DNA from: a virus
Strand: one strand, 5' to 3'
DNA length: 64,000 nucleotides
IMG/VR virus record: IMGVR_UViG_3300025674_000002
Made by a program: the position numbers and the translations under genes. Positions 1-64,000 of the stretch are shown here, one piece after another. Position 1 is the stretch's first letter. Each line of letters opens with the position of its first letter. Under the pieces are notes generated by a model, which was not told where the DNA came from, made no database searches, and was given only the letters and a program-made list of their open reading frames with translations.

Positions 1-399
1 ATCACCCGAGTCGATGGTGAGAGCGACGGAATAATCGCCTTCGAACAGATACAGGTCGATCAGACCAGCCGACGTGGCGGGACCAGTAATGGTCAGGTCG
101 TAGACGGCTGCGACGCCAGCAGCGGGGTCTTCACGCGGAAGGGCGTGGACCTCGATGTTTTTCGGACATTCGCAGAAAATCTTCTTCAGCGACTCAGCGA
201 GAACCGAACCAGCGCCGAAGCGGCAGTCGACATCGCGGAGGCTCGTGACCGGGACGATCTGGTCGGCGACGACCGTGCAGCCTTCGCCGGGATCATAGAA
301 CTGACCTTCCACGAGAACACGGCACTTGCCGTCGTAGAAGTTCAGCGACGGATCGATGCAGAGCTGCACGAAGCCGTCGGAGAGCACATCCTGTGGCAT
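1..399 (-). CDS. contractile tail sheath protein, N-terminal part (gene runs off the left edge)
   Basis: ATG at 399-397 behind AAAGGAAACACA; frame stays open to position 1 with G/C-rich third positions; MPQDVLSDGF..RFGAGSVLAESL..AAVYDLTITGPATSAGLIDLYLFEGDYSVALTIDSGD looks like N-termini of P2 FI / Mu L type sheaths; follows Mu gp36-38-like genes. Confidence 0.55.
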   Translation of the reverse strand, partial: MPQDVLSDGFVQLCIDPSLNFYDGKCRVLVEGQFYDPGEGCTVVADQIVPVTSLRDVDCRFGAGSVLAESLKKIFCECPKNIEVHALPREDPAAGVAAVYDLTITGPATSAGLIDLYLFEGDYSVALTIDSGD

Positions 400-420
400 T
401 GTGTTTCCTTTCTTCGAGTC

Positions 421-660
421 TTAGTTCGACGACCGAGTGCGCTTCGTCTTGGTGGTCGTTTCATCATCCGGCGGCGGAGGAGGAGTTTCCTCGACCACGT
501 GCGGATTACCATAGGTCAGGACGATATCGCCCTGAGCTGCCATCTTCTGCAGCCATGGCGAAACCACGACTGTGATGGGAGCACCCACCGGGATGAGCTT
601 GCCGCCGACCGGATGCGTGAATGCGATCCGACCTTCCACGGCCTGGGCGGTACCGATCAT
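421..660 (-). CDS. small tail-module protein, Mu gp38 (DUF2635)-like
   Basis: ATGA start/stop overlap with upstream gene at 657-660; MIGTAQAVEGRIAFTHPVGGKLIPVGAPITVVVSPWLQKMAAQGDIVL fits the short protein found just upstream of sheath genes in Mu-like tails. Confidence 0.45.
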   Translation of the reverse strand: MIGTAQAVEGRIAFTHPVGGKLIPVGAPITVVVSPWLQKMAAQGDIVLTYGNPHVVEETPPPPPDDETTTKTKRTRSSN

Positions 661-1232
661 GGACACGTTTCCTTCTCTTTTTCCTTGCATTCTGCGCATT
701 CATCATCGCAGTACGGCTGCGGAGGAACCTGGAGGCAACTGGTAATCACCAGCGGTTTGCCATCCAGGGTAGGCGAGCAGTCGTCTTCCATCTCGTCGTC
801 CGGACACCATTCGTAGGTGTGTGTGAAACGGAATGTCAGAACAGCTGCAAACTGGGTGCTGTCGGTTTCCAACGAAACGTACTTCAGACGCTGCTGGCGT
901 GACGACACAAAATTGGGGAGGTTTGACAGGATCATGTTCCTGATCGAGTCATAGTCGTAGAAAGCCCAGAACGGTGCGCCACCTTCGATCTGGTACTTTG
1001 TAGGCTCCATCCAGAATTCGACGATAAAATCTTCGGTGATTTTCGGAGACGCATTGGTCTGCGGGTTATGTTCTGCCGTCTCCCGAATAAGCGCCAGCAT
1101 GGCCAGCGGAAGCGTAGGTACGTTGTCGCCCGTGATATCGGAGTCCAGAACGGCGACGACTCGGTTTTCCATCTTGGGAAACCAAATCTTCAGCGCCGAA
1201 GCGAACTCAAGCAGGATCGAAGTAAACTTCAT
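657..1232 (-). CDS. hypothetical neck/tail-completion protein (Mu gp37-like position), Cys-rich acidic C-terminus
   Basis: 191-aa ORF with 4-nt overlaps to both neighbours; lies between gp10-like gene and gp38-like/sheath genes; ends CDDECAECKEKEKETCP. Confidence 0.4.
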   Translation of the reverse strand: MKFTSILLEFASALKIWFPKMENRVVAVLDSDITGDNVPTLPLAMLALIRETAEHNPQTNASPKITEDFIVEFWMEPTKYQIEGGAPFWAFYDYDSIRNMILSNLPNFVSSRQQRLKYVSLETDSTQFAAVLTFRFTHTYEWCPDDEMEDDCSPTLDGKPLVITSCLQVPPQPYCDDECAECKEKEKETCP

Positions 1233-1711
1233 TTACCAGCTTTCCAACGAACGAACCCACGCAGTTCTTCCCGCGTATGGGGCAGTGCTTCCTGAAGCGC
1301 GTGCCGAGCGGATTTACGTTCGGCGATACGCTTTGTACCTTCAGCCAGATACACCGCATATGGAACCTGCGCTCCGATGGTCATGCGGTATGCCTGGGTA
1401 GTAGCGCTGATCGAGCGCTTGTATGCCTGTGTACGGTTGGCGGGATACTCGCCGGGGGCAGAAGCTCGCCATGACTTGCCTTTACGGGTGTACAAACGAC
1501 CCGACTTTGGAGCGTTCATACCATCGACGTAGTTCTTCTTCGCCGCCTTAGCGGTGGCGATGATAAACGCACGCGGACGAAGCGTGTCCTTGTACGTAGA
1601 GAAGTAGCCAGCCGGCTTGAAACTAAACACTTTCCGGCCAATCCTGTTGCATAGGCACCACTCCAAAGGCCGGGGCCTTCTGTGGAGACTCAGGTGGGCT
1701 CGCGACCTCAC
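1229..1711 (-). CDS. HK97 gp10-family head-tail joining protein
   Basis: SAPGEYPANRTQAYKRSI..GAQVPYAVYLAEGTKR is the gp10-family signature; first ATG (1711) overlaps the upstream gene by 89 nt, so a GTG at 1630 is the more likely start. Confidence 0.6.
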   Translation of the reverse strand: MRSRAHLSLHRRPRPLEWCLCNRIGRKVFSFKPAGYFSTYKDTLRPRAFIIATAKAAKKNYVDGMNAPKSGRLYTRKGKSWRASAPGEYPANRTQAYKRSISATTQAYRMTIGAQVPYAVYLAEGTKRIAERKSARHALQEALPHTREELRGFVRWKAGK

Positions 1712-2105
1712 TCTGCTGGGTCAAGCGAACCTTGAATTCCCAGTACCGACTGTCTTGCTGGTAGTCGTTCACTCCCAGGATTTTGTACCACTTGGGAGCG
1801 GATTTTCTACGCGCCTCGTAAATCCACGCGCTAGCGCGGATATCGATGTCAGGACGGTAGTTCATGTAGATGCAATGAGTCGGAGAATTCCGCGTATCGT
1901 TGGTTCCTTCCAACGACAGGGTCATGCCGTCCGCACCTGCCTGAAAACTGGGCTTGTAGTCCTCGATGAAAGCCCACGCTTCGTATACAGCTTCCTTCTT
2001 TATTGTGATCTCGGATGCGCTCACGACGATATCTTTCGCGGACGCAAGGGTGACGCGATGGCTGAAGTCCTTCATGCTGATATGTTTCGGATACTTCAGT
2101 CGCAT
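1623..2105 (-). CDS. head-tail adaptor / head-closure protein
   Basis: 160-aa ORF between connector-like and gp10-like genes; HRVTL..beta-rich pattern typical of Phage_H_T_join-type proteins; ATG overlaps stop of the upstream gene at 2105. Confidence 0.5.
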   Translation of the reverse strand: MRLKYPKHISMKDFSHRVTLASAKDIVVSASEITIKKEAVYEAWAFIEDYKPSFQAGADGMTLSLEGTNDTRNSPTHCIYMNYRPDIDIRASAWIYEARRKSAPKWYKILGVNDYQQDSRYWEFKVRLTQQSEVASPPESPQKAPAFGVVPMQQDWPESV

Positions 2106-2731
2106 TACTTTGTCCTGTACAACCGCCAGGTTTCGACAGCGCCAGATGCCCAGGCGCCATTGTTGGTACCGATCAGTTCACCCGAGTCCGACTTTGCGAA
2201 CCGGTTGCGAACCGTCATGATCTCATCACCCGGATGAGCGATCATCCAAGCAATGTATTTCAGAATACCAACGAGAATACCCGCCGGAATATCATCCTTA
2301 TTGTTGTTACCCACCTTGTAGTGAACGTATGTACCTTGCTGTCCGCTCGATGCGCAAGGATCGCAACAACCCATAATGTCGCTCACAAGCGGGAAATATG
2401 GAAGACGAACCTTCGTACTCCCCGGCTCGACGCGGATGAAGTGGTTTCCATGTTCTCCCGACATCCGAATATAGCCGTCGGCTGCCGGAAAATCCAACCG
2501 AACTTTCTGTCCCTGGCGAAACCGATGGCGGCTCGGACGCTGGCGGATCGGCTGGGAGTATTCTTCCAGACAAGTCCACTTCCGGCCGGTGTAGATATCC
2601 GCCGTTTCGAACGCATGCTCCCGATACAGCTTGATCTGATCATCAGTTACACGAATGACGTCATCCGTCTTCGTATGAGTACGGATGAATTCGACCGGAA
2701 GCAGTTCTTCGAGATCGAGGCACGCGTCCAT
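2105..2731 (-). CDS. head-tail connector protein (gp6-like)
   Basis: N-terminus LDLEELLPVEFIRTHTKTDDVIRVTDDQIKLYREHAFETADIYTGRKW matches the gp6-like connector pattern (LEE.K.HLR.DD..D..I..). Confidence 0.55.
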   Translation of the reverse strand: MDACLDLEELLPVEFIRTHTKTDDVIRVTDDQIKLYREHAFETADIYTGRKWTCLEEYSQPIRQRPSRHRFRQGQKVRLDFPAADGYIRMSGEHGNHFIRVEPGSTKVRLPYFPLVSDIMGCCDPCASSGQQGTYVHYKVGNNNKDDIPAGILVGILKYIAWMIAHPGDEIMTVRNRFAKSDSGELIGTNNGAWASGAVETWRLYRTK

Positions 2732-2732
2732 A

Positions 2733-3464
2733 TTAGCAGGTTCCGATCTTCAGGTCGTAGCACGAAATGTGCGAGTAGCAACCGCGGTTGCAGTCGACGG
2801 CGGACTGCTTGACCGTGATACGGAAGTTCTCGCACGACTGAGCACGAGGTGAGATTTCCACCGGGAACTGCAGCATGTGCAGGCGCGAATTGACGTTCAC
2901 GCGGTCACGCGGAATGCGGACAGCGGGTGTGAAGGGCTTCTGGATCGCGTCGCCGACGACCTGGCCGTTGGCCAGCATCTGGATTTGCACCTCGTAGATT
3001 TTGGTGCGCTTCTGATCGTCTTCCATCTGATACCAGAAGGAGTCGTAACCCACGTAACCACCATTGGGTGTGTACGAATAGGTTCCATCGGCGTTGACTT
3101 CGACCGTGCCCTTGTAGGGTCCAGCAAGCGGGACCCGAGAATAGGTGAATGAGCCGCCGGAAGGAGCCGCATTGGTTGCGACCGTGCCTGCCGTGGCGCC
3201 GGCGCCGAATACGATCGGCAAGAAATAGTCGGTGTTGCTGGGCTCCGGATCGCTCGAGCTCGACGGGCAGGTGCTCGTCATCTCGATCTCGAACTCGGTA
3301 CCGCAAGCGAGGCCGGGACCACCGATGGGAACCGACCACGGAGCATAGTTGATCGACCAGAGATTGGTTTCCCCCGGACGACCAAACGCGGGCTGACAGC
3401 AGCAAGTCGGACACGCTGTGCCCTGCGCATAGGAGTCACGAGGATCAACAGTGAACGAATGCAT
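2733..3464 (-). CDS. virion-associated protein with cadherin/Ig-like domain and Cys-rich termini
   Basis: FTYSRVPLAGPYKGTVEVNADGTYSYTPNGGYVGYDSFWYQMED is a bacterial cadherin-like/Ig-like repeat signature; Cys clusters at both ends (CPTCCCQ.., ..CNRGCYSHISCYDLKIGTC). Confidence 0.4.
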   Translation of the reverse strand: MHSFTVDPRDSYAQGTACPTCCCQPAFGRPGETNLWSINYAPWSVPIGGPGLACGTEFEIEMTSTCPSSSSDPEPSNTDYFLPIVFGAGATAGTVATNAAPSGGSFTYSRVPLAGPYKGTVEVNADGTYSYTPNGGYVGYDSFWYQMEDDQKRTKIYEVQIQMLANGQVVGDAIQKPFTPAVRIPRDRVNVNSRLHMLQFPVEISPRAQSCENFRITVKQSAVDCNRGCYSHISCYDLKIGTC

Positions 3465-3596
3465 GCTATCAACCCGCTATAGGAGTGAGAAAGCTTCAGC
3501 TGCCGATTAACGGCAGGTGAAACAGGGCGGAGAGGCCAGGACCGACGGCGTCAGCGGACCGCAGGCCTTGGGGGAGCAAATCAGCTTCAGCATAGC

Positions 3597-4178
3597 TTAC
3601 CTTCTTTTCTTCTTCGGAGTCGGGGCTTCTTCCTCCGTAACGGACTCCGTGGTCGTCTCGGAGGTTTCCTCGGTCGTCTCCTCGCTGGGAGTTTCCTCGG
3701 AAGCGGTCTCTTCCGCCGACGAAGTTTCCTCGGTCGACGTTTCTTCCACCGTAGGCGTCTCCTCGGTCGGAGTCTCCTCAGTGGTCATGTCACCCCCGGT
3801 CTCATCGGGAGTGTCATTCTGTGGACCAAGGGTATTGTCCTCGGTCACATCCGGGGTGTCCGGTGTATCATCCGTCTCGTTGTCGTCCGGGACAAATTGC
3901 GAATCGATCCAAGCCTGGACCTTTTCATTCCATTCCTGGACCTGAGTCTCCGTCGGATGACGAGCATATCCCTTGCCGACCATGACCATGGCGACGTCGG
4001 GGCGAATGACGGCGATATCACCTTCCCAGATGATGTGCTGAACCGGTCCATGGACTTTGGCCATGAACTCGAAGGACCGGGTGCCGTCAACGTGCTCGTT
4101 CCACCGGAGCGGCGAGACGCCGAATAGCCCGGAAGGCGTCTCGGAAATGCCGTCGGACCTCGTATGCAGTTTTTCCAT
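3597..4178 (-). CDS. hypothetical protein with Glu/Thr-rich acidic repeat tail
   Basis: C-terminal EETPTEETPTVEETSTEETSSAEETASEETPSEETTEETSETTTE..KKKRR; internal ATG at 4064 would avoid the 92-nt overlap with the upstream ORF. Confidence 0.5.
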   Translation of the reverse strand: MEKLHTRSDGISETPSGLFGVSPLRWNEHVDGTRSFEFMAKVHGPVQHIIWEGDIAVIRPDVAMVMVGKGYARHPTETQVQEWNEKVQAWIDSQFVPDDNETDDTPDTPDVTEDNTLGPQNDTPDETGGDMTTEETPTEETPTVEETSTEETSSAEETASEETPSEETTEETSETTTESVTEEEAPTPKKKRR

Positions 4179-4500
4179 ATCTGGAAATCCTTACTTTGGG
4201 GCGGAGCTCGCTTTCTCTGTCGTACTCCTGGCGGACTTGAATGCGCATTGCCTCGCGCACGGTGAATTCTGCAACATGCTTCTTGCGAAGCGGACTGACC
4301 CACATGATCATGGGCGAGAGCATCATCGGGCGGTCTGCCTCCACGTCGAGATGCTCATTTTCTACGAAGGGCGAAAACAAATCTGTCCCACCCTGCGCAC
4401 ACCAGACGCTAAGTCTGATCTTGTCCTCTCCCCGAAGGCGAGAGAAGATGCGGACAGTATCACCTGCCCGCACCGCTTTTTCAGCTATGACCCGGCGCAC
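4087..4500 (-). CDS. hypothetical protein (capsid module)
   Basis: 137-aa ORF starting 1 nt after the stop of the upstream gene; no recognisable motif. Confidence 0.45.
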   Translation of the reverse strand: MRRVIAEKAVRAGDTVRIFSRLRGEDKIRLSVWCAQGGTDLFSPFVENEHLDVEADRPMMLSPMIMWVSPLRKKHVAEFTVREAMRIQVRQEYDRESELRPKVRISRYGKTAYEVRRHFRDAFRAIRRLAAPVERAR

Positions 4501-4902
4501 TTAGCGCTTCGGACCATGCAGCACGAGGACGGCGTTGACGTTTTCGCCGCCGGAAATATGCTGCAGAGCGACGAACCGTCCGTTACGGCAGGGCAGAGCC
4601 ACCGAACAGAAGGAGCCGGCTTCGGTACCCGACGGGATCACGATCTCGGCCGGAGTGCCATCGGCGATGACCTCGCCGACGCAGGTCGGGATTGCTTCGA
4701 CGGGAGCGAGATCGCCCGGAACGCAGTGATCGGCGTCCGAGCCGGGAGCCGCCTGGAAACGGAAGATCGCGTCGGCCGCCAGGGTCGTCTTGACCTCGAA
4801 CGTCCAGCCAAACTGGATGTGGTTGTAGATCGGCAGCGTACGAGCCGTCGTCCCATCCCACGCCACCAGGCCGGTCGTCGAGATTGCAGGATTGTTCTGC
4901 AT
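4501..4902 (-). CDS. hypothetical beta-rich protein next to the capsid gene (decoration/cement candidate)
   Basis: 133-aa ORF directly downstream of the major capsid gene; function inferred from position only. Confidence 0.5.
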   Translation of the reverse strand: MQNNPAISTTGLVAWDGTTARTLPIYNHIQFGWTFEVKTTLAADAIFRFQAAPGSDADHCVPGDLAPVEAIPTCVGEVIADGTPAEIVIPSGTEAGSFCSVALPCRNGRFVALQHISGGENVNAVLVLHGPKR

Positions 4903-4966
4903 ACTCTCTTTCCTTCTGAATGCCTAGGCCGGATGGCCTAAGCGGTTACGTTTCAGCCGGCTGGGA

Positions 4967-6463
4967 TTAGCCGACCTCGAGGACGCGGCCTGCTTCGCAG
5001 CAGCCGATGAAGGAGCCGTCTTCCGCACCGAACTGGTACTTGACGCACCAGGCCGACGAACCGCCGATGTACTGCTCCATGAACATCGGTTTCTTGTTGA
5101 CGGCCTTGTAGGCCATGTCCCAGTTCGCAGCGGCAGCGAGGAAGGCGCCGGGCACGAACGGATTGGCGGCGGAACCGCGGGTATTGTCTTCCGTGGCATC
5201 CGGGAGACAGTTCGAGATGCGGATGCGCTCGCGCGTATCATCCGGCGAGAAGGTCATTTCGCCGTCGCCGAAGATGAAGCGGCCGTTGTTGTCCGTCGAT
5301 GCCGCCAGGTAGGCGAACATGTTCTGGTGCATGGTCGCGAGGACCTGGCCGTACTCGATCGGCGCCGTCGACAGGAAGCGACGGAAGTCGACGTGGTTGA
5401 AGCTCGGCGCAGCCGAACCACCTTCGCTCAGAACACGCTGCGGCGTCGAAATCCGCTTGAAGCAGTCGGCCGTCAGCCAGCCCTGGGGCTCGTTGACGCC
5501 GTCGCCGACGATGAGCGCACGGTTCCGGTTGATGCGGTAGGAACGCTGGATCGAGCGGATCATGAAGTCGAGGAAGTCGTAGTTCGACTCGGCGAGCACC
5601 TTCTTGTTCAGGCAGAACACGCCGCGCCAGTCGTACGTCTGGCCGTTGAGCCAGCGAATGTTCCCTTCCGGACCGTATTCGGCGTCGCACTTGGCGTCGC
5701 AGTCGTACTTGCCGATATCGCCGTAGGACTCGACCCGCGGGTAGAGATAGGACGACTTCGTGACCGACACCTGGCCGTACATGTCGAGCAGGTATCCGCA
5801 TTCGACGTTGCAGTCGATCTCCAGGCCGAGCAGTTCCGGCATGAAGAAGGCGTTGTCGAGGCCGGCGGCTTCGAAGGCCTTCTTCTCCGACTCGTCGAAC
5901 GAGCGGATCACGCGCTCCGGCGTCTCGAGACCGATGGCCGTCATCTTCTGGGCGACGCGGCGATAGACGTTCATGTCGACCAGGTTGTCCAGGTCCGCCT
6001 TGAACTCCTTCGGTTCACCGCCCTTGCTGATGAAAAGCCGGCGCTGCAGTTCGATCGCGTTCTTCCGGTCGACGTCGGCGAGCTCGGAGCCGCCCTTGTT
6101 GATCGGCGCGTCGAGCTGCTTCTTGACCATGTCGACGGTCGAGGTCAGCTGCTGGGTCAGCGCCGTGAGTTCGGCGTATTCCTTCGCGTGCTGTTCGACG
6201 GTCTTCTTCAGGTCCTCGTTGTCGGACTTGACCCCATTGTAGTGGTTGTGGAGGTCCTTGTAGTGCTGGTCGGCGGTATCCTTCGCCGTCTTCAGCAGCT
6301 GGGTGACCTCGCTCAGCTCCTTCGACAGAGCCTCGACCGAGGCCTCGGCCGGCGGGGCGTCCTTCGTGATATACATGCCGGGGTACGCCAGCAGGGCGGC
6401 AGCGCCCATCAGTGCCAGTTTCGTCACGGTTTCATCCTTCCGTTTGTTGGACTGCCGACTCAC
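4967..6463 (-). CDS. major capsid protein, HK97 fold, with N-terminal coiled-coil delta domain
   Basis: 498 aa; long charged coiled-coil N-terminus then SSYLYPRVE.., LIVGDGVNEPQGWL, WCVKYQFGAEDG blocks typical of HK97-family capsids; follows the prohead protease gene. Confidence 0.9.
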   Translation of the reverse strand: MSRQSNKRKDETVTKLALMGAAALLAYPGMYITKDAPPAEASVEALSKELSEVTQLLKTAKDTADQHYKDLHNHYNGVKSDNEDLKKTVEQHAKEYAELTALTQQLTSTVDMVKKQLDAPINKGGSELADVDRKNAIELQRRLFISKGGEPKEFKADLDNLVDMNVYRRVAQKMTAIGLETPERVIRSFDESEKKAFEAAGLDNAFFMPELLGLEIDCNVECGYLLDMYGQVSVTKSSYLYPRVESYGDIGKYDCDAKCDAEYGPEGNIRWLNGQTYDWRGVFCLNKKVLAESNYDFLDFMIRSIQRSYRINRNRALIVGDGVNEPQGWLTADCFKRISTPQRVLSEGGSAAPSFNHVDFRRFLSTAPIEYGQVLATMHQNMFAYLAASTDNNGRFIFGDGEMTFSPDDTRERIRISNCLPDATEDNTRGSAANPFVPGAFLAAAANWDMAYKAVNKKPMFMEQYIGGSSAWCVKYQFGAEDGSFIGCCEAGRVLEVG

Positions 6464-7279
6464 TCAACGAGTGAGCATGGTCTTCAGTTCGGCGACCATG
6501 TTCGACAGAGTCTTCAGTTGATCGGCAGCCAACACGGGCTGTGTATCGGGGGCCGGGGGTGCTGCAGGAGCTGTTCCCGGCCCCTTTTGGAATATATGCA
6601 GCGCAGACTTCACCTCCTGAGTGATGCTGCGGGCATCATTCCTGCTCTTGACCAGCCCACGTGCAACGAGGAGTTTCTCGAAGTCCGCCACCGTAGTCGC
6701 GGGTCCGGGCTGGGAATTCTTCACGAAATCCATGGTGCATTCCTCGTTGCCGGGGAACGGAACCACAGAGACTTCGAACAGATCGCCCTTCTTGATGAGA
6801 AGGTATTCGAAGCCAGAGCTGTCCTCCTTGAACTCGTAGTCCTGGAGGGAGAAGCCGACGGAGAAATTCAGGCCGCCAGCCATCTTCGAAGCTTCGTACG
6901 CGTCGCGCACGTAGCTGATATTGAGATTGAGTTCGGCCTCGATCCAGAGGCGTTCGCCGCGGGTCTCGAGAACCTTGATGACGCCAGCGACCTTGTTCCA
7001 GTCGTGACCGATCAAGAGCTTGATGGACTTCGGTCCAGACAAGCCCTTGGCTGAAATGGCATCGTCGAACGCACCCTTCTGGACGACGTGACGGTAGGAG
7101 TCGAGGTCCGGCGTGGACGCCCAGCCTGCGATGTAGCCATCCGGGAGGTCTTCGCCGAGAGCTTTCAGCTCGGTATCGTTCGCCGGCATGAACTTCATCA
7201 TCGCGAAGTTCGGATGTTCTTTCCTCACCAGCGGGCGCTTGGCGTTCTTCGTGAGGTAGAGGTTCATGGCCCTATCCAT
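6464..7279 (-). CDS. HK97-family prohead protease
   Basis: YIAGWASTPDLDSYRHVVQKGAFDD..LLIGHDW..FSVGF..EVSVVPFPGNEEC matches S78-type prohead proteases; starts possible at 7279 or 7267 (ORF opens at 7327). Confidence 0.85.
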   Translation of the reverse strand: MDRAMNLYLTKNAKRPLVRKEHPNFAMMKFMPANDTELKALGEDLPDGYIAGWASTPDLDSYRHVVQKGAFDDAISAKGLSGPKSIKLLIGHDWNKVAGVIKVLETRGERLWIEAELNLNISYVRDAYEASKMAGGLNFSVGFSLQDYEFKEDSSGFEYLLIKKGDLFEVSVVPFPGNEECTMDFVKNSQPGPATTVADFEKLLVARGLVKSRNDARSITQEVKSALHIFQKGPGTAPAAPPAPDTQPVLAADQLKTLSNMVAELKTMLTR

Positions 7280-8573
7280 CGTTGTTGGGTTCCGTGCTGG
7301 CCTGCGAGTTGGGCTTCCTGCTCGCATTCTGCGCCCGCAGTGCTGCCTTCTGCTCAGGCGTCAGGGGTGGGAAACCGCACATTTGCCGTTTCTCATCCTC
7401 GGTCAAGAATTCGACCTTGTTGAGCTTCACGGCGCGGTCAGCTTTTACTTCTTCGAGAGCCGGGATGGTGTCCAGATCGAAGACGATCTCGTGACCTTCG
7501 TCACAGAGAGCCTGGGAAAGACCCTGCTGGATCGGTACGAGATAACCTGGGATGATCGTATCTTCCCAGAAAGACCGACGACTTTCGAGATAGTTGCCGG
7601 CAAATTTGGCACCGTCTTGCGCGCTCAAGCCCAAGAGCGAGATCGGAATGCCAAAGGAACCCGCGATGTGGCGGGCCATATCATCCATCGGAAGCTTCGA
7701 ATGGATGTCACTTAGATTGTTGTCCAGTTCATGAACATCGATCTTGGTGTTCGAGATCACGAGAACAGCGCCGCCCTCGTCTCCCCCAGGAGTCGTATCT
7801 TCCAAAAAGTCTTGGATAAACTTCTCCTGGTCTTCAGTCAGAGTCTTTTCCGACCCAACAATGTACTTCGAATTCGGCTGACCAGCGGCAGAGTCAATTG
7901 CCCGCTTCAGAAGCAGAGCGATGATCTCAGCAGGATATCCGATTGCATCGAGCGGAGTATTGAACCCTTTTGCCGTCGGAGAACCGGACAAGTTCGGCTT
8001 GATGATCTCCCAAGCATAGGACTTGGTCATCCGTCCTTGACCATTGGTGCCGTCAGTTGCGTTTTCACGCGTTGACAGAATTTCGTGGTTCGAAGCAGTA
8101 CCATATTTGTAGTGTTTGATCAGACCGCGATCCGTCAACACTGTTTCAAAGAACGATGCTTTGAGTGGGTACAAAGCATTCGGCTTTCCTTCTGTACCCA
8201 CACCTACCTTGAACGGTACGCGGCCGAACACAGCGCGGGTCATTGCAAGCCAGTACCGAAGCTCACCAGCCGTCATGTATCCATTCGGGCTTTCAAGAAC
8301 ATCGGAAATCTTGGAAGTCAAGGCCTTGTCGCGGCCAGTTCCTTCTTTCTTACGCACATACCAGTCGACGGCTGCGACAGACGTGGCGATCTTATCGATG
8401 CAACGAAACACCACTGGGTGTATCATTGCCTGTTCTGCAGCAAGGGACTGTGTGTACGAAATTCCCTTGATCGTTTGCCGTCCGAGCGAAGTCGAAAGGA
8501 GACGAGTCGGATCATCCGTAGGATTACGGTCCGTCTTCCTTCTGCGCTTCAGCTCAAAGCTGCCAATTCTCAT
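7272..8573 (-). CDS. portal protein (HK97 family)
   Basis: 433 aa between terL and protease; HIAGSFGIPISLLGL..FWEDTIIPGYL blocks typical of Phage_portal family. Confidence 0.85.
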   Translation of the reverse strand: MRIGSFELKRRRKTDRNPTDDPTRLLSTSLGRQTIKGISYTQSLAAEQAMIHPVVFRCIDKIATSVAAVDWYVRKKEGTGRDKALTSKISDVLESPNGYMTAGELRYWLAMTRAVFGRVPFKVGVGTEGKPNALYPLKASFFETVLTDRGLIKHYKYGTASNHEILSTRENATDGTNGQGRMTKSYAWEIIKPNLSGSPTAKGFNTPLDAIGYPAEIIALLLKRAIDSAAGQPNSKYIVGSEKTLTEDQEKFIQDFLEDTTPGGDEGGAVLVISNTKIDVHELDNNLSDIHSKLPMDDMARHIAGSFGIPISLLGLSAQDGAKFAGNYLESRRSFWEDTIIPGYLVPIQQGLSQALCDEGHEIVFDLDTIPALEEVKADRAVKLNKVEFLTEDEKRQMCGFPPLTPEQKAALRAQNASRKPNSQASTEPNNDG

Positions 8574-9802
8574 CGACGGCGACCTAACATTTTGAACCTA
8601 CGTATCTTCACACCGCCTGTCCGAACCGGCTCACTACCATAACGGATTGCGTCGATACAGTGGTTATCTTCATCTTCAGGAATCGGAAGTATCTTACCTG
8701 AAGGCTGCTCCGTCTTCCATGAATAAAGCCGAATTTCGTTCGCCGTGACCACACACTCTGGGTCGATGACGATCTCATATCCCTGCAACCAGGTAATGCC
8801 CTCACGAACAGAACCTGGACCTTTCTTAGCTGCCAATACCTGATAGCCATGGCCATTCAGGTAGTCAATCGTCTCTGGTCTGGAACTGTCCGCCATGATG
8901 GTGAACAGCCGGGACTCTGATACTGTACCCATCAGAGCAGGAAGCTGATCGATGGGCAATTTCGGGGCGACTGCCTCCGCCGCGATATAAATGATCTTCT
9001 CTTCTTCCAGAATGTACATTTTGATCAGAGCATTCGGATCATTCTGAAATCCGAAGTCCATGCCAAACCTTGGCGTTTCAGAATCAGAAATCTTTATGCG
9101 ATCAATACGCCAATTCTTGAAGATACGAGCTTCAACCTGCTGATCGTAATGACCCAACCAGATATGCTCGTACCGCTGCTTATCCTTCTTCTTCATCAGT
9201 TCCATTTCGGCGGGCATTTCCGTGATCCAGAACCACGGGTTGTCCTCGAAAGAAACTTCCTCAATGATAGCATCTTCAGGCGGGAACGGCCCTCTGAAGT
9301 ACTCGTCGATCGGATCATCCGGATTAACTGGGTTCCAGGAACACCAGATTTCCGAGCCAGGCTTACGAATAGTTGGAATGAGCAGGTCCAACGCCTTCTG
9401 GGAAACGTTCCTCGCTTCCTCGATCCAGCAGATATCTGCGCCTTCCAACGACTTCACTGAGTCTGGGTTACGGTCCAGACCAGTGAAAGTAATGCGACTT
9501 CCGTTTTTCTTACAAACAATCTCAGTCCGAAGGAACTCGAAGATGGATTCGAGTCCAAGAGCTTTGATTTTCTGCTCAAGCAACTCCTTCACGGAGTCCT
9601 TGATTGAATTCTGAAACTGACGCGCGCAAACCACACGCGTCTCTTTGTTAGCGCAAATCAGAGCAATTGCCATCGCAATCGCGTGAGATTTACCTCCGCC
9701 TCGGCCACCGTAGTATGCCTTGTAGCGGGCTTTCTCGAAGAGGCGAGCGTACTTCTCCGAGAATACAACTTCACCAGGACCCGGTGCTGCAGCGGGTACC
9801 AT
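8570..9802 (-). CDS. terL: terminase large subunit (PBSX/Terminase_3-like)
   Basis: Walker A YYGGRGGGKSH, CWIEEARNVS (Walker B region), WCSWNPVNPDDP, C-terminal nuclease-like half. Confidence 0.9.
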   Translation of the reverse strand: MVPAAAPGPGEVVFSEKYARLFEKARYKAYYGGRGGGKSHAIAMAIALICANKETRVVCARQFQNSIKDSVKELLEQKIKALGLESIFEFLRTEIVCKKNGSRITFTGLDRNPDSVKSLEGADICWIEEARNVSQKALDLLIPTIRKPGSEIWCSWNPVNPDDPIDEYFRGPFPPEDAIIEEVSFEDNPWFWITEMPAEMELMKKKDKQRYEHIWLGHYDQQVEARIFKNWRIDRIKISDSETPRFGMDFGFQNDPNALIKMYILEEEKIIYIAAEAVAPKLPIDQLPALMGTVSESRLFTIMADSSRPETIDYLNGHGYQVLAAKKGPGSVREGITWLQGYEIVIDPECVVTANEIRLYSWKTEQPSGKILPIPEDEDNHCIDAIRYGSEPVRTGGVKIRRFKMLGRRR

Positions 9803-9805
9803 GGT

Positions 9806-10006
9806 TTAGACCTGGCGGCGTGTCACCGGCGACTGGTTGACGCCCGAGCCGGAAACGCCCATCGAACGAACGACCGACATCGTGCCGTAACTCGTGGACG
9901 CCGTGGAAGTGACTGGACCCTGCGCGGTCCGAGTATTAGGCATTGCCGACGTACGAGCACCGTTCCTGGGAGAGCTGAAACTGCTCTTTCCACAACCGCA
10001 ACCCAT
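9806..10006 (-). CDS. hypothetical Ser/Thr/Gly-rich small protein
   Basis: 66-aa ORF (MGCGCGKSSF..) behind AGGAGGCAGAG SD, stop 3 nt before terL ATG. Confidence 0.4.
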   Translation of the reverse strand: MGCGCGKSSFSSPRNGARTSAMPNTRTAQGPVTSTASTSYGTMSVVRSMGVSGSGVNQSPVTRRQV

Positions 10007-10040
10007 CTCTGCCTCCTAATCGATTTCGACCTTCTAGGCC

Positions 10041-10069
10041 ATAATAGCACGCTAGGACCAACAAGTAAA
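10041..10069 (-). promoter_or_regulatory. sigma70-like promoter for the terL operon (class II: TTTACT-17-TGcTATTAT)
   Basis: minus strand reads CTTTACTTG-N-TGCTATTAT; same -35 block recurs upstream of terS. Confidence 0.45.
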
Positions 10070-10082
10070 GTACTTATTTGCC

Positions 10083-10358
10083 CTAGCGAAAAATGACCCA
10101 GCTAACCAAGGTGGTGATCAAGGACCCGGAAATGAAACCCAGAAACAGTCCGCGCCAGATCAAGCAGCACGGGCAGGTGGTGAACAGATACTCCGTAACC
10201 TTGGACGTCCAGTGTTCTTCGGTTTCACACCAGTTGGGAGTCACGACCTGGGAAGCGGCGGCCATGAAGTTCGACAGCCAATTATCTTCCCAGAAATCAG
10301 GCTCCGTATCATCCCCGATCGCTGGGTCCTGCGGGCGGTACTTGAAAGGGTTTTGCAT
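10083..10358 (-). CDS. small membrane protein (C-terminal TM segment)
   Basis: ATG 10358 behind GGAGAAAAACA; MQNPFKYRPQDPAIGDD..CCLIWRGLFLGFISGSLITTLVSWVIFR. Confidence 0.5.
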   Translation of the reverse strand: MQNPFKYRPQDPAIGDDTEPDFWEDNWLSNFMAAASQVVTPNWCETEEHWTSKVTEYLFTTCPCCLIWRGLFLGFISGSLITTLVSWVIFR

Positions 10359-10647
10359 TGTTTTTCTCCGTATGCTGATATTCCCGTTCTGCTGCGTATT
10401 CAGGAAAATCAGCTGAGACTGGCACATTGGTAGGCTTTGGATCGACCTGTTTTCCGATAAGATAGCCCAGGGATGCTGAAGATAGCGACAGCATTGCTGC
10501 GTTCCAGTCACCTGGGAACTTCACGTCGACGCCAAGAAGAACGCCACAGATAACGATGACGAAGCCGGAGACGACGTAAGACAGAACGATCATCACGGCG
10601 ACCATCGCTCCAGCATACTCGCGAAACGGAGCGCTGTTGTGCTTCAT
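10309..10647 (-). CDS. two-TMD membrane protein, holin candidate
   Basis: AGAMVAVMIVLSYVVSGFVIVICGVLLGV and AAMLSLSSASLGYLIG hydrophobic segments then charged tail; ATG shares a base with the stop of the upstream mini-ORF. Confidence 0.4.
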   Translation of the reverse strand: MKHNSAPFREYAGAMVAVMIVLSYVVSGFVIVICGVLLGVDVKFPGDWNAAMLSLSSASLGYLIGKQVDPKPTNVPVSADFPEYAAEREYQHTEKNNAKPFQVPPAGPSDRG

Positions 10648-10748
10648 CACGTTCTCCCAATAATCCACGTAGCGAGTAGTCCTCCAGCGATCACAGCTAT
10701 GATGATGAGCTTGGCGAAATTGTTAGAATCGAGTATGATTTCACTCAA
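10647..10748 (-). CDS. 33-aa membrane peptide (TTG start)
   Basis: GGAGGAAACTG TTG overlapping upstream stop; LSEIILDSNNFAKLIIIAVIAGGLLATWIIGRT. Confidence 0.35.
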   Translation of the reverse strand: MSEIILDSNNFAKLIIIAVIAGGLLATWIIGRT

Positions 10749-11295
10749 CAGTTTCCTCCGTGACCATAAGGGTGGGTCTGTTGAACTCGATATCTTCGAT
10801 CCATATTCCGCAGCTATAGGTCGCGGTAAGAACGATTTTGTATTCTCCAAGTGGAGTGTAACTTGGAACGATAACCGGAATTACAGTCACGTTGTATCCG
10901 ACAGGTGCCTTGATGCTGTTGACTTCGTTTTGCACGATCGGAATGACCAGGCCATCGTCGTTGATGATCTGCACACCCGATTTGATCAACACACATTCGT
11001 CGTGGTTCTTTGTATAGAAAACCAAAACTGCGCCATCGCGGCCTCTCGGCCATTCTGTGGATGCTTCAAAAAGTTCAGGCTTCACTATCGGATCGTTTGG
11101 TCCGCCAAGCTGGCGAATAATCTGCAGCGCCTCAAACCTGTGAAGCGTAGGGATCAGAAAAGTATTCTCGATAGGCTTCTTACGAGTCGAATTCTTGTAG
11201 ACCGGGCCTGCGAAACTCCAAAAGGCAGCAAGGATAGCTACCACCGCTGCAGTTGCTTGTAGCAGTCTGACATTCTTCTTCACGAAATGGATCAT
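10741..11295 (-). CDS. membrane-anchored beta-rich protein
   Basis: MIHFVKKNVRLLQATAAVVAILAAFWSFAG anchor; ATG 11295 overlaps the TGA of an upstream 41-codon ORF (TGATG), favouring it over the TTG at 11346. Confidence 0.5.
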   Translation of the reverse strand: MIHFVKKNVRLLQATAAVVAILAAFWSFAGPVYKNSTRKKPIENTFLIPTLHRFEALQIIRQLGGPNDPIVKPELFEASTEWPRGRDGAVLVFYTKNHDECVLIKSGVQIINDDGLVIPIVQNEVNSIKAPVGYNVTVIPVIVPSYTPLGEYKIVLTATYSCGIWIEDIEFNRPTLMVTEETVE

Positions 11296-11420
11296 CAAAA
11301 ACTCATAAAAAGTAGCGCTATCGACAAAAAGAATACGGTATCGCAACCGAGTATGCGCATAAACTTATTTGTCGCCAGATGATCGAGTTTCGTCTGAAGC
11401 GTCGAAGTTTGAGTATACAT
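11295..11420 (-). CDS. 41-aa peptide with hydrophobic C-terminus
   Basis: ATG 11420 behind AGGTG; MYTQTSTLQTKLDHLATNKFMRILGCDTVFFLSIALLFMSF; coupled to the downstream gene. Confidence 0.4.
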   Translation of the reverse strand: MYTQTSTLQTKLDHLATNKFMRILGCDTVFFLSIALLFMSF

Positions 11421-11501
11421 AGCAGCACCTATGGTGATTTCGGTTAATCGCGCCCCCAAGCGCAATCCCCATATGTTCGTCTGCTATTCTTCCCTCATAA
11501 A

Positions 11502-11816
11502 TCAGTACAATGCCCAGATGTTGTCGGCGGTACCTCCAAGCCGAACCTGGCGCACTGAGATGTAGTTATAACCTTGCTGTATCGGGACATCGACATGAAT
11601 GTTCCCGCTTTCGTCCATCAGGGTTATTGTGCCGGCGGTGCCAACAAGCAAACCTTTTGCCAAGCCATCCGGAAGATCAGCATCAGCCTTAACGACTGGT
11701 GCAATGAACGACGATGCAGGCGGCCCAGAAAAGATTGCAAACGGAGATGGAGTATTCGAAGGCAGTGCGACGGGATCATTTGGATCGCACGGAGGTATGC
11801 AATTAGCAGTTACCAT
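11502..11816 (-). CDS. spike-base-like protein (RcGTA rcc01079-type family)
   Basis: 104 aa; ..KADADLPDGLAKGLLVGTAGTITLMDESGNIHVDVPIQQGYNYISVRQVRLGGTADNIWALY follows the pattern I recall for alphaproteobacterial head-spike base proteins. Confidence 0.4.
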   Translation of the reverse strand: MVTANCIPPCDPNDPVALPSNTPSPFAIFSGPPASSFIAPVVKADADLPDGLAKGLLVGTAGTITLMDESGNIHVDVPIQQGYNYISVRQVRLGGTADNIWALY

Positions 11817-11825
11817 GATGAGTCC

Positions 11826-12380
11826 TCACGATTCCGTATCATTGGTTGGTTCCTTGACGTCAGCGATGGACTGACCACGGGGAAGCACACGGACCTGGAT
11901 GCTTGATGGGATCAAATCGCGGCCATCCTTACCCGTGTTTTCCACACGAGTCGTACCGTACCGCTCAATGTTACGCGACTTCAACAGGAACTGCAGAAGC
12001 GACGCATTGCCTTCCAACGCGAGATCAATCGCCTTGTCTTCCAGCATATCCGTACCTGCAGCATAGGCTTCATCCCATGCCTGGCAGAAGTCAGCATCTT
12101 CCGTCCGCCACTTGTACAGATACCCTGGTGAGAACCAGTGAAACTGCGCACGCAGCTCCTTGACCACTGCGGATACGGTTTTACCTTGAGCGATGAAGCT
12201 CAAGCAGAGTTCCATCACACGCTGCTTCTCCTGTTCTTCCAGGTAGAGAGCGTCATGGTTCAGTTTCTTGAGGCGTTCTTCCGCATAGTTGTAATTGCCA
12301 ATACGGTTCAGCTCGGTATTCCCACGCGTAGGAGCATGGGGTGAGGCAGGGCCAGAGATGAATACCGTCTGGTCGCCCAT
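11826..12380 (-). CDS. terS: terminase small subunit
   Basis: HTH-like CLSFIAQGKTVSAVVKELR.., then AYAAGTDMLEDKAIDLALEGNASLLQFLLKSRNIERYG typical of small terminase subunits; first gene of the minus-strand virion operon. Confidence 0.65.
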   Translation of the reverse strand: MGDQTVFISGPASPHAPTRGNTELNRIGNYNYAEERLKKLNHDALYLEEQEKQRVMELCLSFIAQGKTVSAVVKELRAQFHWFSPGYLYKWRTEDADFCQAWDEAYAAGTDMLEDKAIDLALEGNASLLQFLLKSRNIERYGTTRVENTGKDGRDLIPSSIQVRVLPRGQSIADVKEPTNDTES

Positions 12381-12407
12381 GAAAAGGCCTTTGCTGGTGT
12401 TGGTTCA

Positions 12408-12436
12408 AGTCTATCACATATTGGACCGCAAGTAAA
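12408..12436 (-). promoter_or_regulatory. sigma70-like promoter for terS (class II)
   Basis: minus strand CTTTACTTG-N-TGATAGACT with 17-nt spacer. Confidence 0.4.
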
Positions 12437-12454
12437 GTTCTTTTTTACGTAAAA

Positions 12455-12489
12455 TAGGGTTGTACGTCCTATTTTTAGCGTAATACAAT
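12455..12489 (+). promoter_or_regulatory. promoter for the HNH gene (degenerate class I)
   Basis: TAGGGTTGTACG-N14-TAATACAAT in the same register as the class I promoters; flanked by four AAATAGG repeats (one inverted). Confidence 0.35.
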
Positions 12490-12515
12490 AGGATTACCGA
12501 AAATAGGAGAACACT

Positions 12516-13013
12516 ATGCGTAGAGCAGCTAAAGGTGAGGGTTTGGCCTTCGTCAAGAACGTAGTATCGAAGCATGAGTCTGATGAGTGCTTGATCTGGC
12601 CGTTTACTCTAAGAGAAGGGTATCCTGGTTTTGTAATCTATGAAGGAAGACAGATACTTGCTCACGTTGCTGTATGCTTGGAGTACGTAGGGTCTAAGCC
12701 AAGTCCTGATCATGAAGTGGCTCACAGTTGCGGACAATCGGCTTGCGTAAACAAGAGACATGTAAGTTGGAAAACCCATAAAGAGAATATGCAGGATAAG
12801 CAGGCCCACGGCACTAGTCTCGCAGGCAAGCCACACTACAAATACGAATTCACCCGTGAAACAGTGATCGAGCTCAGACGTACTGGAGACTTTAAGAAGT
12901 TTCTTGGGCTTGGGGCCTCGATCCGGGCTATTAGAAATGCATACTACGGAAAGACCTGGAAAGCCCTGCCCTCGGTCCAAGAATTGAGCAAGATGGACCA
13001 AGGGTCAAAGTGA
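12516..13013 (+). CDS. HNH endonuclease
   Basis: CLIWPF..GYPGF..AHVAVC..HEVAHSCGQSACVNKRHVSWKTHKENMQD is the HNH_3-type motif; adjacent to terS as in many cos phages. Confidence 0.75.
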   Translation: MRRAAKGEGLAFVKNVVSKHESDECLIWPFTLREGYPGFVIYEGRQILAHVAVCLEYVGSKPSPDHEVAHSCGQSACVNKRHVSWKTHKENMQDKQAHGTSLAGKPHYKYEFTRETVIELRRTGDFKKFLGLGASIRAIRNAYYGKTWKALPSVQELSKMDQGSK

Positions 13014-13035
13014 TAGGCCTATATACCCCGAATAT

Positions 13036-13118
13036 CACTTAGTGGAGATCGGTGATATCCCTCGTTAACATCCGGTGTCAATGGTGTAGACAATTACACT
13101 ATGTCGACCGGATAATTA
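13036..13118 (+). repeat. ~80-nt non-coding repeat, copy 1
   Basis: TTAGTGGAGATCGGTGATATCCCTCGTTAACATCCGGTGTCAATGGTGTAGACAATTACACT.. is about 80 percent identical to 36986-37067. Confidence 0.7.
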
Positions 13119-13158
13119 CCCGAAGGCTTTGAAAATTGCCCCGGGCTCCCCGAGGCTT

Positions 13159-13267
13159 TGGGTGAGGGCCGAGATGTGAATGAGCTTTTTGCGATGTTTG
13201 TTGGCCGCGTTTTATGGGCTGAGGGCCTAGGGCAGTGGGCTGAGGGTGGTTGGCCCAGGGCCGGGGG
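13159..13267 (+). repeat. G-rich direct repeats TGGG(C)TGAGGG x3 containing a G3N4 x5 quadruplex motif
   Basis: repeats at 13159, 13215, 13236; GGGCTGAGGGCCTAGGGCAGTGGGCTGAGGG at 13216-13246. Confidence 0.7.
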
Positions 13268-13601
13268 CCGTGTACATATATTGTTAAATTCATGCAGAGT
13301 TCGAAAAGTACCCGGGGCACGGACTCACAACTGTCCCGCGGCCCCAGGGGCCCTGCAGTAGAATTTTTTCTCCAAAAAACGATCCATTTGGAGAGATTCC
13401 CACCAATAATCAATCATTTATCAGAAAATCCCTCCAAAAATCTCACTTTTATGAGAATTTTCCTCCAGAAGAGAGATTTCCTCCCCTTTTTCATGATTTT
13501 TTGGGGGGATTTTTATCCCGAAAGGGGTTTCTTTTCCCTCCCAACGATATATATTCATATCTATCGGATGAATGAATATCCGATCATCAAGGAGAGAGAA
13601 G

Positions 13602-14000
13602 ATGAAAAAAATTGAGAAGAATATCGATCGGGATATCATGGATGTTTCCTCTCGGATCGTCCGTCGGGGGAATAAATCGGGGAATGTTCCGTGGAGGAAG
13701 AAATTCTATTCCCTCGATCGGAAGAAATATGAGGAATCCGTCAAGGATAAATCCATCGGAATTCTTCCTCCTCAGGGACAATCCACGTTAATGTGGATGT
13801 ATGATCGGATGAAGGAGGGAGAGATGGGAACGGGATCGATGATCCAATCCCGATCGATCGAGGAGGGATACGTCCGATCCAAAATCGATCCCCCCGTCCT
13901 CTTCGCGTATTATCGGAAGAAGATGGAGGAATTCGGATTGATCCACGTGGAATATGATCCCACGATGATCCTCGGGATCACGGACGAAGAGGAGGAATGA
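13602..14000 (+). CDS. first-cistron family protein, copy 1 (winged-helix-like, acidic tail)
   Basis: AAGGAGAGAGAAG ATG; clear paralog of 16461-16952 (GNVPWRKKFY.., VKDKSIG, LFAYYRKKMEEFGL.HVE) but AT-richer and GATC-dense. Confidence 0.7.
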   Translation: MKKIEKNIDRDIMDVSSRIVRRGNKSGNVPWRKKFYSLDRKKYEESVKDKSIGILPPQGQSTLMWMYDRMKEGEMGTGSMIQSRSIEEGYVRSKIDPPVLFAYYRKKMEEFGLIHVEYDPTMILGITDEEEE

Positions 14001-14034
14001 GGATCGGGGGGAGGGAAATCCCCTCCCCCTCTTC

Positions 14035-14094
14035 CCTGAGGACGAAACGCGGTCCGCCGCGTCCACGGGTCGAGCCCGTGCTGATGAGTCCAGG
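14035..14094 (+). ncRNA. hammerhead ribozyme, type II (HHR-1)
   Basis: GGAC-GAAA-C-GCGG(UCCG)CCGC-GUC-CACGGG(UCGAG)CCCGUG-CUGAUGA-GUCC; predicted cleavage after C14063. Confidence 0.85.
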
Positions 14095-14105
14095 AGAGAG
14101 AAGCC

Positions 14106-14309
14106 ATGACCACATACGAGCACGACCGAGCCACGGTCCTTCAACGCCACGACGCCCGTGAGTCGGCCTATGCCCGCCACGCGCTGGACCAGGCCCTCGA
14201 GGCCACGGACCCGGACAACCGGGCCTTCTGGGAGGCGGAGGCCAGAACGTGGCAGGACTCGGCGGCCCTGTACTACTGGCAGACGCGGGAGTGCTTCGGT
14301 CGGGACTGA
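14106..14309 (+). CDS. hypothetical protein
   Basis: 67-aa ORF, GGAGAGAGAAGCC ATG directly after HHR-1. Confidence 0.6.
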   Translation: MTTYEHDRATVLQRHDARESAYARHALDQALEATDPDNRAFWEAEARTWQDSAALYYWQTRECFGRD

Positions 14310-14318
14310 GCGGGTCAC

Positions 14319-14381
14319 GGTACACCCCGGTAAAATAATTTCGAAACCGGGGTGTACCACAAACCTGAAATGTGATATGAT
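14319..14381 (+). promoter_or_regulatory. hairpin + class I promoter cassette A
   Basis: GGTACACCCCGG-16 nt AT-rich loop-CCGGGGTGTACC, then N14 and TGATATGAT. Confidence 0.55.
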
Positions 14382-14412
14382 GTAAGGGTTAACACGAACC
14401 AAGGAGAGTACA

Positions 14413-14580
14413 ATGACGATGGAAGAACTGTGTGGTTTGATCCAACTCCACCACGGACGTCTCCTCGAGTCGGTGAAGAACGAGGTGAAGAGGGAGGAAC
14501 ACGGACCGACCCGTACCCTCCTCCAGGAGACGGTCGACTTCCTCGAGGACATCAAGGAAGAGGTCGGGGTCGACGACTAA
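14413..14580 (+). CDS. hypothetical protein (55 aa)
   Basis: AAGGAGAGTACA ATG; MTMEELCGLIQLHHGRLLESVKNE..; below the ORF-track length cutoff. Confidence 0.55.
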   Translation: MTMEELCGLIQLHHGRLLESVKNEVKREEHGPTRTLLQETVDFLEDIKEEVGVDD

Positions 14581-14640
14581 GGTCGAAACGAGGGAGGGAA
14601 ACCTCCCTCGTCCGTGGATGAGGTCCACGCTGACGAGACC
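14581..14640 (+). ncRNA. hammerhead ribozyme, type II (HHR-2)
   Basis: GGUC-GAAA-C-GAGGGAGG(GAAA)CCUCCCUC-GUC-CGUGGA(UGAGG)UCCACG-CUGACGA-GACC; starts right after the TAA stop; cleavage after C14612. Confidence 0.85.
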
Positions 14641-14654
14641 AAGGAGAGACGACC

Positions 14655-14984
14655 GTGTACGCCAAGATCGCAGGTATGTACGTCAAGGCGCACTGCGCCA
14701 CGACATTCAAGGACCCGGCAGGGATGGAGTCGACTGCGCTGAGAGGCGGCTACGTGGATGTGTTCGACCACAAGGGTTTCGGCACCCACAAGTACATCCC
14801 GGCCGACCGTCTCTCGGACGAGCTCGGTGAGCCACGAGGAGCCGGAGTCTACGGAAGCTTCCTCATGGGCGACGGCAGCCACCTGCTGGTCACGTGCAAG
14901 GGGCCGCTCGCCTGCTGGTCGGGCAAGGACGATGAAAAGGCCACGTGGATACCCGACCTGCGCAAGCCGGAAGATATGATCTAA
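14655..14984 (+). CDS. hypothetical protein
   Basis: 109-aa ORF, AAGGAGAGACGACC GTG after HHR-2. Confidence 0.6.
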   Translation: MYAKIAGMYVKAHCATTFKDPAGMESTALRGGYVDVFDHKGFGTHKYIPADRLSDELGEPRGAGVYGSFLMGDGSHLLVTCKGPLACWSGKDDEKATWIPDLRKPEDMI

Positions 14985-14987
14985 GCA

Positions 14988-15048
14988 GGTCGAAACGCGG
15001 TGTCTTCGTGGCACCGCGTCCGTGGATGAGGTCCACGCTGATGAGACC
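14988..15048 (+). ncRNA. hammerhead ribozyme, type II (HHR-3)
   Basis: GGUC-GAAA-C-GCGGUGUC(UUCGU)GGCACCGC-GUC-CGUGGA(UGAGG)UCCACG-CUGAUGA-GACC; cleavage after C15020. Confidence 0.85.
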
Positions 15049-15063
15049 AAGGAGAGACGACCA

Positions 15064-15342
15064 ATGTTTACCACCATCGCCCTCGCCACCGCTATCATGG
15101 TGGGAGGTCCGGCCGGCCCGGGGAACGACGCCGACGCGGCATGGGACGACGTGATCCAGTACCGCTGCGGCGTGGGTCAGGAGCCGATGCCGATGCCGGA
15201 ACGGCCCAGCATGGAGTATCTCGACGAGGTCGATCGCCTCGAGGAGAAGTTCATCATGGCCTTCGACAAGGTCGAGGGCGGCGACGCCGAGTACGAGGCG
15301 GCAGAGCGCAGCATCTGCCTGGAGGTACTCAGTACCGAATAA
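15064..15342 (+). CDS. hypothetical protein with hydrophobic N-terminus
   Basis: AAGGAGAGACGACCA ATG; MFTTIALATAIMVGGPAG..; the longer track ORF (15022) would read through the ribozyme. Confidence 0.6.
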   Translation: MFTTIALATAIMVGGPAGPGNDADAAWDDVIQYRCGVGQEPMPMPERPSMEYLDEVDRLEEKFIMAFDKVEGGDAEYEAAERSICLEVLSTE

Positions 15343-15355
15343 GGCGAGTCACGGC

Positions 15356-15416
15356 GCATCCCGGCAAAATAAATCCTACCGCCGGGATGTCCCATTGATC
15401 GATCTCATGATATAAT
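15356..15416 (+). promoter_or_regulatory. hairpin + class I promoter cassette B
   Basis: CATCCCGGC-loop AAAATAAATCCTACC-GCCGGGATG, then TGATATAAT 26 nt after the CCGGG. Confidence 0.55.
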
Positions 15417-15447
15417 GATCCCGTAATACGAACAACGGAGAGATATC

Positions 15448-15651
15448 ATGATCGATGTGGAAAAGATGACGGCCGAGGATTACGTCCGGGAATTCCTCAC
15501 CGTGTTGGAGGACGCGGCGTCCCGCGCGTGCGGGGACTGCCGCAATCTCAATCCCCTCACGAATGAGATCGTGGATCGATACACGGAAGCGTCGGTCATC
15601 GCGGGGATGTTGCGGGAGAAATTGGGAATGGAGGAATTCCGTCCTCTCTGA
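15448..15651 (+). CDS. hypothetical protein
   Basis: 67-aa ORF, ACGGAGAGATATC ATG. Confidence 0.6.
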   Translation: MIDVEKMTAEDYVREFLTVLEDAASRACGDCRNLNPLTNEIVDRYTEASVIAGMLREKLGMEEFRPL

Positions 15652-15655
15652 AACA

Positions 15656-15716
15656 GATCGAAACGCGGTGTCTTCGTGGCACCGCGTCTGCGGATTGGTT
15701 CCGCACTGATGAGATC
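15656..15716 (+). ncRNA. hammerhead ribozyme, type II (HHR-4)
   Basis: GAUC-GAAA-C-GCGGUGUC(UUCGU)GGCACCGC-GUC-UGCGGA(UUGGU)UCCGCA-CUGAUGA-GAUC; cleavage after C15688. Confidence 0.85.
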
Positions 15717-15728
15717 AAGGAGAGAACA

Positions 15729-16082
15729 ATGCGAAACACAGCAAAGGCGGCGGCCTCGGACCTCTTGGCGTCCGTGGATTTCACGCCTCAGTACGACATC
15801 ATGAAGATCGGTCCCCTTCCCAAGGCCGGCGTCTACATCGTGTATGCCGACGGCGATCCCGTCTACTGCGGAATCAGCAACGACCTTCGGCGCCGCATCA
15901 GCTACCTGAGGAAAGCGACGGCGTCGCACCACGACAAGGCGGCGGACGTCCAGGAAGCGTTGGCGGTCGGACAGACCGTGACCATCTCGACGTGGTATGA
16001 GAGTCAGGGCATACCACGGCAGCTGATCGAGCAGGCGGCGATCTACACCTTCGACCTCCGCGACAAGTGGAACGCCGCATAG
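15729..16082 (+). CDS. stand-alone GIY-YIG nuclease-domain protein
   Basis: GVYIVYADGDPVYCGISNDLRRRISYL (GIY..YIG..R) followed by a conserved-looking Glu region (LIEQAAIY). Confidence 0.55.
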   Translation: MRNTAKAAASDLLASVDFTPQYDIMKIGPLPKAGVYIVYADGDPVYCGISNDLRRRISYLRKATASHHDKAADVQEALAVGQTVTISTWYESQGIPRQLIEQAAIYTFDLRDKWNAA

Positions 16083-16085
16083 CCA

Positions 16086-16146
16086 AAGCGAAACGCGGTG
16101 CTGCGGCGACACCGCGTCCATGGGTGAGGCCCATGCTGATGAGCTT
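16086..16146 (+). ncRNA. hammerhead ribozyme, type II (HHR-5)
   Basis: AAGC-GAAA-C-GCGGUG(CUGCGGCGA)CACCGC-GUC-CAUGGG(UGAGG)CCCAUG-CUGAUGA-GCUU; cleavage after C16118. Confidence 0.85.
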
Positions 16147-16159
16147 AGGAGAGAGAACA

Positions 16160-16336
16160 ATGAAGCTTGCTCTTACCGCACTGAACATCCGGGATGACGA
16201 AGCCGTCACCATTCTCACGGCGGAGCACGAGCACGTGTCGGTCTTGGTCGACCGCATGATCCGCGAGATCGAAGACGACTCGGACAAGGACTTCCAATTC
16301 GCCATCACGCCGGCTCAGTGGGCGCCGGCCGAATAA
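16160..16336 (+). CDS. hypothetical protein (58 aa)
   Basis: GGAGAGAGAACA ATG; MKLALTALNIRDDEAVTIL..; the longer track ORF (16067) would read through the ribozyme. Confidence 0.55.
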   Translation: MKLALTALNIRDDEAVTILTAEHEHVSVLVDRMIREIEDDSDKDFQFAITPAQWAPAE

Positions 16337-16346
16337 GGCGGGTCTC

Positions 16347-16409
16347 GGTACATCCCGGCAAAATATTTTCAAATCCGGGATGTACCACAAAACGAAAATA
16401 TGATATACT
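16347..16409 (+). promoter_or_regulatory. hairpin + class I promoter cassette C
   Basis: GGTACATCCCGG-CAAAATATTTTCAAAT-CCGGGATGTACC then N14 and TGATATACT. Confidence 0.55.
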
Positions 16410-16460
16410 GTACCTATCAGATCAATTGGTGATCTGGTTCAACGAAGGAGAAACACGACC

Positions 16461-16952
16461 ATGGCATCCCGAAATCAGAACCGCAAAGCGATGATTGCCA
16501 CCCCTCCCGTCGTCATGGAGACGCCGCCGGCCCCGACCAAGGTGGTCGATGATCTCGGCGTCGAGCGCGTCCAGGCCGACAACGGTCTCATGATCCCCCA
16601 GCCCATCCGGCGGGTCGGCCGAAGCGGGAACGTCCCGTGGCGTCGGAAGTTCTACGCTCTGAACCGCGAGGTGTTCGACGCGGCGGTCAAGGACAAGAGC
16701 ATCGGCAAGCTGCCCAACCAGGCCCAGCGCACCCTCTTCTGGATGCGCGACAAGATGGAACCGGGCATCGCGTACACCGGGCCGTTCATCCAGGAACATG
16801 CGATCGCCGACTCCTACGTCGTGTCGCGGATCGCACCGGCTTCCCTCTTCGCCTACTACCGCAAGAAGATGGAAGAGTTCGGCCTGACGCACGTCGAGGG
16901 CTACACGGCGCCGCCCGAGGCTGATGAAGACGGCGACGACGGCGAGGAGTAG
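16461..16952 (+). CDS. first-cistron family protein, copy 2 (winged-helix-like, acidic tail)
   Basis: GAAGGAGAAACACGACC ATG; paralog of 13602-14000; 5' UTR carries hairpin CAGATCA-ATTGG-TGATCTG. Confidence 0.7.
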   Translation: MASRNQNRKAMIATPPVVMETPPAPTKVVDDLGVERVQADNGLMIPQPIRRVGRSGNVPWRRKFYALNREVFDAAVKDKSIGKLPNQAQRTLFWMRDKMEPGIAYTGPFIQEHAIADSYVVSRIAPASLFAYYRKKMEEFGLTHVEGYTAPPEADEDGDDGEE

Positions 16953-17013
16953 GTCGAAACGCGGCTGGCTACGGTCGGCCGCGTCCTGCCGTAATGCGGC
17001 AGCTGATGAGACC
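16952..17013 (+). ncRNA. hammerhead ribozyme, type II (HHR-6)
   Basis: GGUC-GAAA-C-GCGGCUGGC(UACG)GUCGGCCGC-GUC-CUGCCG(UAAUG)CGGCAG-CUGAUGA-GACC; first G is the last base of the TAG stop; cleavage after C16985. Confidence 0.85.
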
Positions 17014-17027
17014 AAGGAGAGATGACC

Positions 17028-17276
17028 ATGACTGATGCAGAGATTGTGGATGGCTTCGCTAGCTTGCGCAACCATCTCCTGTTCCTTGCGCGGGACAAGG
17101 CTACCCAATTCGACGCACGCGTGGACAACGCGTCCCGGGCCATGGGCCGGTGCACCGACGCCACGACCAAGGACCAGTGGCGGAAGGTCTGGGAGGGCCT
17201 GGTCGACGAGCGGGCTGAGTTCGACGCGGTTCACCAAGAGCTGCGCAAGCTGGTTGATGCGGCTGCCGCACGGTGA
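17028..17276 (+). CDS. hypothetical protein
   Basis: AAGGAGAGATGACC ATG (17028 has the SD spacing seen at the other HHR-linked genes; ORF opens at 17022). Confidence 0.6.
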   Translation: MTDAEIVDGFASLRNHLLFLARDKATQFDARVDNASRAMGRCTDATTKDQWRKVWEGLVDERAEFDAVHQELRKLVDAAAAR

Positions 17277-17392
17277 AGCCGTTCATCGATATCTTCGGCA
17301 GGGTGTTGGCAGTCACCCTTGCCTTGTGCGCAGCCCCGTTCATCTTGGTTTTCGTAGCCAAGGTGTGGGACTTCGCTTTCTCTCTGCTGTGA
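17273..17392 (+). CDS. 39-aa membrane peptide
   Basis: GTG overlapping upstream TGA (GTGA); VKPFIDIFGRVLAVTLALCAAPFILVFVAKVWDFAFSLL. Confidence 0.4.
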   Translation: MKPFIDIFGRVLAVTLALCAAPFILVFVAKVWDFAFSLL

Positions 17393-17428
17393 AGGAGGCG
17401 CGTTAGCCAGACCACAGTACGAGCACAG

Positions 17429-17477
17429 CGCGCCTGGGTTCTCTCTCCCCCAGGCGCGTTGTCGTATTCTGTCTTGC
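17429..17477 (+). terminator. intrinsic terminator closing the ribozyme module
   Basis: CGCGCCTGGG-TTCTCTCTCC-CCCAGGCGCG then T-rich TTGTCGTATTCTGTCTT. Confidence 0.6.
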
Positions 17478-17770
17478 CGTGCCCTGCCTTGCCCAATGTG
17501 GGTGTCTTCGTAGCACTGTCAGACGATAGCAGGTCTCGGCTCACTGCACCTAGCCCAAGTTTCGCGGTCTTTGCTCCACTATCCACTCGCAGCCGTGCTC
17601 GGGCCTGGGGCCGGGCATGACGAGGGGTGGACCGAGGGCCGCGATCCCCGGATTTCCCAAAGTTGACCAAGTTCTGCCGCATTCTGACCAGGATTGGCTG
17701 GTAGCGAGGCGATTTTTACGGGGTGAGGTCCTGGGGCCGGTAGCTGGAAACAGCGGCACTTTGAAAATTG

Positions 17771-17828
17771 GATGTCGCACTAACATCCGGCCATCTATGG
17801 GACACCGAAGTGACAACAGTGTCACTGG
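17771..17828 (+). repeat. diverged third copy of the non-coding repeat
   Basis: GGATGTCGCACTAACATCCGG..GTGACAACAGTGTCACTGG shares AACATCCGG and the GTG.ACAA..CACTGG palindrome with copies at 13036 and 36986. Confidence 0.4.
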
Positions 17829-18369
17829 CGAGGCAAATCCGGACGGCGGGGGCAAGAAGAGACAATCCTTCCGGGAGTGTCAAGACCGGCAGTGTAAGCA
17901 TGAGGACTTGTCTGTCCTGTACTTAACCTATTGATCGGATTAAACAAGTTTTACCCTCTCGGTCTGAACTTAGTATACTTTCTTATATCTTTTTAAGCTT
18001 AAGACAGATGAATAATACAGTCCCAACACTCTGGTGTCATGTCGACCCTCTATAATTTACTATGATAAGTGGATATAAGAATACCATGTTACTATGGTAA
18101 CCTTAGGGTTATAGGTATTTTTATGTCAACGGTGTACTGCTCTTATATTGTCCATCCGGCCCCCGACCCCCGACTCATTCCACAAAACCCTAGGTCGTCG
18201 GTTGTATAAACCAGATCAATCACTTAAGCCGCCCGACCCCGGCCGGATGAGCAAGACCAATAGTCCACACATGCCCGGACTGCTAATAATATGGTGATAA
18301 CCGAATATTTCAATACTAGATTCTGGGCTCGGAAATTGCAGGTAAAATAAATTATCCATGGCCGTAAAA

Positions 18370-18404
18370 CCGAGATTACCGACTCCATTTTCTCGTGATA
18401 TAAT
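18370..18404 (+). promoter_or_regulatory. class I promoter
   Basis: CCGAGATTACCG-N14-TGATATAAT. Confidence 0.55.
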
Positions 18405-18436
18405 AGTGTGGTACCAACAATCTAGGAGAAACCACT

Positions 18437-19006
18437 GTGCCACCATCGTCCGGGATTATCGTTGATGCGGCAGATGTCGAGATCGACGATGGCAATACGT
18501 ATGAGAAGTATCCGTGGACCATGTTGCGGCCCGGCCAAATCTTCTTCCCAGCGAAGCAGAGAAGTCGAGCCCATGTGGAACTCCTCGTGAAGAACAGGAA
18601 CCACACGGAGCCACGGATCGGGATCGTATTCGCCGCCATTTCCACCAAGGATGGCAAGATCGGTATCCGGTGTTTGGAAGACACTGGAAACAATCCATCC
18701 AAGGGCCACTCCGTCTGCTTCTGGTGGAAGGAGTGTTTGGATCGGGGTTGGATCGTGGGTGGCGGCGGAACACCATGGCCACACGTCATGGCCAACGAGA
18801 GTATGTACGCCTCGTATAACTCGTACTGCACCGAGGTAGGACTCCACGCGAGGGCACATCGGGAAATGTTGATGGCGTGGGCCGACATCATTCCACCCAG
18901 CTACGGCGTGCGGACTCGGGACCTCGGGAATCGTTGGTCGAAGACGATACCGCCGCGTGAAGAAGCAGAGACTCATCTCCAGGTTATCACGAGAGGGCTG
19001 TACTGA
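18437..19006 (+). CDS. hypothetical protein
   Basis: 189-aa ORF, TAGGAGAAACCACT GTG. Confidence 0.6.
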   Translation: MPPSSGIIVDAADVEIDDGNTYEKYPWTMLRPGQIFFPAKQRSRAHVELLVKNRNHTEPRIGIVFAAISTKDGKIGIRCLEDTGNNPSKGHSVCFWWKECLDRGWIVGGGGTPWPHVMANESMYASYNSYCTEVGLHARAHREMLMAWADIIPPSYGVRTRDLGNRWSKTIPPREEAETHLQVITRGLY

Positions 19007-19800
19007 TGCAGAAGAAAAACCTGTGGATGCAGACGCAAGTCGACTCGCTCCTTCAATACCCACTGCTGCAGGTCAAGTGGGACCTCATCCCGCCCGGATA
19101 CCGCGCGGTCATCCACGACTGCAAGGACATCATGAGGGCGAACTCGATCGTCGAAGGCTACATGTACCGACATGAGCTGAGACCAGGGTTCCAGATGATG
19201 GTTACCTACGCGGGACCGGCCTTGGAGGAGGTCGCGTTCGCATGTCAGTTCCTTCCCGGAAAGACGCAGCTCGATTTTGATTGGGCCGCGTTGTATTCTA
19301 TGTACGGGTACCGGGGGAAGGACGTGAAGGGACGGCGAGGCGCGTCGAGACAGACCATCGGATTGTGGTGGCTGTGGAACGTGTTCACCGGCTCGGACGG
19401 TACCATCTTCCAGGAACTCGGAATGAAGACCACGATGGGTCAGTTGTTCCAGCACTACTTGACGTGGATGAGGGACTACACGGATCGGTACAACGAACGC
19501 GTTAAATGGGAGAGGGAGTTTCAGGACGTGGTGACTGAGATATGGCGTCGCCTTAGTTCTACTGTCGTTATCCTTACGCCATCGACAACGAAGCGTGTTG
19601 GTGAGGTGGCGGTCGCCGGGTTCGTCGCTGAGGAAGACTTCCTCGATTACGTGACCAACGTGGAGTTCACCGACACTGACACCATCGCCACGGTCACGGA
19701 GGAGTGGGTCTACTCCCACCACTACGACATACTCGAGAAGTACACGACCGGCTTCATCCGCCCTGACGAGGACAGCGACGACGATGACTACCCCGAGTGA
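19006..19800 (+). CDS. hypothetical protein with acidic C-terminus
   Basis: 264-aa ORF, ATG overlaps the upstream stop (TGATG). Confidence 0.6.
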   Translation: MQKKNLWMQTQVDSLLQYPLLQVKWDLIPPGYRAVIHDCKDIMRANSIVEGYMYRHELRPGFQMMVTYAGPALEEVAFACQFLPGKTQLDFDWAALYSMYGYRGKDVKGRRGASRQTIGLWWLWNVFTGSDGTIFQELGMKTTMGQLFQHYLTWMRDYTDRYNERVKWEREFQDVVTEIWRRLSSTVVILTPSTTKRVGEVAVAGFVAEEDFLDYVTNVEFTDTDTIATVTEEWVYSHHYDILEKYTTGFIRPDEDSDDDDYPE

Positions 19801-20362
19801 GGAATTCAAGGCTCGCCGACATGACCTGATCGAAAAGCGCATTAGCCAGCGCGAGAACGACCTTGACGGGTTCGGGTTTCTACGAGGCAAGGACCTGTAC
19901 GTGTACGTCGGGATGGACTACTATGCGCTGAAGTTCCGGCCTGAGATAATCCCGGCCCGGGACACTATCGTGGCGCACCCAGACCCAACGGTCACGCTCG
20001 CCTTATCGATGATCCAGACCGCTCTCGATGGCGGCATGGACGACCCATCGCGGACCGTGACGTATAGCAAGCTAGTGCTGGCCACGACCGCAGCGTGGGC
20101 GAACCATGTCGGGGTAGCGATATCCCCGAACAAGTGGCATGAGGCACCGCTCAGGCTCATGCTACGCCAGATGGGCCTGAAGGTGGAGAGCTATGACTTC
20201 GAGGTGGAAGGGAACCCAGCCTATCACCACAGCAAGCATGCATTGGACATCAAGAGGTCCGTCCGGCCTTTTGTCTATCCTACTATCCATGAAATATCCT
20301 GGGTAAATTATCGAAACGGAGTCGTGGACTCCATTGTTCCCTACGGAGGCGATATCAGATGA
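19784..20362 (+). CDS. hypothetical protein
   Basis: 192-aa ORF, 17-nt overlap with the upstream gene. Confidence 0.55.
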   Translation: MTTPSEEFKARRHDLIEKRISQRENDLDGFGFLRGKDLYVYVGMDYYALKFRPEIIPARDTIVAHPDPTVTLALSMIQTALDGGMDDPSRTVTYSKLVLATTAAWANHVGVAISPNKWHEAPLRLMLRQMGLKVESYDFEVEGNPAYHHSKHALDIKRSVRPFVYPTIHEISWVNYRNGVVDSIVPYGGDIR

Positions 20363-20703
20363 CCATGAGCAGATTTATCCGCGTTCCTACCGAGAATGGT
20401 GAGCGCATCATCAACCGCGATCACATCGTCGACATCCAGCCGGCCGAGCGTGGGAGGTCGTTGATGGCTCTCAGCACCGGCAAGTTCCTCATGGTGGAGC
20501 AGCCGTTCAACAAGTTCGTGACCAGCACGGATCAGCTCAGGAGGATCGCTAAAACCTCCGTATCGCTGGGGTCATGGATGTCGGCCGCGTTGGATGACCC
20601 AAACGTCTGCGCAGCCATGAAGCAGGACATCGTGAATTGGCTCGAGGCTATGGACTCGTGGGGTATATACAAATCCGCGATGACCGACCCGAAAAATTCA
20701 TGA
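20359..20703 (+). CDS. hypothetical protein
   Basis: 114-aa ORF, ATGA overlap with the upstream gene. Confidence 0.6.
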   Translation: MTMSRFIRVPTENGERIINRDHIVDIQPAERGRSLMALSTGKFLMVEQPFNKFVTSTDQLRRIAKTSVSLGSWMSAALDDPNVCAAMKQDIVNWLEAMDSWGIYKSAMTDPKNS

Positions 20704-20709
20704 TACAAT
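20675..20709 (+). promoter_or_regulatory. class I promoter (inside the 3' end of the upstream gene)
   Basis: CCGCGATGACCG-N14-TGATACAAT. Confidence 0.5.
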
Positions 20710-20734
20710 AATCGTACCGGATCAAACACCGGTC

Positions 20735-21055
20735 ATGGCAAAAGGGAAGTCCATGAGCAAGCTTACGTCGAAACTCCTGTCCTCTACCGCGATAGACATC
20801 CCCAGATCAAGGGTCATGGCTGTTGGCGGTGGTCGCGGACACGGGAAGACGCAAGCCCTCATGGAATTCCTCTATATGTATGGAGAGAGAAATGCCGATG
20901 AACGTCTCAGAACTGCTCGACCTGCCCAAGGCCGAACGCTCGAGGTACCTGCGAATGTTTCCCACGACGCGAACATTCGTCTTCCACTGCATGGAGCCGC
21001 ACGAGATACAATTCGTGAGGCGCATGATCACTCGGTACGGTGGCATCTATCGTGA
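20735..21055 (+). CDS. hypothetical ORF with P-loop-like GGGRGHGKT; the 3' part is probably not coding
   Basis: good G/C third positions only up to about 20815-20890; beyond that the 20892 frame has the coding signal. Confidence 0.3.
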   Translation: MAKGKSMSKLTSKLLSSTAIDIPRSRVMAVGGGRGHGKTQALMEFLYMYGERNADERLRTARPAQGRTLEVPANVSHDANIRLPLHGAARDTIREAHDHSVRWHLS

Positions 21056-21338
21056 GGTGTACTGCCGACCAGGCGTCTACTGGGTCGCCACCTTCCGGAC
21101 CCATCGCGCGAGGATCGAGTGCACCGCCGCTCTTGTGGCGTGGCTAAACAAGGCGCTTATGGCGACTCACGAGATGCACCGGTGCTTGACCGACGCCGAG
21201 ATCGAGGAGATGCGGTACACGTCGGAGAGCATCGCGCATACCGGTGATGTGCCCGCGATCAAATACGAGATCGTGAATGCCATCCAAATCCATGAGCCGG
21301 TTACAACGAAGACACCCAACCATCCGATCAAGGGATAA
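20892..21338 (+). CDS. hypothetical protein
   Basis: GGAGAGAGAA ATG; strong G/C third-position bias; ORF opens at TTG 20823. Confidence 0.55.
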   Translation: MPMNVSELLDLPKAERSRYLRMFPTTRTFVFHCMEPHEIQFVRRMITRYGGIYREVYCRPGVYWVATFRTHRARIECTAALVAWLNKALMATHEMHRCLTDAEIEEMRYTSESIAHTGDVPAIKYEIVNAIQIHEPVTTKTPNHPIKG

Positions 21339-21343
21339 CGAAC

Positions 21344-21847
21344 ATGACTAGCGTATCTTTCCTCCTGGATCACATGGTCGACCGGTACCACCGATTGGGG
21401 CTTCGGGATGAAGACTTCGCGGCAAGCGACGCTACCATCAGCAAGTACCAGGCTGGGAACCTTGACCGGCTTGCGGACTACTTGCTGGCCCTGCCCTCGG
21501 AAAAGGACAATAGGTTCAGCATGAGGTATATCATGCTGGACTTGGCTCATAACTACCCAGACACGAGACCAAAACCGATGCCTGAATGCAACGCTGTCGG
21601 CTGCGCATTGGGTCACGCACCATCGGCAGGTATCCCGTACGAGTCAGATGATTTCTGGCACACCATGGGACAGCGCGAGTTGGGTATCGAAGTGGACGTG
21701 TCCGATGGCGTACGCATCCACGGTTTGCTGTGGAACTACTGTTTCAAGGGTGCGTGGCACGAATACGACAACACTCCGGGCGGTGCCGGCAAGCGCATCA
21801 AGGAGTTCCTCATAATGGCCGAGAAGCACGGCCGCATCACGGAGTAA
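21344..21847 (+). CDS. hypothetical protein, CALGH-motif family, copy 1
   Basis: paralog of 22098-22595 (YQAGNL..LADYLLALP, PECNAVGCALGHAP, MGQRELG, W.YCF.G.WHE.DNTP.GAG.RIK.FL). Confidence 0.65.
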   Translation: MTSVSFLLDHMVDRYHRLGLRDEDFAASDATISKYQAGNLDRLADYLLALPSEKDNRFSMRYIMLDLAHNYPDTRPKPMPECNAVGCALGHAPSAGIPYESDDFWHTMGQRELGIEVDVSDGVRIHGLLWNYCFKGAWHEYDNTPGGAGKRIKEFLIMAEKHGRITE

Positions 21848-21852
21848 CGAAC

Positions 21853-22092
21853 ATGACTCTTTACTCCATGTTATTCGGTACGCCGGACAATTATCGGATC
21901 ACCGAGTCTGGCGGGCGCTTCTATCCCGAGTTTGAGCAGCGCCTGTTCGGCTTTACCATCTGGATGAACTTCGACGGTCCAATGCCGGAGTCACCGGAAC
22001 GGTTCAGCACCTTGGCCGAGGCCCGGGCGTTCATCGACGAGGTTCGCAAGAACCGGAAGAAGACAACCATCATTCACACCTACCAGGGATAA
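21853..22092 (+). CDS. hypothetical protein
   Basis: 79-aa ORF behind the TAACGAACATGACT junction. Confidence 0.55.
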   Translation: MTLYSMLFGTPDNYRITESGGRFYPEFEQRLFGFTIWMNFDGPMPESPERFSTLAEARAFIDEVRKNRKKTTIIHTYQG

Positions 22093-22097
22093 CGAAC

Positions 22098-22595
22098 ATG
22101 ACTAACGATTTTACGATGCATCACCGCATGATGCTCCGGTACCACAAAGAGGGTCTCACCCTCGAGGAATTCCGTGATATCGACGCCATCACGGAGTACC
22201 AGGCCGGCAACCTCGAGAAGCTCGCGGACTACCTGCTGGCTCTTCCCGAGGACTACGACAAGTTCAACATGAGCTACCTCATGTTCTACCTCGACGAGAT
22301 GAACGCGCGTGACTTCGTGGAGGAGTTGCCTGAGTGTGGCGCGGTTGCATGCGCGTTGGGTCATGCTCCGGCGGCCGGCGTCCCCTACAAAAAGGACGAG
22401 TACTGGACGCAGATGGGACAGCGCGAGCTTGGCCTGAACATGGACCCCGTTGGACAAAACTCGTACAGCATGGGCGTGATGTGGGACTACTGCTTCACCG
22501 GCTCGTGGCACGAGTTCGACAACACCCCACAAGGCGCCGGCCAGCGGATCAAGAACTTCCTGCTCCTGGCCCGCGAGGGAGGGTTCGTCCGTTGA
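22098..22595 (+). CDS. hypothetical protein, CALGH-motif family, copy 2
   Basis: paralog of 21344-21847. Confidence 0.65.
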   Translation: MTNDFTMHHRMMLRYHKEGLTLEEFRDIDAITEYQAGNLEKLADYLLALPEDYDKFNMSYLMFYLDEMNARDFVEELPECGAVACALGHAPAAGVPYKKDEYWTQMGQRELGLNMDPVGQNSYSMGVMWDYCFTGSWHEFDNTPQGAGQRIKNFLLLAREGGFVR

Positions 22596-22828
22596 ACAAC
22601 GACGTCCTCGAGAATTTCCGATATTGGTACGGTGCTCGCCGCCTTGATGGTGGCGAGGATCGGTTCGAGCGCATCTGTATAACCGAGTTCGAGAAGCTCG
22701 AGCGCGACGACCAGGTCGCGTTGGAATACTACTGTTCGCGCGGCGAGTACAGCAAGGGCCCTGACAACATGCTCAGGGCGATGTTCCGCACGATCAAGCT
22801 GCGGTTCAACAGAGGAGACCAGGAATGA
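22592..22828 (+). CDS. hypothetical protein (TTG start)
   Basis: TTGA overlap with the upstream stop; G/C-rich third positions. Confidence 0.45.
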   Translation: MNNDVLENFRYWYGARRLDGGEDRFERICITEFEKLERDDQVALEYYCSRGEYSKGPDNMLRAMFRTIKLRFNRGDQE

Positions 22829-23211
22829 CCACGCCAGAAGCAGCCGAGAAGTATGCAGCTGAGCATCTCCGCGAATGGGCGGACAAGGGCTATGCTGTGT
22901 ACAACCCGCACGAGAAGCCGATTGAAGAATTGCCGGTGATCTACGGCTTCAACAACGGCGGACGTCCGGGCTGGTACGCAGCCGTCGCTATCTCACAAGA
23001 TGGTACGGTCCTGGGTCAGCACGTGTGCTCGGCCGAGTGCTACATGCCTTATGATCTCGGCATCAACGAAGGCGCACGCCCCGACCGTCACGAGACCTTC
23101 CAGAAACACTACCCGGATGGGTATCGGATGGACTTCGTGCAGCATGATCATCCTGGTGTGGTTGAGGCGTGTCGGCTGAACTGTGAAAAGCATGGCGCGT
23201 CGGATAGTTAA
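22825..23211 (+). CDS. hypothetical protein
   Basis: 128-aa ORF, ATGA overlap. Confidence 0.6.
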   Translation: MTTPEAAEKYAAEHLREWADKGYAVYNPHEKPIEELPVIYGFNNGGRPGWYAAVAISQDGTVLGQHVCSAECYMPYDLGINEGARPDRHETFQKHYPDGYRMDFVQHDHPGVVEACRLNCEKHGASDS

Positions 23212-23215
23212 TCAA

Positions 23216-23250
23216 CCGAGATGACCGGCTTCAAAAATTCGTGATATAAT
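23216..23250 (+). promoter_or_regulatory. class I promoter
   Basis: CCGAGATGACCG-N14-TGATATAAT. Confidence 0.55.
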
Positions 23251-23300
23251 AGAATTGCCAGACCACACAGGTCATGGCCCGCGAACCAAGGAGAAACGAC

Positions 23301-23798
23301 GTGACGACAGGAAATCTGTCCCGTGCACATTTGCGCAACGCTTTGTTGGGCATGGAAGGCATGGTCTACGTGACGCCCAACAATCAGTACGGCGTGATGA
23401 TCGAGAACGAAGAAGCCAACGTCTGTACGTTCGGCCCCGGTATCGAATACATGGCGGGACCGTTCGCGACCAGCGAGATCGATACGGCGAAGCGCGAGGC
23501 GCTGTTCCGCGCCTATGTTCCGGAATACGGTTTCAAGGCGCTCGAGACGGCACCGAAGGACGACAGGATGCTTCGGCTCTTCGTCCTCCCCAACCAGGAT
23601 ATCACCGCCGGCAACACCTCGTTCGATGACTCGTACGATCCGTACTGGACGATCGGCTGGCAGCGCACCGACGAGTTACCGAATCCCAACAACCATTCGG
23701 AGACATGGAACGTCTGCGGCTGGTCCTGGTCCCAGGATACGTTCTGCAACGCGGCGGCCGGCTTCATCATCATCGGCTGGAAGAACTTCCACAACTAA
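23301..23798 (+). CDS. hypothetical Trp-rich protein
   Basis: ACCAAGGAGAAACGAC GTG (leader identical to other operon-first genes); ORF opens at 23274. Confidence 0.55.
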   Translation: MTTGNLSRAHLRNALLGMEGMVYVTPNNQYGVMIENEEANVCTFGPGIEYMAGPFATSEIDTAKREALFRAYVPEYGFKALETAPKDDRMLRLFVLPNQDITAGNTSFDDSYDPYWTIGWQRTDELPNPNNHSETWNVCGWSWSQDTFCNAAAGFIIIGWKNFHN

Positions 23799-23805
23799 CA
23801 TCGGC

Positions 23806-23833
23806 CCCCGGCCCTTGGGTCGGGGTTCTATTT
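23806..23833 (+). terminator. intrinsic terminator
   Basis: CCCCGGCC-CTTG-GGTCGGGG then TTCTATTT. Confidence 0.5.
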
Positions 23834-23866
23834 CAGTGCTACGAAGACACCGAACAAGGAGATGAG

Positions 23867-24061
23867 ATGCTCGTCACAGGAAAAGATGGCGTTGTCCGCG
23901 AAATGACGGTGAGCGCCGCGTCGATGGGGCACATTGCCACGACCATCGCCATCACGGACGAAGATGCGAAGACGTTGAGGCGCATCCTCGACCAGAGCGA
24001 GAAGGGCTTCGTGGCCTACATGGAACAGTTCCTCGCACGGTTCCCTTCGAACCGCCGGTAG
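23867..24061 (+). CDS. hypothetical protein (64 aa)
   Basis: AAGGAGATGAG ATG. Confidence 0.5.
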   Translation: MLVTGKDGVVREMTVSAASMGHIATTIAITDEDAKTLRRILDQSEKGFVAYMEQFLARFPSNRR

Positions 24062-24082
24062 GACCAACAAGGAGAAACGACT

Positions 24083-24529
24083 ATGAGTATATTCGGACCC
24101 CCGAGCCCGGGCTGGAGACGATACTGGCCCATGCCGTGGCTCGAGACCAAGAGCTTCTACGTCGCGGAGTACAACAAGATCAGCCGTTCGTATCAGCTCG
24201 TCGGCTCTGACTCCAATCACGCTCAAATGGAACGGACCATCCAGAGACTGGATGAATCTCTGTCGCAGGCTCGGCGCGATGTTCTCGATCATTATGCGGC
24301 CATCAGTCGCTACTCCGAGGACATCAAGAAGCATCGTGGCGAAGCTGACTTCTACAAGCAGCGAGCCAACGAATACCTCGAGGTGAACGACATCCTGAAC
24401 TCCGAGAACAAACGCCTCAATCAGGCGGTCGAGGAGCTGACCACAGAGAACCGCAGCCTGGTTCTCGGCATGGAGGAGCTGGTCCAGCAGCGCGAGGACT
24501 CGACGGTTACGCCGGACGACGAAGCATGA
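24083..24529 (+). CDS. hypothetical coiled-coil protein
   Basis: AAGGAGAAACGACT ATG; heptad-like C-terminal half. Confidence 0.6.
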   Translation: MSIFGPPSPGWRRYWPMPWLETKSFYVAEYNKISRSYQLVGSDSNHAQMERTIQRLDESLSQARRDVLDHYAAISRYSEDIKKHRGEADFYKQRANEYLEVNDILNSENKRLNQAVEELTTENRSLVLGMEELVQQREDSTVTPDDEA

Positions 24530-24657
24530 CCGAGAGGCTGAAGGTTGCTGTCATAGGAGCGTTCAGCGTCGGCGTGAACCTCCTAATCGGCGAGGTGCCG
24601 CTTGCCATCCTCATGGGGCTTGCCACGATCTTCGTCCTCTACGAAATGGGGAGATAA
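24526..24657 (+). CDS. 43-aa membrane peptide
   Basis: ATGA overlap; MTERLKVAVIGAFSVGVNLLIGEVPLAILMGLATIFVLYEMGR. Confidence 0.4.
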   Translation: MTERLKVAVIGAFSVGVNLLIGEVPLAILMGLATIFVLYEMGR

Positions 24658-24741
24658 CGTGGGCGAGTCCCTGTACGTCGTGCTGCTGATCATCGCACTC
24701 GTGGTGATCTGTTCCGTAATCGCTTTCACATAGAGGAAGCC

Positions 24742-25008
24742 ATGACTTCACCATCGAAAACGAAGAAGCAGTCGAAGCGAATTAGGCTCGACTGGTCACG
24801 CCGTTGGGATAACGGCAGCGGCTACACGGGTGTACGTCTGTGCCAAGACCGAGTTCGCGCTGGGAACGACAAGTGCTGGAAGGCGTACATCCGGCATGAC
24901 GGCAAGTACCAGCATCTCGGATACTATGCCACGCGTGGCCAAGCCATCGCAGTACGCAAGGGCGCGGAGGAACGTATCCGCAAGGAGTTGGAGAAACGAC
25001 ATGGATGA
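24742..25008 (+). CDS. AP2-domain DNA-binding protein
   Basis: YTGVRLCQ..KCWKAYIRHDGKYQHLGYYATRGQAIAVRKGAE follows the AP2 pattern (Y.GV....W.A.I...GK...LG.....EA). Confidence 0.55.
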   Translation: MTSPSKTKKQSKRIRLDWSRRWDNGSGYTGVRLCQDRVRAGNDKCWKAYIRHDGKYQHLGYYATRGQAIAVRKGAEERIRKELEKRHG

Positions 25009-25402
25009 TTTGAGCCGCGCCGAACTCGGGGAAGGTTCCTACAAGATCAAGACCTTCCCCGAGCAGGTCACGCAACGCCTCCTGAGCACGGCCTTCCGCC
25101 AGGGTCAGATCATGTCGTCGCGCGTCCTGATGGAGATAAGCGGCGCGATCATGAAGGCTCCGTCCCACCTGTTCGAGGACGTGACGTTGTCGGCGAAACT
25201 CAAGTCGATGATGATCTCCGTGACCCAGGACTTGGAGCGTCTCGAGGTGATCGCCGACACCTGGCCCGAGAACCACAACACCAACAACCGCGACGAGCTC
25301 CTGAAGGTGTTCGTCGAGACCAGCACTCGTCTCATCGAGTGGCACGATCGGTTCCACAAGGACAACAACCAATTCGTGCGGGACGGGTATCCGTATGGCT
25401 AG
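25001..25402 (+). CDS. hypothetical protein
   Basis: GAGAAACGAC ATG, 8-nt overlap with the upstream gene; track ORF opens at 24830. Confidence 0.5.
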   Translation: MDDLSRAELGEGSYKIKTFPEQVTQRLLSTAFRQGQIMSSRVLMEISGAIMKAPSHLFEDVTLSAKLKSMMISVTQDLERLEVIADTWPENHNTNNRDELLKVFVETSTRLIEWHDRFHKDNNQFVRDGYPYG

Positions 25403-26147
25403 ATTCCCACGTCCCGACCTGACCGGCATGGACTTGGAAAACATGGGTCGATACGGCAAACTCCATCGCGGCGGCAGTCCAGCCGTCGACATCGTAACAC
25501 ACGGCGTCGTCTTCCACCTCGACTACGAAGAGCTGGATCGCCACATCAAATCCCTTCTGGCAAACAAGGAACGTAACATGGCAAATGGTGCACAAGCTCG
25601 GCGCGCGGCTCTCATGGGAATTCCCCCGTCCAGTGCGGAGGTACACATCAGCGATACGGCGTGGACCCCGGGGCAGGATCACACCGACCGCGGACGCGTT
25701 CACGAGTACCACGGTCCCGACGATGTGATCGAACGCACGATGTCGAGGGCCATGGGTCGGGTGTCGCGGGCCGTCAATAACGCCCATGCCAACGTCAGGT
25801 CGGCGACCATGTCCGGGCGGAACGATCTGGCTGGCCTCCACCTGGAGTACGAGAAGCTCCTGGTCGACGTGCATGGGATGATGCACTCGTCGCTGATGGA
25901 ATATCGCCAGTATCTGGAAACTATCCTGAACGCGCCGAAGTCACCGGAAGAAATTTCACGTGATATGATGAACGTGTCAACTACCGAAGGAGGCGACATG
26001 GTCATCACGTACAAGCAGAACGGCAGCAACTACGATGTGAAGTGCGGGGAGAGGACGATTACCCTTTCTCCGCACGATCTCATCCGCCCCATTTCCCAGG
26101 TCACGGAGATGAACAAGCTCATCCCCGTGCAGATCATCGAGGGCTAA
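25395..26147 (+). CDS. hypothetical protein
   Basis: 250-aa ORF. Confidence 0.6.
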   Translation: MARFPRPDLTGMDLENMGRYGKLHRGGSPAVDIVTHGVVFHLDYEELDRHIKSLLANKERNMANGAQARRAALMGIPPSSAEVHISDTAWTPGQDHTDRGRVHEYHGPDDVIERTMSRAMGRVSRAVNNAHANVRSATMSGRNDLAGLHLEYEKLLVDVHGMMHSSLMEYRQYLETILNAPKSPEEISRDMMNVSTTEGGDMVITYKQNGSNYDVKCGERTITLSPHDLIRPISQVTEMNKLIPVQIIEG

Positions 26148-26148
26148 C

Positions 26149-26334
26149 ATGCTACGAGTAACACTCGTTGTGAGCTCGAAGAAGGGCTTCTACGGCACCA
26201 AGACCTTCGAGTGTCCGATGGTCAAGGACATCGGCGATCGCTTGGTGAAGGCGTTCGAAGAACTTCCGGACCGCGAAGATGGCGTGTCCATCATGGACTG
26301 GAAGGAGATGGACGTCAAAGTTCAGCGCATCTAG
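26149..26334 (+). CDS. hypothetical protein
   Basis: 61-aa ORF starting 1 nt after the upstream stop. Confidence 0.5.
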   Translation: MLRVTLVVSSKKGFYGTKTFECPMVKDIGDRLVKAFEELPDREDGVSIMDWKEMDVKVQRI

Positions 26335-26428
26335 CGCCGAAACGTGCAAGCGGGACACCCTATCTGGAGTGAGTCCGCCCGCTTGTGCGTCTACTTGATA
26401 GGCCACGTATGCAGGTACTGATGAGGTT
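26335..26428 (+). ncRNA. candidate divergent type II hammerhead ribozyme (HHR-7)
   Basis: GCC-GAAA-C-[13-bp helix III with 2 GU, 23-nt loop]-GUC-UACUUG(14-nt loop)CAGGUA-CUGAUGA-GGU; helix II is only about 3 bp; cleavage would follow C26391. Confidence 0.5.
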
Positions 26429-26448
26429 CCGTGGCGAGGATCAGAGAA

Positions 26449-26664
26449 ATGGCCAATGAGAACATCGACTATTCGGGCGCCGCGAAGATGGGTGCAGAGC
26501 TGTCGCGAGCAGTTGCTCGCGTTGCAAGACTCCGTCGCCGCGTCGTGGAATTCGAAAGGTACGAGGCTCCAGGCATCCTCATGACGATGATCAAGGAGGA
26601 GCTTACTCAGGCCGATAGCGACCTGATGCTGACGAAGGCATCCTTCGACGAACTCACGAAGTAG
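26449..26664 (+). CDS. hypothetical protein
   Basis: GAGGATCAGAGAA ATG; track ORF opens at GTG 26431 inside the ribozyme candidate. Confidence 0.5.
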   Translation: MANENIDYSGAAKMGAELSRAVARVARLRRRVVEFERYEAPGILMTMIKEELTQADSDLMLTKASFDELTK

Positions 26665-26673
26665 TGCTGAACG

Positions 26674-26970
26674 ATGAGTAATATCAAGTTCGGGGACCTC
26701 GAGAGAAGCAGGTACGCTCTGTGCCTGAAGGAGAACATTGACCATGTGTTGGAGCATGGTTGGGTTCGTGTGCGTATGTATCGACTTCGTGATGGGCGTG
26801 TGTTCTTCACTACGCCCATCACAAATCACCTTTCCCGAAAACCCTATCCCAAGTCCGAGTACCTGGGTCAGTTCATGATAAGGATGAAACCATGGCTGGT
26901 GAGTACACGCGGAAGCAAATCCGCGAAAACCGCGAAATGTGGATCGCGTTTCTCCGCACGCCTGGCCTGA
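26674..26970 (+). CDS. hypothetical protein
   Basis: 98-aa ORF; last 79 nt overlap the next gene, so the end is uncertain. Confidence 0.45.
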   Translation: MSNIKFGDLERSRYALCLKENIDHVLEHGWVRVRMYRLRDGRVFFTTPITNHLSRKPYPKSEYLGQFMIRMKPWLVSTRGSKSAKTAKCGSRFSARLA

Positions 26971-27395
26971 AGAAGCAGGTCGGCGTCCTCGAAGTCGGTG
27001 AAGCACGGTGCTGCTTGGGTCATGGTTGCGTGGCCTTGGGCGTTCCGGAGACCGGCAAGAGGGCGGCGAGTGTAAAGCCCTACGTCAACTCCTCCGCGAA
27101 GGTTCGCGTCGTCGCCACCAAGTACGGGAACATTTCCCCGGAGTACACGTACGCTCCGAAGGAGCTGATGCAGGCCGTCGGCCTGCACTTCAACACCGGT
27201 GCTCTGGCTGGCGGCGGCAATTTCCAGTTCGCGGGAAGGTGCTTTACTTCTCTGTCCGAGCTGAACGACAAGTCCGATGCGACTCCGGCTCAGATCGCCG
27301 ACATTCTCGAAGCGCATATCGAGGGTGGCTTGCGGTCGTTCTTCGTTCCGCTGAGCCACTACCCGGAGGAGATCGCGGACGATGCGACACATTAA
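26892..27395 (+). CDS. hypothetical protein, distant CALGH-motif relative
   Basis: EARCCLGHGCVALG..SELNDKSDATPAQIADILE resembles the Cys-x-LGH and ND..tp blocks of 21344/22098. Confidence 0.55.
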   Translation: MAGEYTRKQIRENREMWIAFLRTPGLKKQVGVLEVGEARCCLGHGCVALGVPETGKRAASVKPYVNSSAKVRVVATKYGNISPEYTYAPKELMQAVGLHFNTGALAGGGNFQFAGRCFTSLSELNDKSDATPAQIADILEAHIEGGLRSFFVPLSHYPEEIADDATH

Positions 27396-27753
27396 GTACG
27401 AGGACCTTGAGTTCGAGGCAGGCAGCCTGTGCAAGGTCCATGGCATGCGCTACAACTACATGGACGGCAACCAGCTCATTCACCTCGTCGGGTGTTTGGG
27501 TCGGTTGCTATTCCGGCGCCGGCTCGCTGCCCCCTTGGAGTGGACCTCGGATAGTCCGCACAACTGGGAGGCTCCCACGCCTTGGGGTGAGTACAGGATG
27601 AGGTATATTCCGGACACGCATACGAGTGTCCAGGAGTGGTACTACCTGTATTGGATGGGCGCGACCTTCATCGACAGGTACCTATCCCAGTCCGAGGCTC
27701 GAGCCGCCGCGCAGAAGCATTACCAGGAGCGTATCGACGCTGCATGCGAGTAA
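27382..27753 (+). CDS. hypothetical protein
   Basis: 123-aa ORF. Confidence 0.55.
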   Translation: MRHIKYEDLEFEAGSLCKVHGMRYNYMDGNQLIHLVGCLGRLLFRRRLAAPLEWTSDSPHNWEAPTPWGEYRMRYIPDTHTSVQEWYYLYWMGATFIDRYLSQSEARAAAQKHYQERIDAACE

Positions 27754-28001
27754 GATGGGATCAGGCTTCGGCCAATCGGTATTGGGACTGGTGGGCCATG
27801 GAGATGCTCAAGACCGGTGTTAGCTACGAGTATATCGCGTGGCGGCTGAATGAGTATTTCCCTGATAAGCGTGACCGGTTCTATGTGTTGGACATTGTGA
27901 GGTTCGCCGGGCGTGCAGCCAAGAGCGAAGCGTACTGCCCTACTCGTAAGCCGGCCGACGTAGTAAACTTGCCTGATCGACCGAGATTACCTCCAAAATG
28001 A
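27744..28001 (+). CDS. hypothetical small protein (HTH-like)
   Basis: ATG 27744 overlapping the upstream end; MRVRWDQASANRYWDWWAMEMLKTGVSYEYIAWRLNEYF. Confidence 0.45.
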   Translation: MRVRWDQASANRYWDWWAMEMLKTGVSYEYIAWRLNEYFPDKRDRFYVLDIVRFAGRAAKSEAYCPTRKPADVVNLPDRPRLPPK

Positions 28002-28015
28002 ATTCGTGATATTGT
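27981..28015 (+). promoter_or_regulatory. class I promoter
   Basis: CCGAGATTACCT-N14-TGATATTGT. Confidence 0.5.
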
Positions 28016-28054
28016 AGTCACGTAGAATGATCTACGAACCAAGGAGAAACGACT

Positions 28055-28525
28055 ATGCGTGCACACTACGATGTCTGCCTGTCCGAGTCCCAGGGACTGT
28101 ACATCGCGGGTCTCATCCTCGAACACTCGGAGAACCGAAAGGAAATCCCCGTGACCGAGGACCTGGGTCCAAACGCCGAGGTCTACTGGCTGCTCGCCTC
28201 CAAGTACGTGTGGGAAGAGATGAAGGCCAACACCATCATCACGCCGCTTGGCGCGATCGTCGCCATTTCCGAGAACGCTCGGTTCTTCCTCTCGATCCTG
28301 TCGAAGCATTACCACTACGAGGTGATCCAGCGCATCGAGATGGTCGGCCAGTCGACGAAGGGCATGGGTTCGATCCCGCACTTCCTGGACACGATGCCTT
28401 CCATGGCGAACTTCGCTGAAGACCTTCATCTGAAGGGCAACATTCCTAGCGAGAGCGGCTTCTTCCTGATCGACCTGTCCCGCATGGACTTCGACATGGA
28501 CCATCTCAACTATCGGCCGAACTGA
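28055..28525 (+). CDS. hypothetical protein
   Basis: ACCAAGGAGAAACGACT ATG. Confidence 0.6.
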   Translation: MRAHYDVCLSESQGLYIAGLILEHSENRKEIPVTEDLGPNAEVYWLLASKYVWEEMKANTIITPLGAIVAISENARFFLSILSKHYHYEVIQRIEMVGQSTKGMGSIPHFLDTMPSMANFAEDLHLKGNIPSESGFFLIDLSRMDFDMDHLNYRPN

Positions 28526-28692
28526 TGGCCGAGATCGATGAGGACGACGAAGGTCGTCCGTATATCGAGAGCGATCGGAAGTATCTGCTCGATCTCGCTA
28601 ACCGCCTGATGTACGTACCCGTCATGCACGGTGTAGACTCAGGTGACATCGACCGCCTTGGTCAAATCGCGAAGCGGTTTAAGGACGAATAA
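28525..28692 (+). CDS. hypothetical protein (55 aa)
   Basis: TGATG overlap; MAEIDEDDEGRPYIESDRKYLLDLANRL.. Confidence 0.45.
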   Translation: MAEIDEDDEGRPYIESDRKYLLDLANRLMYVPVMHGVDSGDIDRLGQIAKRFKDE

Positions 28693-28711
28693 GGCATTCG
28701 TATGGTTGTCC

Positions 28712-28740
28712 CAGTGTATTATCCTAAGGATAGTACACTG
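28712..28740. promoter_or_regulatory. 29-bp near-perfect palindrome overlapping a -10-like box (operator candidate)
   Basis: CAGTGTATTATCCT A AGGATAGTACACTG; 13 of 14 arm positions pair; TGTATTAT resembles the extended -10. Confidence 0.4.
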
Positions 28741-28779
28741 TGATGACCGGATAATTTTTGGAACCCAGGAGAACGGACA

Positions 28780-29274
28780 ATGAAGTCTCCACTGACTACT
28801 CTCGAGGAGCTGTACAATGCTCTTGAGGGCCATGATTGGTCGCACATGATGAGCGACGATCAAAGTGTCTATGATCGTGGTGCGGACGAGGCCAGGCGCA
28901 TCAACCTCGCGGCGCGTAACATCGACGGTGGCAAGAAGCTCGTCGAGGATTTCACTAAGCATTGGTGGTCAGATGCTCCCAAGCCGGTCCTCCTCAAGCC
29001 GGCTGTGAAGAAGACGTTCATGACCATGATGGTCAGTGTCGAGAACATGGAGGCTGCAGCTACCTGGTCCGGCGGATCGGTCAAGGGAATGTCTCTTGAT
29101 CCCGAGGATCGCGTCGTCCAGCTCCACGGAGGCGGAGACTGGATGGAAACCGAGGCGAAGGTCGGCGACTTCATCGTTCAACTGTCTGCCAGTCCGGCGA
29201 GGTACATGGCCTTCACCAAGGAGGACTACATCGCCATCTTCTGCACGGACATTTATGCTACGGAGACTCCCTGA
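28780..29274 (+). CDS. hypothetical protein
   Basis: CAGGAGAACGGACA ATG. Confidence 0.6.
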   Translation: MKSPLTTLEELYNALEGHDWSHMMSDDQSVYDRGADEARRINLAARNIDGGKKLVEDFTKHWWSDAPKPVLLKPAVKKTFMTMMVSVENMEAAATWSGGSVKGMSLDPEDRVVQLHGGGDWMETEAKVGDFIVQLSASPARYMAFTKEDYIAIFCTDIYATETP

Positions 29275-29495
29275 TGGGCACGCCGAAAGACAGACTGAGC
29301 AAGAACGTACGGAGCACGACCGTCACGACGTATTCTCTGACCTTGGAGGATATCCATGACGCGATCGTGAGCCATTACGGTCTTCCGCAGAACACTTCGA
29401 TCCAGTACGAGGCCCGGTCTGACGGCTTAAGCCGGCACGCTGTGGTCAGCGGTGCTGTAGCTACGACCACGGAGGTCTATGAAGATCATGACTGA
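29274..29495 (+). CDS. hypothetical protein
   Basis: 73-aa ORF, TGATG overlap. Confidence 0.5.
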   Translation: MGTPKDRLSKNVRSTTVTTYSLTLEDIHDAIVSHYGLPQNTSIQYEARSDGLSRHAVVSGAVATTTEVYEDHD

Positions 29496-30081
29496 GATGA
29501 GCCCGAACTTCAACGATATCTTCAACAGCATCTTCAGCTGGCCGCACATCCTGATGCGGCCGAAGGTGTTCAAGGAAGACGGCCGGTGGGTCGCCGTCTA
29601 TGGCGACGTGCATGGATACGGTTCGTCGCCGCACCTCGCCTGCCAGAACTTCGATCACAACTGGCTGCTCCAGGACACGAAGTCCGATGGCGACAACGGG
29701 ATCTATATCGGGTTACGTCGCCGCGATGAAAAGTCGATGGAGGCTGAAGCCGCTGCCGATCCCGCGCCCCGTGATCCCAATCGCATTCGCCTGCTGATCT
29801 CGATCATCATCGCGAATACACCGTCGCCTGGTCTCGCCGTTCTCCAACGGCGTATCCAGTACCGTCTGTCCTACGCCGGCGTCACGCTCAGTCTCGTATC
29901 GGACGGTATACGGTGGCAAGACCACCGGGGTGGGAACTTGCTGGACCTGTCTCTGCCCGGGGACATGGACCAGATGGCGAGGGAACTCGAGAAGAACCTC
30001 GGCATTCAATGCGAATTCGACATCGCCAATCCCGGCGAGGTCCAACACCGCCTCAAGACGAGGTATCTGCTGAAGGAATGA
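29479..30081 (+). CDS. hypothetical protein
   Basis: 200-aa ORF; start could also be 29488. Confidence 0.55.
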   Translation: MKIMTEMSPNFNDIFNSIFSWPHILMRPKVFKEDGRWVAVYGDVHGYGSSPHLACQNFDHNWLLQDTKSDGDNGIYIGLRRRDEKSMEAEAAADPAPRDPNRIRLLISIIIANTPSPGLAVLQRRIQYRLSYAGVTLSLVSDGIRWQDHRGGNLLDLSLPGDMDQMARELEKNLGIQCEFDIANPGEVQHRLKTRYLLKE

Positions 30082-30084
30082 GGC

Positions 30085-30273
30085 ATGCGCATACGCATCG
30101 GAGACATGTGGTTCCGTCCTAAGAAGGGCTACCCCATCGCCGTCGAACTCGATGAGCGCGACAAGGAGTTGATCCGTGACATGGGTGACGCTACTCGCTA
30201 CGCCCTGTTCGCGGAAGACGAGACCATGTCCACCGAAGAACGGATGGCATGGATGGCCAAGAAGGAGGAATAG
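30085..30273 (+). CDS. hypothetical protein
   Basis: 62-aa ORF. Confidence 0.5.
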   Translation: MRIRIGDMWFRPKKGYPIAVELDERDKELIRDMGDATRYALFAEDETMSTEERMAWMAKKEE

Positions 30274-30459
30274 GTGGTAAACGTTTACGTCAACGGGTGT
30301 GCTTACGAGTTCCCCCGGGAAAAGATCGATCGGCTCGAGGACCAGGGCGCGATCGTGAAGGCTGACATGGTCGGCTCCGAGGAAGAAGCATACATGCTCA
30401 ATCGTGGGCACCACTTCACCGTGGAGCAGGTCATGCTTCTCATGGGAGAAGACGTATGA
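30274..30459 (+). CDS. hypothetical protein (GTG start)
   Basis: 61-aa ORF directly after the upstream stop. Confidence 0.45.
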   Translation: MVNVYVNGCAYEFPREKIDRLEDQGAIVKADMVGSEEEAYMLNRGHHFTVEQVMLLMGEDV

Positions 30460-30626
30460 ACGCGTGGATTCTCGTCATCATGATGTTTACGTCGGACATG
30501 GCGGAGATGCACACGGTCAGTAGCTATGCTACCAAGGAGCGTTGCGAGGAAGTCGCGGAGGCCTTCAGGTCTAAACGGCACAACGCTCCGGGCTGGCGCG
30601 AAGCTATCTGCTTCCCCAAACGATAA
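30456..30626 (+). CDS. hypothetical protein (56 aa), hydrophobic N-terminus
   Basis: ATGA overlap; MNAWILVIMMFTSDMAEMH.. Confidence 0.45.
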   Translation: MNAWILVIMMFTSDMAEMHTVSSYATKERCEEVAEAFRSKRHNAPGWREAICFPKR

Positions 30627-30631
30627 ACTAG

Positions 30632-30664
30632 CCGCTCGTACCGAGATGTACGGGCGGTTTTTTT
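30632..30664 (+). terminator. intrinsic terminator
   Basis: CCGCTCGTAC-CGAGAT-GTACGGGCGG followed by seven T. Confidence 0.7.
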
Positions 30665-30675
30665 CGTGATACAAT
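30641..30675 (+). promoter_or_regulatory. class I promoter embedded in the terminator
   Basis: CCGAGATGTACG-N14-TGATACAAT. Confidence 0.5.
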
Positions 30676-30703
30676 CGAACCGTCAGTAGAAATGGAGAGA
30701 ACC

Positions 30704-30853
30704 ATGAACCACGAGGATGAGTTCGAGAAAATGATGCGGGAAACCGAAGCCCTTCCGACACTCAAAACCAATATTCTTGGATGGGCAATCGTAATCGCAT
30801 CAGCCGCAATCGTGGTCTGCGCTATCGGATTCTTTGTCCACTTCGCTTTTTAA
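30704..30853 (+). CDS. 49-aa membrane protein
   Basis: GGAGAGAACC ATG; C-terminal ILGWAIVIASAAIVVCAIGFFVHFAF. Confidence 0.5.
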   Translation: MNHEDEFEKMMRETEALPTLKTNILGWAIVIASAAIVVCAIGFFVHFAF

Positions 30854-30864
30854 CGGGGGTTTCT

Positions 30865-31182
30865 ATGCGCCGACTTTTACTCGTGGCGAGCTTAATGCTT
30901 GGCTTTGCTAGCGAAGCCGACAGTCATAGCTGGTACAGTGCTAAGTGCTGCTCTGGAAAAGACTGCGCCAAGATCGATGTCAAGCACGTCAAGATCACGC
31001 CGGGGCAGTATACTGTCACACTTATGCCTGGCGACCACCCGATGGTGGACCAACCTATGCAATTTACCTTCTCGACTAGCGACCAACGCGTCAAGCCGAG
31101 CGAGGACTGGGGATACCACATCTGCATCTCCCAGTACACGAAGCGGTTGCTGTGCTTCTACAAGCCGGACGCAGGAGTATAA
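30865..31182 (+). CDS. secreted Cys-containing protein
   Basis: signal-peptide-like MRRLLLVASLMLGFASEA then DSHSWYSAKCCSGKDCAKID. Confidence 0.55.
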   Translation: MRRLLLVASLMLGFASEADSHSWYSAKCCSGKDCAKIDVKHVKITPGQYTVTLMPGDHPMVDQPMQFTFSTSDQRVKPSEDWGYHICISQYTKRLLCFYKPDAGV

Positions 31183-31183
31183 C

Positions 31184-31399
31184 ATGGACGGATTTACAGG
31201 AGTCGCCGCAGCCTTACTGTTCATTCTTTCGCTGGTATTCGCTTGGATATCAGCAGAGCTTTGGGCCATCGGTCTGCTCCAATGGCGCAAATACAACAAA
31301 CGGGTGGCCCTGTCGGTTTTCGTTCTGTCAATCATGGTGGCGATTGCAACGATAGCCATCGGCTCGGTCGGTCTCGTCGGCCTCGAAAAGTCGCTATGA
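31184..31399 (+). CDS. two-TMD membrane protein (71 aa)
   Basis: GVAAALLFILSLVFAWISAELWAIGLL and VALSVFVLSIMVAIATIAIGSVGLVGL. Confidence 0.5.
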   Translation: MDGFTGVAAALLFILSLVFAWISAELWAIGLLQWRKYNKRVALSVFVLSIMVAIATIAIGSVGLVGLEKSL

Positions 31400-31722
31400 C
31401 CAAGAGCCTCACCGTCGCCCAGAACCGTCTCCTCGAGTGGTTTTATCGCCGCGGAGGAGACGGTATCTATGACAAGAAACGCCGCATCATAGCTCGCGGT
31501 GAACGTGGGTCGTTCGAACCAACCACCATTTCCGGTCTGAAAGTGCAGGGCTATGCGGAAGATTACGATGGCAGCTCGCACGTTCGGCTCACTGCTCGCG
31601 GAAGTAAACTGGGAGAAAATCTTGCCCGCACCAACGACCTCTATCGAGACGACAATGACCTTGACCGGCACCGAGCTCGCCTTGATAAAGATCGCTTTGA
31701 CGTCTCTGAGTCAGAAGACTGA
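31396..31722 (+). CDS. hypothetical protein
   Basis: ATGA overlap; 108 aa. Confidence 0.5.
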   Translation: MTKSLTVAQNRLLEWFYRRGGDGIYDKKRRIIARGERGSFEPTTISGLKVQGYAEDYDGSSHVRLTARGSKLGENLARTNDLYRDDNDLDRHRARLDKDRFDVSESED

Positions 31723-32092
31723 AGCGACAACGGTACTCGGGCGCAATACGCGCGCCCTCCTCAAACGTGTTGAAGCACTGGAGACACCCATGTACGGTGA
31801 CGAGGGCAAGGGTTCTGGTCGTACCACGAGCCAGATGAAGGCACTCCCCATGGGCGGCGTATATGTAGTAGCCCACCGCGAGGAGAAGGACTACTGCAAA
31901 CGTCTGCAGAAACATATTGGGCGGGAGGACATCATGGTTCTCCTTCCCAACGAAGTCTGGGATTATGGTCAAGGTCGCTTCATCTCGGGCTACGACGTCG
32001 ATCATGACGTGTACGATCGTCATATGAACGCTGAACAGCGGCATCGACTCGAAGCTTCCCTTCGGTTCCTCAACTCAAGAAAGACACCGTAA
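31655..32092 (+). CDS. hypothetical protein
   Basis: GAGACGACA ATG resembles the common leader; track ORF opens at 31553; contains GKGSGRTT. Confidence 0.45.
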   Translation: MTLTGTELALIKIALTSLSQKTEATTVLGRNTRALLKRVEALETPMYGDEGKGSGRTTSQMKALPMGGVYVVAHREEKDYCKRLQKHIGREDIMVLLPNEVWDYGQGRFISGYDVDHDVYDRHMNAEQRHRLEASLRFLNSRKTP

Positions 32093-32517
32093 TGCTCGTC
32101 AAGGTTATTGAAGGCTGCACCCGGATCGTTGGCAAATCCCAGGGATACCTGGGTCTTCCTCTCCGTGACGTGCTCATCAACTGCTCGGTCAACGGTCCGA
32201 ACACGCCGGCCATGGAGATCGCGTTCGAGCCCACTCCCAAGGAGATCGAGGGTCTCAAGGAAGGCAAGAGCCTCGTGCTCCGTATCCTGGGCAGGACGCC
32301 TCCGCCGATTGCGATGTGGGTCGACAGCAGCAAGAGCCCGAGCAAGGGTGCGGAACCCATGACCATGTCTGATCGTATCGAGATGATCGGCGATCTGCAG
32401 GACCTCGAACGCATCAGCGCCCTGTTCAAAGAAGCCACAGGTGCACCCGACCAGGTCACGTCCGTTCTCGACAAGACCATTTCGAACATGAGGAGACTGC
32501 TCAATGGAACAGCATGA
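32092..32517 (+). CDS. hypothetical protein
   Basis: 141-aa ORF, TAATG overlap. Confidence 0.55.
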   Translation: MLVKVIEGCTRIVGKSQGYLGLPLRDVLINCSVNGPNTPAMEIAFEPTPKEIEGLKEGKSLVLRILGRTPPPIAMWVDSSKSPSKGAEPMTMSDRIEMIGDLQDLERISALFKEATGAPDQVTSVLDKTISNMRRLLNGTA

Positions 32518-32815
32518 GCTCAGACACCGGACTCGCCAGCACAGGAAGTCGGTGATCTCGTTGCTGGCCGCGATCCACGAAGCGAAGCGCGGTCACAAGA
32601 TGACCATCATGTGCATCTCGAACGAGTCGCGCCAGCGCTTGTTCGAGCAATTCCGGCAACTCGCAAAGGAGCACGACTTCGAGTACCGGATCAAATGCAA
32701 CGAGTTCCATGCGGTCGAAGGCGAGGGCGTGGTTTACTTCGTCATTCCCAAGGACGTCGACAACCGCACCGAAATGCATACCCGGGGACTGCCAGATGCC
32801 GCGCCCAGTTCTTAA
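32504..32815 (+). CDS. hypothetical protein, tandem paralog 1
   Basis: MTIMCISNESRQRLFEQFRQLAKEHDFEYRIKCNEFHAVEGEGVVYFVIP parallels the next gene. Confidence 0.55.
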   Translation: MEQHELRHRTRQHRKSVISLLAAIHEAKRGHKMTIMCISNESRQRLFEQFRQLAKEHDFEYRIKCNEFHAVEGEGVVYFVIPKDVDNRTEMHTRGLPDAAPSS

Positions 32816-32837
32816 AGAAGGTAAGCAGACAAACACC

Positions 32838-33143
32838 ATGATGTCTGCAGCAGCGTCGGCCAGGGATGGTCGGCGCTGTTGTATCATCTGCCATACTCCC
32901 GAAAGTCAGAAGGAGATGGTGGCAGATTTCCCTGCGGTCGCGAAAGAAGTCGGGTTCAAATACCGGCAGAAAGGAAACCTATTCCACGCTCGTCGTGGCA
33001 ACGGAAACGTGGACTTCCTACTCCCGGAAGAGATGGAAAAGAAACACGGCAAGAAGAAAACTCACATCGAAATCAAAGGGATACTCGAGGACCATGTCAA
33101 GGGAAGATTTCGAGATATTCAAGGACCGCGAGGCAGAGCGTAA
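32838..33143 (+). CDS. hypothetical protein, tandem paralog 2
   Basis: RRCCIICHTPESQKEMVADFPAVAKEVGFKYRQKGNLFHARRGNGNVDFLLP. Confidence 0.5.
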   Translation: MMSAAASARDGRRCCIICHTPESQKEMVADFPAVAKEVGFKYRQKGNLFHARRGNGNVDFLLPEEMEKKHGKKKTHIEIKGILEDHVKGRFRDIQGPRGRA

Positions 33144-33351
33144 AGAGCGGCGTCGCCAACGTTTAGCCAATGCCGAGACCGACGGCTGGAACCGGTACGC
33201 CGACACGCATTTCTGGCTTCAGCTTCCGGGCGGGAAGATCGACTGGTGGCCGAGTGCGAACAAGTGGTGCTACCAGAAGAAGTACTATCGCGGCGGCCTG
33301 CCTCAGCGGATACGTGACCTCATATCCGAGACTCTTGCTGCACGAGGGTAA
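33094..33351 (+). CDS. hypothetical protein
   Basis: 85 aa, MSREDFEIFKDREAERKERRRQRL.. Confidence 0.45.
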   Translation: MSREDFEIFKDREAERKERRRQRLANAETDGWNRYADTHFWLQLPGGKIDWWPSANKWCYQKKYYRGGLPQRIRDLISETLAARG

Positions 33352-33366
33352 GGTTTTTCGGGGGTA

Positions 33367-33395
33367 TTTACTTCCGGAAAATTTTGGGATATAAT
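33367..33395 (+). promoter_or_regulatory. class II promoter (TTTACT-17-TATAAT)
   Basis: TTTACTTCCGGAAAATTTTGGGATATAAT. Confidence 0.5.
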
Positions 33396-33424
33396 GAGAA
33401 TTCGCGTTTGTGAAGGAAACGACC

Positions 33425-34057
33425 ATGTACGACAATCCAGACCATGACTGGGTAGCAGTGATTTATCCGCAGACGGGGGCAGTCCGTCTGCATCGGGACG
33501 TCGAGTCGGCGCAGCAAACGATTTCGTGGCGGTCCTGGCCGAACTACATCTTCAAGAACAAGAATGCCTTGAGAGCTTGGTCCCATATGGACCTCGAAGT
33601 TCTCTGGGTTCTTATCTATCAGTTTACGGAATGGCGCCACCCTCGCACGGCCCTCGGCCCCTTCCTCGAGACTGATCAGTACGCACCCGACTGCGGTACG
33701 GAAGAACTGCTGGATCGTATGTGGGATATGATCCAACGTCGGTGCGATCGAGTTCTGGGACCCATGGGTTCCGAGGTACGGCGTAAGACGTTTTACGAGA
33801 TCAACCTGGAATACCTGCGGCCGCTCGCAGAAAACATTGCTGTGTTTAAGGCAACGTTCAATCGGCAGGCGCGGACGATCCTCAGCGAACTCGTTAAACG
33901 TGGCAAGCGCTACTACGAGGAAGAGGAATTCCGGCTGATGATGAACGAGTTGGTGGCCACAAGAACACTGAAGACGAAGCAGGACCCCTTCCTCATCTTC
34001 CAGTACTACCGTCCGACCTTCATTGACTACGGTATCGTGTCTCGTGGTGGTCAGTAA
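33425..34057 (+). CDS. first-cistron family relative (winged-helix-like C-terminus)
   Basis: GAAGGAAACGACC ATG; C-terminus ..KQDPFLIFQYYRPTFIDYGIV echoes LFAYYRKKMEEFGL of the 13602/16461 pair. Confidence 0.5.
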   Translation: MYDNPDHDWVAVIYPQTGAVRLHRDVESAQQTISWRSWPNYIFKNKNALRAWSHMDLEVLWVLIYQFTEWRHPRTALGPFLETDQYAPDCGTEELLDRMWDMIQRRCDRVLGPMGSEVRRKTFYEINLEYLRPLAENIAVFKATFNRQARTILSELVKRGKRYYEEEEFRLMMNELVATRTLKTKQDPFLIFQYYRPTFIDYGIVSRGGQ

Positions 34058-36366
34058 TGGTCACCGCTGCAGATATCGAGAGCATTGCCAGGTCTCTAGG
34101 CGGTGGCAAAGAATCGAAGACCTCGACAGGTTGGAAGACTCTCTGCCCCGCTCATGTTGACTCTCAGCCATCGCTTGTCATCAGCCTCGGGGCTGGTGGC
34201 AAGATGCTATGTAAATGCCACAGCGGGTGTACATTCGATCAGGTTAAGGATGCTCTGAAGGATCAGAAACTCCTGCCTGATACGGAAAGAAAGAAGTCGG
34301 ACAAGGCGAAGAAGCAGGATACGGTTACCGTACTCATTCCTGTTCCTGAACACGCCCCTGATCCGCAAACCATCGTCAATCGTAAATTCGGCAAACCCAC
34401 CAAGGTGTGGGAATACCGGAACATATACAACGAACTGATCTTCTGCTGCGCCCGCTTCGATTACGTCGACGAAGAAGGCAAGCGCAAGAAAGAAATGTTT
34501 CCGTATTGCTACGTCAAGGATGACAAGGGCAACGAATACTGGAAACCCAAGGGCGCGCCTTATGACAAGGTGAAGCTCACCCTCTACAACGCGCATCTGC
34601 TCCCACTCAGACCCGATGATCCGGTGGTCATGGTCGAAGGAGAGAAGTGCGCTGACTACGGTAACAAGCACTTCGGAGATAAGTTCATCTTCATGTGCTG
34701 GTCAGGCGGTGGTAACGGCTTTGCGAAGTCGGACTTCACTGTGCTGAACGGCCGTACCGTTATCATGTGGCCCGATGCCGACGATCCCGGTATGAAGGCG
34801 ATGATCAATCTCGGCGCTCTCTTGACCCAAGAGCCTGGGACGATCACGAACGACGTTCGGTTGGTGACGTTGCCACAGGGACTCCCACGTGGATGGGACA
34901 TCGCTGACGAGATACCGGGTGGCATCCAACTCGATATCTTCGAGCGGATTATCAGCGCCCAGAAGTACGTCAATCCGACCGAGGAAATCATCAGCATCTT
35001 CAACAAGAAGTATGCTGTAATGGTAGAGCAGGGCAACGTCTCAGTCGTACAGTTCGACAAAGACGGTAACCTTCTCGATGGCGCGTTCAAGAAAACCGCG
35101 TTCTTCGACGCCATCAAAGAATATGCAGATGTGGTGGTTGATAAGAAGGAAATCCCCGCTCCGGAGTATTGGTTCAACCATCCTGACAGACGTCAGTACG
35201 ATGGCTATTGCTTCGACACCGAGAAAGGACGAGACGTCGAGACAGAAGATGGTCTGTTCCTGAATCGTTGGGCTGGGTACATGTACACAGCGACTGAGCG
35301 AGGCGATTGGTCGATCCTGCGCGACCACATTTATCGTAACCTGGCTCGAGATAATGAGGATCACGGGAACTGGATCATCGCTTGGTTTGCCCATCTGATG
35401 AAGTATCCCAGAGGTCGGCCCAACAAGAAGGTTCCAGGCACGTTCCGTCGTCTTGGTACTGCGATGGCCGTCATCGGCGATCAAGGCACAGGCAAGTCCG
35501 TGGTGGGAGAACACATGGGCAAGCTGTTGGGCAAGCATTATCTGTCCACGAGCGATGAACACACGATCTTTACCAATTTCAACTTCCACTTGCGAGACGT
35601 GGTTCTGTTGCAGGCGGATGAAGCGATCTTCACTGGCAACAAGAAAATCGCCAACAGACTCAAAGGCCTGGTCACGGGTGAGGAACTCCAAATCGAGAAC
35701 AAGGGCTTCAATATCATCACGTGTCCGAACATGGTTCACATGTACATGACGTCCAACGACGACCATGTGATCAACGCGTCGGGCAACGAACGTCGGTACG
35801 GCGTCTTCCTTGTCTCCCAAGAGAACCAGCGCGATCATGCCTTCTTCCAAGCGATGGAAGACGAACTCTTGGCTGGTGGTTACGAGCGTCTGCTGTACGA
35901 TCTGCTGAACTTCGACTTCAGTATCGCTGATCCAGCGAAGGTGCCGGAAACCGAAGCTCTGAGAACTCAGAAGGCAATGTCGCTTTCGCCGTTCAACTCC
36001 TTCCTGCAGTCGCTGCTGCTGAACGGTCGGTACGATGATGTGTCGCTTAACGGTGGCGGTGAGGTCTACACGATCTACGAGCTGTATCAGGCATACCTGA
36101 AGTACGTCAAGGATCGCGGAGACAGGTTCCCTGACGACATATCCACGTTCCAGATCAAGATGCAGGATGTGCTGCAGCATAGGACGTCGGTCGTACGCAA
36201 GCCGAGAGGGCTGAGCCTCAAGTTCGATGATCTGCGGTCATGCCGTATCGCCTTCTGCAACAAGCTGGGTCTCGACATCGATTGGTACGACGATCCTCTG
36301 CTGATCGAACATGACCGCCAAGAGCGTACTAGGGAGCCGAAGGCAGAGGAGGAAATTCCCTTCTAG
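34057..36366 (+). CDS. bifunctional DNA primase / SF3 (D5/P4-type) helicase
   Basis: Zn motif CPAHVDSQPS..CKCHSGC, TOPRIM VVMVEGEKCADY..WPDADDPG, Walker A VIGDQGTGKS, Walker B VLLQADEA; ends EEEIPF. Confidence 0.85.
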   Translation: MVTAADIESIARSLGGGKESKTSTGWKTLCPAHVDSQPSLVISLGAGGKMLCKCHSGCTFDQVKDALKDQKLLPDTERKKSDKAKKQDTVTVLIPVPEHAPDPQTIVNRKFGKPTKVWEYRNIYNELIFCCARFDYVDEEGKRKKEMFPYCYVKDDKGNEYWKPKGAPYDKVKLTLYNAHLLPLRPDDPVVMVEGEKCADYGNKHFGDKFIFMCWSGGGNGFAKSDFTVLNGRTVIMWPDADDPGMKAMINLGALLTQEPGTITNDVRLVTLPQGLPRGWDIADEIPGGIQLDIFERIISAQKYVNPTEEIISIFNKKYAVMVEQGNVSVVQFDKDGNLLDGAFKKTAFFDAIKEYADVVVDKKEIPAPEYWFNHPDRRQYDGYCFDTEKGRDVETEDGLFLNRWAGYMYTATERGDWSILRDHIYRNLARDNEDHGNWIIAWFAHLMKYPRGRPNKKVPGTFRRLGTAMAVIGDQGTGKSVVGEHMGKLLGKHYLSTSDEHTIFTNFNFHLRDVVLLQADEAIFTGNKKIANRLKGLVTGEELQIENKGFNIITCPNMVHMYMTSNDDHVINASGNERRYGVFLVSQENQRDHAFFQAMEDELLAGGYERLLYDLLNFDFSIADPAKVPETEALRTQKAMSLSPFNSFLQSLLLNGRYDDVSLNGGGEVYTIYELYQAYLKYVKDRGDRFPDDISTFQIKMQDVLQHRTSVVRKPRGLSLKFDDLRSCRIAFCNKLGLDIDWYDDPLLIEHDRQERTREPKAEEEIPF

Positions 36367-36406
36367 GGCAGACTAGGCTAGTTTTCATTTTCGGTAAAAA
36401 AGTTGT

Positions 36407-36434
36407 TTACATGAAATGAAACATATGATATTCT
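36407..36434 (+). promoter_or_regulatory. class II promoter
   Basis: TTTACA-16 nt-TATTCT preceded by TG (TATGATATTCT). Confidence 0.45.
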
Positions 36435-36493
36435 GTTCTTGTTGATCGAAAAGATCACTTTGGAAAATGAGAAACCTAACCAAGGAGAACGAC

Positions 36494-36871
36494 ATGTCGA
36501 ACAAGTTCAAGATGACGAAGGCGATCCCGGCCGATTTCAAGGCCGCGCCCCAGATGCTTCTGATCCTCCAGACCCTCGCCGGCATCGGCATCAACAAGGA
36601 AGTCACCACCGAAGAGCTGACCAAGGCGGTCGTCGACTCCGGCAAGCTCGTGACCCGGCAGCCGCCGGAGCGCATCGTCGGCTACTACACGAAGCCGATC
36701 AGCGAGCTGGATTTCGTCGAGGTCGAGAAGGTCGCCGCCGCTCCGAAGCCGAAGGCCGACAAGGCTGCCAAGGCGGGCGACGCCCCGCAGGTCGCGAAGC
36801 CCGGCAAGCCCACTCCGGCCGGCGCCGCCCAGCCCGCTTCCCCGGCGAAGCCGGCAACCCCGGCGGCTTAA
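36494..36871 (+). CDS. first-cistron family relative with Ala/Lys/Pro histone-H1-like tail
   Basis: ACCAAGGAGAACGAC ATG; ..RIVGYYTKPISELDFVEVEKV then AAAPKPKADKAAKAGDAPQVAKPGKPTPAGAAQPASPAKPATPAA. Confidence 0.6.
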   Translation: MSNKFKMTKAIPADFKAAPQMLLILQTLAGIGINKEVTTEELTKAVVDSGKLVTRQPPERIVGYYTKPISELDFVEVEKVAAAPKPKADKAAKAGDAPQVAKPGKPTPAGAAQPASPAKPATPAA

Positions 36872-36898
36872 TACCTGGATTTCGGCGAGCATCTATAG

Positions 36899-36934
36899 CG
36901 CCTGTAGGGTAACTCCTGCAGGCGTTGTAGTATT
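36899..36934 (+). terminator. intrinsic terminator
   Basis: CGCCTGTAGG-GTAACT-CCTGCAGGCG then TTGTAGTATT. Confidence 0.5.
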
Positions 36935-36985
36935 CGGATGACTTTGGTGGGTGTCTCTCGTGGTCAAATGACCACCTTCAAGTAC

Positions 36986-37067
36986 CATTTAGTGGAAAAC
37001 GGTGGCATCCCTATTAAACATCCGGGGCCTTTGGTGTGGACAATTACACTGGACCACCCGGGAAATT
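36986..37067 (+). repeat. ~80-nt non-coding repeat, copy 2
   Basis: TTAGTGGAAAACGGTGGCATCCCTATTAAACATCCGGGGCCTTTGGTGTGGACAATTACACT.. Confidence 0.7.
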
Positions 37068-37152
37068 TTATGATCAATGCCAAGCGTCGGTCATTTTCAC
37101 CGACTCGAAAAAAAGAATTGTACTTTCGAATCTTCTTATGTTATATTGTAAG

Positions 37153-37262
37153 GGTGATCGGAACTCCGGACCTCCTCCCCCCTGAGACTCCCACCGATTA
37201 CACTCGCGCGCGCTGGACCGTGGTTTCTTGGTCGTTTCTCCGGGCTGGCGCGCGCGTTTTAG
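37153..37262 (+). ncRNA. candidate small RNA with CCUCCUCCCCCC tract
   Basis: TTGTAC-17-TTATAT promoter at 37118-37146, no ORF, ends in a long GC hairpin (CGCGCGCGCTGG..CTGGCGCGCGCG) plus TTTT at 37205-37260. Confidence 0.3.
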
Positions 37263-37471
37263 TATCCAGAATTGGATACAGCTCGGCCCCCGGCCCAAGA
37301 CTCTAGATTATGGGGGATCAGCGAATGGTCAGAGCTTCTAGAGGCCTACGTTCTCTAGACTCCTCGGCGGATCACTGGGCGAAGTCCTCTTTCGACGGAG
37401 GTATCGCGCTCAGTACGGATCAGCTCAGCCACTCGATAGGACTGAATATAGTGCATCTTGTTTCACATGTA

Positions 37472-37530
37472 CACCCTCAGAGCAAAATAATTTTACCGGG
37501 GTGACCTACCGATAAATTGTGTGATATTAT
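37472..37530 (+). promoter_or_regulatory. weak hairpin + class I promoter cassette D
   Basis: CACCCT..AGCAAAATAATTTTA..CCGGGGTGACCT-N14-TGATATTAT; followed by 5' UTR hairpin GTAGAGAA-TG-TTCTCTAC. Confidence 0.45.
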
Positions 37531-37575
37531 GAATACAGTAGAGAATGTTCTCTACCAACATGCCGAGAGTACGCA

Positions 37576-37989
37576 ATGATCACATCCACTTCGCGTAGGT
37601 GTTCACGTGAGGCCATTCGGAACCGCAGCACTTCTCCGAACTGGCTGGATCAATTCAAGGACGGAGCCGAGATCATTATCTGGCCTCCGTTAATCAATGA
37701 GGAAAACATGAGGCAAGTTTCTTTCTCGCTGGTGAAGGTCGAGGGCAACTTCGTCTACATCTCCGATGACGGACTCCCTGGGTTCGCGTCGGTCACAAAT
37801 CAGGCGGAGCACGTCGTCGAGACGCTCATCAGCCAGTGGGGTCCCGACAAGCGGTTCTTCTACCGTGACACGATGTTCGTGTGGGATGAGCTCTGTCACG
37901 ATGGTACGAAGTTTACGGACTTCAAACCCGTCGACAACCGCGAGCACGAGGATTTCCTCGGGCAGGTCATTCTGAAGGATGCCGGCTGA
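37576..37989 (+). CDS. hypothetical protein
   Basis: 137-aa ORF; alternative start ATG 37708 behind GAGGAAAAC. Confidence 0.5.
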   Translation: MITSTSRRCSREAIRNRSTSPNWLDQFKDGAEIIIWPPLINEENMRQVSFSLVKVEGNFVYISDDGLPGFASVTNQAEHVVETLISQWGPDKRFFYRDTMFVWDELCHDGTKFTDFKPVDNREHEDFLGQVILKDAG

Positions 37990-38579
37990 TGTTCAAGCAA
38001 CTCCAGGAGAAGATCGGAGACTGGGTCGCCGGCACGTTCGGCTACGAGGTACTCGCCGACAAGCAGGAACGCAATGCGCGTTTCTTCGAGGAAGTCGTCG
38101 AGCTCATGCAGGTTCGCGGCATGACCGTGGCCGAGATGGTCGCGATCATCCATGACAAGATGACGAAGCCGGTCGGCGAGCTCGATCAGGAAGTCGGTGG
38201 TGTGTTGATCACGTTCCTCGCTCTGTGCGAGTCGGGCGACGTCGATGTCGATACCGCTTACGCGAACGAATGGAACCGCGTCCAGCCGATGGAAGTGCGG
38301 AACCGGATTGCCGCGAAATCGGCGCTCAAGCTTCCCAACTACGAAGCGCCGGAAGAAGACGGCAAGATCGGCGTCATCGAGTTCGAGTACGTCAACCACG
38401 AAAACAAGCGCGGGAAGCGCAGGATCGTCCCGCTCTATCCCTGGTACGGCAACAGCGAATGGTACCCGAAGTACCGTCATGCTGAGTGGTTCATCCGGGG
38501 TCTCGACATCGAGAAAAACGTGGTGCGGGACTTCATGATCGACCGCATGGCGTTCGTCGACCACATGGGTGCCCGCTAA
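37989..38579 (+). CDS. MazG-like NTP pyrophosphohydrolase domain fused to a WYL-like domain
   Basis: N-half ERNARFFEEVVELMQ..ELDQEVGGVLITFLALCESGDVDVD (MazG EExxE / E..D pattern); C-half IEFEYVNHENKRGKRRIVPLYPW..AEWFIRGLDIEKNVVRDFMIDRM (WYL-like). Confidence 0.5.
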   Translation: MFKQLQEKIGDWVAGTFGYEVLADKQERNARFFEEVVELMQVRGMTVAEMVAIIHDKMTKPVGELDQEVGGVLITFLALCESGDVDVDTAYANEWNRVQPMEVRNRIAAKSALKLPNYEAPEEDGKIGVIEFEYVNHENKRGKRRIVPLYPWYGNSEWYPKYRHAEWFIRGLDIEKNVVRDFMIDRMAFVDHMGAR

Positions 38580-39259
38580 TGACGGTGGTAGCGGTCATCG
38601 ACAGTGAGACCACTGTCCCACCAGATCAGAACGAGCCGAAGGAAGTCGTCGAGGTAGCGGCGGTTTTCGTGGACTGCGACACCAAGGAAGTCGTGCATCA
38701 GTACAGCTCCTTGGTCAAACCCACCAAGTCCATTACGGCTCGGGCGTCGGCCATCCACCATATCACAGATCGTGAGGTGGCCGACGCTCCCGCATACGAC
38801 GACGCCATGATGCCGATCCTCGAATACTCGTTCGAGTACGCTGTCGCACACAATGCGAAGTTCGACAGCGAGGTAATCGATCTGGGAGACATTCCCTGGA
38901 TTTGCACCTACAAGATGGCGTCACGTCTGTTCCCCGATTTCGACTGTCATTCCAACCAGTGTCTTCGGTACGAACTCGGACTCCCGGCCCCCGAGTCGGG
39001 ACTCCATGCTCATCGCGCTCTGTATGACGCGCAGGTGACGGCGATGTTGTTCCTCCATATCCTGGGCTTGACCAGCGTCGACAATCCGCTTGAAGCTATG
39101 GCCAAGATCAGCCAGCGTCCGGTCCTTCTCCGCAAGTGTATGTTCGGGAAGCACGCCGGCATGCGCTGGGACGAGGTTCCGAAGTCGTATCTCGCCTGGA
39201 TACTCAAGACGGGCGGCTTCGACGAGGACGTGATGTACACGGCGAGGCACTACGCATGA
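38579..39259 (+). CDS. DEDDh (DnaQ/epsilon-like) 3'-5' exonuclease with C-terminal FGKH..P..YL.W motif
   Basis: VIDSETT (Exo I), AHNAKFD (Exo II), HRALYDA (Exo III, DEDDh); C-terminal CMFGKHAGMRWDEVPKSYLAWIL. Confidence 0.75.
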   Translation: MTVVAVIDSETTVPPDQNEPKEVVEVAAVFVDCDTKEVVHQYSSLVKPTKSITARASAIHHITDREVADAPAYDDAMMPILEYSFEYAVAHNAKFDSEVIDLGDIPWICTYKMASRLFPDFDCHSNQCLRYELGLPAPESGLHAHRALYDAQVTAMLFLHILGLTSVDNPLEAMAKISQRPVLLRKCMFGKHAGMRWDEVPKSYLAWILKTGGFDEDVMYTARHYA

Positions 39260-39591
39260 CACAACTCGGGTTCGATTTCGTCGAGGTGAATACGCTCGTC
39301 GCTACTCAGAAGAAGCCCGAGCGTCTTGTCATCAGCAATCATGAGTCGCCCGTTCAGCGGGCGATCCATTGCATACTCTGGGGAACGCAATACCTGGAGC
39401 TCAACGACTGGCAGAAGTCGGTCATGTGGACGCATCTTCGCTATCGCGAGGATGCTGCGCTCAAGATGACCGACGAAGGTCGGATGTTCGAGCTGGCCTA
39501 CATCATGGGATTTTTGGAATGTGAGTCAATCATGACTCGCACGATGATGTGTAAGATCGCACGCGAGGAAGGCTGTGTCATCCCAGAATAG
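39256..39591 (+). CDS. hypothetical protein
   Basis: ATGA overlap; 111 aa. Confidence 0.5.
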   Translation: MTQLGFDFVEVNTLVATQKKPERLVISNHESPVQRAIHCILWGTQYLELNDWQKSVMWTHLRYREDAALKMTDEGRMFELAYIMGFLECESIMTRTMMCKIAREEGCVIPE

Positions 39592-39600
39592 GAGCAAGCT

Positions 39601-39885
39601 ATGGCTGATATTACAGACCTGGGTTTGACGCCAATGCAGATTGAGCGTCGGATAATCGAGGAAGAAAACCGCCGTATCGACGAGGAAGCTGTGGATCGTT
39701 TCGCAGCTGCGATGAAGGAGAAGCTGGCCAAGAAGCGGCGTGACGGCCGTGGTGGTTGGTATCTGAAGTCGTGCCTGAGCACCGATCTCAGCACCATGCT
39801 CCGCGACCACATCGACAAGGGCGATCCCGTCGACGTCGCCAACTTCTGTATGATGATCCACCAGAAGGGTGACAAGATCACGTAG
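39601..39885 (+). CDS. hypothetical protein
   Basis: 94-aa ORF behind AGGAGCAAGCT. Confidence 0.55.
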   Translation: MADITDLGLTPMQIERRIIEEENRRIDEEAVDRFAAAMKEKLAKKRRDGRGGWYLKSCLSTDLSTMLRDHIDKGDPVDVANFCMMIHQKGDKIT

Positions 39886-39914
39886 GACACTTTACGTCAT
39901 CCGTAAAATAGTCG

Positions 39915-39946
39915 TTTACTTGGCGTGAAAATCGTGATACTATAAT
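39915..39946 (+). promoter_or_regulatory. class II promoter for the nucleotide-modification operon
   Basis: TTTACTTGGCGTGAAAATCGTGATACTATAAT. Confidence 0.5.
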
Positions 39947-39961
39947 GACAGGCAGCCAAAA

Positions 39962-40026
39962 GGAAACGACCATGTAATCCAATCGCCATCGCACCCGTCT
40001 CAGTATTCTGTGGCGGGTTTTCTTTT
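39962..40026 (+). promoter_or_regulatory. leader: SD + ATG-TAA start-stop mini-ORF + intrinsic terminator
   Basis: AGGAAACGACC ATG TAA (39972-39977); hairpin CCCGTCTCAG-TATT-CTGTGGCGGG (39994-40017) then TTTTCTTTT. Confidence 0.55.
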
Positions 40027-40048
40027 ATCATAGCCAAGGAGAACAGAA

Positions 40049-41035
40049 TTGGCAAACGCTCGTGGAAAGAGCATCGACAATACCCACTTGTCGGTAGACA
40101 CCGCCCTCGCTCGGGGCTTCATTCACCGTGACTACGTCGCACACTGTCTGCGCTGGACGTACGTCATGAAGGAGATGGCGCGCAAGCAGGTCTACAAGAC
40201 TTCGCGCATCCTGGATATCGGCTGCGGCGTCGACGTCCCGCTCGCCAAAACTCTCTACTCGTCCCGCTACATCGTCGAACACTACATCGGCATGGACTGG
40301 AACCACGGTGCTAAGCTGGACATCACTCCATTTCACACTGGTAAGTTTCCTGTGGATGTGTTCGGTCGCGTCGACTTTGCGTCGAACCAGGTCACGATCG
40401 AGGAAACGGCCGACGGTCGCATGGGCATCAACATCGTCGGCGAGAACGCCGATGGCAACAAGCCCAACGAAGACTTCTTCTATCTGCCCAACGTCATCAC
40501 CTGCTTTGAGATGCTCGAGCACATCGAGCCGGCGCACGTGCGTGCCGTTCTTACCAAGGTTCGTACCATCATGAACCTGGCGGCGGCGGAGGGGCAGGAC
40601 CCCATCTTCTATATGTCGACGCCCAACTACGACTCCAATGTCGGTCACGCCGCCAACCACGTGAACGAGATGGATCACAACGCCCTGGGCTGGCTGATCG
40701 AGGAATGCGGTCTCACGATCAAGCGCGAGATCGGCACGTTCGCTTCGCAGCGTGACTACGTGCACAAGCTGTACGCCGATTTCCCGGGCGCCGACAAGGT
40801 CTACCAGGCCCTCGCCGACGTCTACGACTCCAACTACCTCGCGACGATTTTCGCTCCGCTGTATCCGGCCGACGCGAGGAACTGCATGTGGACCCTCGGG
40901 CCCACGAAGGAAGGGTACGAGCGGAAATACCCGATGCTGCAGACCGACGGCGCGCCGTGGTCTTCCAGCGAGAACTGGCGTCACATGTTCGAGGGCTTCG
41001 CTGACGCCTACAATCCGGCCACCGGCGTCGTCTGA
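40049..41035 (+). CDS. class I SAM-dependent methyltransferase
   Basis: AAGGAGAACAGAA TTG; motif I RILDIGCGVDVP, later VITCFEMLEHIEP; no DPPY/PCQ-type DNA-MTase motif seen. Confidence 0.7.
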   Translation: MANARGKSIDNTHLSVDTALARGFIHRDYVAHCLRWTYVMKEMARKQVYKTSRILDIGCGVDVPLAKTLYSSRYIVEHYIGMDWNHGAKLDITPFHTGKFPVDVFGRVDFASNQVTIEETADGRMGINIVGENADGNKPNEDFFYLPNVITCFEMLEHIEPAHVRAVLTKVRTIMNLAAAEGQDPIFYMSTPNYDSNVGHAANHVNEMDHNALGWLIEECGLTIKREIGTFASQRDYVHKLYADFPGADKVYQALADVYDSNYLATIFAPLYPADARNCMWTLGPTKEGYERKYPMLQTDGAPWSSSENWRHMFEGFADAYNPATGVV

Positions 41036-41149
41036 TGGCGAAGATCGCAGCGTTGAGGAACAGCTCCATGCTGTCCTCTTCGTGGTTCACAACCGGTATC
41101 GGCCGTTATACATATAGGCAGCTGCTGATACCTTTCCAATACAGGTAGG

Positions 41150-41755
41150 ATGATGGAATACTACTTCCATAATTGCATCGCCGCGTTCCACGAGAAGTTC
41201 GGCATCGGCTACAGCGGCGAGGTCGAACGCCATCTCGACGCCGAACTCAGGGACTTCCGCATCAAGTTCCTGAACGAGGAATTCGACGAGTACGTCGAAG
41301 CATATTCCAAGCGCGACCTCGAGAAGCAGTTCGACGGCCTGATCGACCTCATGTACGTAACGGTCGGCACGCTCTACCTTCATGGTCAGGCGTATAGAGA
41401 GCGCAGCATCGTGACGGGATACTTCGGTCCTCCTCGCGAGCTGGACGACACGCTGGCCCAGTATCACATGCGCCAGATGGCTCTGTACATCAAGAAGTAC
41501 GAGTCGGCGACGGATGCTGGGTATCTCGACGGCAAGCTCGACGCGCTCCAGGAGCTCGGTCAGTGCGTGCTGGAAACGGCGGCAGCGCACGGGTTCGCGT
41601 TCAACCTCGGCTGGTTGCGCGTCCACTCCGCCAACATGAAGAAGGTGCGCGCCGAGCGTGACGACACGCGTGGCCACAGGGACACCCAATTCGACATCGT
41701 GAAGCCGGAAGGCTGGGTGCCAGCGAAGCTGACCGACCTCGTCTTTCCAAACTAG
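41150..41755 (+). CDS. all-alpha NTP pyrophosphohydrolase (MazG/HisE-like)
   Basis: RDFRIKFLNEEFDEYVEA..FDGLIDLMYVTVGT..VHSANMKK pattern. Confidence 0.55.
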   Translation: MMEYYFHNCIAAFHEKFGIGYSGEVERHLDAELRDFRIKFLNEEFDEYVEAYSKRDLEKQFDGLIDLMYVTVGTLYLHGQAYRERSIVTGYFGPPRELDDTLAQYHMRQMALYIKKYESATDAGYLDGKLDALQELGQCVLETAAAHGFAFNLGWLRVHSANMKKVRAERDDTRGHRDTQFDIVKPEGWVPAKLTDLVFPN

Positions 41756-41763
41756 GAGCTGTC

Positions 41764-42570
41764 ATGACACGCCATACGATCTTCGTCTTGGAAGGCCCCG
41801 ATGGGGTCGGCAAGACGACACTCGGCAAGGCGCTCGTCGAACGGCTCAATGGTCGGTATCTGCATCTGACCTATCGGTACCCGGACAATATGTTCGGGTA
41901 CCACCGAGCCGCCATCGAGTGGTGCCTCAAGAAGGCCAAGAACCAGCACGTGATCCTGGATCGCTGGTGGCCGAGCGAAGTCGCGTATGCTAAGGCGTAT
42001 CGCGGCGGAACGAAGTGCCCGTACATTTCGGTCCTTCTGGATACGATGGCACTGACCCATGATATCGTGTACATCTGGTGTATGCCACATGACCGCGAGC
42101 GTGTGGGTACAAACTTCGCCCAGCTCAAGGATAAACGCGAAGAAATGTACAGCGAAGGAATGCTTCGTGTGTACGATGCCTTCGACGTACTGATGCGGAA
42201 GATGGACAGGGGCTCCCGTCTCCACTTCCGCTATGACGTATTCAGCGTCGTGGACGGGGCGATCAGCATGACTCGGTGGATCGAATGGATGATCAATTCG
42301 GTCGCCCTTCGACTCAATGTGTGCTCGAAGCAGGAATATCCGAGCTGCCTCGTAGGAAACAGGTGGAACCCGGATGAGGGTTTCATCATCGACGAGCCGT
42401 TGTCGAAGCGCCCTGTGCTGTCCGAGGCGACTCCCAAATCGTTGAAGTTCGCGGAGTACGCGCACCTCAGCAGACCCAACTATGTGGCTGTGAATATCCA
42501 TCATGTGGCAAGCCCGGAATTCCGGGAATACCGCCATATGCGGCCCGAAATCGAGTGGAGGTTCTTTTGA
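41764..42570 (+). CDS. dNMP (thymidylate-type) kinase domain with C-terminal extension of about 110 aa
   Basis: IFVLEGPDGVGKTTLGKAL P-loop and ILDRWWPSEVAYA (DR..S..AY) as in thymidylate kinases. Confidence 0.65.
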   Translation: MTRHTIFVLEGPDGVGKTTLGKALVERLNGRYLHLTYRYPDNMFGYHRAAIEWCLKKAKNQHVILDRWWPSEVAYAKAYRGGTKCPYISVLLDTMALTHDIVYIWCMPHDRERVGTNFAQLKDKREEMYSEGMLRVYDAFDVLMRKMDRGSRLHFRYDVFSVVDGAISMTRWIEWMINSVALRLNVCSKQEYPSCLVGNRWNPDEGFIIDEPLSKRPVLSEATPKSLKFAEYAHLSRPNYVAVNIHHVASPEFREYRHMRPEIEWRFF

Positions 42571-43361
42571 CCCAATTCTTTGACTGCGCCAACAATGCCT
42601 GGGAACGCCTTCTTCAGGACGTTTACCAGGACGGCGAAATCAGCAGTCCTCGGGGCATGGAGACGAAGGAAATTCTGGATTACACGATGCGTTTCGATAT
42701 GACGTATCCGGTGATCACACATCCGGCCCGTAACCTGGGCTACAAGTTCATGGCGGCCGAAGCGGCTTGGATTCTGTCGGGCGACAACAGGGTCGAGACC
42801 ATCCTTCCCTACGCCAAGCGGATCAAGGAATTCTCCGACGATGGTATCCGCTTCTTCGGCGCGTACGGCCCCCGGATCGTGGATCAACTCTCGTACGTCG
42901 TCGACACGCTGGTCAAGGACCCCGACTCGCGGCAGGCGGTGATGACGATCTGGCGGCCCAATCCGCGTATAACGAAGGACGTGCCGTGTACCGTGTCGGT
43001 GCAGTGGGTGATCCGGGAAGGCAAGCTCCACTGTCTCGACAAGATGCGTTCATCTGACGCCTGGCTCGGGTGGCCCTACGACGTATTCAACTTCTCAATG
43101 CTGTCGGCGATGATCGCGGTCGAGTACTGGATGCGTACTTCCGAGTACATCGAGCCGGGGACGTTCAGCCTCAGTGCGACATCCCAGCATATCTACGAGC
43201 GCAACTACGAGAACGTCAAGGACGTCCTGTACCGGCGGCTTTCTCCCTCGGACCGCGGCCCCCAGCTGGTGGTTCAGCGGTTCGAGCACAGCTCGGACAT
43301 TGTCTCGGCGCTGTGGGAATACGCCGTCACCGGCGACCTGCACAAGCAGGAAATGATCTGA
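42567..43361 (+). CDS. thymidylate-synthase-family pyrimidine C5 transferase, predicted dCMP-specific (hydroxymethylase or methylase)
   Basis: DPDSRQAVMTIW, VPCTVSVQW (catalytic Cys), MRSSDA, GWPYDVFN, SQHIY align without gaps to ThyA blocks; Asp at the Asn177-equivalent position; TTG 42567 behind GGAGG (ORF opens at GTG 42555). Confidence 0.7.
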   Translation: MTQFFDCANNAWERLLQDVYQDGEISSPRGMETKEILDYTMRFDMTYPVITHPARNLGYKFMAAEAAWILSGDNRVETILPYAKRIKEFSDDGIRFFGAYGPRIVDQLSYVVDTLVKDPDSRQAVMTIWRPNPRITKDVPCTVSVQWVIREGKLHCLDKMRSSDAWLGWPYDVFNFSMLSAMIAVEYWMRTSEYIEPGTFSLSATSQHIYERNYENVKDVLYRRLSPSDRGPQLVVQRFEHSSDIVSALWEYAVTGDLHKQEMI

Positions 43362-43798
43362 TGCGCCCGTCATCTGACGAATTCTTTCTTCAGATGGCGG
43401 AACTGACGGCGACGCGTGGCACCTGCCCGCGTCGCCAAGTCGGTTGCGTTATCATCAACCACCATCGCCACGTCATCGCGACGGGCTACAACGGCACGCC
43501 GCGTGGGTTCGCTCACTGTACTCACGAGCCGTGTGCCGGTGCGCACTATCCGTCCGGGCAGGGATTGGAGAAGTGCGAAGCAGTTCATGCTGAGGCCAAT
43601 GCTCTTCTTCAGTGCAAGGATGTGGAAGAAATCCACTCCCTGTTCTGTACCGCTTCTCCGTGCATCCACTGCACGAAGCTCATCCTGAATACGTCGTGCA
43701 AACGCATCGTATTCCGTCATGAATATCCGCACAGCGACTCCGAGAACTTGTGGCGTCGCGCCGGCAGAGAGTGGGTTCATCTTGGCGAAAAGAAGTAA
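43361..43798 (+). CDS. dCMP deaminase
   Basis: CEAVHAEANAL (HAE zinc site) and SPCIHCTKLI (PCxxC); TGATG overlap with the upstream gene. Confidence 0.85.
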   Translation: MRPSSDEFFLQMAELTATRGTCPRRQVGCVIINHHRHVIATGYNGTPRGFAHCTHEPCAGAHYPSGQGLEKCEAVHAEANALLQCKDVEEIHSLFCTASPCIHCTKLILNTSCKRIVFRHEYPHSDSENLWRRAGREWVHLGEKK

Positions 43799-45752
43799 AT
43801 CCAAGAAGCTCAGCAGCGAACTCCAACTCGGGCTGTTTGCTCCGGCATCTGATTGGACGCCGCCCGAGTCCCTTCCTGATCTGTCCGCTGCCAAGGCGAT
43901 CGGTATCGACGTCGAGTCACGCGATCCGTATCTTAATGAAGAAGGCCCAGGCTTCATTCGAGGCGATGCTCGAGTTGTAGGCATCAGTCTCGCTGTTGAA
44001 GATGGGCCGAAAATGTATCTCCCGTTCGGTCACCTTGACGGCGGGAACATGGACAAAGACAAGGTCGTAGACTACGTCAAGGTGCAGCTTAGCCGTCCGC
44101 ACCAGACGAAGGCCGGCGCCAACCTGATGTACGAGCTCGAGGCACTTGACTCGCTTGGCATTCCTATTGTTGGGCCGCTGTGGGATATTCAGAATGCAGA
44201 GCCGCTCCTGGACGAGGAGAAGGCTGACGGGTATTCGCTCGAGGTTCTATCTCGCGACTACCTCGGTCAAGGCAAGACGGAGAGGCTGCTTCGTGAGGCA
44301 GCGGACGCGTCCGGTATCGATCCCAAGTCGGAAATGTGGAAGCTCCACAGCAAGTACGTCGGCCCATACGCCGAGGACGACGCGCTCAATCCGATCCTGA
44401 TCATGAAGCAGCAGCATGCTCGGCTCGAGAAAGAGAAGCTGCTTGAGGTCATGAAGCTCGAGTCAGACCTGCAGCCGTGTCTCTGGAAGATGCGCAAGCG
44501 CGGAGTTCGGATCGATCTCGATGCTGCGGAGGCACTCTCGAGGGATATCCAAGAGCAGGAAAACCAGCTCATTCGGATGATGAAGAACCAGCTTGGCTTC
44601 TTCGTCGATCCATGGTCTCCTGTTAGCTTGCGTAAAGTTTTCGAGGCTCTCGGTCTCGAACATGCCATCAATAAAACTGCCAAGGGCAACGACTCCTTCA
44701 CAAACGAATACCTGCTCCAGCTGGGAGAGCAGTATCAGGAGCTCGGTCCGGTTCTCGAATTCCGGCAGATGAACAAGATGCGACGTGACTTCATCGAGGG
44801 TCTTATCCTCGCGAAGAACGTCAACGGTCGCCTGCATCCGAATTGGCACCAGCTTCGTACGGATGATGAGGACAAGCAGAATGGAACCAAGACTGGACGA
44901 ATTGCTTCTAGTAAGGTTAACCTCACGCAGATTCCTACGCGGTCTCCTAAATGGGGTAAGCCAATACGGCGTCTGTTCGTCGCAGACTATGGCGGACGTT
45001 GGTGCAAGCTTGACTACTCTCAGCAGGAACCAAGATGGTCCCTCCACTACGCGTTCATTAAGAACTATCCGGGGGCAGCTGAAGCTCGTCGCAAGTATCT
45101 AGAGAATCCCGACATCGATTACCACGAGATGGTACAGTTCATGATTCGCGATATGGTGGGCATGGACATCGGTCGCGGCAAGGCGAAGGGCATCAATCTC
45201 GGTTCTGCATACGGAATGGGTAAGTGGAAGCTAGCTCAGCAGCTCGGTGTGGATGTTGAAGAAGCTACCAAGCTCTTGAAAGCGTATCACCAAGGCGTGC
45301 CATACGTCAAGAAGCTGGCTGACTACTGCATGGAGCTAGCGCAGGCCAACGGGTTCATCAGGACGTATTCAGGCAGGAAACGTCGGTTCAACAGCTGGGA
45401 ACCTGCGCGGTGGGAAGACCGTGATGGTTACCCGATGAAAGATTATGAGGCAGCCGTAGATCGTTGGGGCAACGTGACGCGGGCATTAATCCACAAAGCC
45501 ATGAACGCGAAAATCCAGGGTTCTGCTGCTGATCAGATTAAGATGGCTATTGTGGAGATGGATCGGCAGGGAATTCTTCCTCACATTCAGGTTTACGATG
45601 AGATCAACACCACCATCTACGACGACGAAACGGCTTTTCAAATGCAGAAAATCCTCGAAACTATATGCCCGCTTGAAATCCCGTTTTCAGCAAAGCCTGA
45701 CGTCGGTACGTCGTGGGGCGACGTGGTGGAACTCGAAAGGGTAGCAGCATGA
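43719..45752 (+). CDS. family A DNA polymerase with 3'-5' exonuclease domain
   Basis: Exo I IGIDVES; motif A LDYSQQEPR; motif B RGKAKGINLGSAYGMG; motif C HIQVYDEIN; true start may be TTG 43782. Confidence 0.9.
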   Translation: MNIRTATPRTCGVAPAESGFILAKRSKSKKLSSELQLGLFAPASDWTPPESLPDLSAAKAIGIDVESRDPYLNEEGPGFIRGDARVVGISLAVEDGPKMYLPFGHLDGGNMDKDKVVDYVKVQLSRPHQTKAGANLMYELEALDSLGIPIVGPLWDIQNAEPLLDEEKADGYSLEVLSRDYLGQGKTERLLREAADASGIDPKSEMWKLHSKYVGPYAEDDALNPILIMKQQHARLEKEKLLEVMKLESDLQPCLWKMRKRGVRIDLDAAEALSRDIQEQENQLIRMMKNQLGFFVDPWSPVSLRKVFEALGLEHAINKTAKGNDSFTNEYLLQLGEQYQELGPVLEFRQMNKMRRDFIEGLILAKNVNGRLHPNWHQLRTDDEDKQNGTKTGRIASSKVNLTQIPTRSPKWGKPIRRLFVADYGGRWCKLDYSQQEPRWSLHYAFIKNYPGAAEARRKYLENPDIDYHEMVQFMIRDMVGMDIGRGKAKGINLGSAYGMGKWKLAQQLGVDVEEATKLLKAYHQGVPYVKKLADYCMELAQANGFIRTYSGRKRRFNSWEPARWEDRDGYPMKDYEAAVDRWGNVTRALIHKAMNAKIQGSAADQIKMAIVEMDRQGILPHIQVYDEINTTIYDDETAFQMQKILETICPLEIPFSAKPDVGTSWGDVVELERVAA

Positions 45753-46159
45753 AGGAAGATACCTTCGTAAAGCACTTCATGAGCGTGCTGGAACCCGACG
45801 TACACTTCAAGCAGATCGAAAACCTCATTGGGAACGGATTCCCTGATCTGCTCTATCATCGACTCGAAATCATGGGCATGATCGAGGCGAAGGTCGAACA
45901 TAGCGGAGAGGCTTTCTTCGAGTTCTTCCAGCTCCCGTTCATGGCTCAGATGTTGCGGACAGGCTTCTATCGCGTGTTCGTGGCTGTCGCTCATGACCGC
46001 AAGGATGTGTTTTCTCTGTATCACGCCTCCGAGTTCGTGAATGCTCCCAAGACCAAGAAGCAGAAATGGACAGTGGTCAAGTTGGGCGACCTAACCCCCT
46101 TGTGCAAGCCGGGGGACCTTGACATGCGGATGAAGCTGCTGACGGCTTTGTTGAAGTAA
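45749..46159 (+). CDS. PD-(D/E)xK-type nuclease (VRR-NUC-like)
   Basis: GNGFPDLLYHRLEIMGMIEAKV gives a D..E.K arrangement; ATGA overlap with the polymerase gene. Confidence 0.4.
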   Translation: MKEDTFVKHFMSVLEPDVHFKQIENLIGNGFPDLLYHRLEIMGMIEAKVEHSGEAFFEFFQLPFMAQMLRTGFYRVFVAVAHDRKDVFSLYHASEFVNAPKTKKQKWTVVKLGDLTPLCKPGDLDMRMKLLTALLK

Positions 46160-46174
46160 AACTAGCCGAACAAA

Positions 46175-46209
46175 CCGGGATGTACAGCAGATAATTTGCG
46201 TGATACAAT
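46175..46209 (+). promoter_or_regulatory. class I promoter
   Basis: CCGGGATGTACA-N14-TGATACAAT. Confidence 0.55.
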
Positions 46210-46247
46210 GAAACCGTCAGCGAGTTGCTGATAACTTAGAGGTAGAT

Positions 46248-46832
46248 ATGTCTGATCCAAACGACGTTTTCGCGCTGGCAGCCGCGGAAGAAGAAGCGCC
46301 TGTCACCGACGATAGTTTGTCGGAAATCGCAGAGCTGGCTCGGCAGCAGCTGGCCCTCGACACCGAGATCGCCAACCTCGAGGCGACTCTCAAGGAGAAG
46401 AAGGAGGAATTCCGTCGCATTTCCGAGCAGTCCCTGCCCGAGGCCCTTGACTCGGTCGGTATGTCCGAGTTCACGCTCGACACCGGCTTCAAGATCAAGG
46501 TGTCGACGTTCTATAACGCTTCCATCCCGCCGGATCGGAAGGAAGAAGCGTACCAGTGGCTCGACGACAACGGGCATGGGGGCATGATCAAGACCGAAGT
46601 GAAGACGAACTTCGGCCGTGGTGAACTGGAGGCAGCGAAAGCTCTCATTGCGGAAATCAACGAGAACCACCCCGAAATCGCCATGGACCTCAACCAGACG
46701 GTCCACTGGCAGACACTCCGTGCCTGGGTCAAAGAGCAGGTCGAAGGGGGTCACTCGCTCCCGATCGACATGTTTGGCGTCTTCGTGGGCCGGAAGACCA
46801 AGATCACGCTCGCGGCTTCCAAAACGCGTTAA
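46248..46832 (+). CDS. hypothetical protein with N-terminal coiled coil (recombination/replication accessory candidate)
   Basis: 194-aa ORF preceding the SSB-like gene. Confidence 0.5.
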   Translation: MSDPNDVFALAAAEEEAPVTDDSLSEIAELARQQLALDTEIANLEATLKEKKEEFRRISEQSLPEALDSVGMSEFTLDTGFKIKVSTFYNASIPPDRKEEAYQWLDDNGHGGMIKTEVKTNFGRGELEAAKALIAEINENHPEIAMDLNQTVHWQTLRAWVKEQVEGGHSLPIDMFGVFVGRKTKITLAASKTR

Positions 46833-46908
46833 CAAGCCGAAGCGAGATAAGTCGGCGAAACTCGGCGACTTTTACAACCTGTACAGGATCAACTGGAGAA
46901 TACAGCAA

Positions 46909-47778
46909 ATGGCTACGAAAACCAAGGCTGAAGTAGCGACAGCCGAAGCTGAAAATACTGCCGTCTCCGCCTTCAATGAAGACCTCCTGGCTATGGCCAT
47001 GCAGGACTCCGGCCAGGGCACCAACGAACTCGGCATGGATGATGTCGCGGTTCCCTACCTCTATCTCCTGCAGAGCGGTTCTCCGCAGGTGAACCCGGAC
47101 AGCGACGCCTACATCGAGGGCGCGCTTCCCGGCATGTTCTACAACAACGTCGAAGAAGAAGTCTATGAAGGTCGGAACGTCGGTCTGCGGGTGATCCCGT
47201 GCGCTTACGAGCGGCGGTACGTCGAATGGGTCGACCGTGACTCGGGCGGTGGTTACGTCCGTGATCACGACATCAATTCCAACATCATGTCGCTGACCAA
47301 GCCCGACGAGAAGGGCCGGCCCCATCTCGAGAACGGCAACATCATCGTCGAGACGGCCTACCACTACGTCTACTTCCAGCACCCGGAGACGGGGACCTGG
47401 GGTCAGATCATCATCCCGATGAAGTCCACCCAGCTCAAGAAGAGCCGCCGGTGGAACAAGTCGCTGATGTCGACGCTGATCCCCGGTACGCAGAAGACGG
47501 CGCCGCGGTGGCTGTTCCCCTACCAGCTCAAGTCGGTGAAGGAGCAGAAGGGCAACGACACCTATTCCAACGTCGATCTCGAACGGATCGGCGAGCCGGT
47601 CTCGATGGAAATGTACATGCAGTGCAAGGCCTTCGCCGACCTGTTCGATCGCGGACTGGTCGTGAAGGGCGATGAAACCGCTGTCGCCGGCGCCGCCGGT
47701 GATGCGGGTGATGGTGGTCAGTCGAAGAACGTCAAGGGCCCGGACTACGCGGGCGGCGACGACGAAATCCCGTTCTGA
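46909..47778 (+). CDS. ssDNA-binding/annealing protein candidate with SSB-like acidic C-terminal tip
   Basis: GGAGAATACAGCAA ATG; ends ..GPDYAGGDDEIPF, like the DDDIPF tip of bacterial SSB. Confidence 0.45.
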   Translation: MATKTKAEVATAEAENTAVSAFNEDLLAMAMQDSGQGTNELGMDDVAVPYLYLLQSGSPQVNPDSDAYIEGALPGMFYNNVEEEVYEGRNVGLRVIPCAYERRYVEWVDRDSGGGYVRDHDINSNIMSLTKPDEKGRPHLENGNIIVETAYHYVYFQHPETGTWGQIIIPMKSTQLKKSRRWNKSLMSTLIPGTQKTAPRWLFPYQLKSVKEQKGNDTYSNVDLERIGEPVSMEMYMQCKAFADLFDRGLVVKGDETAVAGAAGDAGDGGQSKNVKGPDYAGGDDEIPF

Positions 47779-47794
47779 TCACGGCGGACCAAGA

Positions 47795-47826
47795 GCCTCT
47801 CTCCCGAAAGGGAGGGAGGCTTTTAT
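47795..47826 (+). terminator. intrinsic terminator
   Basis: GCCTCTCTCCC-GAAA-GGGAGGGAGGC then TTTTAT. Confidence 0.75.
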
Positions 47827-47937
47827 GGTGCTTCGATTAAACTCCCGGACGCTATAGTGACTATCCATACACCAAGGGCCCCGGGTGTTTAATAGGAATA
47901 CCCCCGATTTACGCCAATGATGCATAGGGAATGACCA

Positions 47938-49401
47938 GTGGCTAAATACTCCTTTAGGCTGGAACCACTTGATCATCAGCGCGAGTACTATCGTGAGTGC
48001 CGCGACTTCGATGATTGGGCTCTGTTCTGGGCGCCGGGGCTCGGCAAATCCAAAGCTGCCATCGACAACATTTCCTACCTGTTCGTCACGAAGAAGATCG
48101 ACTGCGTGGTCTACATCGCCAAGAAAGGCGAGTACGGCAACTTCATCGAGGACCAGGTTCCCCAGCATCTGTGGGACGGTATCGCGTGGCTCGGCGAAGA
48201 TTTCAAGTCGGTTCGCAATAAGGAGGAGCAATGGCTTCTCGACAACATCCTGAAGGCGAAGAAGGAACCAACCCTCAGAATTCTCTCCGTCAATGTCGAG
48301 AGTATCCCATACCAGGGCGCTGAGGTCATCAAGAAGTTCATGGCATCCGCTGAACACGGAGTCATGTTCATTACCGATGAAGCTACGTGCATCAAGAACC
48401 CGAAGGCCAAGCGGTCCAAGAAGGTTTACGCTCTATCGCAGATGGCGACCTATCGTCGTATCATGACGGGTACGCCGATCACACGTTCTCCTACCGATAT
48501 CTGGGGAGAGTGCCAGGCTCTGAAGCCGGGTCTGCTCGGCCACAACTCCTTCTACAGCTTCAAGGGTGCATACTGCATCGAGGAGAAGCAGTACATCGTT
48601 CGCGCCGGCAAGCGGATTTCGTTCGACGTTATCACCGGCTACAAGAACCTCGACAAGCTCAAGCATCGTATTCGTGGGTTCTCGTCGGTTCGTACCGCAG
48701 AGGAATGTCTCGATCTTCCGCCCAAGGTTTATCGCCGCATCCGGGTGCCGATGACGGCGGAGCAGCAGAAAGCGTATTCCGAGATGGCGGAGTTCGCTAT
48801 GACGCAGTTCGGCGACGGGCAGATCAAGGACGTGACCTCGGTCATGGGTCTGTTTATGTCCCTGCATCAGATCGCGATTGGCCAGCTCAAGATGGGCGAA
48901 GGTCTTCCGCCGAAGCGGCTGGAGTCGAACCGCTTCGACTACATGTTCGAGAAGTACGAAGACCTCGATGATAAGGCAATCATCTGGTGCCACTATCGCG
49001 ACTCGCTCGATCGTCTCGTCGCAGAGGCGGAGCAGAGGTTCGGAGCAGGTTGCGTCGCCCGGTATTACGGCGGCGTCGATGATGAGGAGCGTCAGTGGGG
49101 CCTGAAGGAATTCAAGAACCCGGATAGCCAAGTTCGCTTCTTCATCTCAAACCCACAGTCCGGCGGTTACGGTCTCACCATGACCATAGCTCGGATTACT
49201 GAGTATTTCGCGAACAGCCACAACCTGGAGCATCGCCTTCAGTCGGAGGATCGCAACATGCGTATCGGACAGACGGGTTCTGTTCTGTACAACGACTACT
49301 ACTGTGCTGGAACCGTCGAGGAACGTATCATCGACTGTCTGAGACTTAAGAAGGTTATCGGGCACGAAGTGATGGGAACTCGCATCACCGATTGGATTTG
49401 A
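47938..49401 (+). CDS. SNF2-family helicase
   Basis: APGLGKSKAAI (motif I), DEATCIKN (motif II), SGGYGLT (motif V), QSEDRNMRIGQTG (motif VI); GTG start. Confidence 0.85.
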   Translation: MAKYSFRLEPLDHQREYYRECRDFDDWALFWAPGLGKSKAAIDNISYLFVTKKIDCVVYIAKKGEYGNFIEDQVPQHLWDGIAWLGEDFKSVRNKEEQWLLDNILKAKKEPTLRILSVNVESIPYQGAEVIKKFMASAEHGVMFITDEATCIKNPKAKRSKKVYALSQMATYRRIMTGTPITRSPTDIWGECQALKPGLLGHNSFYSFKGAYCIEEKQYIVRAGKRISFDVITGYKNLDKLKHRIRGFSSVRTAEECLDLPPKVYRRIRVPMTAEQQKAYSEMAEFAMTQFGDGQIKDVTSVMGLFMSLHQIAIGQLKMGEGLPPKRLESNRFDYMFEKYEDLDDKAIIWCHYRDSLDRLVAEAEQRFGAGCVARYYGGVDDEERQWGLKEFKNPDSQVRFFISNPQSGGYGLTMTIARITEYFANSHNLEHRLQSEDRNMRIGQTGSVLYNDYYCAGTVEERIIDCLRLKKVIGHEVMGTRITDWI

Positions 49402-49404
49402 GAA

Positions 49405-50283
49405 ATGGCCGACTTCAAACCGCTGCTTGCATCTGAAGCCAAGATGGATACCATGACGTATCCCAAGAGTGGCTCATTCAAGATAGACGGCATCCGCGCA
49501 CACATCATGTCGGACGACGTGTACTCGCGCAATCTGAAGCTGATCCCCAACGCGTTCATTCGCGGGAAACTTCGCGAGACTGGTTGTAAGAACCTCGACG
49601 GCGAGATCGTGACGTACACCAATGGGAAGATGGACAACTTCAACACTGTCCAATCCCGGGTCATGTCGCGGTCGGGGATGCCGGACTTCCAGCTCCACGT
49701 TTTTGACGACTTCACTCACCCGAACTGGTCGTTCGACGATCGGTATTACATGGCTCAGGAGAAGGTCCATGCGGCCAACTCCAAGTACCTTCATATAGTG
49801 GAGCAACGTCTTCTGTGTACGGAAGAAGAAGTTACCTCGATGGAAGAAGAAGCCATCGCCGGGGGCTGGGAAGGTCTGATGCTTCGTGATCCCGGTGGTC
49901 ACTACAAGTACGGCCGGTCCACGGCTCGCGAAGGAATTCTCCTGAAGGTGAAGCGGTTCACCGATACCGAAGGTACGGTCGTCGACTTCAAGGAGGAAAT
50001 GGAGAACACGAACGAGCAGGAAGAAGATTACCTCGGGCATATGCGCCGGAGCAGCCACAAGGATGGCATGGTTCCCAAGGGACGGCTCGGCGCATTCGAG
50101 GTCGAATGGAATGGCGTGACCTTTGATCTGGGTTCCGGCATGAACTTCGGCCATCGCACCGAGTATTGGAACCGCAGGGAGGAGCTGCGGGGACACCCTG
50201 TAAAGTTCAAGTACTTTGGCGTGGGGCCCAACGGCAAGCCGCGCCATCCGATCTTCCTCGGGCTACGGCCTGAGGGAGCGTAA
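49405..50283 (+). CDS. ATP-dependent DNA ligase
   Basis: motif I FKIDGIRAH (KxDGxR), motif IV WEGLMLRDP, motif V ILLKVKRF. Confidence 0.85.
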   Translation: MADFKPLLASEAKMDTMTYPKSGSFKIDGIRAHIMSDDVYSRNLKLIPNAFIRGKLRETGCKNLDGEIVTYTNGKMDNFNTVQSRVMSRSGMPDFQLHVFDDFTHPNWSFDDRYYMAQEKVHAANSKYLHIVEQRLLCTEEEVTSMEEEAIAGGWEGLMLRDPGGHYKYGRSTAREGILLKVKRFTDTEGTVVDFKEEMENTNEQEEDYLGHMRRSSHKDGMVPKGRLGAFEVEWNGVTFDLGSGMNFGHRTEYWNRREELRGHPVKFKYFGVGPNGKPRHPIFLGLRPEGA

Positions 50284-50309
50284 CCACGGTCAATGGAAAG
50301 GACCAACAC

Positions 50310-50780
50310 ATGAGCGAGTTTGATCCGGATCGCGTTCTCGAGGCAGAGAAGTCCCTGAACATGGAGCGCATTCATCGGCTCCGTGCTTTCAAGGACAGCG
50401 CGCGGAATGAAATCTTCAACACCTACATGGAGTCGAAGGTCGAGACCGAGCGCAACATCAACTACCTGCAGCAGCGGCTGTCGGAACTTCGGCGTGAAGG
50501 CGAGGAAGTCGCCGAGCACATCAAGCGCCTGTCCGACGACAACCGCCAGTACGCGATCGATTGCGACAAGAAGATCAACGAGGTCGTCGGCAAGTACGAC
50601 GCGATGATCGAGTCCTACCAGAACTCCGACGGACTCGCCGGCCTGGAAGACGCCATTCAGGCGGCGACAAATTCCCCGGGCGATGAGGTGAAGGTGAATA
50701 TCACCAAATCCCCGGAGAATAACGATGACAAGCCCAAGGACGGCGCGCCGCCCTTCAGTTTTGAGACGGGCGTGATCTAA
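50310..50780 (+). CDS. hypothetical coiled-coil protein
   Basis: 156-aa ORF; its 3' end converges on and overlaps the o-spanin 3' end by 26 nt. Confidence 0.55.
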   Translation: MSEFDPDRVLEAEKSLNMERIHRLRAFKDSARNEIFNTYMESKVETERNINYLQQRLSELRREGEEVAEHIKRLSDDNRQYAIDCDKKINEVVGKYDAMIESYQNSDGLAGLEDAIQAATNSPGDEVKVNITKSPENNDDKPKDGAPPFSFETGVI

Positions 50781-51075
50781 GACCGTCAGCTACCTTTCGG
50801 TAGTTGTCCGCACAGAGTCGGATCGTGGAGTTGGCTTGATTGACGACTCCACGTTCTCTTTTGAGGACAACCCGGACGTCGTCTCCCGGACGGAGCGGTG
50901 CGTGGGCATATTGCTTTTCGCACTCACGTGGGAGGGGAGGAATCTGGATTGGCGCAGCTGCTGTTCCCTGAGCTTCTCCAGCTTCTCGAAGTCGCCGCCA
51001 GTCATTTCCGCAACCACTCAATATCAGAGTCACTGAGAGGGCAAGCCCTGCCAGCGTCCTTGAGTTCCTTGACAT
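50755..51075 (-). CDS. o-spanin (outer-membrane lipoprotein)
   Basis: lipobox LAGLALSVTLILSGC; start lies inside the 3' end of the i-spanin gene in another frame. Confidence 0.7.
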   Translation of the reverse strand: MSRNSRTLAGLALSVTLILSGCGNDWRRLREAGEAQGTAAAPIQIPPLPRECEKQYAHAPLRPGDDVRVVLKRERGVVNQANSTIRLCADNYRKVADGLRSRPSQN

Positions 51076-51364
51076 AAGCCTCGATCTCCTTTTCCATAAT
51101 CTGCTGCCTTGCCTCCTGTTCTTCGTTCGCAGCTTTCAACGCCCGTTCGAACGTATCCGCTGCGTCACGGGCCGCGGTTGCCTGCCGCTTCATTTCCCGC
51201 AACTCTGCGTCCTTGGCGTGAAGACGTACCTCGGTCACGTAACCGGAGCGTGCTTCACTTGCGACTGAAGGGTCGTCGACCCACGCGTCGTAGGTCATGA
51301 CGATGGCAAGCGTGGCCAAGTGATATGGCCACGCCTTCAGATAGCCGAGGAGAAACCCCAGCAT
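51002..51364 (-). CDS. i-spanin
   Basis: MLGFLLGYLKAWPYHLATLAIVM anchor then coiled coil; ATG overlaps the endolysin stop (TAATG). Confidence 0.65.
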   Translation of the reverse strand: MLGFLLGYLKAWPYHLATLAIVMTYDAWVDDPSVASEARSGYVTEVRLHAKDAELREMKRQATAARDAADTFERALKAANEEQEARQQIMEKEIEAYVKELKDAGRACPLSDSDIEWLRK

Positions 51365-52089
51365 TAGAGACCACACGCCTGGAAGTGCATCCAGTCGAAG
51401 TCCCGCTCCCGGCCCAGGGATACCAGGCCGTACCGCTCGACGATTTCCCAGAAGGGAATGTATTCGGGCCGAGCGAACCGCGCCGTGACGTGAGTCTCGC
51501 GGAGCAGGTTCTTCTGTGGCCAGAGGTCGACTGCGATACCGAACGCATGGGTCGAGGGCTTGGAGCCGCCGCGCATGGGCCGGTTGTTGTAACATCCACC
51601 GAAAATGTCGAGGCCGAGTTCACGGTACCGGGCGGGCCCATAATAGGTAACCGCCTCCTTGAACATTTCGGTGAACGTGTCCTGGACCAGGATGTGGCAG
51701 CTGAACCGGTTCACCGTCTGGGTCATATCCCAGGCGATGCGGAACGGAATGGGAAGACGACACTTCCCGGCCGTCGCTGCCGGACTTCCCGGTACGCCGA
51801 ACACCTTCTGCACGTCGCGATACGGCGGGAACGCGGTCTTGACCTTGATTGGAGCCGTATCCTTGGACCGGTCCGGGATACCTTCGTCGTTGCGTATGAT
51901 CTTTCCACCATACAGAACGCCGCGGGTGTCCTGGTCGATGACTCCGGTAACCGGAATGAAGTTCGCCTTCTGGAACTCCTTCAGGGCTCCCGCAGTGCGA
52001 GGACCCCAGAAGCCATCGTTCGGTCCAGCATCATAGCCGTACTTGTTGAGCTGCTGCTGCAAGCTCCGTACTGCTGGATCAGCTGGCAT
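51364..52089 (-). CDS. endolysin: PG_binding_1 domain + M15 metallopeptidase
   Basis: LQQQLNKYGYDAGPNDGFWGPRTAGALKEFQ; SKPSTHAFGIAVDL (SxHxxGxAxD) and DWMHFQ. Confidence 0.8.
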   Translation of the reverse strand: MPADPAVRSLQQQLNKYGYDAGPNDGFWGPRTAGALKEFQKANFIPVTGVIDQDTRGVLYGGKIIRNDEGIPDRSKDTAPIKVKTAFPPYRDVQKVFGVPGSPAATAGKCRLPIPFRIAWDMTQTVNRFSCHILVQDTFTEMFKEAVTYYGPARYRELGLDIFGGCYNNRPMRGGSKPSTHAFGIAVDLWPQKNLLRETHVTARFARPEYIPFWEIVERYGLVSLGRERDFDWMHFQACGL

Positions 52090-52104
52090 TTCAGCCTCCT
52101 TGTG

Positions 52105-53967
52105 TTATGCGGCGCGACGGCCGCGTTCAATGAGCTTGTTCGCGATATGGTCGTACTCGAGGAAGAGATACGAGCCAGCCGGGGCAGCCCAATTGGCGGC
52201 GCCGTCCAGGAGAAGGTTCCCGGCGCCGTTGTTCAGAGTGCAGCCATCCGCGATATATACCTGGAGCTTGCGCCCCTTGTACATGCCGTTGATCGTGCTG
52301 ACTGCCCCGTTTCCGGTGATGGACAGACGCTCCGCCGAAAGCGGAACATTGATGGTCGCCACACTGTTGGACGACACGTTGTCGTTGACGGCATTGTAGC
52401 CGGTAACGCGGAGAGCCGAACCCGGAACGTTGGAGTTGAGTTCCGTGACGACATCCTTGAACCGACCGCCCAAGAGTGAAAGGTTCGTTCCACTGCGAAC
52501 GTTCAAGCCGAAGCTCACCAACGAAGCGAAGAACTCCTGGGATGACTGCGGAGCGATGATCTGGACCTCGTCCGGGCCAGCCGTAACACCATCACCAATC
52601 TCGATGTGGGCAGAGAAACCACTGCCGTTCTCCGAGATATTGCCATCGATAAACGACGGCGTGTCGATGATGATGTGGCTTCCGCCGTGGATTTGGTAGC
52701 CGATGAACATCGCCTGGATCGTGTGGCAGTTCGAGAACGTGATATACTTCGAAGCCGCACCACGAACGCAGACCGCCGACTGCGCACCATTGAGGAACTG
52801 ATCCCCATTGAACTGGATACTGTGCGCAGTCACGCCGACCAGGTCGATCAGAACCGCGTACTGGGCGTGGCCGTTGATGGCTTCCCAGGTGGAGTTCGAC
52901 GACATGAAGTTGTAGACGTTGCACTGCGTCGACGAAATCTTCAGGACAGCTTCCTGCGACGCCCAGAAATGGGAGTTGGAAACATGGACCTGGTCGATAC
53001 CGTCGGCGATGACGCAGTACTGCGTTCCGGTGCCACCACCGCGACAATCGGAGATATGTACCGTCTCGGTCAAGCCGGTGCCGGGAGCTCCGAGAATGCC
53101 CTGCAGATAGATACAGGCCGAGCCGCCGATCGGCGACGTACCGGTCGGAGAGATGAAGCTCACGTTGTGGATTTGCTTGACCAGCGGTCCCTGGCAGTTG
53201 GACATCTGGATGGCGCGGTAGTAGTTCAGGAAGCAGACGTTCCTGATCGACATTTCCTGGACCGCGACAGCGATGACGTGAGCACCGCCCGTCGGCTGCG
53301 ACGACACCGCCGTCATCGACAGATCATCCATCACGAAACCGTAAGAAGCCTTCGTTCCGGACTGATCGCCTTCGACCACGATGCCATGGCCACCCGTGTC
53401 CTGAGCCAGGATCGACAGGAAGGTGCCCTTGCCCCTGATCTTGATGCCCTGAGTGCGCTCGTACTGAGTATTCTTGTAGGCGTACTGACCATGGAGCAGC
53501 ATCAGGGTGCCGCCGCCCTTCTGGCGCAGATACTCCGTTGCCGCGTCGACTGCAGCGGTCGCGTAACCAGCGTTGGGGCGTCCGCCGAACTGCTCGATAT
53601 AGACCGTATCGCCGGTCAAGCGCCAGTAGGAACCATCGAGCGATTGTTCCCATCCGGGTTCAGCCGGCTGGGTATCCGATCTTTCGTAGACTCCCCACCC
53701 TCCGTCGTTCGGCTCGTAGTAACCGAGGGTCGTGAGCAGACGTTGGCCGTGATGCACGTACAGGTTCTTGATCTGGTCGCCCAGTGCGAAGGCATGGATC
53801 GGAGGACGATCACGAAGGTTGTCGTCGAGACCGTCCCGATATGCCTGGATATCGTCGTTGTAGAGCGTCTCGGCTCCGGTGCCAGTGTCGATCAGCGTGC
53901 CATCTTCATAGGCATGCCAGAGCCCTTCATAGATGGCATAACTGCGGTTGCCAAACATGTTTTCCAT
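52105..53967 (-). CDS. tailspike/tail fibre with right-handed beta-helix (pectate-lyase-like) domain
   Basis: YLRQKGGGTLMLLHGQYAY and many short G/N-rich repeats typical of beta-helix depolymerases; ATG 53967 follows the upstream stop (ORF opens at 54009). Confidence 0.6.
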   Translation of the reverse strand: MENMFGNRSYAIYEGLWHAYEDGTLIDTGTGAETLYNDDIQAYRDGLDDNLRDRPPIHAFALGDQIKNLYVHHGQRLLTTLGYYEPNDGGWGVYERSDTQPAEPGWEQSLDGSYWRLTGDTVYIEQFGGRPNAGYATAAVDAATEYLRQKGGGTLMLLHGQYAYKNTQYERTQGIKIRGKGTFLSILAQDTGGHGIVVEGDQSGTKASYGFVMDDLSMTAVSSQPTGGAHVIAVAVQEMSIRNVCFLNYYRAIQMSNCQGPLVKQIHNVSFISPTGTSPIGGSACIYLQGILGAPGTGLTETVHISDCRGGGTGTQYCVIADGIDQVHVSNSHFWASQEAVLKISSTQCNVYNFMSSNSTWEAINGHAQYAVLIDLVGVTAHSIQFNGDQFLNGAQSAVCVRGAASKYITFSNCHTIQAMFIGYQIHGGSHIIIDTPSFIDGNISENGSGFSAHIEIGDGVTAGPDEVQIIAPQSSQEFFASLVSFGLNVRSGTNLSLLGGRFKDVVTELNSNVPGSALRVTGYNAVNDNVSSNSVATINVPLSAERLSITGNGAVSTINGMYKGRKLQVYIADGCTLNNGAGNLLLDGAANWAAPAGSYLFLEYDHIANKLIERGRRAA

Positions 53968-53968
53968 G

Positions 53969-54232
53969 TTATTCGCCTTCTTCCTGCGGGATCGGAACCC
54001 CGTTCTCATCCAGTGGGATACCGGCCGTGGCGAGAACCTGCTGCGCCTCTTCCTCGGTCAGCTTGGCGAGCTTCCGGCGAGCCTTGTTCGCCGACAGCAG
54101 TTCTTCGAGAGCAGCAGCTTCTGCTTCCTTCTCACGCTGCAAGCTGGCCACCGCCTGCTCGCCCCAGAGAACCTCGACTCCGTTGTCGAGGGCATACAAG
54201 ATGCCCCCACGTTCTACGTACTGATACTGCAT
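53969..54232 (-). CDS. hypothetical small protein between fibre genes (assembly factor candidate)
   Basis: 87-aa ORF with central coiled coil. Confidence 0.45.
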   Translation of the reverse strand: MQYQYVERGGILYALDNGVEVLWGEQAVASLQREKEAEAAALEELLSANKARRKLAKLTEEEAQQVLATAGIPLDENGVPIPQEEGE

Positions 54233-54235
54233 CGG

Positions 54236-55441
54236 TTAGCTCCCGAGCTTGGCAATGCTCAGCGTCGCGGGCTGGGTGCCGTTGCCGATACGACCAACGT
54301 CCGTATTCTGGACGGTAGCACGTAGGGAAACGATATCGCCAGCATTCAGCTGAACAATGCGAGTGGACTGACCGGAAGAGACAGTCAGGCCGGGATGCGG
54401 TTCGCCGGTCAAACCATATCCGAGTTCGGTACCGACACGCATCGGAATGCTGTTGACGACCAGGTCCAAGCTAGCCGACGCCTGGTTGCCCGCTCCGGTG
54501 AAACCTTCCGCAACGACCGTCGCGTAAGGAGCGACGATGTACGTGCCGGCGACCGTGATCTGGAAGGTATTGCCGACGAAATTACCGAACGACGTACCCT
54601 GCTGCGACTGAACCGGAAGCGACACTTCCGTGCCGACGCCAACCGCCAAAGCCTGATCGCCTGCATTCGCCTGCATATGTGCAACGCGAGGAGCGAGCGC
54701 ATTCTTGATGTAAAGCGGGGTGGTCGCATCCTGATCGTTGTTGTTATTGGCGTCGGCCGGAAAGTTGGAGCCGACAGCGAGCTGGACGATACCAGCCTGC
54801 GTATTAGTCGCATTCGGGAACGTATTGGCGTTCACGAGAAGACGACCATCGGTACCGATACCGAGAGCGTTGCCGGCATCTGTCGACCGCAAGCAGTTGG
54901 CGAGGTTGTCGCCATGCGGATCAGAGCACACTGCGGAAACGATGTCGCCCGGACGAAGAACGATACGTCCGTCGGTACCGAGCGTCAGAACCTGGATCGA
55001 GTCACTCGACAGGAGGCAGGGACCGAGCGTCTGAAGTGCGACCAGGTCGTTGCACATCTGGCTGGCGACACCACGCGGTGCCGTCATGAACGGATCAGCT
55101 TCCGTGCCCGTCCCGATGATCGTATCCTGGTCGGCATGGGCGCGATTGCGGTCGAACCAATTCGTAAATGCCGAGCAGAGGTTCGTAACGCTGGCGCAGT
55201 TCCAGGAGCCCTCAGGATCGAGGCAAACCGCGAACGACAGAATTTCCGAAGCGATTGCATTGATCTGGGCGCCGACGATACGAGCGGTACAGTCGTTCGG
55301 CAGCGCGGTCGGGATGCACGTGACGTTGAACGTAGCCGGCGGGCAATACGCATAGGAGACGTTTGCCGGGTTCTGACAAACGCCTGCGCCATCGCGAACG
55401 GTGACGCCGCCAGCCGCGACGTCGGGGAAGATCGAGGCCAT
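54236..55441 (-). CDS. tail fibre-like protein with C-terminal beta-sandwich
   Basis: N-terminus MASIFPDVAAGG parallels MAGIFTDAGVAA of the upstream gene; C-terminal TFQITVAGTYIVAPY..LNAGDIVSL is jelly-roll/C1q-like. Confidence 0.45.
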   Translation of the reverse strand: MASIFPDVAAGGVTVRDGAGVCQNPANVSYAYCPPATFNVTCIPTALPNDCTARIVGAQINAIASEILSFAVCLDPEGSWNCASVTNLCSAFTNWFDRNRAHADQDTIIGTGTEADPFMTAPRGVASQMCNDLVALQTLGPCLLSSDSIQVLTLGTDGRIVLRPGDIVSAVCSDPHGDNLANCLRSTDAGNALGIGTDGRLLVNANTFPNATNTQAGIVQLAVGSNFPADANNNNDQDATTPLYIKNALAPRVAHMQANAGDQALAVGVGTEVSLPVQSQQGTSFGNFVGNTFQITVAGTYIVAPYATVVAEGFTGAGNQASASLDLVVNSIPMRVGTELGYGLTGEPHPGLTVSSGQSTRIVQLNAGDIVSLRATVQNTDVGRIGNGTQPATLSIAKLGS

Positions 55442-55451
55442 TGAGTTCTCC

Positions 55452-56348
55452 TTAGCCGATGGACCGACGAACGGTCATGATGCCGCCGGTGGTGGTTGCG
55501 GAACCGACGAAGCCGACCTGAGCCGGAGGCTTCGCGTTGGAACGCGCGATGACGAACGCATCCAGCGTATGTGGGCCGGCTGCGAACTGGAACGTGAGAC
55601 CCGACAGAGTCGCACGAGCCACGAAGTTGGTGAACGACTGCGTGATGAGCGGAATACCGTTCGAGTAAATCTGCCACACGCCATCGACACGGATTGCGAT
55701 TTCGGCTTCGGCGCCGTTGCCGCTGTTCGTCGGAGGATTGAACCCGACTTGGGTTTCGATCTCGATGTCGAACGTGCCGGCGCAGTCGATGTTGAACGAC
55801 GCAGAGAACAGGTGGTTGGGGCCGAGCTTGCCGTTGTTCACCGCATTGTTCTGGATGTCCGTGACCAGATCATCGCGGTTGTAGTAACTGAGATTGTTCC
55901 CGGGATCGGTCGGACGGAACTCGAACGGATAGTTCGTGCCGGCGACGGAAGCATTGCTGACGCTGGCAACCTGCGCGCTCTGCTCGTTATACGTCGCAAG
56001 GCGCGTACAGCCGGAAGCGTCGGTCGACAGAACGAGCTGGCGAACCGTACAGGCAGCACCCTGGTCCGGGATTGCTCGAGTGAAGCAACCGAACAGAACG
56101 TCTTCGGCGAGGTCGCGGACGGCGGTGCAAAGGTTGTCGAGCCGGGTGCAGTCGTACGGCGTTCCTCCGCAGTTCACGAGGTTCACGATCTCGGACATGA
56201 CCGCATTGGCCTGGGCCGGATCAAACCGCGACTGACAGCGGCTCGTCGAATAGTACAGGGCCGTGCAGTCGCCGACCAGCGAAGGGTTGGCCTGAGCATT
56301 ACGAGCCGAAGCCGCAGCTACGCCCGCATCGGTAAAGATACCAGCCAT
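55452..56348 (-). CDS. tail fibre-like protein
   Basis: downstream of the baseplate wedge genes; N-terminus shared with 54236-55441. Confidence 0.45.
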   Translation of the reverse strand: MAGIFTDAGVAAASARNAQANPSLVGDCTALYYSTSRCQSRFDPAQANAVMSEIVNLVNCGGTPYDCTRLDNLCTAVRDLAEDVLFGCFTRAIPDQGAACTVRQLVLSTDASGCTRLATYNEQSAQVASVSNASVAGTNYPFEFRPTDPGNNLSYYNRDDLVTDIQNNAVNNGKLGPNHLFSASFNIDCAGTFDIEIETQVGFNPPTNSGNGAEAEIAIRVDGVWQIYSNGIPLITQSFTNFVARATLSGLTFQFAAGPHTLDAFVIARSNAKPPAQVGFVGSATTTGGIMTVRRSIG

Positions 56349-56357
56349 GTTTATCTC

Positions 56358-57251
56358 CTAACAGTAATCCACAACGAGGATGTTGGGGCACGATTTATGA
56401 AGCAGCGAGCGTACGATGCATTCCGCTGCTGCCAGATTTGGGAAAATCTGAGCCGGTAGTCCGGCCGGTACGTTGCACCCCGTGTTGAACGCAGCTGAGA
56501 TGCGGGTTGGCTCCGAGCTGTCGCACTGCATCGTTCTTGGCGGGCACGCCTCGATCATACCGTCGATGTTCGACAGACGGATCGTGGGTGGGCAGCAAGT
56601 CACCGGAACTTCGTAATCCATAGGACACGGTTCCTGGTGAATGCCGTCCAGTTTCACGCCCAATGGTTCCAGGACGAAGTTGAACCCGTCCTGGTTCTTG
56701 ATAAAGCCTCGGTTGATGCGGGCAAGGGTGCGAACGATGCCGCGCTTAACTGCACAGTCGAGGTCTTCTGGCAGGTCGAAATCACAGTAAATCGGTAGAC
56801 AACCGTCGGTTCCTGGAATTTCGAACTGCGACAGAGCGTTATACATCGGTTTGCGGCACAGCGTCTTATAGCAGTCTTCCCATGCGAGACGTTCCAACCA
56901 GCTATCCAGCGTGGTCACGGCCGTCTCAGGCGAAGACTCGCGGAGCGCGGGCCACAGAACATTGTGGATCAGGCTGTGGAAAGTCTGACCCAGATACATT
57001 GCGTAGTGAACCAGGCTGCGACAGTCCGATACATCAGGAAGGCAGGCCGCCTCACAGGGGTCCATACCGTTGTTGGACTCCAGCTTCTCCATAGCCGTTT
57101 GCTTGTGGTAATCCCACAGCGGACCATTCGGAAGCAGACCGATGTATGCGCACATAATGCCGCATAGATCGAGGCAGATCGTCGGGCAGCACGAGTCTGC
57201 CGACCATCTGGTCGTATCTTCTACGCCGTCAATGCCGAGTCGAAGAACCAT
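56358..57251 (-). CDS. baseplate protein, Mu gp48 / P2 gpI-like (DUF2313), very Cys-rich
   Basis: YIGLLPNGPLWD matches the LLP.G.aW signature; follows the baseplate J gene; about 22 Cys by my count. Confidence 0.55.
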   Translation of the reverse strand: MVLRLGIDGVEDTTRWSADSCCPTICLDLCGIMCAYIGLLPNGPLWDYHKQTAMEKLESNNGMDPCEAACLPDVSDCRSLVHYAMYLGQTFHSLIHNVLWPALRESSPETAVTTLDSWLERLAWEDCYKTLCRKPMYNALSQFEIPGTDGCLPIYCDFDLPEDLDCAVKRGIVRTLARINRGFIKNQDGFNFVLEPLGVKLDGIHQEPCPMDYEVPVTCCPPTIRLSNIDGMIEACPPRTMQCDSSEPTRISAAFNTGCNVPAGLPAQIFPNLAAAECIVRSLLHKSCPNILVVDYC

Positions 57252-58472
57252 TTAGGCACACCCCAATCCGCCTTCGAGCTTCGTGAACGTCACCTCATTG
57301 AGGCACGGCAGGTAGTCGCATTCCGGATAATAATCACCGCAGTCATTGATGTATCCGGCTTCGCGGTTCGGAGTTACCTGCTCCATACGAGCCGACGTGT
57401 TGACGGCGCCGCCCATGACATTGGCGACAATGAGTTCGATCTGCTGCATCCGGATCGGCTGCGACGGAGCGATGGTCTTCATGAAAGCGATGATGTCGTT
57501 CTCGATCTGGTTCTGCTGACCAGCAGTCGGACAGTCCTCGATATCGACGCGAATGTTGACCATGTCAGCGATAGGCTGAACGATCCGACCGCATACTCCG
57601 ATTTCCACGAGACCCTCGCCGTATCCAGCGTGTTCGCCAAACACCCACTGGTTCAGCTGAGCGACAACCGACTCCGGCGGAATACCGCAAGGGAAGGAAT
57701 TGTCGAACATCACGTAGAATTCCATATTGTCGCCGCACGAAACGCATTTGCATTCAGGATCGAGGCAGTCGTCACCACAGCCACAGCATGACCCAGCACG
57801 GTCGAGGACTCGCGTGGCGCATGGCCATTCGAGGATTTTGTTCTTGAGCCAGGTCGCGGTAGCACGCGGCTGATACGTCTTCCGATCCAGATAGCGACGA
57901 CGGAAAGCCTCGCAATCTTCAGCCGGTTCGCCGCCGCAGAGCATACCGCCGCAGACCTCGACCGTACGGTCCACGCCAGCGATAGCGCTAGCCAACGTGC
58001 CGGTTGTAACTACGCCATCGCTGTTGCCTTCAACGCCGCCCTCCACAGCGCGGACGTTGATGATAATCTCACCAGCCTGGGGCATGGTCGTGGGAACCAC
58101 GCCAATCGACCGATAGTTCCGCGTTCCAAGAATGACCTCGATAGTGGAAGGAAGAACCGAGCCGGCGGTACCGAGCAGTTTGACGTAACCCTCAGCGCGT
58201 TTGGATGTGCGAGGGTAGATGCCTTCTGCTGCCGCCAACTTGTACAGGTTGTCGCAGCAAGCGTAGCGCGGATCACGCTCTTTCCACTGCTGCTCGGTGA
58301 TGGCATAGAATTCTTCTACCATCGCGGCGTTCAAAGCCACGACGTACCATTCGTTGGACTCCGGAATGATCGGAGAACCGTTGAGCACCGTCGTCGAGAA
58401 CATGTCCCGCTGGCGGTTGAAGATATTCTGGAGGCTGGGACGTTCCAAGCTACAAGTCATTTCCACACCCAA
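57252..58472 (-). CDS. baseplate J / Mu gp47-like protein
   Basis: 406 aa in the gp46-gp47-gp48 order; carries a CCGCGDDCLDPECKCVSCGDN insert. Confidence 0.6.
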   Translation of the reverse strand: MGVEMTCSLERPSLQNIFNRQRDMFSTTVLNGSPIIPESNEWYVVALNAAMVEEFYAITEQQWKERDPRYACCDNLYKLAAAEGIYPRTSKRAEGYVKLLGTAGSVLPSTIEVILGTRNYRSIGVVPTTMPQAGEIIINVRAVEGGVEGNSDGVVTTGTLASAIAGVDRTVEVCGGMLCGGEPAEDCEAFRRRYLDRKTYQPRATATWLKNKILEWPCATRVLDRAGSCCGCGDDCLDPECKCVSCGDNMEFYVMFDNSFPCGIPPESVVAQLNQWVFGEHAGYGEGLVEIGVCGRIVQPIADMVNIRVDIEDCPTAGQQNQIENDIIAFMKTIAPSQPIRMQQIELIVANVMGGAVNTSARMEQVTPNREAGYINDCGDYYPECDYLPCLNEVTFTKLEGGLGCA

Positions 58473-59074
58473 GCGTTCTTGGACCGGGTTCCGCTGACGC
58501 CGATCTGAGACGTTTCACCCGCGTGACCAACCACCCTGGCGATGAGGTTCACGTTGTTGTTGCCAGCATACTCTGCCTCGACGTCTACGGACACAGCGAC
58601 ACCGTAGTGAACGAGCTTCTGGAGAGAGTCGCGGGCGTATTCCTTGATCAGGAGCATGGACTCACGAACGGAACCCGTCGGTTCGATATAGCGAAGCAAC
58701 GTACCGACGCCTCGGTTAGCGTCGCCTGGTTCCATGAACGACTCAGACCAATGTCCGTTCTTGGCGCCTGGGCGATAGCCACATTCCGTTTCAGGGCGAC
58801 GACCATCCGTCATCAGGATGTTGATCATCAAGCTCCGAACCCAGTCGTTGGTTGCGAAGGTCTTGGGTATCGAACGAGGATCAATACGGCAGTTGGGCTG
58901 CTGAAGCGGATCACACCGAGCGTAAGTTCCACATTCCTCAGTGACCAATTCCAGACCGGGCTGGCCGCAACTCACATAACAAGGCGAGCCGGAGACTGAT
59001 ACACCACAGGCTTCAGGCTGGGTGGTCCAGAAAATCCGGCGCCGAGAGTCGAGAGGAGACAGGCACGAGTCCAT
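58457..59074 (-). CDS. Mu gp46-like baseplate protein
   Basis: MINILMTDGRR..GHWSESF..GTLLRYIE..ARDSLQKLVHYGVAVSVDVEAEY fits the GP46 pattern. Confidence 0.5.
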   Translation of the reverse strand: MDSCLSPLDSRRRIFWTTQPEACGVSVSGSPCYVSCGQPGLELVTEECGTYARCDPLQQPNCRIDPRSIPKTFATNDWVRSLMINILMTDGRRPETECGYRPGAKNGHWSESFMEPGDANRGVGTLLRYIEPTGSVRESMLLIKEYARDSLQKLVHYGVAVSVDVEAEYAGNNNVNLIARVVGHAGETSQIGVSGTRSKNAWVWK

Positions 59075-59075
59075 G

Positions 59076-59600
59076 TTATGCCTCGAATGGAGGAACGGGA
59101 GAAGTCCCGGGGTCTACGTCTGGTGTTATCACACGTCCATTTACGGTTGCAACCCCTGCAACCACTAGATCACCACGAATGTACGTCACGCCGTCCTTGA
59201 CCTCAATGGTGCCTTTGGGACCGACAGCGAAATTGTCCTCGGTAACGTGAGTCCGCTTCTCGTTGAACTCCACAGCTTTCTCAGGATCGGTCGGGTTCTG
59301 GATGCCTCCAGTGTTCTCCTTCCACTGACGCTGCTTGTCACGAGGGATCGTGAGCAGGGCGTATTTCTGCGTGGTGTCCGATCCACTGACGAGAAGAAAC
59401 ACCTCGGTATTCGAGTCTTCCGGCAGGTTCATCGCCTGACCGATATTCAGGACGACAGCTTCCTCGTCCACCGTCCCGGTGCCGCGGACCGTGATGGTGG
59501 CGCCTGCGCCTTCGATATATTCGAGCTTGCCCCAGACGCCGCGTTCCACGCCGTCCTGGAGATCGAAATTCCGATCAGAGAATTCCATCTGAGTGGTCAT
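59076..59600 (-). CDS. baseplate assembly protein V / Mu gp45-like spike
   Basis: 174 aa between gp44-like and gp46-like genes; TYIRGDLVVAGVATVNGRV. Confidence 0.5.
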   Translation of the reverse strand: MTTQMEFSDRNFDLQDGVERGVWGKLEYIEGAGATITVRGTGTVDEEAVVLNIGQAMNLPEDSNTEVFLLVSGSDTTQKYALLTIPRDKQRQWKENTGGIQNPTDPEKAVEFNEKRTHVTEDNFAVGPKGTIEVKDGVTYIRGDLVVAGVATVNGRVITPDVDPGTSPVPPFEA

Positions 59601-60949
59601 AGGTCGATCCTAAACGTATCTGGCAGCCTCAGCGGCATCGCGTCTTCCACTGCTGTCTCAACGGAATACAGGATTTCGTCGCCGAGTGCTGCGAATTCTT
59701 GAACGGCCGACTCCGCAACCTCGATGAGGCTCGGACCCGACCACGGAGCGGGATAGTTCCCCGGAGCAAAGGAGACACCCGCTTGCAGTCTACGCTGGTT
59801 ACCTGCTGCCTGCAGGTCACCGTACTCCGAGGCCACGCTGCTGAGGCCTGCTTCACCATCAGCGAACTGAGTGGTGGGCGGAGGCGAAAGCTCAAGAGTC
59901 GTCTTCAGCTCTCCCTTCGCCTGAACACTGTACGTGAGTCCAGTGCATTCGAACATGTCGAACACACCTTCCGGCGGGATTTCCACGTAATGCATCTTGC
60001 CGATGTCGTAGAAATCATTGCCATCTGGTGGTGAGACATGGAATACTTCAATCGTGATCTTCTTGCTAGCAGAAGACCGCTTGTTAGCCTCGAACTGAGC
60101 ACGACGCTTCAGCGAGTCCTGATCACCATTGCCGTAGTGCTGGATGATCAGCGGACGTACGGAGTTGATGAGCTGGTCTCTCGCTGTCGCAATCGTGTTC
60201 AGTACTGCTTCCTCTCCCCATACATCCTTCTTGGTAATCTGACCCTTGACCTTGATCTCTGACTTGGCGGCATCCTCGCTCTGATCAGCGCTGAACCGCA
60301 GTATATTCTGACCGAGAATAAGCGGAGGACCTTCACCAATGCCTACTCCATCGGTGACACGCAACTTGCCCTCGCGAGTCTCGTAGATGAAGTATCCGTT
60401 TTCGGAACTGATGCGACGAAGCTCATTAACCACACGAGCGCCGTCACGGAACCGCATCTTGTCGAGCTTGATCTCAACGCCAAGCCACTCCACCTCGATC
60501 TGAAAACCGCTCAGCAGTTTATCTACGACCTGCCTCGTCGTCGGCTGCATCATATTGCCCGTCGGATGCTGCTGCGACGAGTCGATCAGCGTCTTGGTCA
60601 TACCCCGAGCCGACAGCTTCACGGTATATTCATCGGGTCCGATGTTGACCGTGCGGGTTGTTTCACCAGCGCTGCTAGAATTCTTGGAACTGCCAGGTTC
60701 TCCTTCCTTGACTCCAGAGCCCGTGCGGCTATCCAAGATGCCACGAAATGCGAGGTTTCCGTAAATGTAGACAGCGATCCTACGGCCACGTGCTGCGTTG
60801 ACCATGACCGGACGAGGCGGGACATACGTGAAGAAGAACGACATATCCAGCTTCCCAGTCAAGTCCTCCTTGGAACGGGTAAGCGTGAGGTCGGTCCACC
60901 CCTCGACAAGTTCTCCCTCGATGAAAACATTTACGGGTTTGAACGTCAT
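59597..60949 (-). CDS. baseplate hub protein, Mu gp44 / P2 gpD-like
   Basis: 450 aa directly after the DNA circulation gene, ATGA overlaps on both sides. Confidence 0.55.
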   Translation of the reverse strand: MTFKPVNVFIEGELVEGWTDLTLTRSKEDLTGKLDMSFFFTYVPPRPVMVNAARGRRIAVYIYGNLAFRGILDSRTGSGVKEGEPGSSKNSSSAGETTRTVNIGPDEYTVKLSARGMTKTLIDSSQQHPTGNMMQPTTRQVVDKLLSGFQIEVEWLGVEIKLDKMRFRDGARVVNELRRISSENGYFIYETREGKLRVTDGVGIGEGPPLILGQNILRFSADQSEDAAKSEIKVKGQITKKDVWGEEAVLNTIATARDQLINSVRPLIIQHYGNGDQDSLKRRAQFEANKRSSASKKITIEVFHVSPPDGNDFYDIGKMHYVEIPPEGVFDMFECTGLTYSVQAKGELKTTLELSPPPTTQFADGEAGLSSVASEYGDLQAAGNQRRLQAGVSFAPGNYPAPWSGPSLIEVAESAVQEFAALGDEILYSVETAVEDAMPLRLPDTFRIDL

Positions 60950-62127
60950 GATGCTGCCACGATCTGCGGTCCCATGTTGTGGACCAATGCGTGAGGATTA
61001 CGAGCCTCGAGTTCACGAGCCCGCTTCGCATCTCCGTAGATTTCGTAAGCTGCCACCAACGAATGCTGTGCCACGGAGAAGTTGTAGACAATCAAGCTCG
61101 GCAGGTTATAGGCGCGATTGAGAAGTGCCACCTCAGCCTGCGTTTTGAATTCTCTCAGAGCGAGGAACAGAAGGTTGTCACAATGCGCACGAGCGACATC
61201 GATTTCTCCTTCCAAGATGGCGACAACGTGATCGTACTGGCGTAGTGCGGCATCCAGCGTATCCGGCGTTTCTTCCAAAGCAGCGCGAGCCATGTAGCCT
61301 GCACCAAGAACGCGCATGACCGCGTAAATGGAGTCGATCGAGATATCCGCCGTACGGGTACCACCATTCGAAGCAGCAAACTGATTGACGATACGGCGCA
61401 TCGCTTCGTACTTGGTTTCGCCAACCGAATACTTATCGATCGCAGCAAGGCCCAGCTTCATGCCATTGAACATGGAAGCCGGCGTCTTCAGTTTTTGGTC
61501 GTCGAGGCTGAAAGTATCCAGATCATCATAGATGCGGGAGACCTTCAGGTCTTCCGATCCGTTTGTCACATCGCCGAACGTATCGCGAATAATTTCAATA
61601 GCTCGACGTCCCGTTTCAATTACCGGAGGCTGCTCAAAAGCAGGAACGTCGGAAGGACGGAAATTCGTCGTGAAGGATGCCTGCAAAGCCGACGTGATCG
61701 ACAGCAGAGACAGGCCGATGATCTGAGCAACGAAGTTGAACCCGTGAGTCCAGTCTTCTGCCTCAACCATTTCAAGGGTCACATAGGTGACACCCTGAGC
61801 CTCTAGTGGGTCATCCTTCACCTTCAAAGACCGGCAAGCTGCCCGAACCAGACCGCGAGTCGGATGGATCAGGATACCGGGGCCGGTCGTTTCGCAAACA
61901 GCGATGAGTGCAGCAGCATTCACCAGATGCGCGTTATGGACAATACGTCCTTCGAGAGTGTAGACACGAATGCGCCGTCCGAGGTCGGCATATGCCGTAT
62001 CCTCGCCAAAAGGAAACTCACCTTCAGCACCACGCCGACCATGTTCCGAGGTGACTTCCATCGCCTGGAACGGGACTCCCTTGTAGGAAGCCGGAAGGTA
62101 CAGCGGAGTATAGCAACCCTGTGCCAT
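60946..62127 (-). CDS. DNA circulation protein (Mu gp43-like)
   Basis: N-terminus LPASYKGVPFQAMEVTSEHGRRGAEGEFPFGEDTAYADLGRRIRVYTLEG fits the DNA_circ_N pattern. Confidence 0.7.
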   Translation of the reverse strand: MAQGCYTPLYLPASYKGVPFQAMEVTSEHGRRGAEGEFPFGEDTAYADLGRRIRVYTLEGRIVHNAHLVNAAALIAVCETTGPGILIHPTRGLVRAACRSLKVKDDPLEAQGVTYVTLEMVEAEDWTHGFNFVAQIIGLSLLSITSALQASFTTNFRPSDVPAFEQPPVIETGRRAIEIIRDTFGDVTNGSEDLKVSRIYDDLDTFSLDDQKLKTPASMFNGMKLGLAAIDKYSVGETKYEAMRRIVNQFAASNGGTRTADISIDSIYAVMRVLGAGYMARAALEETPDTLDAALRQYDHVVAILEGEIDVARAHCDNLLFLALREFKTQAEVALLNRAYNLPSLIVYNFSVAQHSLVAAYEIYGDAKRARELEARNPHALVHNMGPQIVAAS

Positions 62128-62135
62128 GTCTTACC

Positions 62136-64000
62136 TTACGGAGCTACGCCCATATTGCCAGTCGGGACTGAACGAGCGGGAGCAGGAGTATTCACGTTTA
62201 CACTTACGCCTGCGGCCAATGCTGCTCTGATCTGACCAGCCACATTTGCGGCGCCTTCGTTCAAGGCGCTCAAGATAGTTCCGCCGGCGGCGGTGGCCTG
62301 ACCAGCAGCCTGAGTTACTTGACCAGCGGCCTGGGTTGCTTGTCCTGCCGAAGTAGTGACAGCCGCAGCACCCTGATCAACGAGTCCAGCACCCTGGAAA
62401 ATCTGCTGGGTCGAGTTGTCGATGGCCTCCACAGCAGGAGCAACTTCAAGGCCAAAGAACGACCGAACATCATCCATGAACGGCGAATTCATGAAGCCAC
62501 CAGGACGAGCAGTTCCTGGAGTACGATCACGAACTGCCTGATATGGTTCAGGCTGACCTTCGATACGTTGCTTCTCAATGGCGTCCTTGATACCCGACAG
62601 GATGCCGCGAACGTCCTCCATAAACGGAGAATTCATAATCCCAGGAGCGCTTGTAGCTTCGACCTGGCCTTCCGCCGTTCCGCGACGCGCACCGTCCGCG
62701 ATGGCCGCCTCAACTCCCGCTGGATCGCGACGCAGAAGCTCCATAGAATGACGTTCAGCATCACGCGGAGTAGCCAGTCTCCGACCTTCGTCAGCATTGG
62801 TTTTGCTCAATTCTTCTACAGAATAGCGCATTCCCTCGATAGAAGCTGCGGTGATACCTGCAACAGCACCGAGCTTCATAAGCTTTCCGAAGAAGCCGGT
62901 TTTCTTGGGACCGCCAGCTCCATCGAGTGCTGCGCCACCTGCCTGAGCGCGAGCTGCCGCCGTCAGAGCCGTAGCCGACCGGTTAAGCGCGAATGCCGAA
63001 GCGGTAAGTGCGATAGCAGACGGATTGAAAATGGCCGTGACCATGGCACCAATACCAAGTGATGCCGCCAGCGAAGCTCCGAGTCCGATCTCACCTTGAT
63101 CATTCTTAAGCTGGTTCGTAAACCATTGAATACCGGAACCAATGCCTTCCAAGGTCGGAATAATGATGTCTTCCAGACCGTCAGCGATGAGACCCAGTGA
63201 ATTCGTAATACGAGCTCCCGCGGCCTGCATCTGGAACCAAGTACTATCCTCAGCGAGGCGCTGTACATTCTCAGGAGACAGATCGAGGTTTTCAGCCGTC
63301 CGAGCCTGATTGATCAGTTCCTGCTGCTGCAAGATCGCTTTGGTCATCAGGTCGGCAGCAGTACGATGACTCAGAATCGTATCAGAGAATTCAGACACCG
63401 CAGCGTTGAATTCATCAGCTGACATTTTCGTTGCGTCGATACCAAGCTGATCGAATGCGCCTCCAGGTCCGGTAATATACTTCGCAATGAACTCAAACGG
63501 ATCATTGCGTAGCAACTGAGGATTGATCGACGTGAACCGACCAGTCTCAGGGTTCTGAACAGCAAGACCCAGACGAGCCTGCTCCTGCATTTGAGCTTTG
63601 AAGGCACGACCTGAAAGGTTCTTGATTAGCTGGTTGATACCAACGCCAGCGGTGCCACCCATATCTGCAGTCAGCAAGAACGTCTTGAGCAGCGCGGCCG
63701 GGGTCAGGGCCTGACCAGAAGCACGGAGGTTCTTTGCCGTCTGCAGCATAGCTTTCTCGTCCAGGTCGCGTCCTGAAACGATCTGAGCACGCTGAGCAGT
63801 ATCGAACGTTGCTCTCAGTGCCTGAACATCGAGATTGCCGAGCTGATCCGAAAATGCGGACAATACGTTGGCCATACGAGAAAGAGTAAAGCCTTCCTCA
63901 ACAGCCTGTTCACGAGTAAGGTTACGAAGCATTGCCAGACGAACCTGCTCGAAGATAGCAGGCATGATCTGCTTAGCCTGAAGCGGATCACCAAGAAGCG
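62136..64000 (-). CDS. tail tape measure protein (partial; frame open to the right edge)
   Basis: long helical protein with Gly/Ala-rich hydrophobic stretch LGASLAASLGIGAMVTAIFNPSAIALTASAFAL; upstream of the circulation gene; no stop between 63965 and 64000. Confidence 0.7.
   Translation of the reverse strand, partial: LLGDPLQAKQIMPAIFEQVRLAMLRNLTREQAVEEGFTLSRMANVLSAFSDQLGNLDVQALRATFDTAQRAQIVSGRDLDEKAMLQTAKNLRASGQALTPAALLKTFLLTADMGGTAGVGINQLIKNLSGRAFKAQMQEQARLGLAVQNPETGRFTSINPQLLRNDPFEFIAKYITGPGGAFDQLGIDATKMSADEFNAAVSEFSDTILSHRTAADLMTKAILQQQELINQARTAENLDLSPENVQRLAEDSTWFQMQAAGARITNSLGLIADGLEDIIIPTLEGIGSGIQWFTNQLKNDQGEIGLGASLAASLGIGAMVTAIFNPSAIALTASAFALNRSATALTAAARAQAGGAALDGAGGPKKTGFFGKLMKLGAVAGITAASIEGMRYSVEELSKTNADEGRRLATPRDAERHSMELLRRDPAGVEAAIADGARRGTAEGQVEATSAPGIMNSPFMEDVRGILSGIKDAIEKQRIEGQPEPYQAVRDRTPGTARPGGFMNSPFMDDVRSFFGLEVAPAVEAIDNSTQQIFQGAGLVDQGAAAVTTSAGQATQAAGQVTQAAGQATAAGGTILSALNEGAANVAGQIRAALAAGVSVNVNTPAPARSVPTGNMGVAP

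Follow-up and report, generated by a model that had tools for sequence, protein, structure and literature searches.

We describe an operon of six co-oriented genes, on the + strand between positions 40049 and 45752 of the window (the whole stretch of viral DNA analysed, 64,000 nucleotides), which probably serves the pre-replicative replacement of cytosine by 5-hydroxymethylcytosine (5hmC) in a tailed phage. Such replacement is a known route past bacterial restriction enzymes. The gene neighbourhood is not new, similar loci having already been described in the MetaGPA papers. What is new here is the linkage of a SAM methyltransferase to the thymidylate-synthase homologue of the operon, which suggests a tailoring step not described before. 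An earlier note on this DNA had proposed that cytosine is modified at C5 before replication, to 5hmC, to 5-methylcytosine (5mC) or to a derivative. This proposal is supported here, and the active-site signature of the synthase homologue favours hydroxymethyl over methyl.

Layout of the operon

The six open reading frames of the earlier note are all present where it placed them, and the Pfam assignments agree with each of its labels (Table 1).

Table 1. Genes of the operon, and a DNA ligase encoded further downstream
Feature	Coordinates	Strand	Remarks
Class-I SAM methyltransferase, 328 aa	40049..41035	+	First gene of the operon; Pfam Methyltransf_23, 7.9e-08
All-alpha PRA-PH/MazG-type NTP pyrophosphohydrolase (NTPase), 201 aa	41150..41755	+	Pfam PRA-PH, 2.7e-09
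Thymidylate-kinase-like P-loop dNMP kinase, 268 aa	41764..42570	+	Pfam Thymidylate_kin, 3.2e-07, residues 9-39
Thymidylate-synthase-fold enzyme, 268 aa (264 aa from 42567)	42555..43361	+	Pfam Thymidylat_synt PF00303, 6.7e-30
dCMP-deaminase-family zinc deaminase, 145 aa	43361..43798	+	Pfam dCMP_cyt_deam_1, 2e-20
Family-A DNA polymerase with 3'-5' exonuclease domain	43719..45752	+	Pfam DNA_pol_A, 8.4e-53
ATP-dependent DNA ligase	49405..50283	+	Possible module accessory; Pfam DNA_ligase_A_M and DNA_ligase_OB_2

The genes are tightly packed. The NTPase and kinase genes are 8 nt apart, the end of the kinase gene overlaps the start of the synthase homologue by 4 or 16 nt, and the ATG of the deaminase shares one base with the synthase stop codon. 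No terminator-like site was found on the + strand inside the operon. The start of the synthase gene had been given as 42567, which is where an identical (100 %) 264-aa database protein begins (P0121, from a JGI contig of 67,416 bp), though a GTG at 42555 is also possible. The polymerase may start at ATG 43719, overlapping the deaminase gene by 80 nt, or at TTG 43782.

In published work, phage contigs with modified cytosine are marked by this combination of genes: a thymidylate synthase (TS) carrying Asp at position 177, a dCMP deaminase, PRA-PH and PolA (bioRxiv 10.1101/2024.12.05.627091; eLife PMC8670742). In the same studies PRA-PH is among the most enriched domains on such contigs, co-localised with TS and deaminase, and MetaGPA ranks DNA_pol_A high among the domains that co-localise with these deaminases (bioRxiv 10.1101/2024.12.05.627091).

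The thymidylate-synthase homologue

The gap-free alignment to E. coli ThyA noted earlier, running from the catalytic Cys through the base-recognition loop, was reproduced: Cys145, Arg165 (+20) and Asp168 (+23) correspond to C146, R166 and D169 of ThyA, and Asp176 (+31) occupies the position of Asn177. Alignment with gp42, the T4 dCMP hydroxymethylase, bears out the claim that this enzyme likewise has Asp at Cys+31. Residues E69, Y104, H212 and Y214 are conserved, and R126/S166 form an Arg/Ser pair of the deoxyribose-specific type defined by mutagenesis of MilA (PMC13326640, PMC6400193, PMC5175136).

The residues flanking the catalytic Cys carry the prediction of the product. Asp142, at Cys-3, is equivalent to ThyA Leu143 and to T4 Asp145, which activates water, and Thr146, at Cys+1, stands in place of His147. 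From Cys-3 to Cys+1 this Asp and Thr are shared with T4 gp42 (D-F-M-C-T) and MilA (D-V-A-C-T), whereas N-V-P-C-P is found in the Xp12 and PaMx74 enzymes, which make 5mC. In published work the T4 mutation D145N abolishes hydroxymethylation, an acid at Cys-3 has been proposed as a hydroxymethylase signature, L143→D/E correlates with hydroxymethyl products, and D169N is the signature of 5-hydroxy-dCMP synthases (PMC13326640, PMC6400193, PMC5175136, also for the role of T4 Asp145). Asp is retained at the last of these positions (Asp168), so the 5-hydroxy-dCMP synthase signature is excluded. Under the same rules the enzyme is predicted to convert dCMP to 5-hydroxymethyl-dCMP, rather than to the 5-methyl or 5-hydroxy nucleotide. 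The second half of the T4 signature, a Ser or Thr two residues before the catalytic-base Tyr, differs: T4 has S-N-Y and MilA T-A-Y, but the window enzyme has G102-A103-Y104.

An alignment of 57 homologues shows no variation at D176, C145, D168 or D142. Of the 115 closest scorable database homologues, 109 retain the D/T/D/D signature and a further five have Ser for Thr at Cys+1. These active-site residues are thus not there by chance.

The AF2 model (pLDDT 94.9) is a high-confidence TS fold, with the Asp at the Asn177 position as had been anticipated, and its top Foldseek matches are to the CMP hydroxymethylase MilA (TM 0.75-0.81), which is the top PDB match by both sequence and fold. By bit score the enzyme is closest to SPO1 gp29 (96) and MilA (92), its best characterised relatives and both hydroxymethylases, followed by ThyA (80), Xp12 (77) and T4 gp42 (46). 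Identity to gp42 is only 26 % across 115 residues, and no similarity was detected between the NTPase and T4 gp56. The T4 likeness put forward in the earlier note therefore holds for the logic of the pathway but not for descent.

The other enzymes and a proposed pathway

The NTPase matches PHROG 671, 'nucleotide pyrophosphohydrolase' (2.6e-22), contains the acidic motifs NEEFDEYVE and FDGLIDLMYV, and occurs in 56 of 63 methyltransferase-bearing loci from IMG/VR. The kinase has a P-loop (GPDGVGKTT) and an LDRW motif, and accompanies the methyltransferase in 58 of 63 loci and the TS in 60 of 62. Its Pfam match covers the N-terminal P-loop only, and its score against the NCBIfam dTMP kinase is far under the cut-off. 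The extra C-terminal domain previously ascribed to it exists as an extension, but one that is unannotated: PHROG 761, 'thymidylate kinase', covers residues 2-157 (3.2e-14), and the alignment to AXL3 gp29 (28 % identity) covers only residues 5-198 or so. The orthologues in related loci range from 203 to 327 aa, and further relatives have 187 aa and about 340 aa.

The deaminase carries HAE and PCxxC zinc motifs, also matches Pfam MafB19-deam (5e-10), and has the cyanophage S-TIM5 dCMP deaminase as its best PDB match (4p9c, 1.2e-17). Its identity is 50 % with AXL3 gp27 and 29-32 % with the deaminases of Xp12 and PaMx74. Its substrate could be dCMP, as for T4 cd, or a modified dCTP, as for Xp12; the sequence does not discriminate between them, and 5mC selectivity is reported to be polyphyletic among deaminases. 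The polymerase, whose exonuclease domain gives a weak Pfam match, scores under the cut-offs of both NCBIfam PolI and DpoZ_1. It is co-inherited with the module, PolA coming next after the deaminase in 50 of 63 methyltransferase loci and 60 of 62 loci with the TS, and is presumed to be the incorporating enzyme. The ligase is possibly an accessory, with a weaker association than the operon genes. The window and AXL3 have only seven proteins in common, and the ligase is among them (37.5 % identity); both its domains show strong enrichment on contigs with modified cytosine (eLife PMC8670742).

From these assignments we infer the following pathway, which agrees with the roles that the earlier note gave to the NTPase and the kinase. 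The NTPase would hydrolyse dCTP, and possibly dUTP, to the dNMP and PPi, removing the canonical nucleotide and feeding dCMP to the hydroxymethylase. The synthase homologue would then use methylene-tetrahydrofolate to put a one-carbon unit on C5 of dCMP. On a residue signature validated experimentally in other enzymes, Asp176 is predicted to select cytosine and Asp142 to let water instead of hydride resolve the exocyclic methylene intermediate, giving 5-hydroxymethyl-dCMP. The kinase would raise this to the diphosphate and host NDP kinase to the triphosphate, which the phage polymerase would incorporate in place of virion cytosines, a step that gains support from the resistance of AXL3 DNA to restriction, discussed below. 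The deaminase may either act like T4 cd and supply dUMP to host thymidylate synthase or drain cytosine nucleotides. Finally, the methyltransferase may modify the hydroxymethylated nucleotide or base further.

Related phages, alternative products and the methyltransferase

Two cultured phages, AXL3 and PW916, also carry the module. The same five genes recur in AXL3 in unchanged order, together with ThyX. AXL3 DNA resists 35 of 37 restriction enzymes: only the enzymes recognising AATT and TTAA cut, and every enzyme tried with G or C in its site fails (PMC7504290). AXL3 is a relative at 28-50 % protein identity, and these digests by themselves fit modification of C as well as of G. All 13 KpnI and 14 AhdI/Eam1105I sites in the AXL3 genome stay uncut, as does its single XbaI site. 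KpnI and AhdI cut Xp12 5mC DNA completely but do not cut T4gt 5hmC DNA; XbaI cuts T4gt 5hmC DNA partially.

The synthase homologue might instead act as in Xp12 and PaMx74, reductively methylating dCMP to 5-methyl-dCMP, with a 5-methyl-dCTP-selective deaminase providing dTTP and making ThyA and ThyX dispensable. The Xp12 and PaMx74 enzymes also have Asp at position 177, the equivalent of T4 Ser94 is missing here, and the deaminase lies directly downstream of the synthase homologue, the arrangement that led to the 5mC-selective deaminases; of seven deaminase-linked synthase homologues predicted to make 5-methyl-dCMP, five were confirmed (bioRxiv 10.1101/2024.12.05.627091). The gene content fits as well: in agreement with the earlier note, Pfam scans of the approximately 60 open reading frames of the window found no ThyA, ThyX or glycosyltransferase (a tblastn search with AXL3 ThyX agrees), and DHFR was found neither there nor in 160 related loci. 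Yet DHFR is the neighbour of the deaminase in Xp12 and PaMx74, a single gene away from the synthase, and both it and the HAD hydrolase of the Xp12-type cluster are missing around the module. We consider 5mC unlikely, given also that the window enzyme has Asp and Thr where the 5mC makers have Asn and Pro, lacks the ThyA-like C-terminal tail that they retain, and matches them no better (70-77 bits) than it does ThyA. Moreover, AXL3 has ThyX alongside the same module, and KpnI and the AhdI isoschizomer fail on its DNA though both cut 5mC DNA. A far more remote prospect is plain thymidylate supply with canonical DNA, in which the deaminase makes dUMP, the synthase dTMP and the kinase dTDP. The homologous AXL3 genes were annotated in this way (PMC7504290), and all four enzymes come from families that so act in cells. 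Against this, the uracil determinant Asn177 is replaced by an invariant Asp and Leu143 and His147 are replaced too; the synthase homologue scores 81-87 bits with the NCBIfam ThyA equivalogs, under every cut-off (108-327 bits or more); the separate ThyX and refractory DNA of AXL3 are at odds with it; and a statistical association links this set of domains to contigs with modified cytosine.

With 5hmC as the preferred product, the role of the methyltransferase can be considered. It belongs to an orphan phage family and, as claimed before, is not of the DNA-methyltransferase type: Methyltransf_23 is its sole Pfam match, NCBIfam gives only a sub-threshold UbiG, and no match was found in PHROG or among PDB sequences. 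Its SAM motif I (LDIGCG) and VLEH are intact and invariant in 56 homologues, and 812 homologues were found at about 50 % identity. In Foldseek, the AF2 model (pLDDT 91) matches only generic class-I small-molecule O- and N-methyltransferases, cap methyltransferases and Hen1, at TM ~0.4, and no DNA methyltransferase is among these weak neighbours.

A TS homologue is found in all 63 methyltransferase-bearing loci, while 12 of the 62 TS loci lack the methyltransferase (50/62 have it) and still keep the NTPase, kinase, TS and deaminase. This asymmetry is the pattern expected of a downstream tailoring enzyme, and the methyltransferase comes first in the operon in backgrounds of the myo-, sipho- and podovirus types, which have little else in common. 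From this linkage, it is most likely an add-on that acts further on the nucleotide or base once it is hydroxymethylated, in line with the base-decorating role suggested earlier. A more specific version, which would extend the pathway and leave its first steps unchanged, is that it converts 5-hydroxymethyl-dCMP, at the nucleotide or DNA level, to a base undescribed in DNA, such as 5-methoxymethylcytosine or N4-methylated 5hmC. This we regard as unlikely. It is from linkage that the idea arises; neither structural nor sequence matches (Foldseek, PDB) point to a nucleotide substrate, methoxymethyl pyrimidines in phage DNA did not turn up in a full-text literature search, and the enzyme could instead act on RNA, protein or a host factor and be inherited with the block. 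In its favour, no glycosyl- or carbamoyltransferase for tailoring was found in the Pfam scans of the window, and XbaI, the partial cutter of 5hmC DNA, fails on AXL3, albeit at one site only.

Genome setting and operon layout

The window is the genome of a tailed phage, and its recognisable genes are collected with the other features in the table. When the whole region was compared by megablast with 50,697 phage records, no match was obtained. There is therefore no close sequenced relative among these records, and relatives were reached at the protein level only. The thymidylate-synthase (TS) homolog has a 100 % identical counterpart in the database, encoded on a JGI metagenome contig of 67,416 bp.

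Features of the window, with strand and basis of assignment
Feature	Position	Strand	Basis
Portal	7272-8573	-	recognisable gene
Large terminase	8570-9802	-	recognisable gene
Small-terminase-like gene	11826-12380	-	
HNH endonuclease	12516-13013	+	
Run of small ORFs	20800-33400	+ and -	
DUF5906/VapE-like primase-helicase	34057-36366	+	recognisable gene
Possible second MazG-type protein	37989-38579	+	
Methyltransf_23 SAM methyltransferase (first operon gene)	40049-41035	+	family searches
PRA-PH/MazG-type all-alpha NTP pyrophosphohydrolase (second operon gene)	41150-41755	+	family searches
Thymidylate-kinase-like P-loop kinase (third operon gene)	41764-42570	+	family searches
TS homolog (fourth operon gene)	42555/42567-43361	+	family searches
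dCMP-family deaminase (fifth operon gene)		+	family searches
Family-A polymerase (sixth operon gene)	43719-45752	+	family searches
Pam3 gp33-like (DUF7307) and gp34-like proteins	46248-47778	+	recognisable genes
SNF2 helicase and ATP-dependent ligase	47938-50283	+	recognisable genes
Endolysin	51364-52089	-	recognisable gene
Mu-like baseplate	57252-62127	-	recognisable genes

The six ORFs of the operon (40049-45752) are all on the + strand and are tightly spaced. Among the last five, neighbours are 8 nt apart or have overlaps of 1-16 nt, and no terminator-like site was found on the + strand within the block. The ORFs and family assignments agree with the gene set described in the earlier note, except that the starts of the TS homolog and of the polymerase, and the nature of the C-terminal extension of the kinase, had to be corrected. 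The polymerase is followed by a small PD-(D/E)XK/VRR-NUC-like gene and then by the Pam3 gp33-like and gp34-like genes. Since the same order is found in several metagenome contigs that are unrelated but contain the module (including loci L008, L009 and L010), the conserved block extends beyond the six genes.

Pfam searches of about 60 ORFs of the window, and PHROGs searches of the hypothetical early genes, detected none of ThyA, ThyX, DHFR, glycosyltransferase and carbamoyltransferase, and tblastn with a phage ThyX (that of AXL3, discussed below) found no ThyX; these searches stop short of about 3.4 kb of the parent contig, which falls outside the window. The same had been said previously of ThyA, ThyX and glycosyltransferases.

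Two further features of the genome may be noted. The HNH endonuclease gene adjoins the small-terminase-like gene, near the large terminase, in a layout typical of HNH-assisted cos packaging. In addition, about 20 small ORFs lie in succession, GC-rich at third codon positions and unmatched in Pfam; they are presumably early genes. They have almost no PHROG matches, the sole exception being phrog_24023, of unknown function.

The synthase homolog and the other operon enzymes

The TS homolog clearly belongs to the TS superfamily (PF00303; 104.6 bits against a Pfam cut-off of 24.3), and it fails every curated ThyA equivalog cut-off in NCBIfam (86.6 bits against 327 for the best, and 81.2 against 108.35 for TIGR03284). 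Its best characterised relatives by sequence are the SPO1 dUMP hydroxymethylase (96 bits) and MilA, the CMP hydroxymethylase of mildiomycin synthesis (92 bits), ahead of ThyA (80), the Xp12 synthase (77) and T4 gp42 (46). The AlphaFold2 model (pLDDT 94.9) matches 396 TS-family structures in the PDB at E<=0.001, with TM values up to 0.81. The best of these are MilA structures (TM 0.75-0.81, 31-35 % identity), which outrank all ThyA entries; MilA is also the best PDB match by sequence.

The catalytic machinery is intact. The catalytic cysteine C145, together with E69, Y104, R165, H212 and Y214 (equivalent to Glu58, Tyr94, Arg166, His207 and Tyr209), is invariant in both alignments. The residue spacing proposed in the earlier note is correct: C145, R165 (Cys+20), D168 (+23) and D176 (+31) align without gaps with E. 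coli C146, R166, D169 and N177. The ThyA hallmarks Asn177, bulky hydrophobic 143 and His147 are absent, and in their place are Asp176, Asp142 and Thr146. The C-terminal tail with which ThyA closes its active site is also absent, the end of the protein ('...GDLHKQEMI') being unalignable with '...IKAPVAI'.

Three of these positions bear directly on the reaction catalysed. D176, invariant among 57 aligned homologs, aligns with T4 D179 and MilA D186, the Asp that recognises cytosine and protonates N3 in these enzymes, and it is a published and experimentally grounded rule that exchange of Asn177 for Asp shifts a TS-fold enzyme from dUMP to dCMP. D142, at Cys-3, is invariant in the homolog alignment. 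Methyl-transferring TS have Leu here, whereas hydroxymethylases have an acidic residue, Asp or Glu (PMC6400193, PMC13326640); in T4 gp42 the acid is Asp145, which activates water for its attack on the exocyclic methylene, and the D145N mutant is inactive. At Cys+1 there is a threonine, as in T4 gp42 and MilA, where ThyA has His and the synthases of phages Xp12 and PaMx74 have Pro. The complete active-site signature is retained in 109 of the 115 nearest scorable database homologs.

On the basis of this signature a specific product can be proposed, hydroxymethyl rather than methyl: the TS homolog is most likely a deoxycytidylate 5-hydroxymethyltransferase, converting dCMP to 5-hydroxymethyl-dCMP. 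The chief ground for caution at the sequence level is Gly102. The proposed signature of the T4 hydroxymethylase includes a Ser/Thr two residues ahead of the catalytic-base Tyr (S94-x-Y96), an element that is absent here, the sequence being G102-A103-Y104 with G102 invariant in the clade; MilA has T-A-Y.

MilA shares the Asp(Cys-3)/Thr(Cys+1)/Asp(177) signature. Its ribonucleotide preference depends on Lys133'/Ala176, where deoxy-specific enzymes have Arg/Ser. R126 and S166 of the TS homolog align with MilA K133 and A176 and are thus the deoxyribose-type pair, and a ribonucleotide (CMP) substrate was rejected on this ground. MilA and BcmA (bacimethrin), both with Lys/Ala and a preference for ribonucleotides, also differ in serving antibiotic synthesis rather than phage DNA replication. 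Two other cytosine modifications can be set aside. The 5-hydroxy-dCMP synthases (RB69 gp48 and DLP3 gp80 type) have Asn at the ThyA-169 position (PMC13326640), whereas D168 is retained and invariant here. Carboxymethylcytosine is made by a system (CmoX/CmoA) that pairs CmoA with a homolog of DNA C5-methyltransferases and does not involve a TS homolog.

The deaminase carries the zinc motifs typical of its family, and its nearest match is a dCMP deaminase from a cyanophage; selectivity for 5mC or 5hmC within this family is reported to be polyphyletic. If the TS homolog makes 5-hydroxymethyl-dCMP, the simplest role of the deaminase would be that of T4 cd, namely to supply dUMP to the host thymidylate synthase. 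The PRA-PH NTPase has no homology to the T4 dCTPase gp56 detectable by BLASTP, and a PDB sequence search gave only an insignificant match to DR2231, so that a dCTPase role rests on analogy. The family-A polymerase reaches 240 bits with the NCBIfam model of DpoZ, the aminoadenine-incorporating polymerase (cut-off 500), about the same as its generic PolI score, which hints that it belongs to a group of phage PolA enzymes that often accompany non-canonical dNTP pools; no PurZ, DatZ or MazZ was seen.

It is worth adding that, 1.5 kb upstream of the operon, the N-terminal half of a 196-residue protein may be another NTP pyrophosphohydrolase of MazG type ('FFEEVVELMQ' ... 'ELDQEVGGVLITFLALCES'). This has a weak PDB match to the nucleotide pyrophosphohydrolase 5ie9 (E=1.2), matches PHROGs of unknown function and has no Pfam match.

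Related modules and alternative products

The module is widespread, occurring in at least 245 IMG/VR loci and in two cultured phages, Stenotrophomonas phage AXL3 and Pseudoxanthomonas phage PW916. These two phages, two Manatee Spring phage genomes and three metagenome contigs have the first five genes in identical order. AXL3 and PW916 are siphoviruses with structural genes unrelated to those of the window. The only proteins common to AXL3 and the window are the five module proteins (28-50 % identical), PolA and ligase, and the module therefore travels en bloc among phages with unrelated backbones.

AXL3 DNA resists 35 of 37 restriction enzymes, the two that cut having A/T-only sites (PMC7504290). 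The uncut sites include 13 for KpnI and 14 for AhdI/Eam1105I. These are informative enzymes, in that KpnI and AhdI digest the 5mC DNA of Xp12 completely and do not digest the 5hmC DNA of T4gt. The AXL3 data, which come from a relative and not from the window phage, are thus compatible with 5hmC or something bulkier.

We regard it as very probable that the operon is a module for replacing cytosine with some C5-modified form, and the interpretation in the earlier note holds. That the modification is specifically 5-hydroxymethyl is probable, with less assurance. The main competing scheme is that of Xp12 (Xanthomonas) and PaMx74 (Pseudomonas), in which 5-methylcytosine replaces cytosine completely: the TS homolog would make 5-methyl-dCMP, and the deaminase would turn 5-methyl-dCTP into dTTP. 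The likeness is real, since in these phages too an Asp177 TS homolog is directly followed by a dCMP-family deaminase and the modified dCMP is made before replication. However, their synthases, 27-31 % identical to the TS homolog, have Asn at Cys-3 and Pro at Cys+1 (N-V-P-C-P, against D-V-P-C-T here) and ThyA-like ends ('...PEVIE' and '...PEVVE'), which the TS homolog lacks. Their clusters run HAD hydrolase, TS, deaminase, DHFR and lack PRA-PH, kinase and methyltransferase genes, whereas the scanned ORFs of the window contain neither DHFR nor HAD hydrolase, and a DHFR probe over 160 related loci found nothing. Moreover, the AXL3 restriction pattern argues against plain 5mC in that clade, and AXL3 encodes a ThyX that would be redundant if dTTP came from deamination of 5-methyl-dCTP. 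We therefore consider the 5-methyl scheme unlikely.

The published annotation of AXL3 (MT536174) genes 27-31 is an ordinary thymidylate pathway from dCMP to dTDP, and for the PW916 enzyme the annotation reads deoxyuridylate hydroxymethyltransferase. In each phage the enzyme has Asp at the ThyA-177 position and at Cys-3, and these substrate assignments are therefore probably wrong. For the window, an ordinary thymidylate pathway is highly improbable, as the uracil determinant Asn177 is replaced by the invariant Asp176. A testable call of 5-hydroxymethyl-dCMP as the product is useful for a clade whose cultured members carry such annotations.

The scheme proposed here divides the work as T4 does (gp56 dCTPase, gp42, gp1 dNMP kinase, cd and gp43): one enzyme removes dCTP, another with the TS fold hydroxymethylates dCMP at C5, a dedicated kinase follows, and the phage also supplies a dCMP deaminase and a polymerase of its own. 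The TS homolog and gp42 have the active-site signature D-x-x-C-T ... D (+31) in common. There is, however, no evident common descent beyond the TS superfamily, gp42 being 26 % identical over 115 residues and having Ser94 where the TS homolog has Gly. The kinase of the window is thymidylate-kinase-like, its polymerase is family A where that of T4 is family B, it has no glucosyltransferases, and its SAM methyltransferase has no T4 counterpart.

The domain set exactly matches the modified-cytosine neighbourhood described by MetaGPA, a combination statistically associated with metavirome contigs that carry modified cytosine (Yang et al., eLife 2021, PMC8670742; bioRxiv 10.1101/2024.12.05.627091). 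Within 41150-45752, an Asp177 TS homolog lies less than 3 kb from a dCMP_cyt_deam_1/MafB19 deaminase, with PRA-PH and DNA_pol_A plus exonuclease co-localised, and an OB_2-type ligase is nearby. The follow-up work dealt with 5hmC linked to a carbamoyltransferase and with deaminases selective for 5mC; no product is reported there for the present synthase clade, and neither paper mentions a Methyltransf_23 gene. Since both this domain set and the T4-like logic are already published, the operon adds one member to a recognised neighbourhood, which will not surprise specialists. Phages that replace cytosine evade most restriction enzymes and many CRISPR nucleases, and their enzymes have become tools for sequencing and epigenetics, as with the 5hmC carbamoyltransferase and the deaminases selective for 5mC.

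The methyltransferase and a possible tailoring step

The part of the module for which the searchable literature offers no account is the methyltransferase. It belongs to a large and conserved orphan family, with 812 full-length database homologs at about 50 % identity, most of them from contigs about as long as a phage genome. Its SAM motifs are intact and its structure model is confident, with generic small-molecule O-/N-methyltransferases, cap methyltransferases and Hen1 as structural neighbours (TM ~0.4). There was no match to a DNA (cytosine-5, N4 or N6) methyltransferase family or fold, only to the generic Methyltransf_23 and, below threshold, to UbiG. A profile search matched only LCMT, PRMT and UbiG (all E>0.06), and a search for its substrate using PDB sequences, PHROGs, NCBIfam, and AlphaFold2 with Foldseek against the PDB and BFVD gave only generic class-I neighbours.

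Among IMG/VR loci that carry the methyltransferase and have at least 4 kb of downstream sequence, the TS homolog is present in 63 of 63, with the kinase in 58, the NTPase in 56, PolA in 50 and the deaminase in 48; conversely, 50 of 62 loci retrieved with a TS profile have the methyltransferase, the loci in both counts being related and hence not independent events. Versions of the module free of the methyltransferase are found in T7-like pelagiphage-type genomes (TS homolog and kinase only) and in a contig with NTPase, kinase, TS homolog and deaminase. The methyltransferase is thus never seen without the TS homolog, whereas the TS module at times lacks the methyltransferase, which is the asymmetry that a downstream tailoring enzyme would show.

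The co-occurrence in every methyltransferase locus examined points to a possible extra chemical step. Within the hydroxymethyl scheme, we tentatively suggest, as a rather doubtful possibility, that the methyltransferase converts 5-hydroxymethyl-dC, as nucleotide or in DNA, to a base undescribed in DNA. The simplest chemical guess is O-methylation of the 5-hydroxymethyl group to give 5-methoxymethylcytosine, a base not known in DNA. In the bacimethrin pathway, a MilA/BcmA-like hydroxymethylase is partnered by BcmC, a SAM methyltransferase whose substrate is the hydroxymethylcytosine base. The searchable literature contains no report of a methoxymethyl pyrimidine in phage DNA, no follow-up on AXL3 DNA modification and no description of the linkage between the methyltransferase and the synthase homolog, itself a useful observation. 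If true, a tailoring role would imply a new class of cytosine hypermodification, made with neither a glycosyl- nor a carbamoyltransferase.

Finally, the methyltransferase-free T7-like pelagiphage-type genomes include Pelagibacter phage HTVC200P and three further loci (L161, L163 and L170). Each carries a small kinase and a TS homolog that belongs to this clade and shows the same D/T/D/D signature, and has neither methyltransferase nor deaminase. Abundant marine podoviruses may therefore also have modified cytosine.
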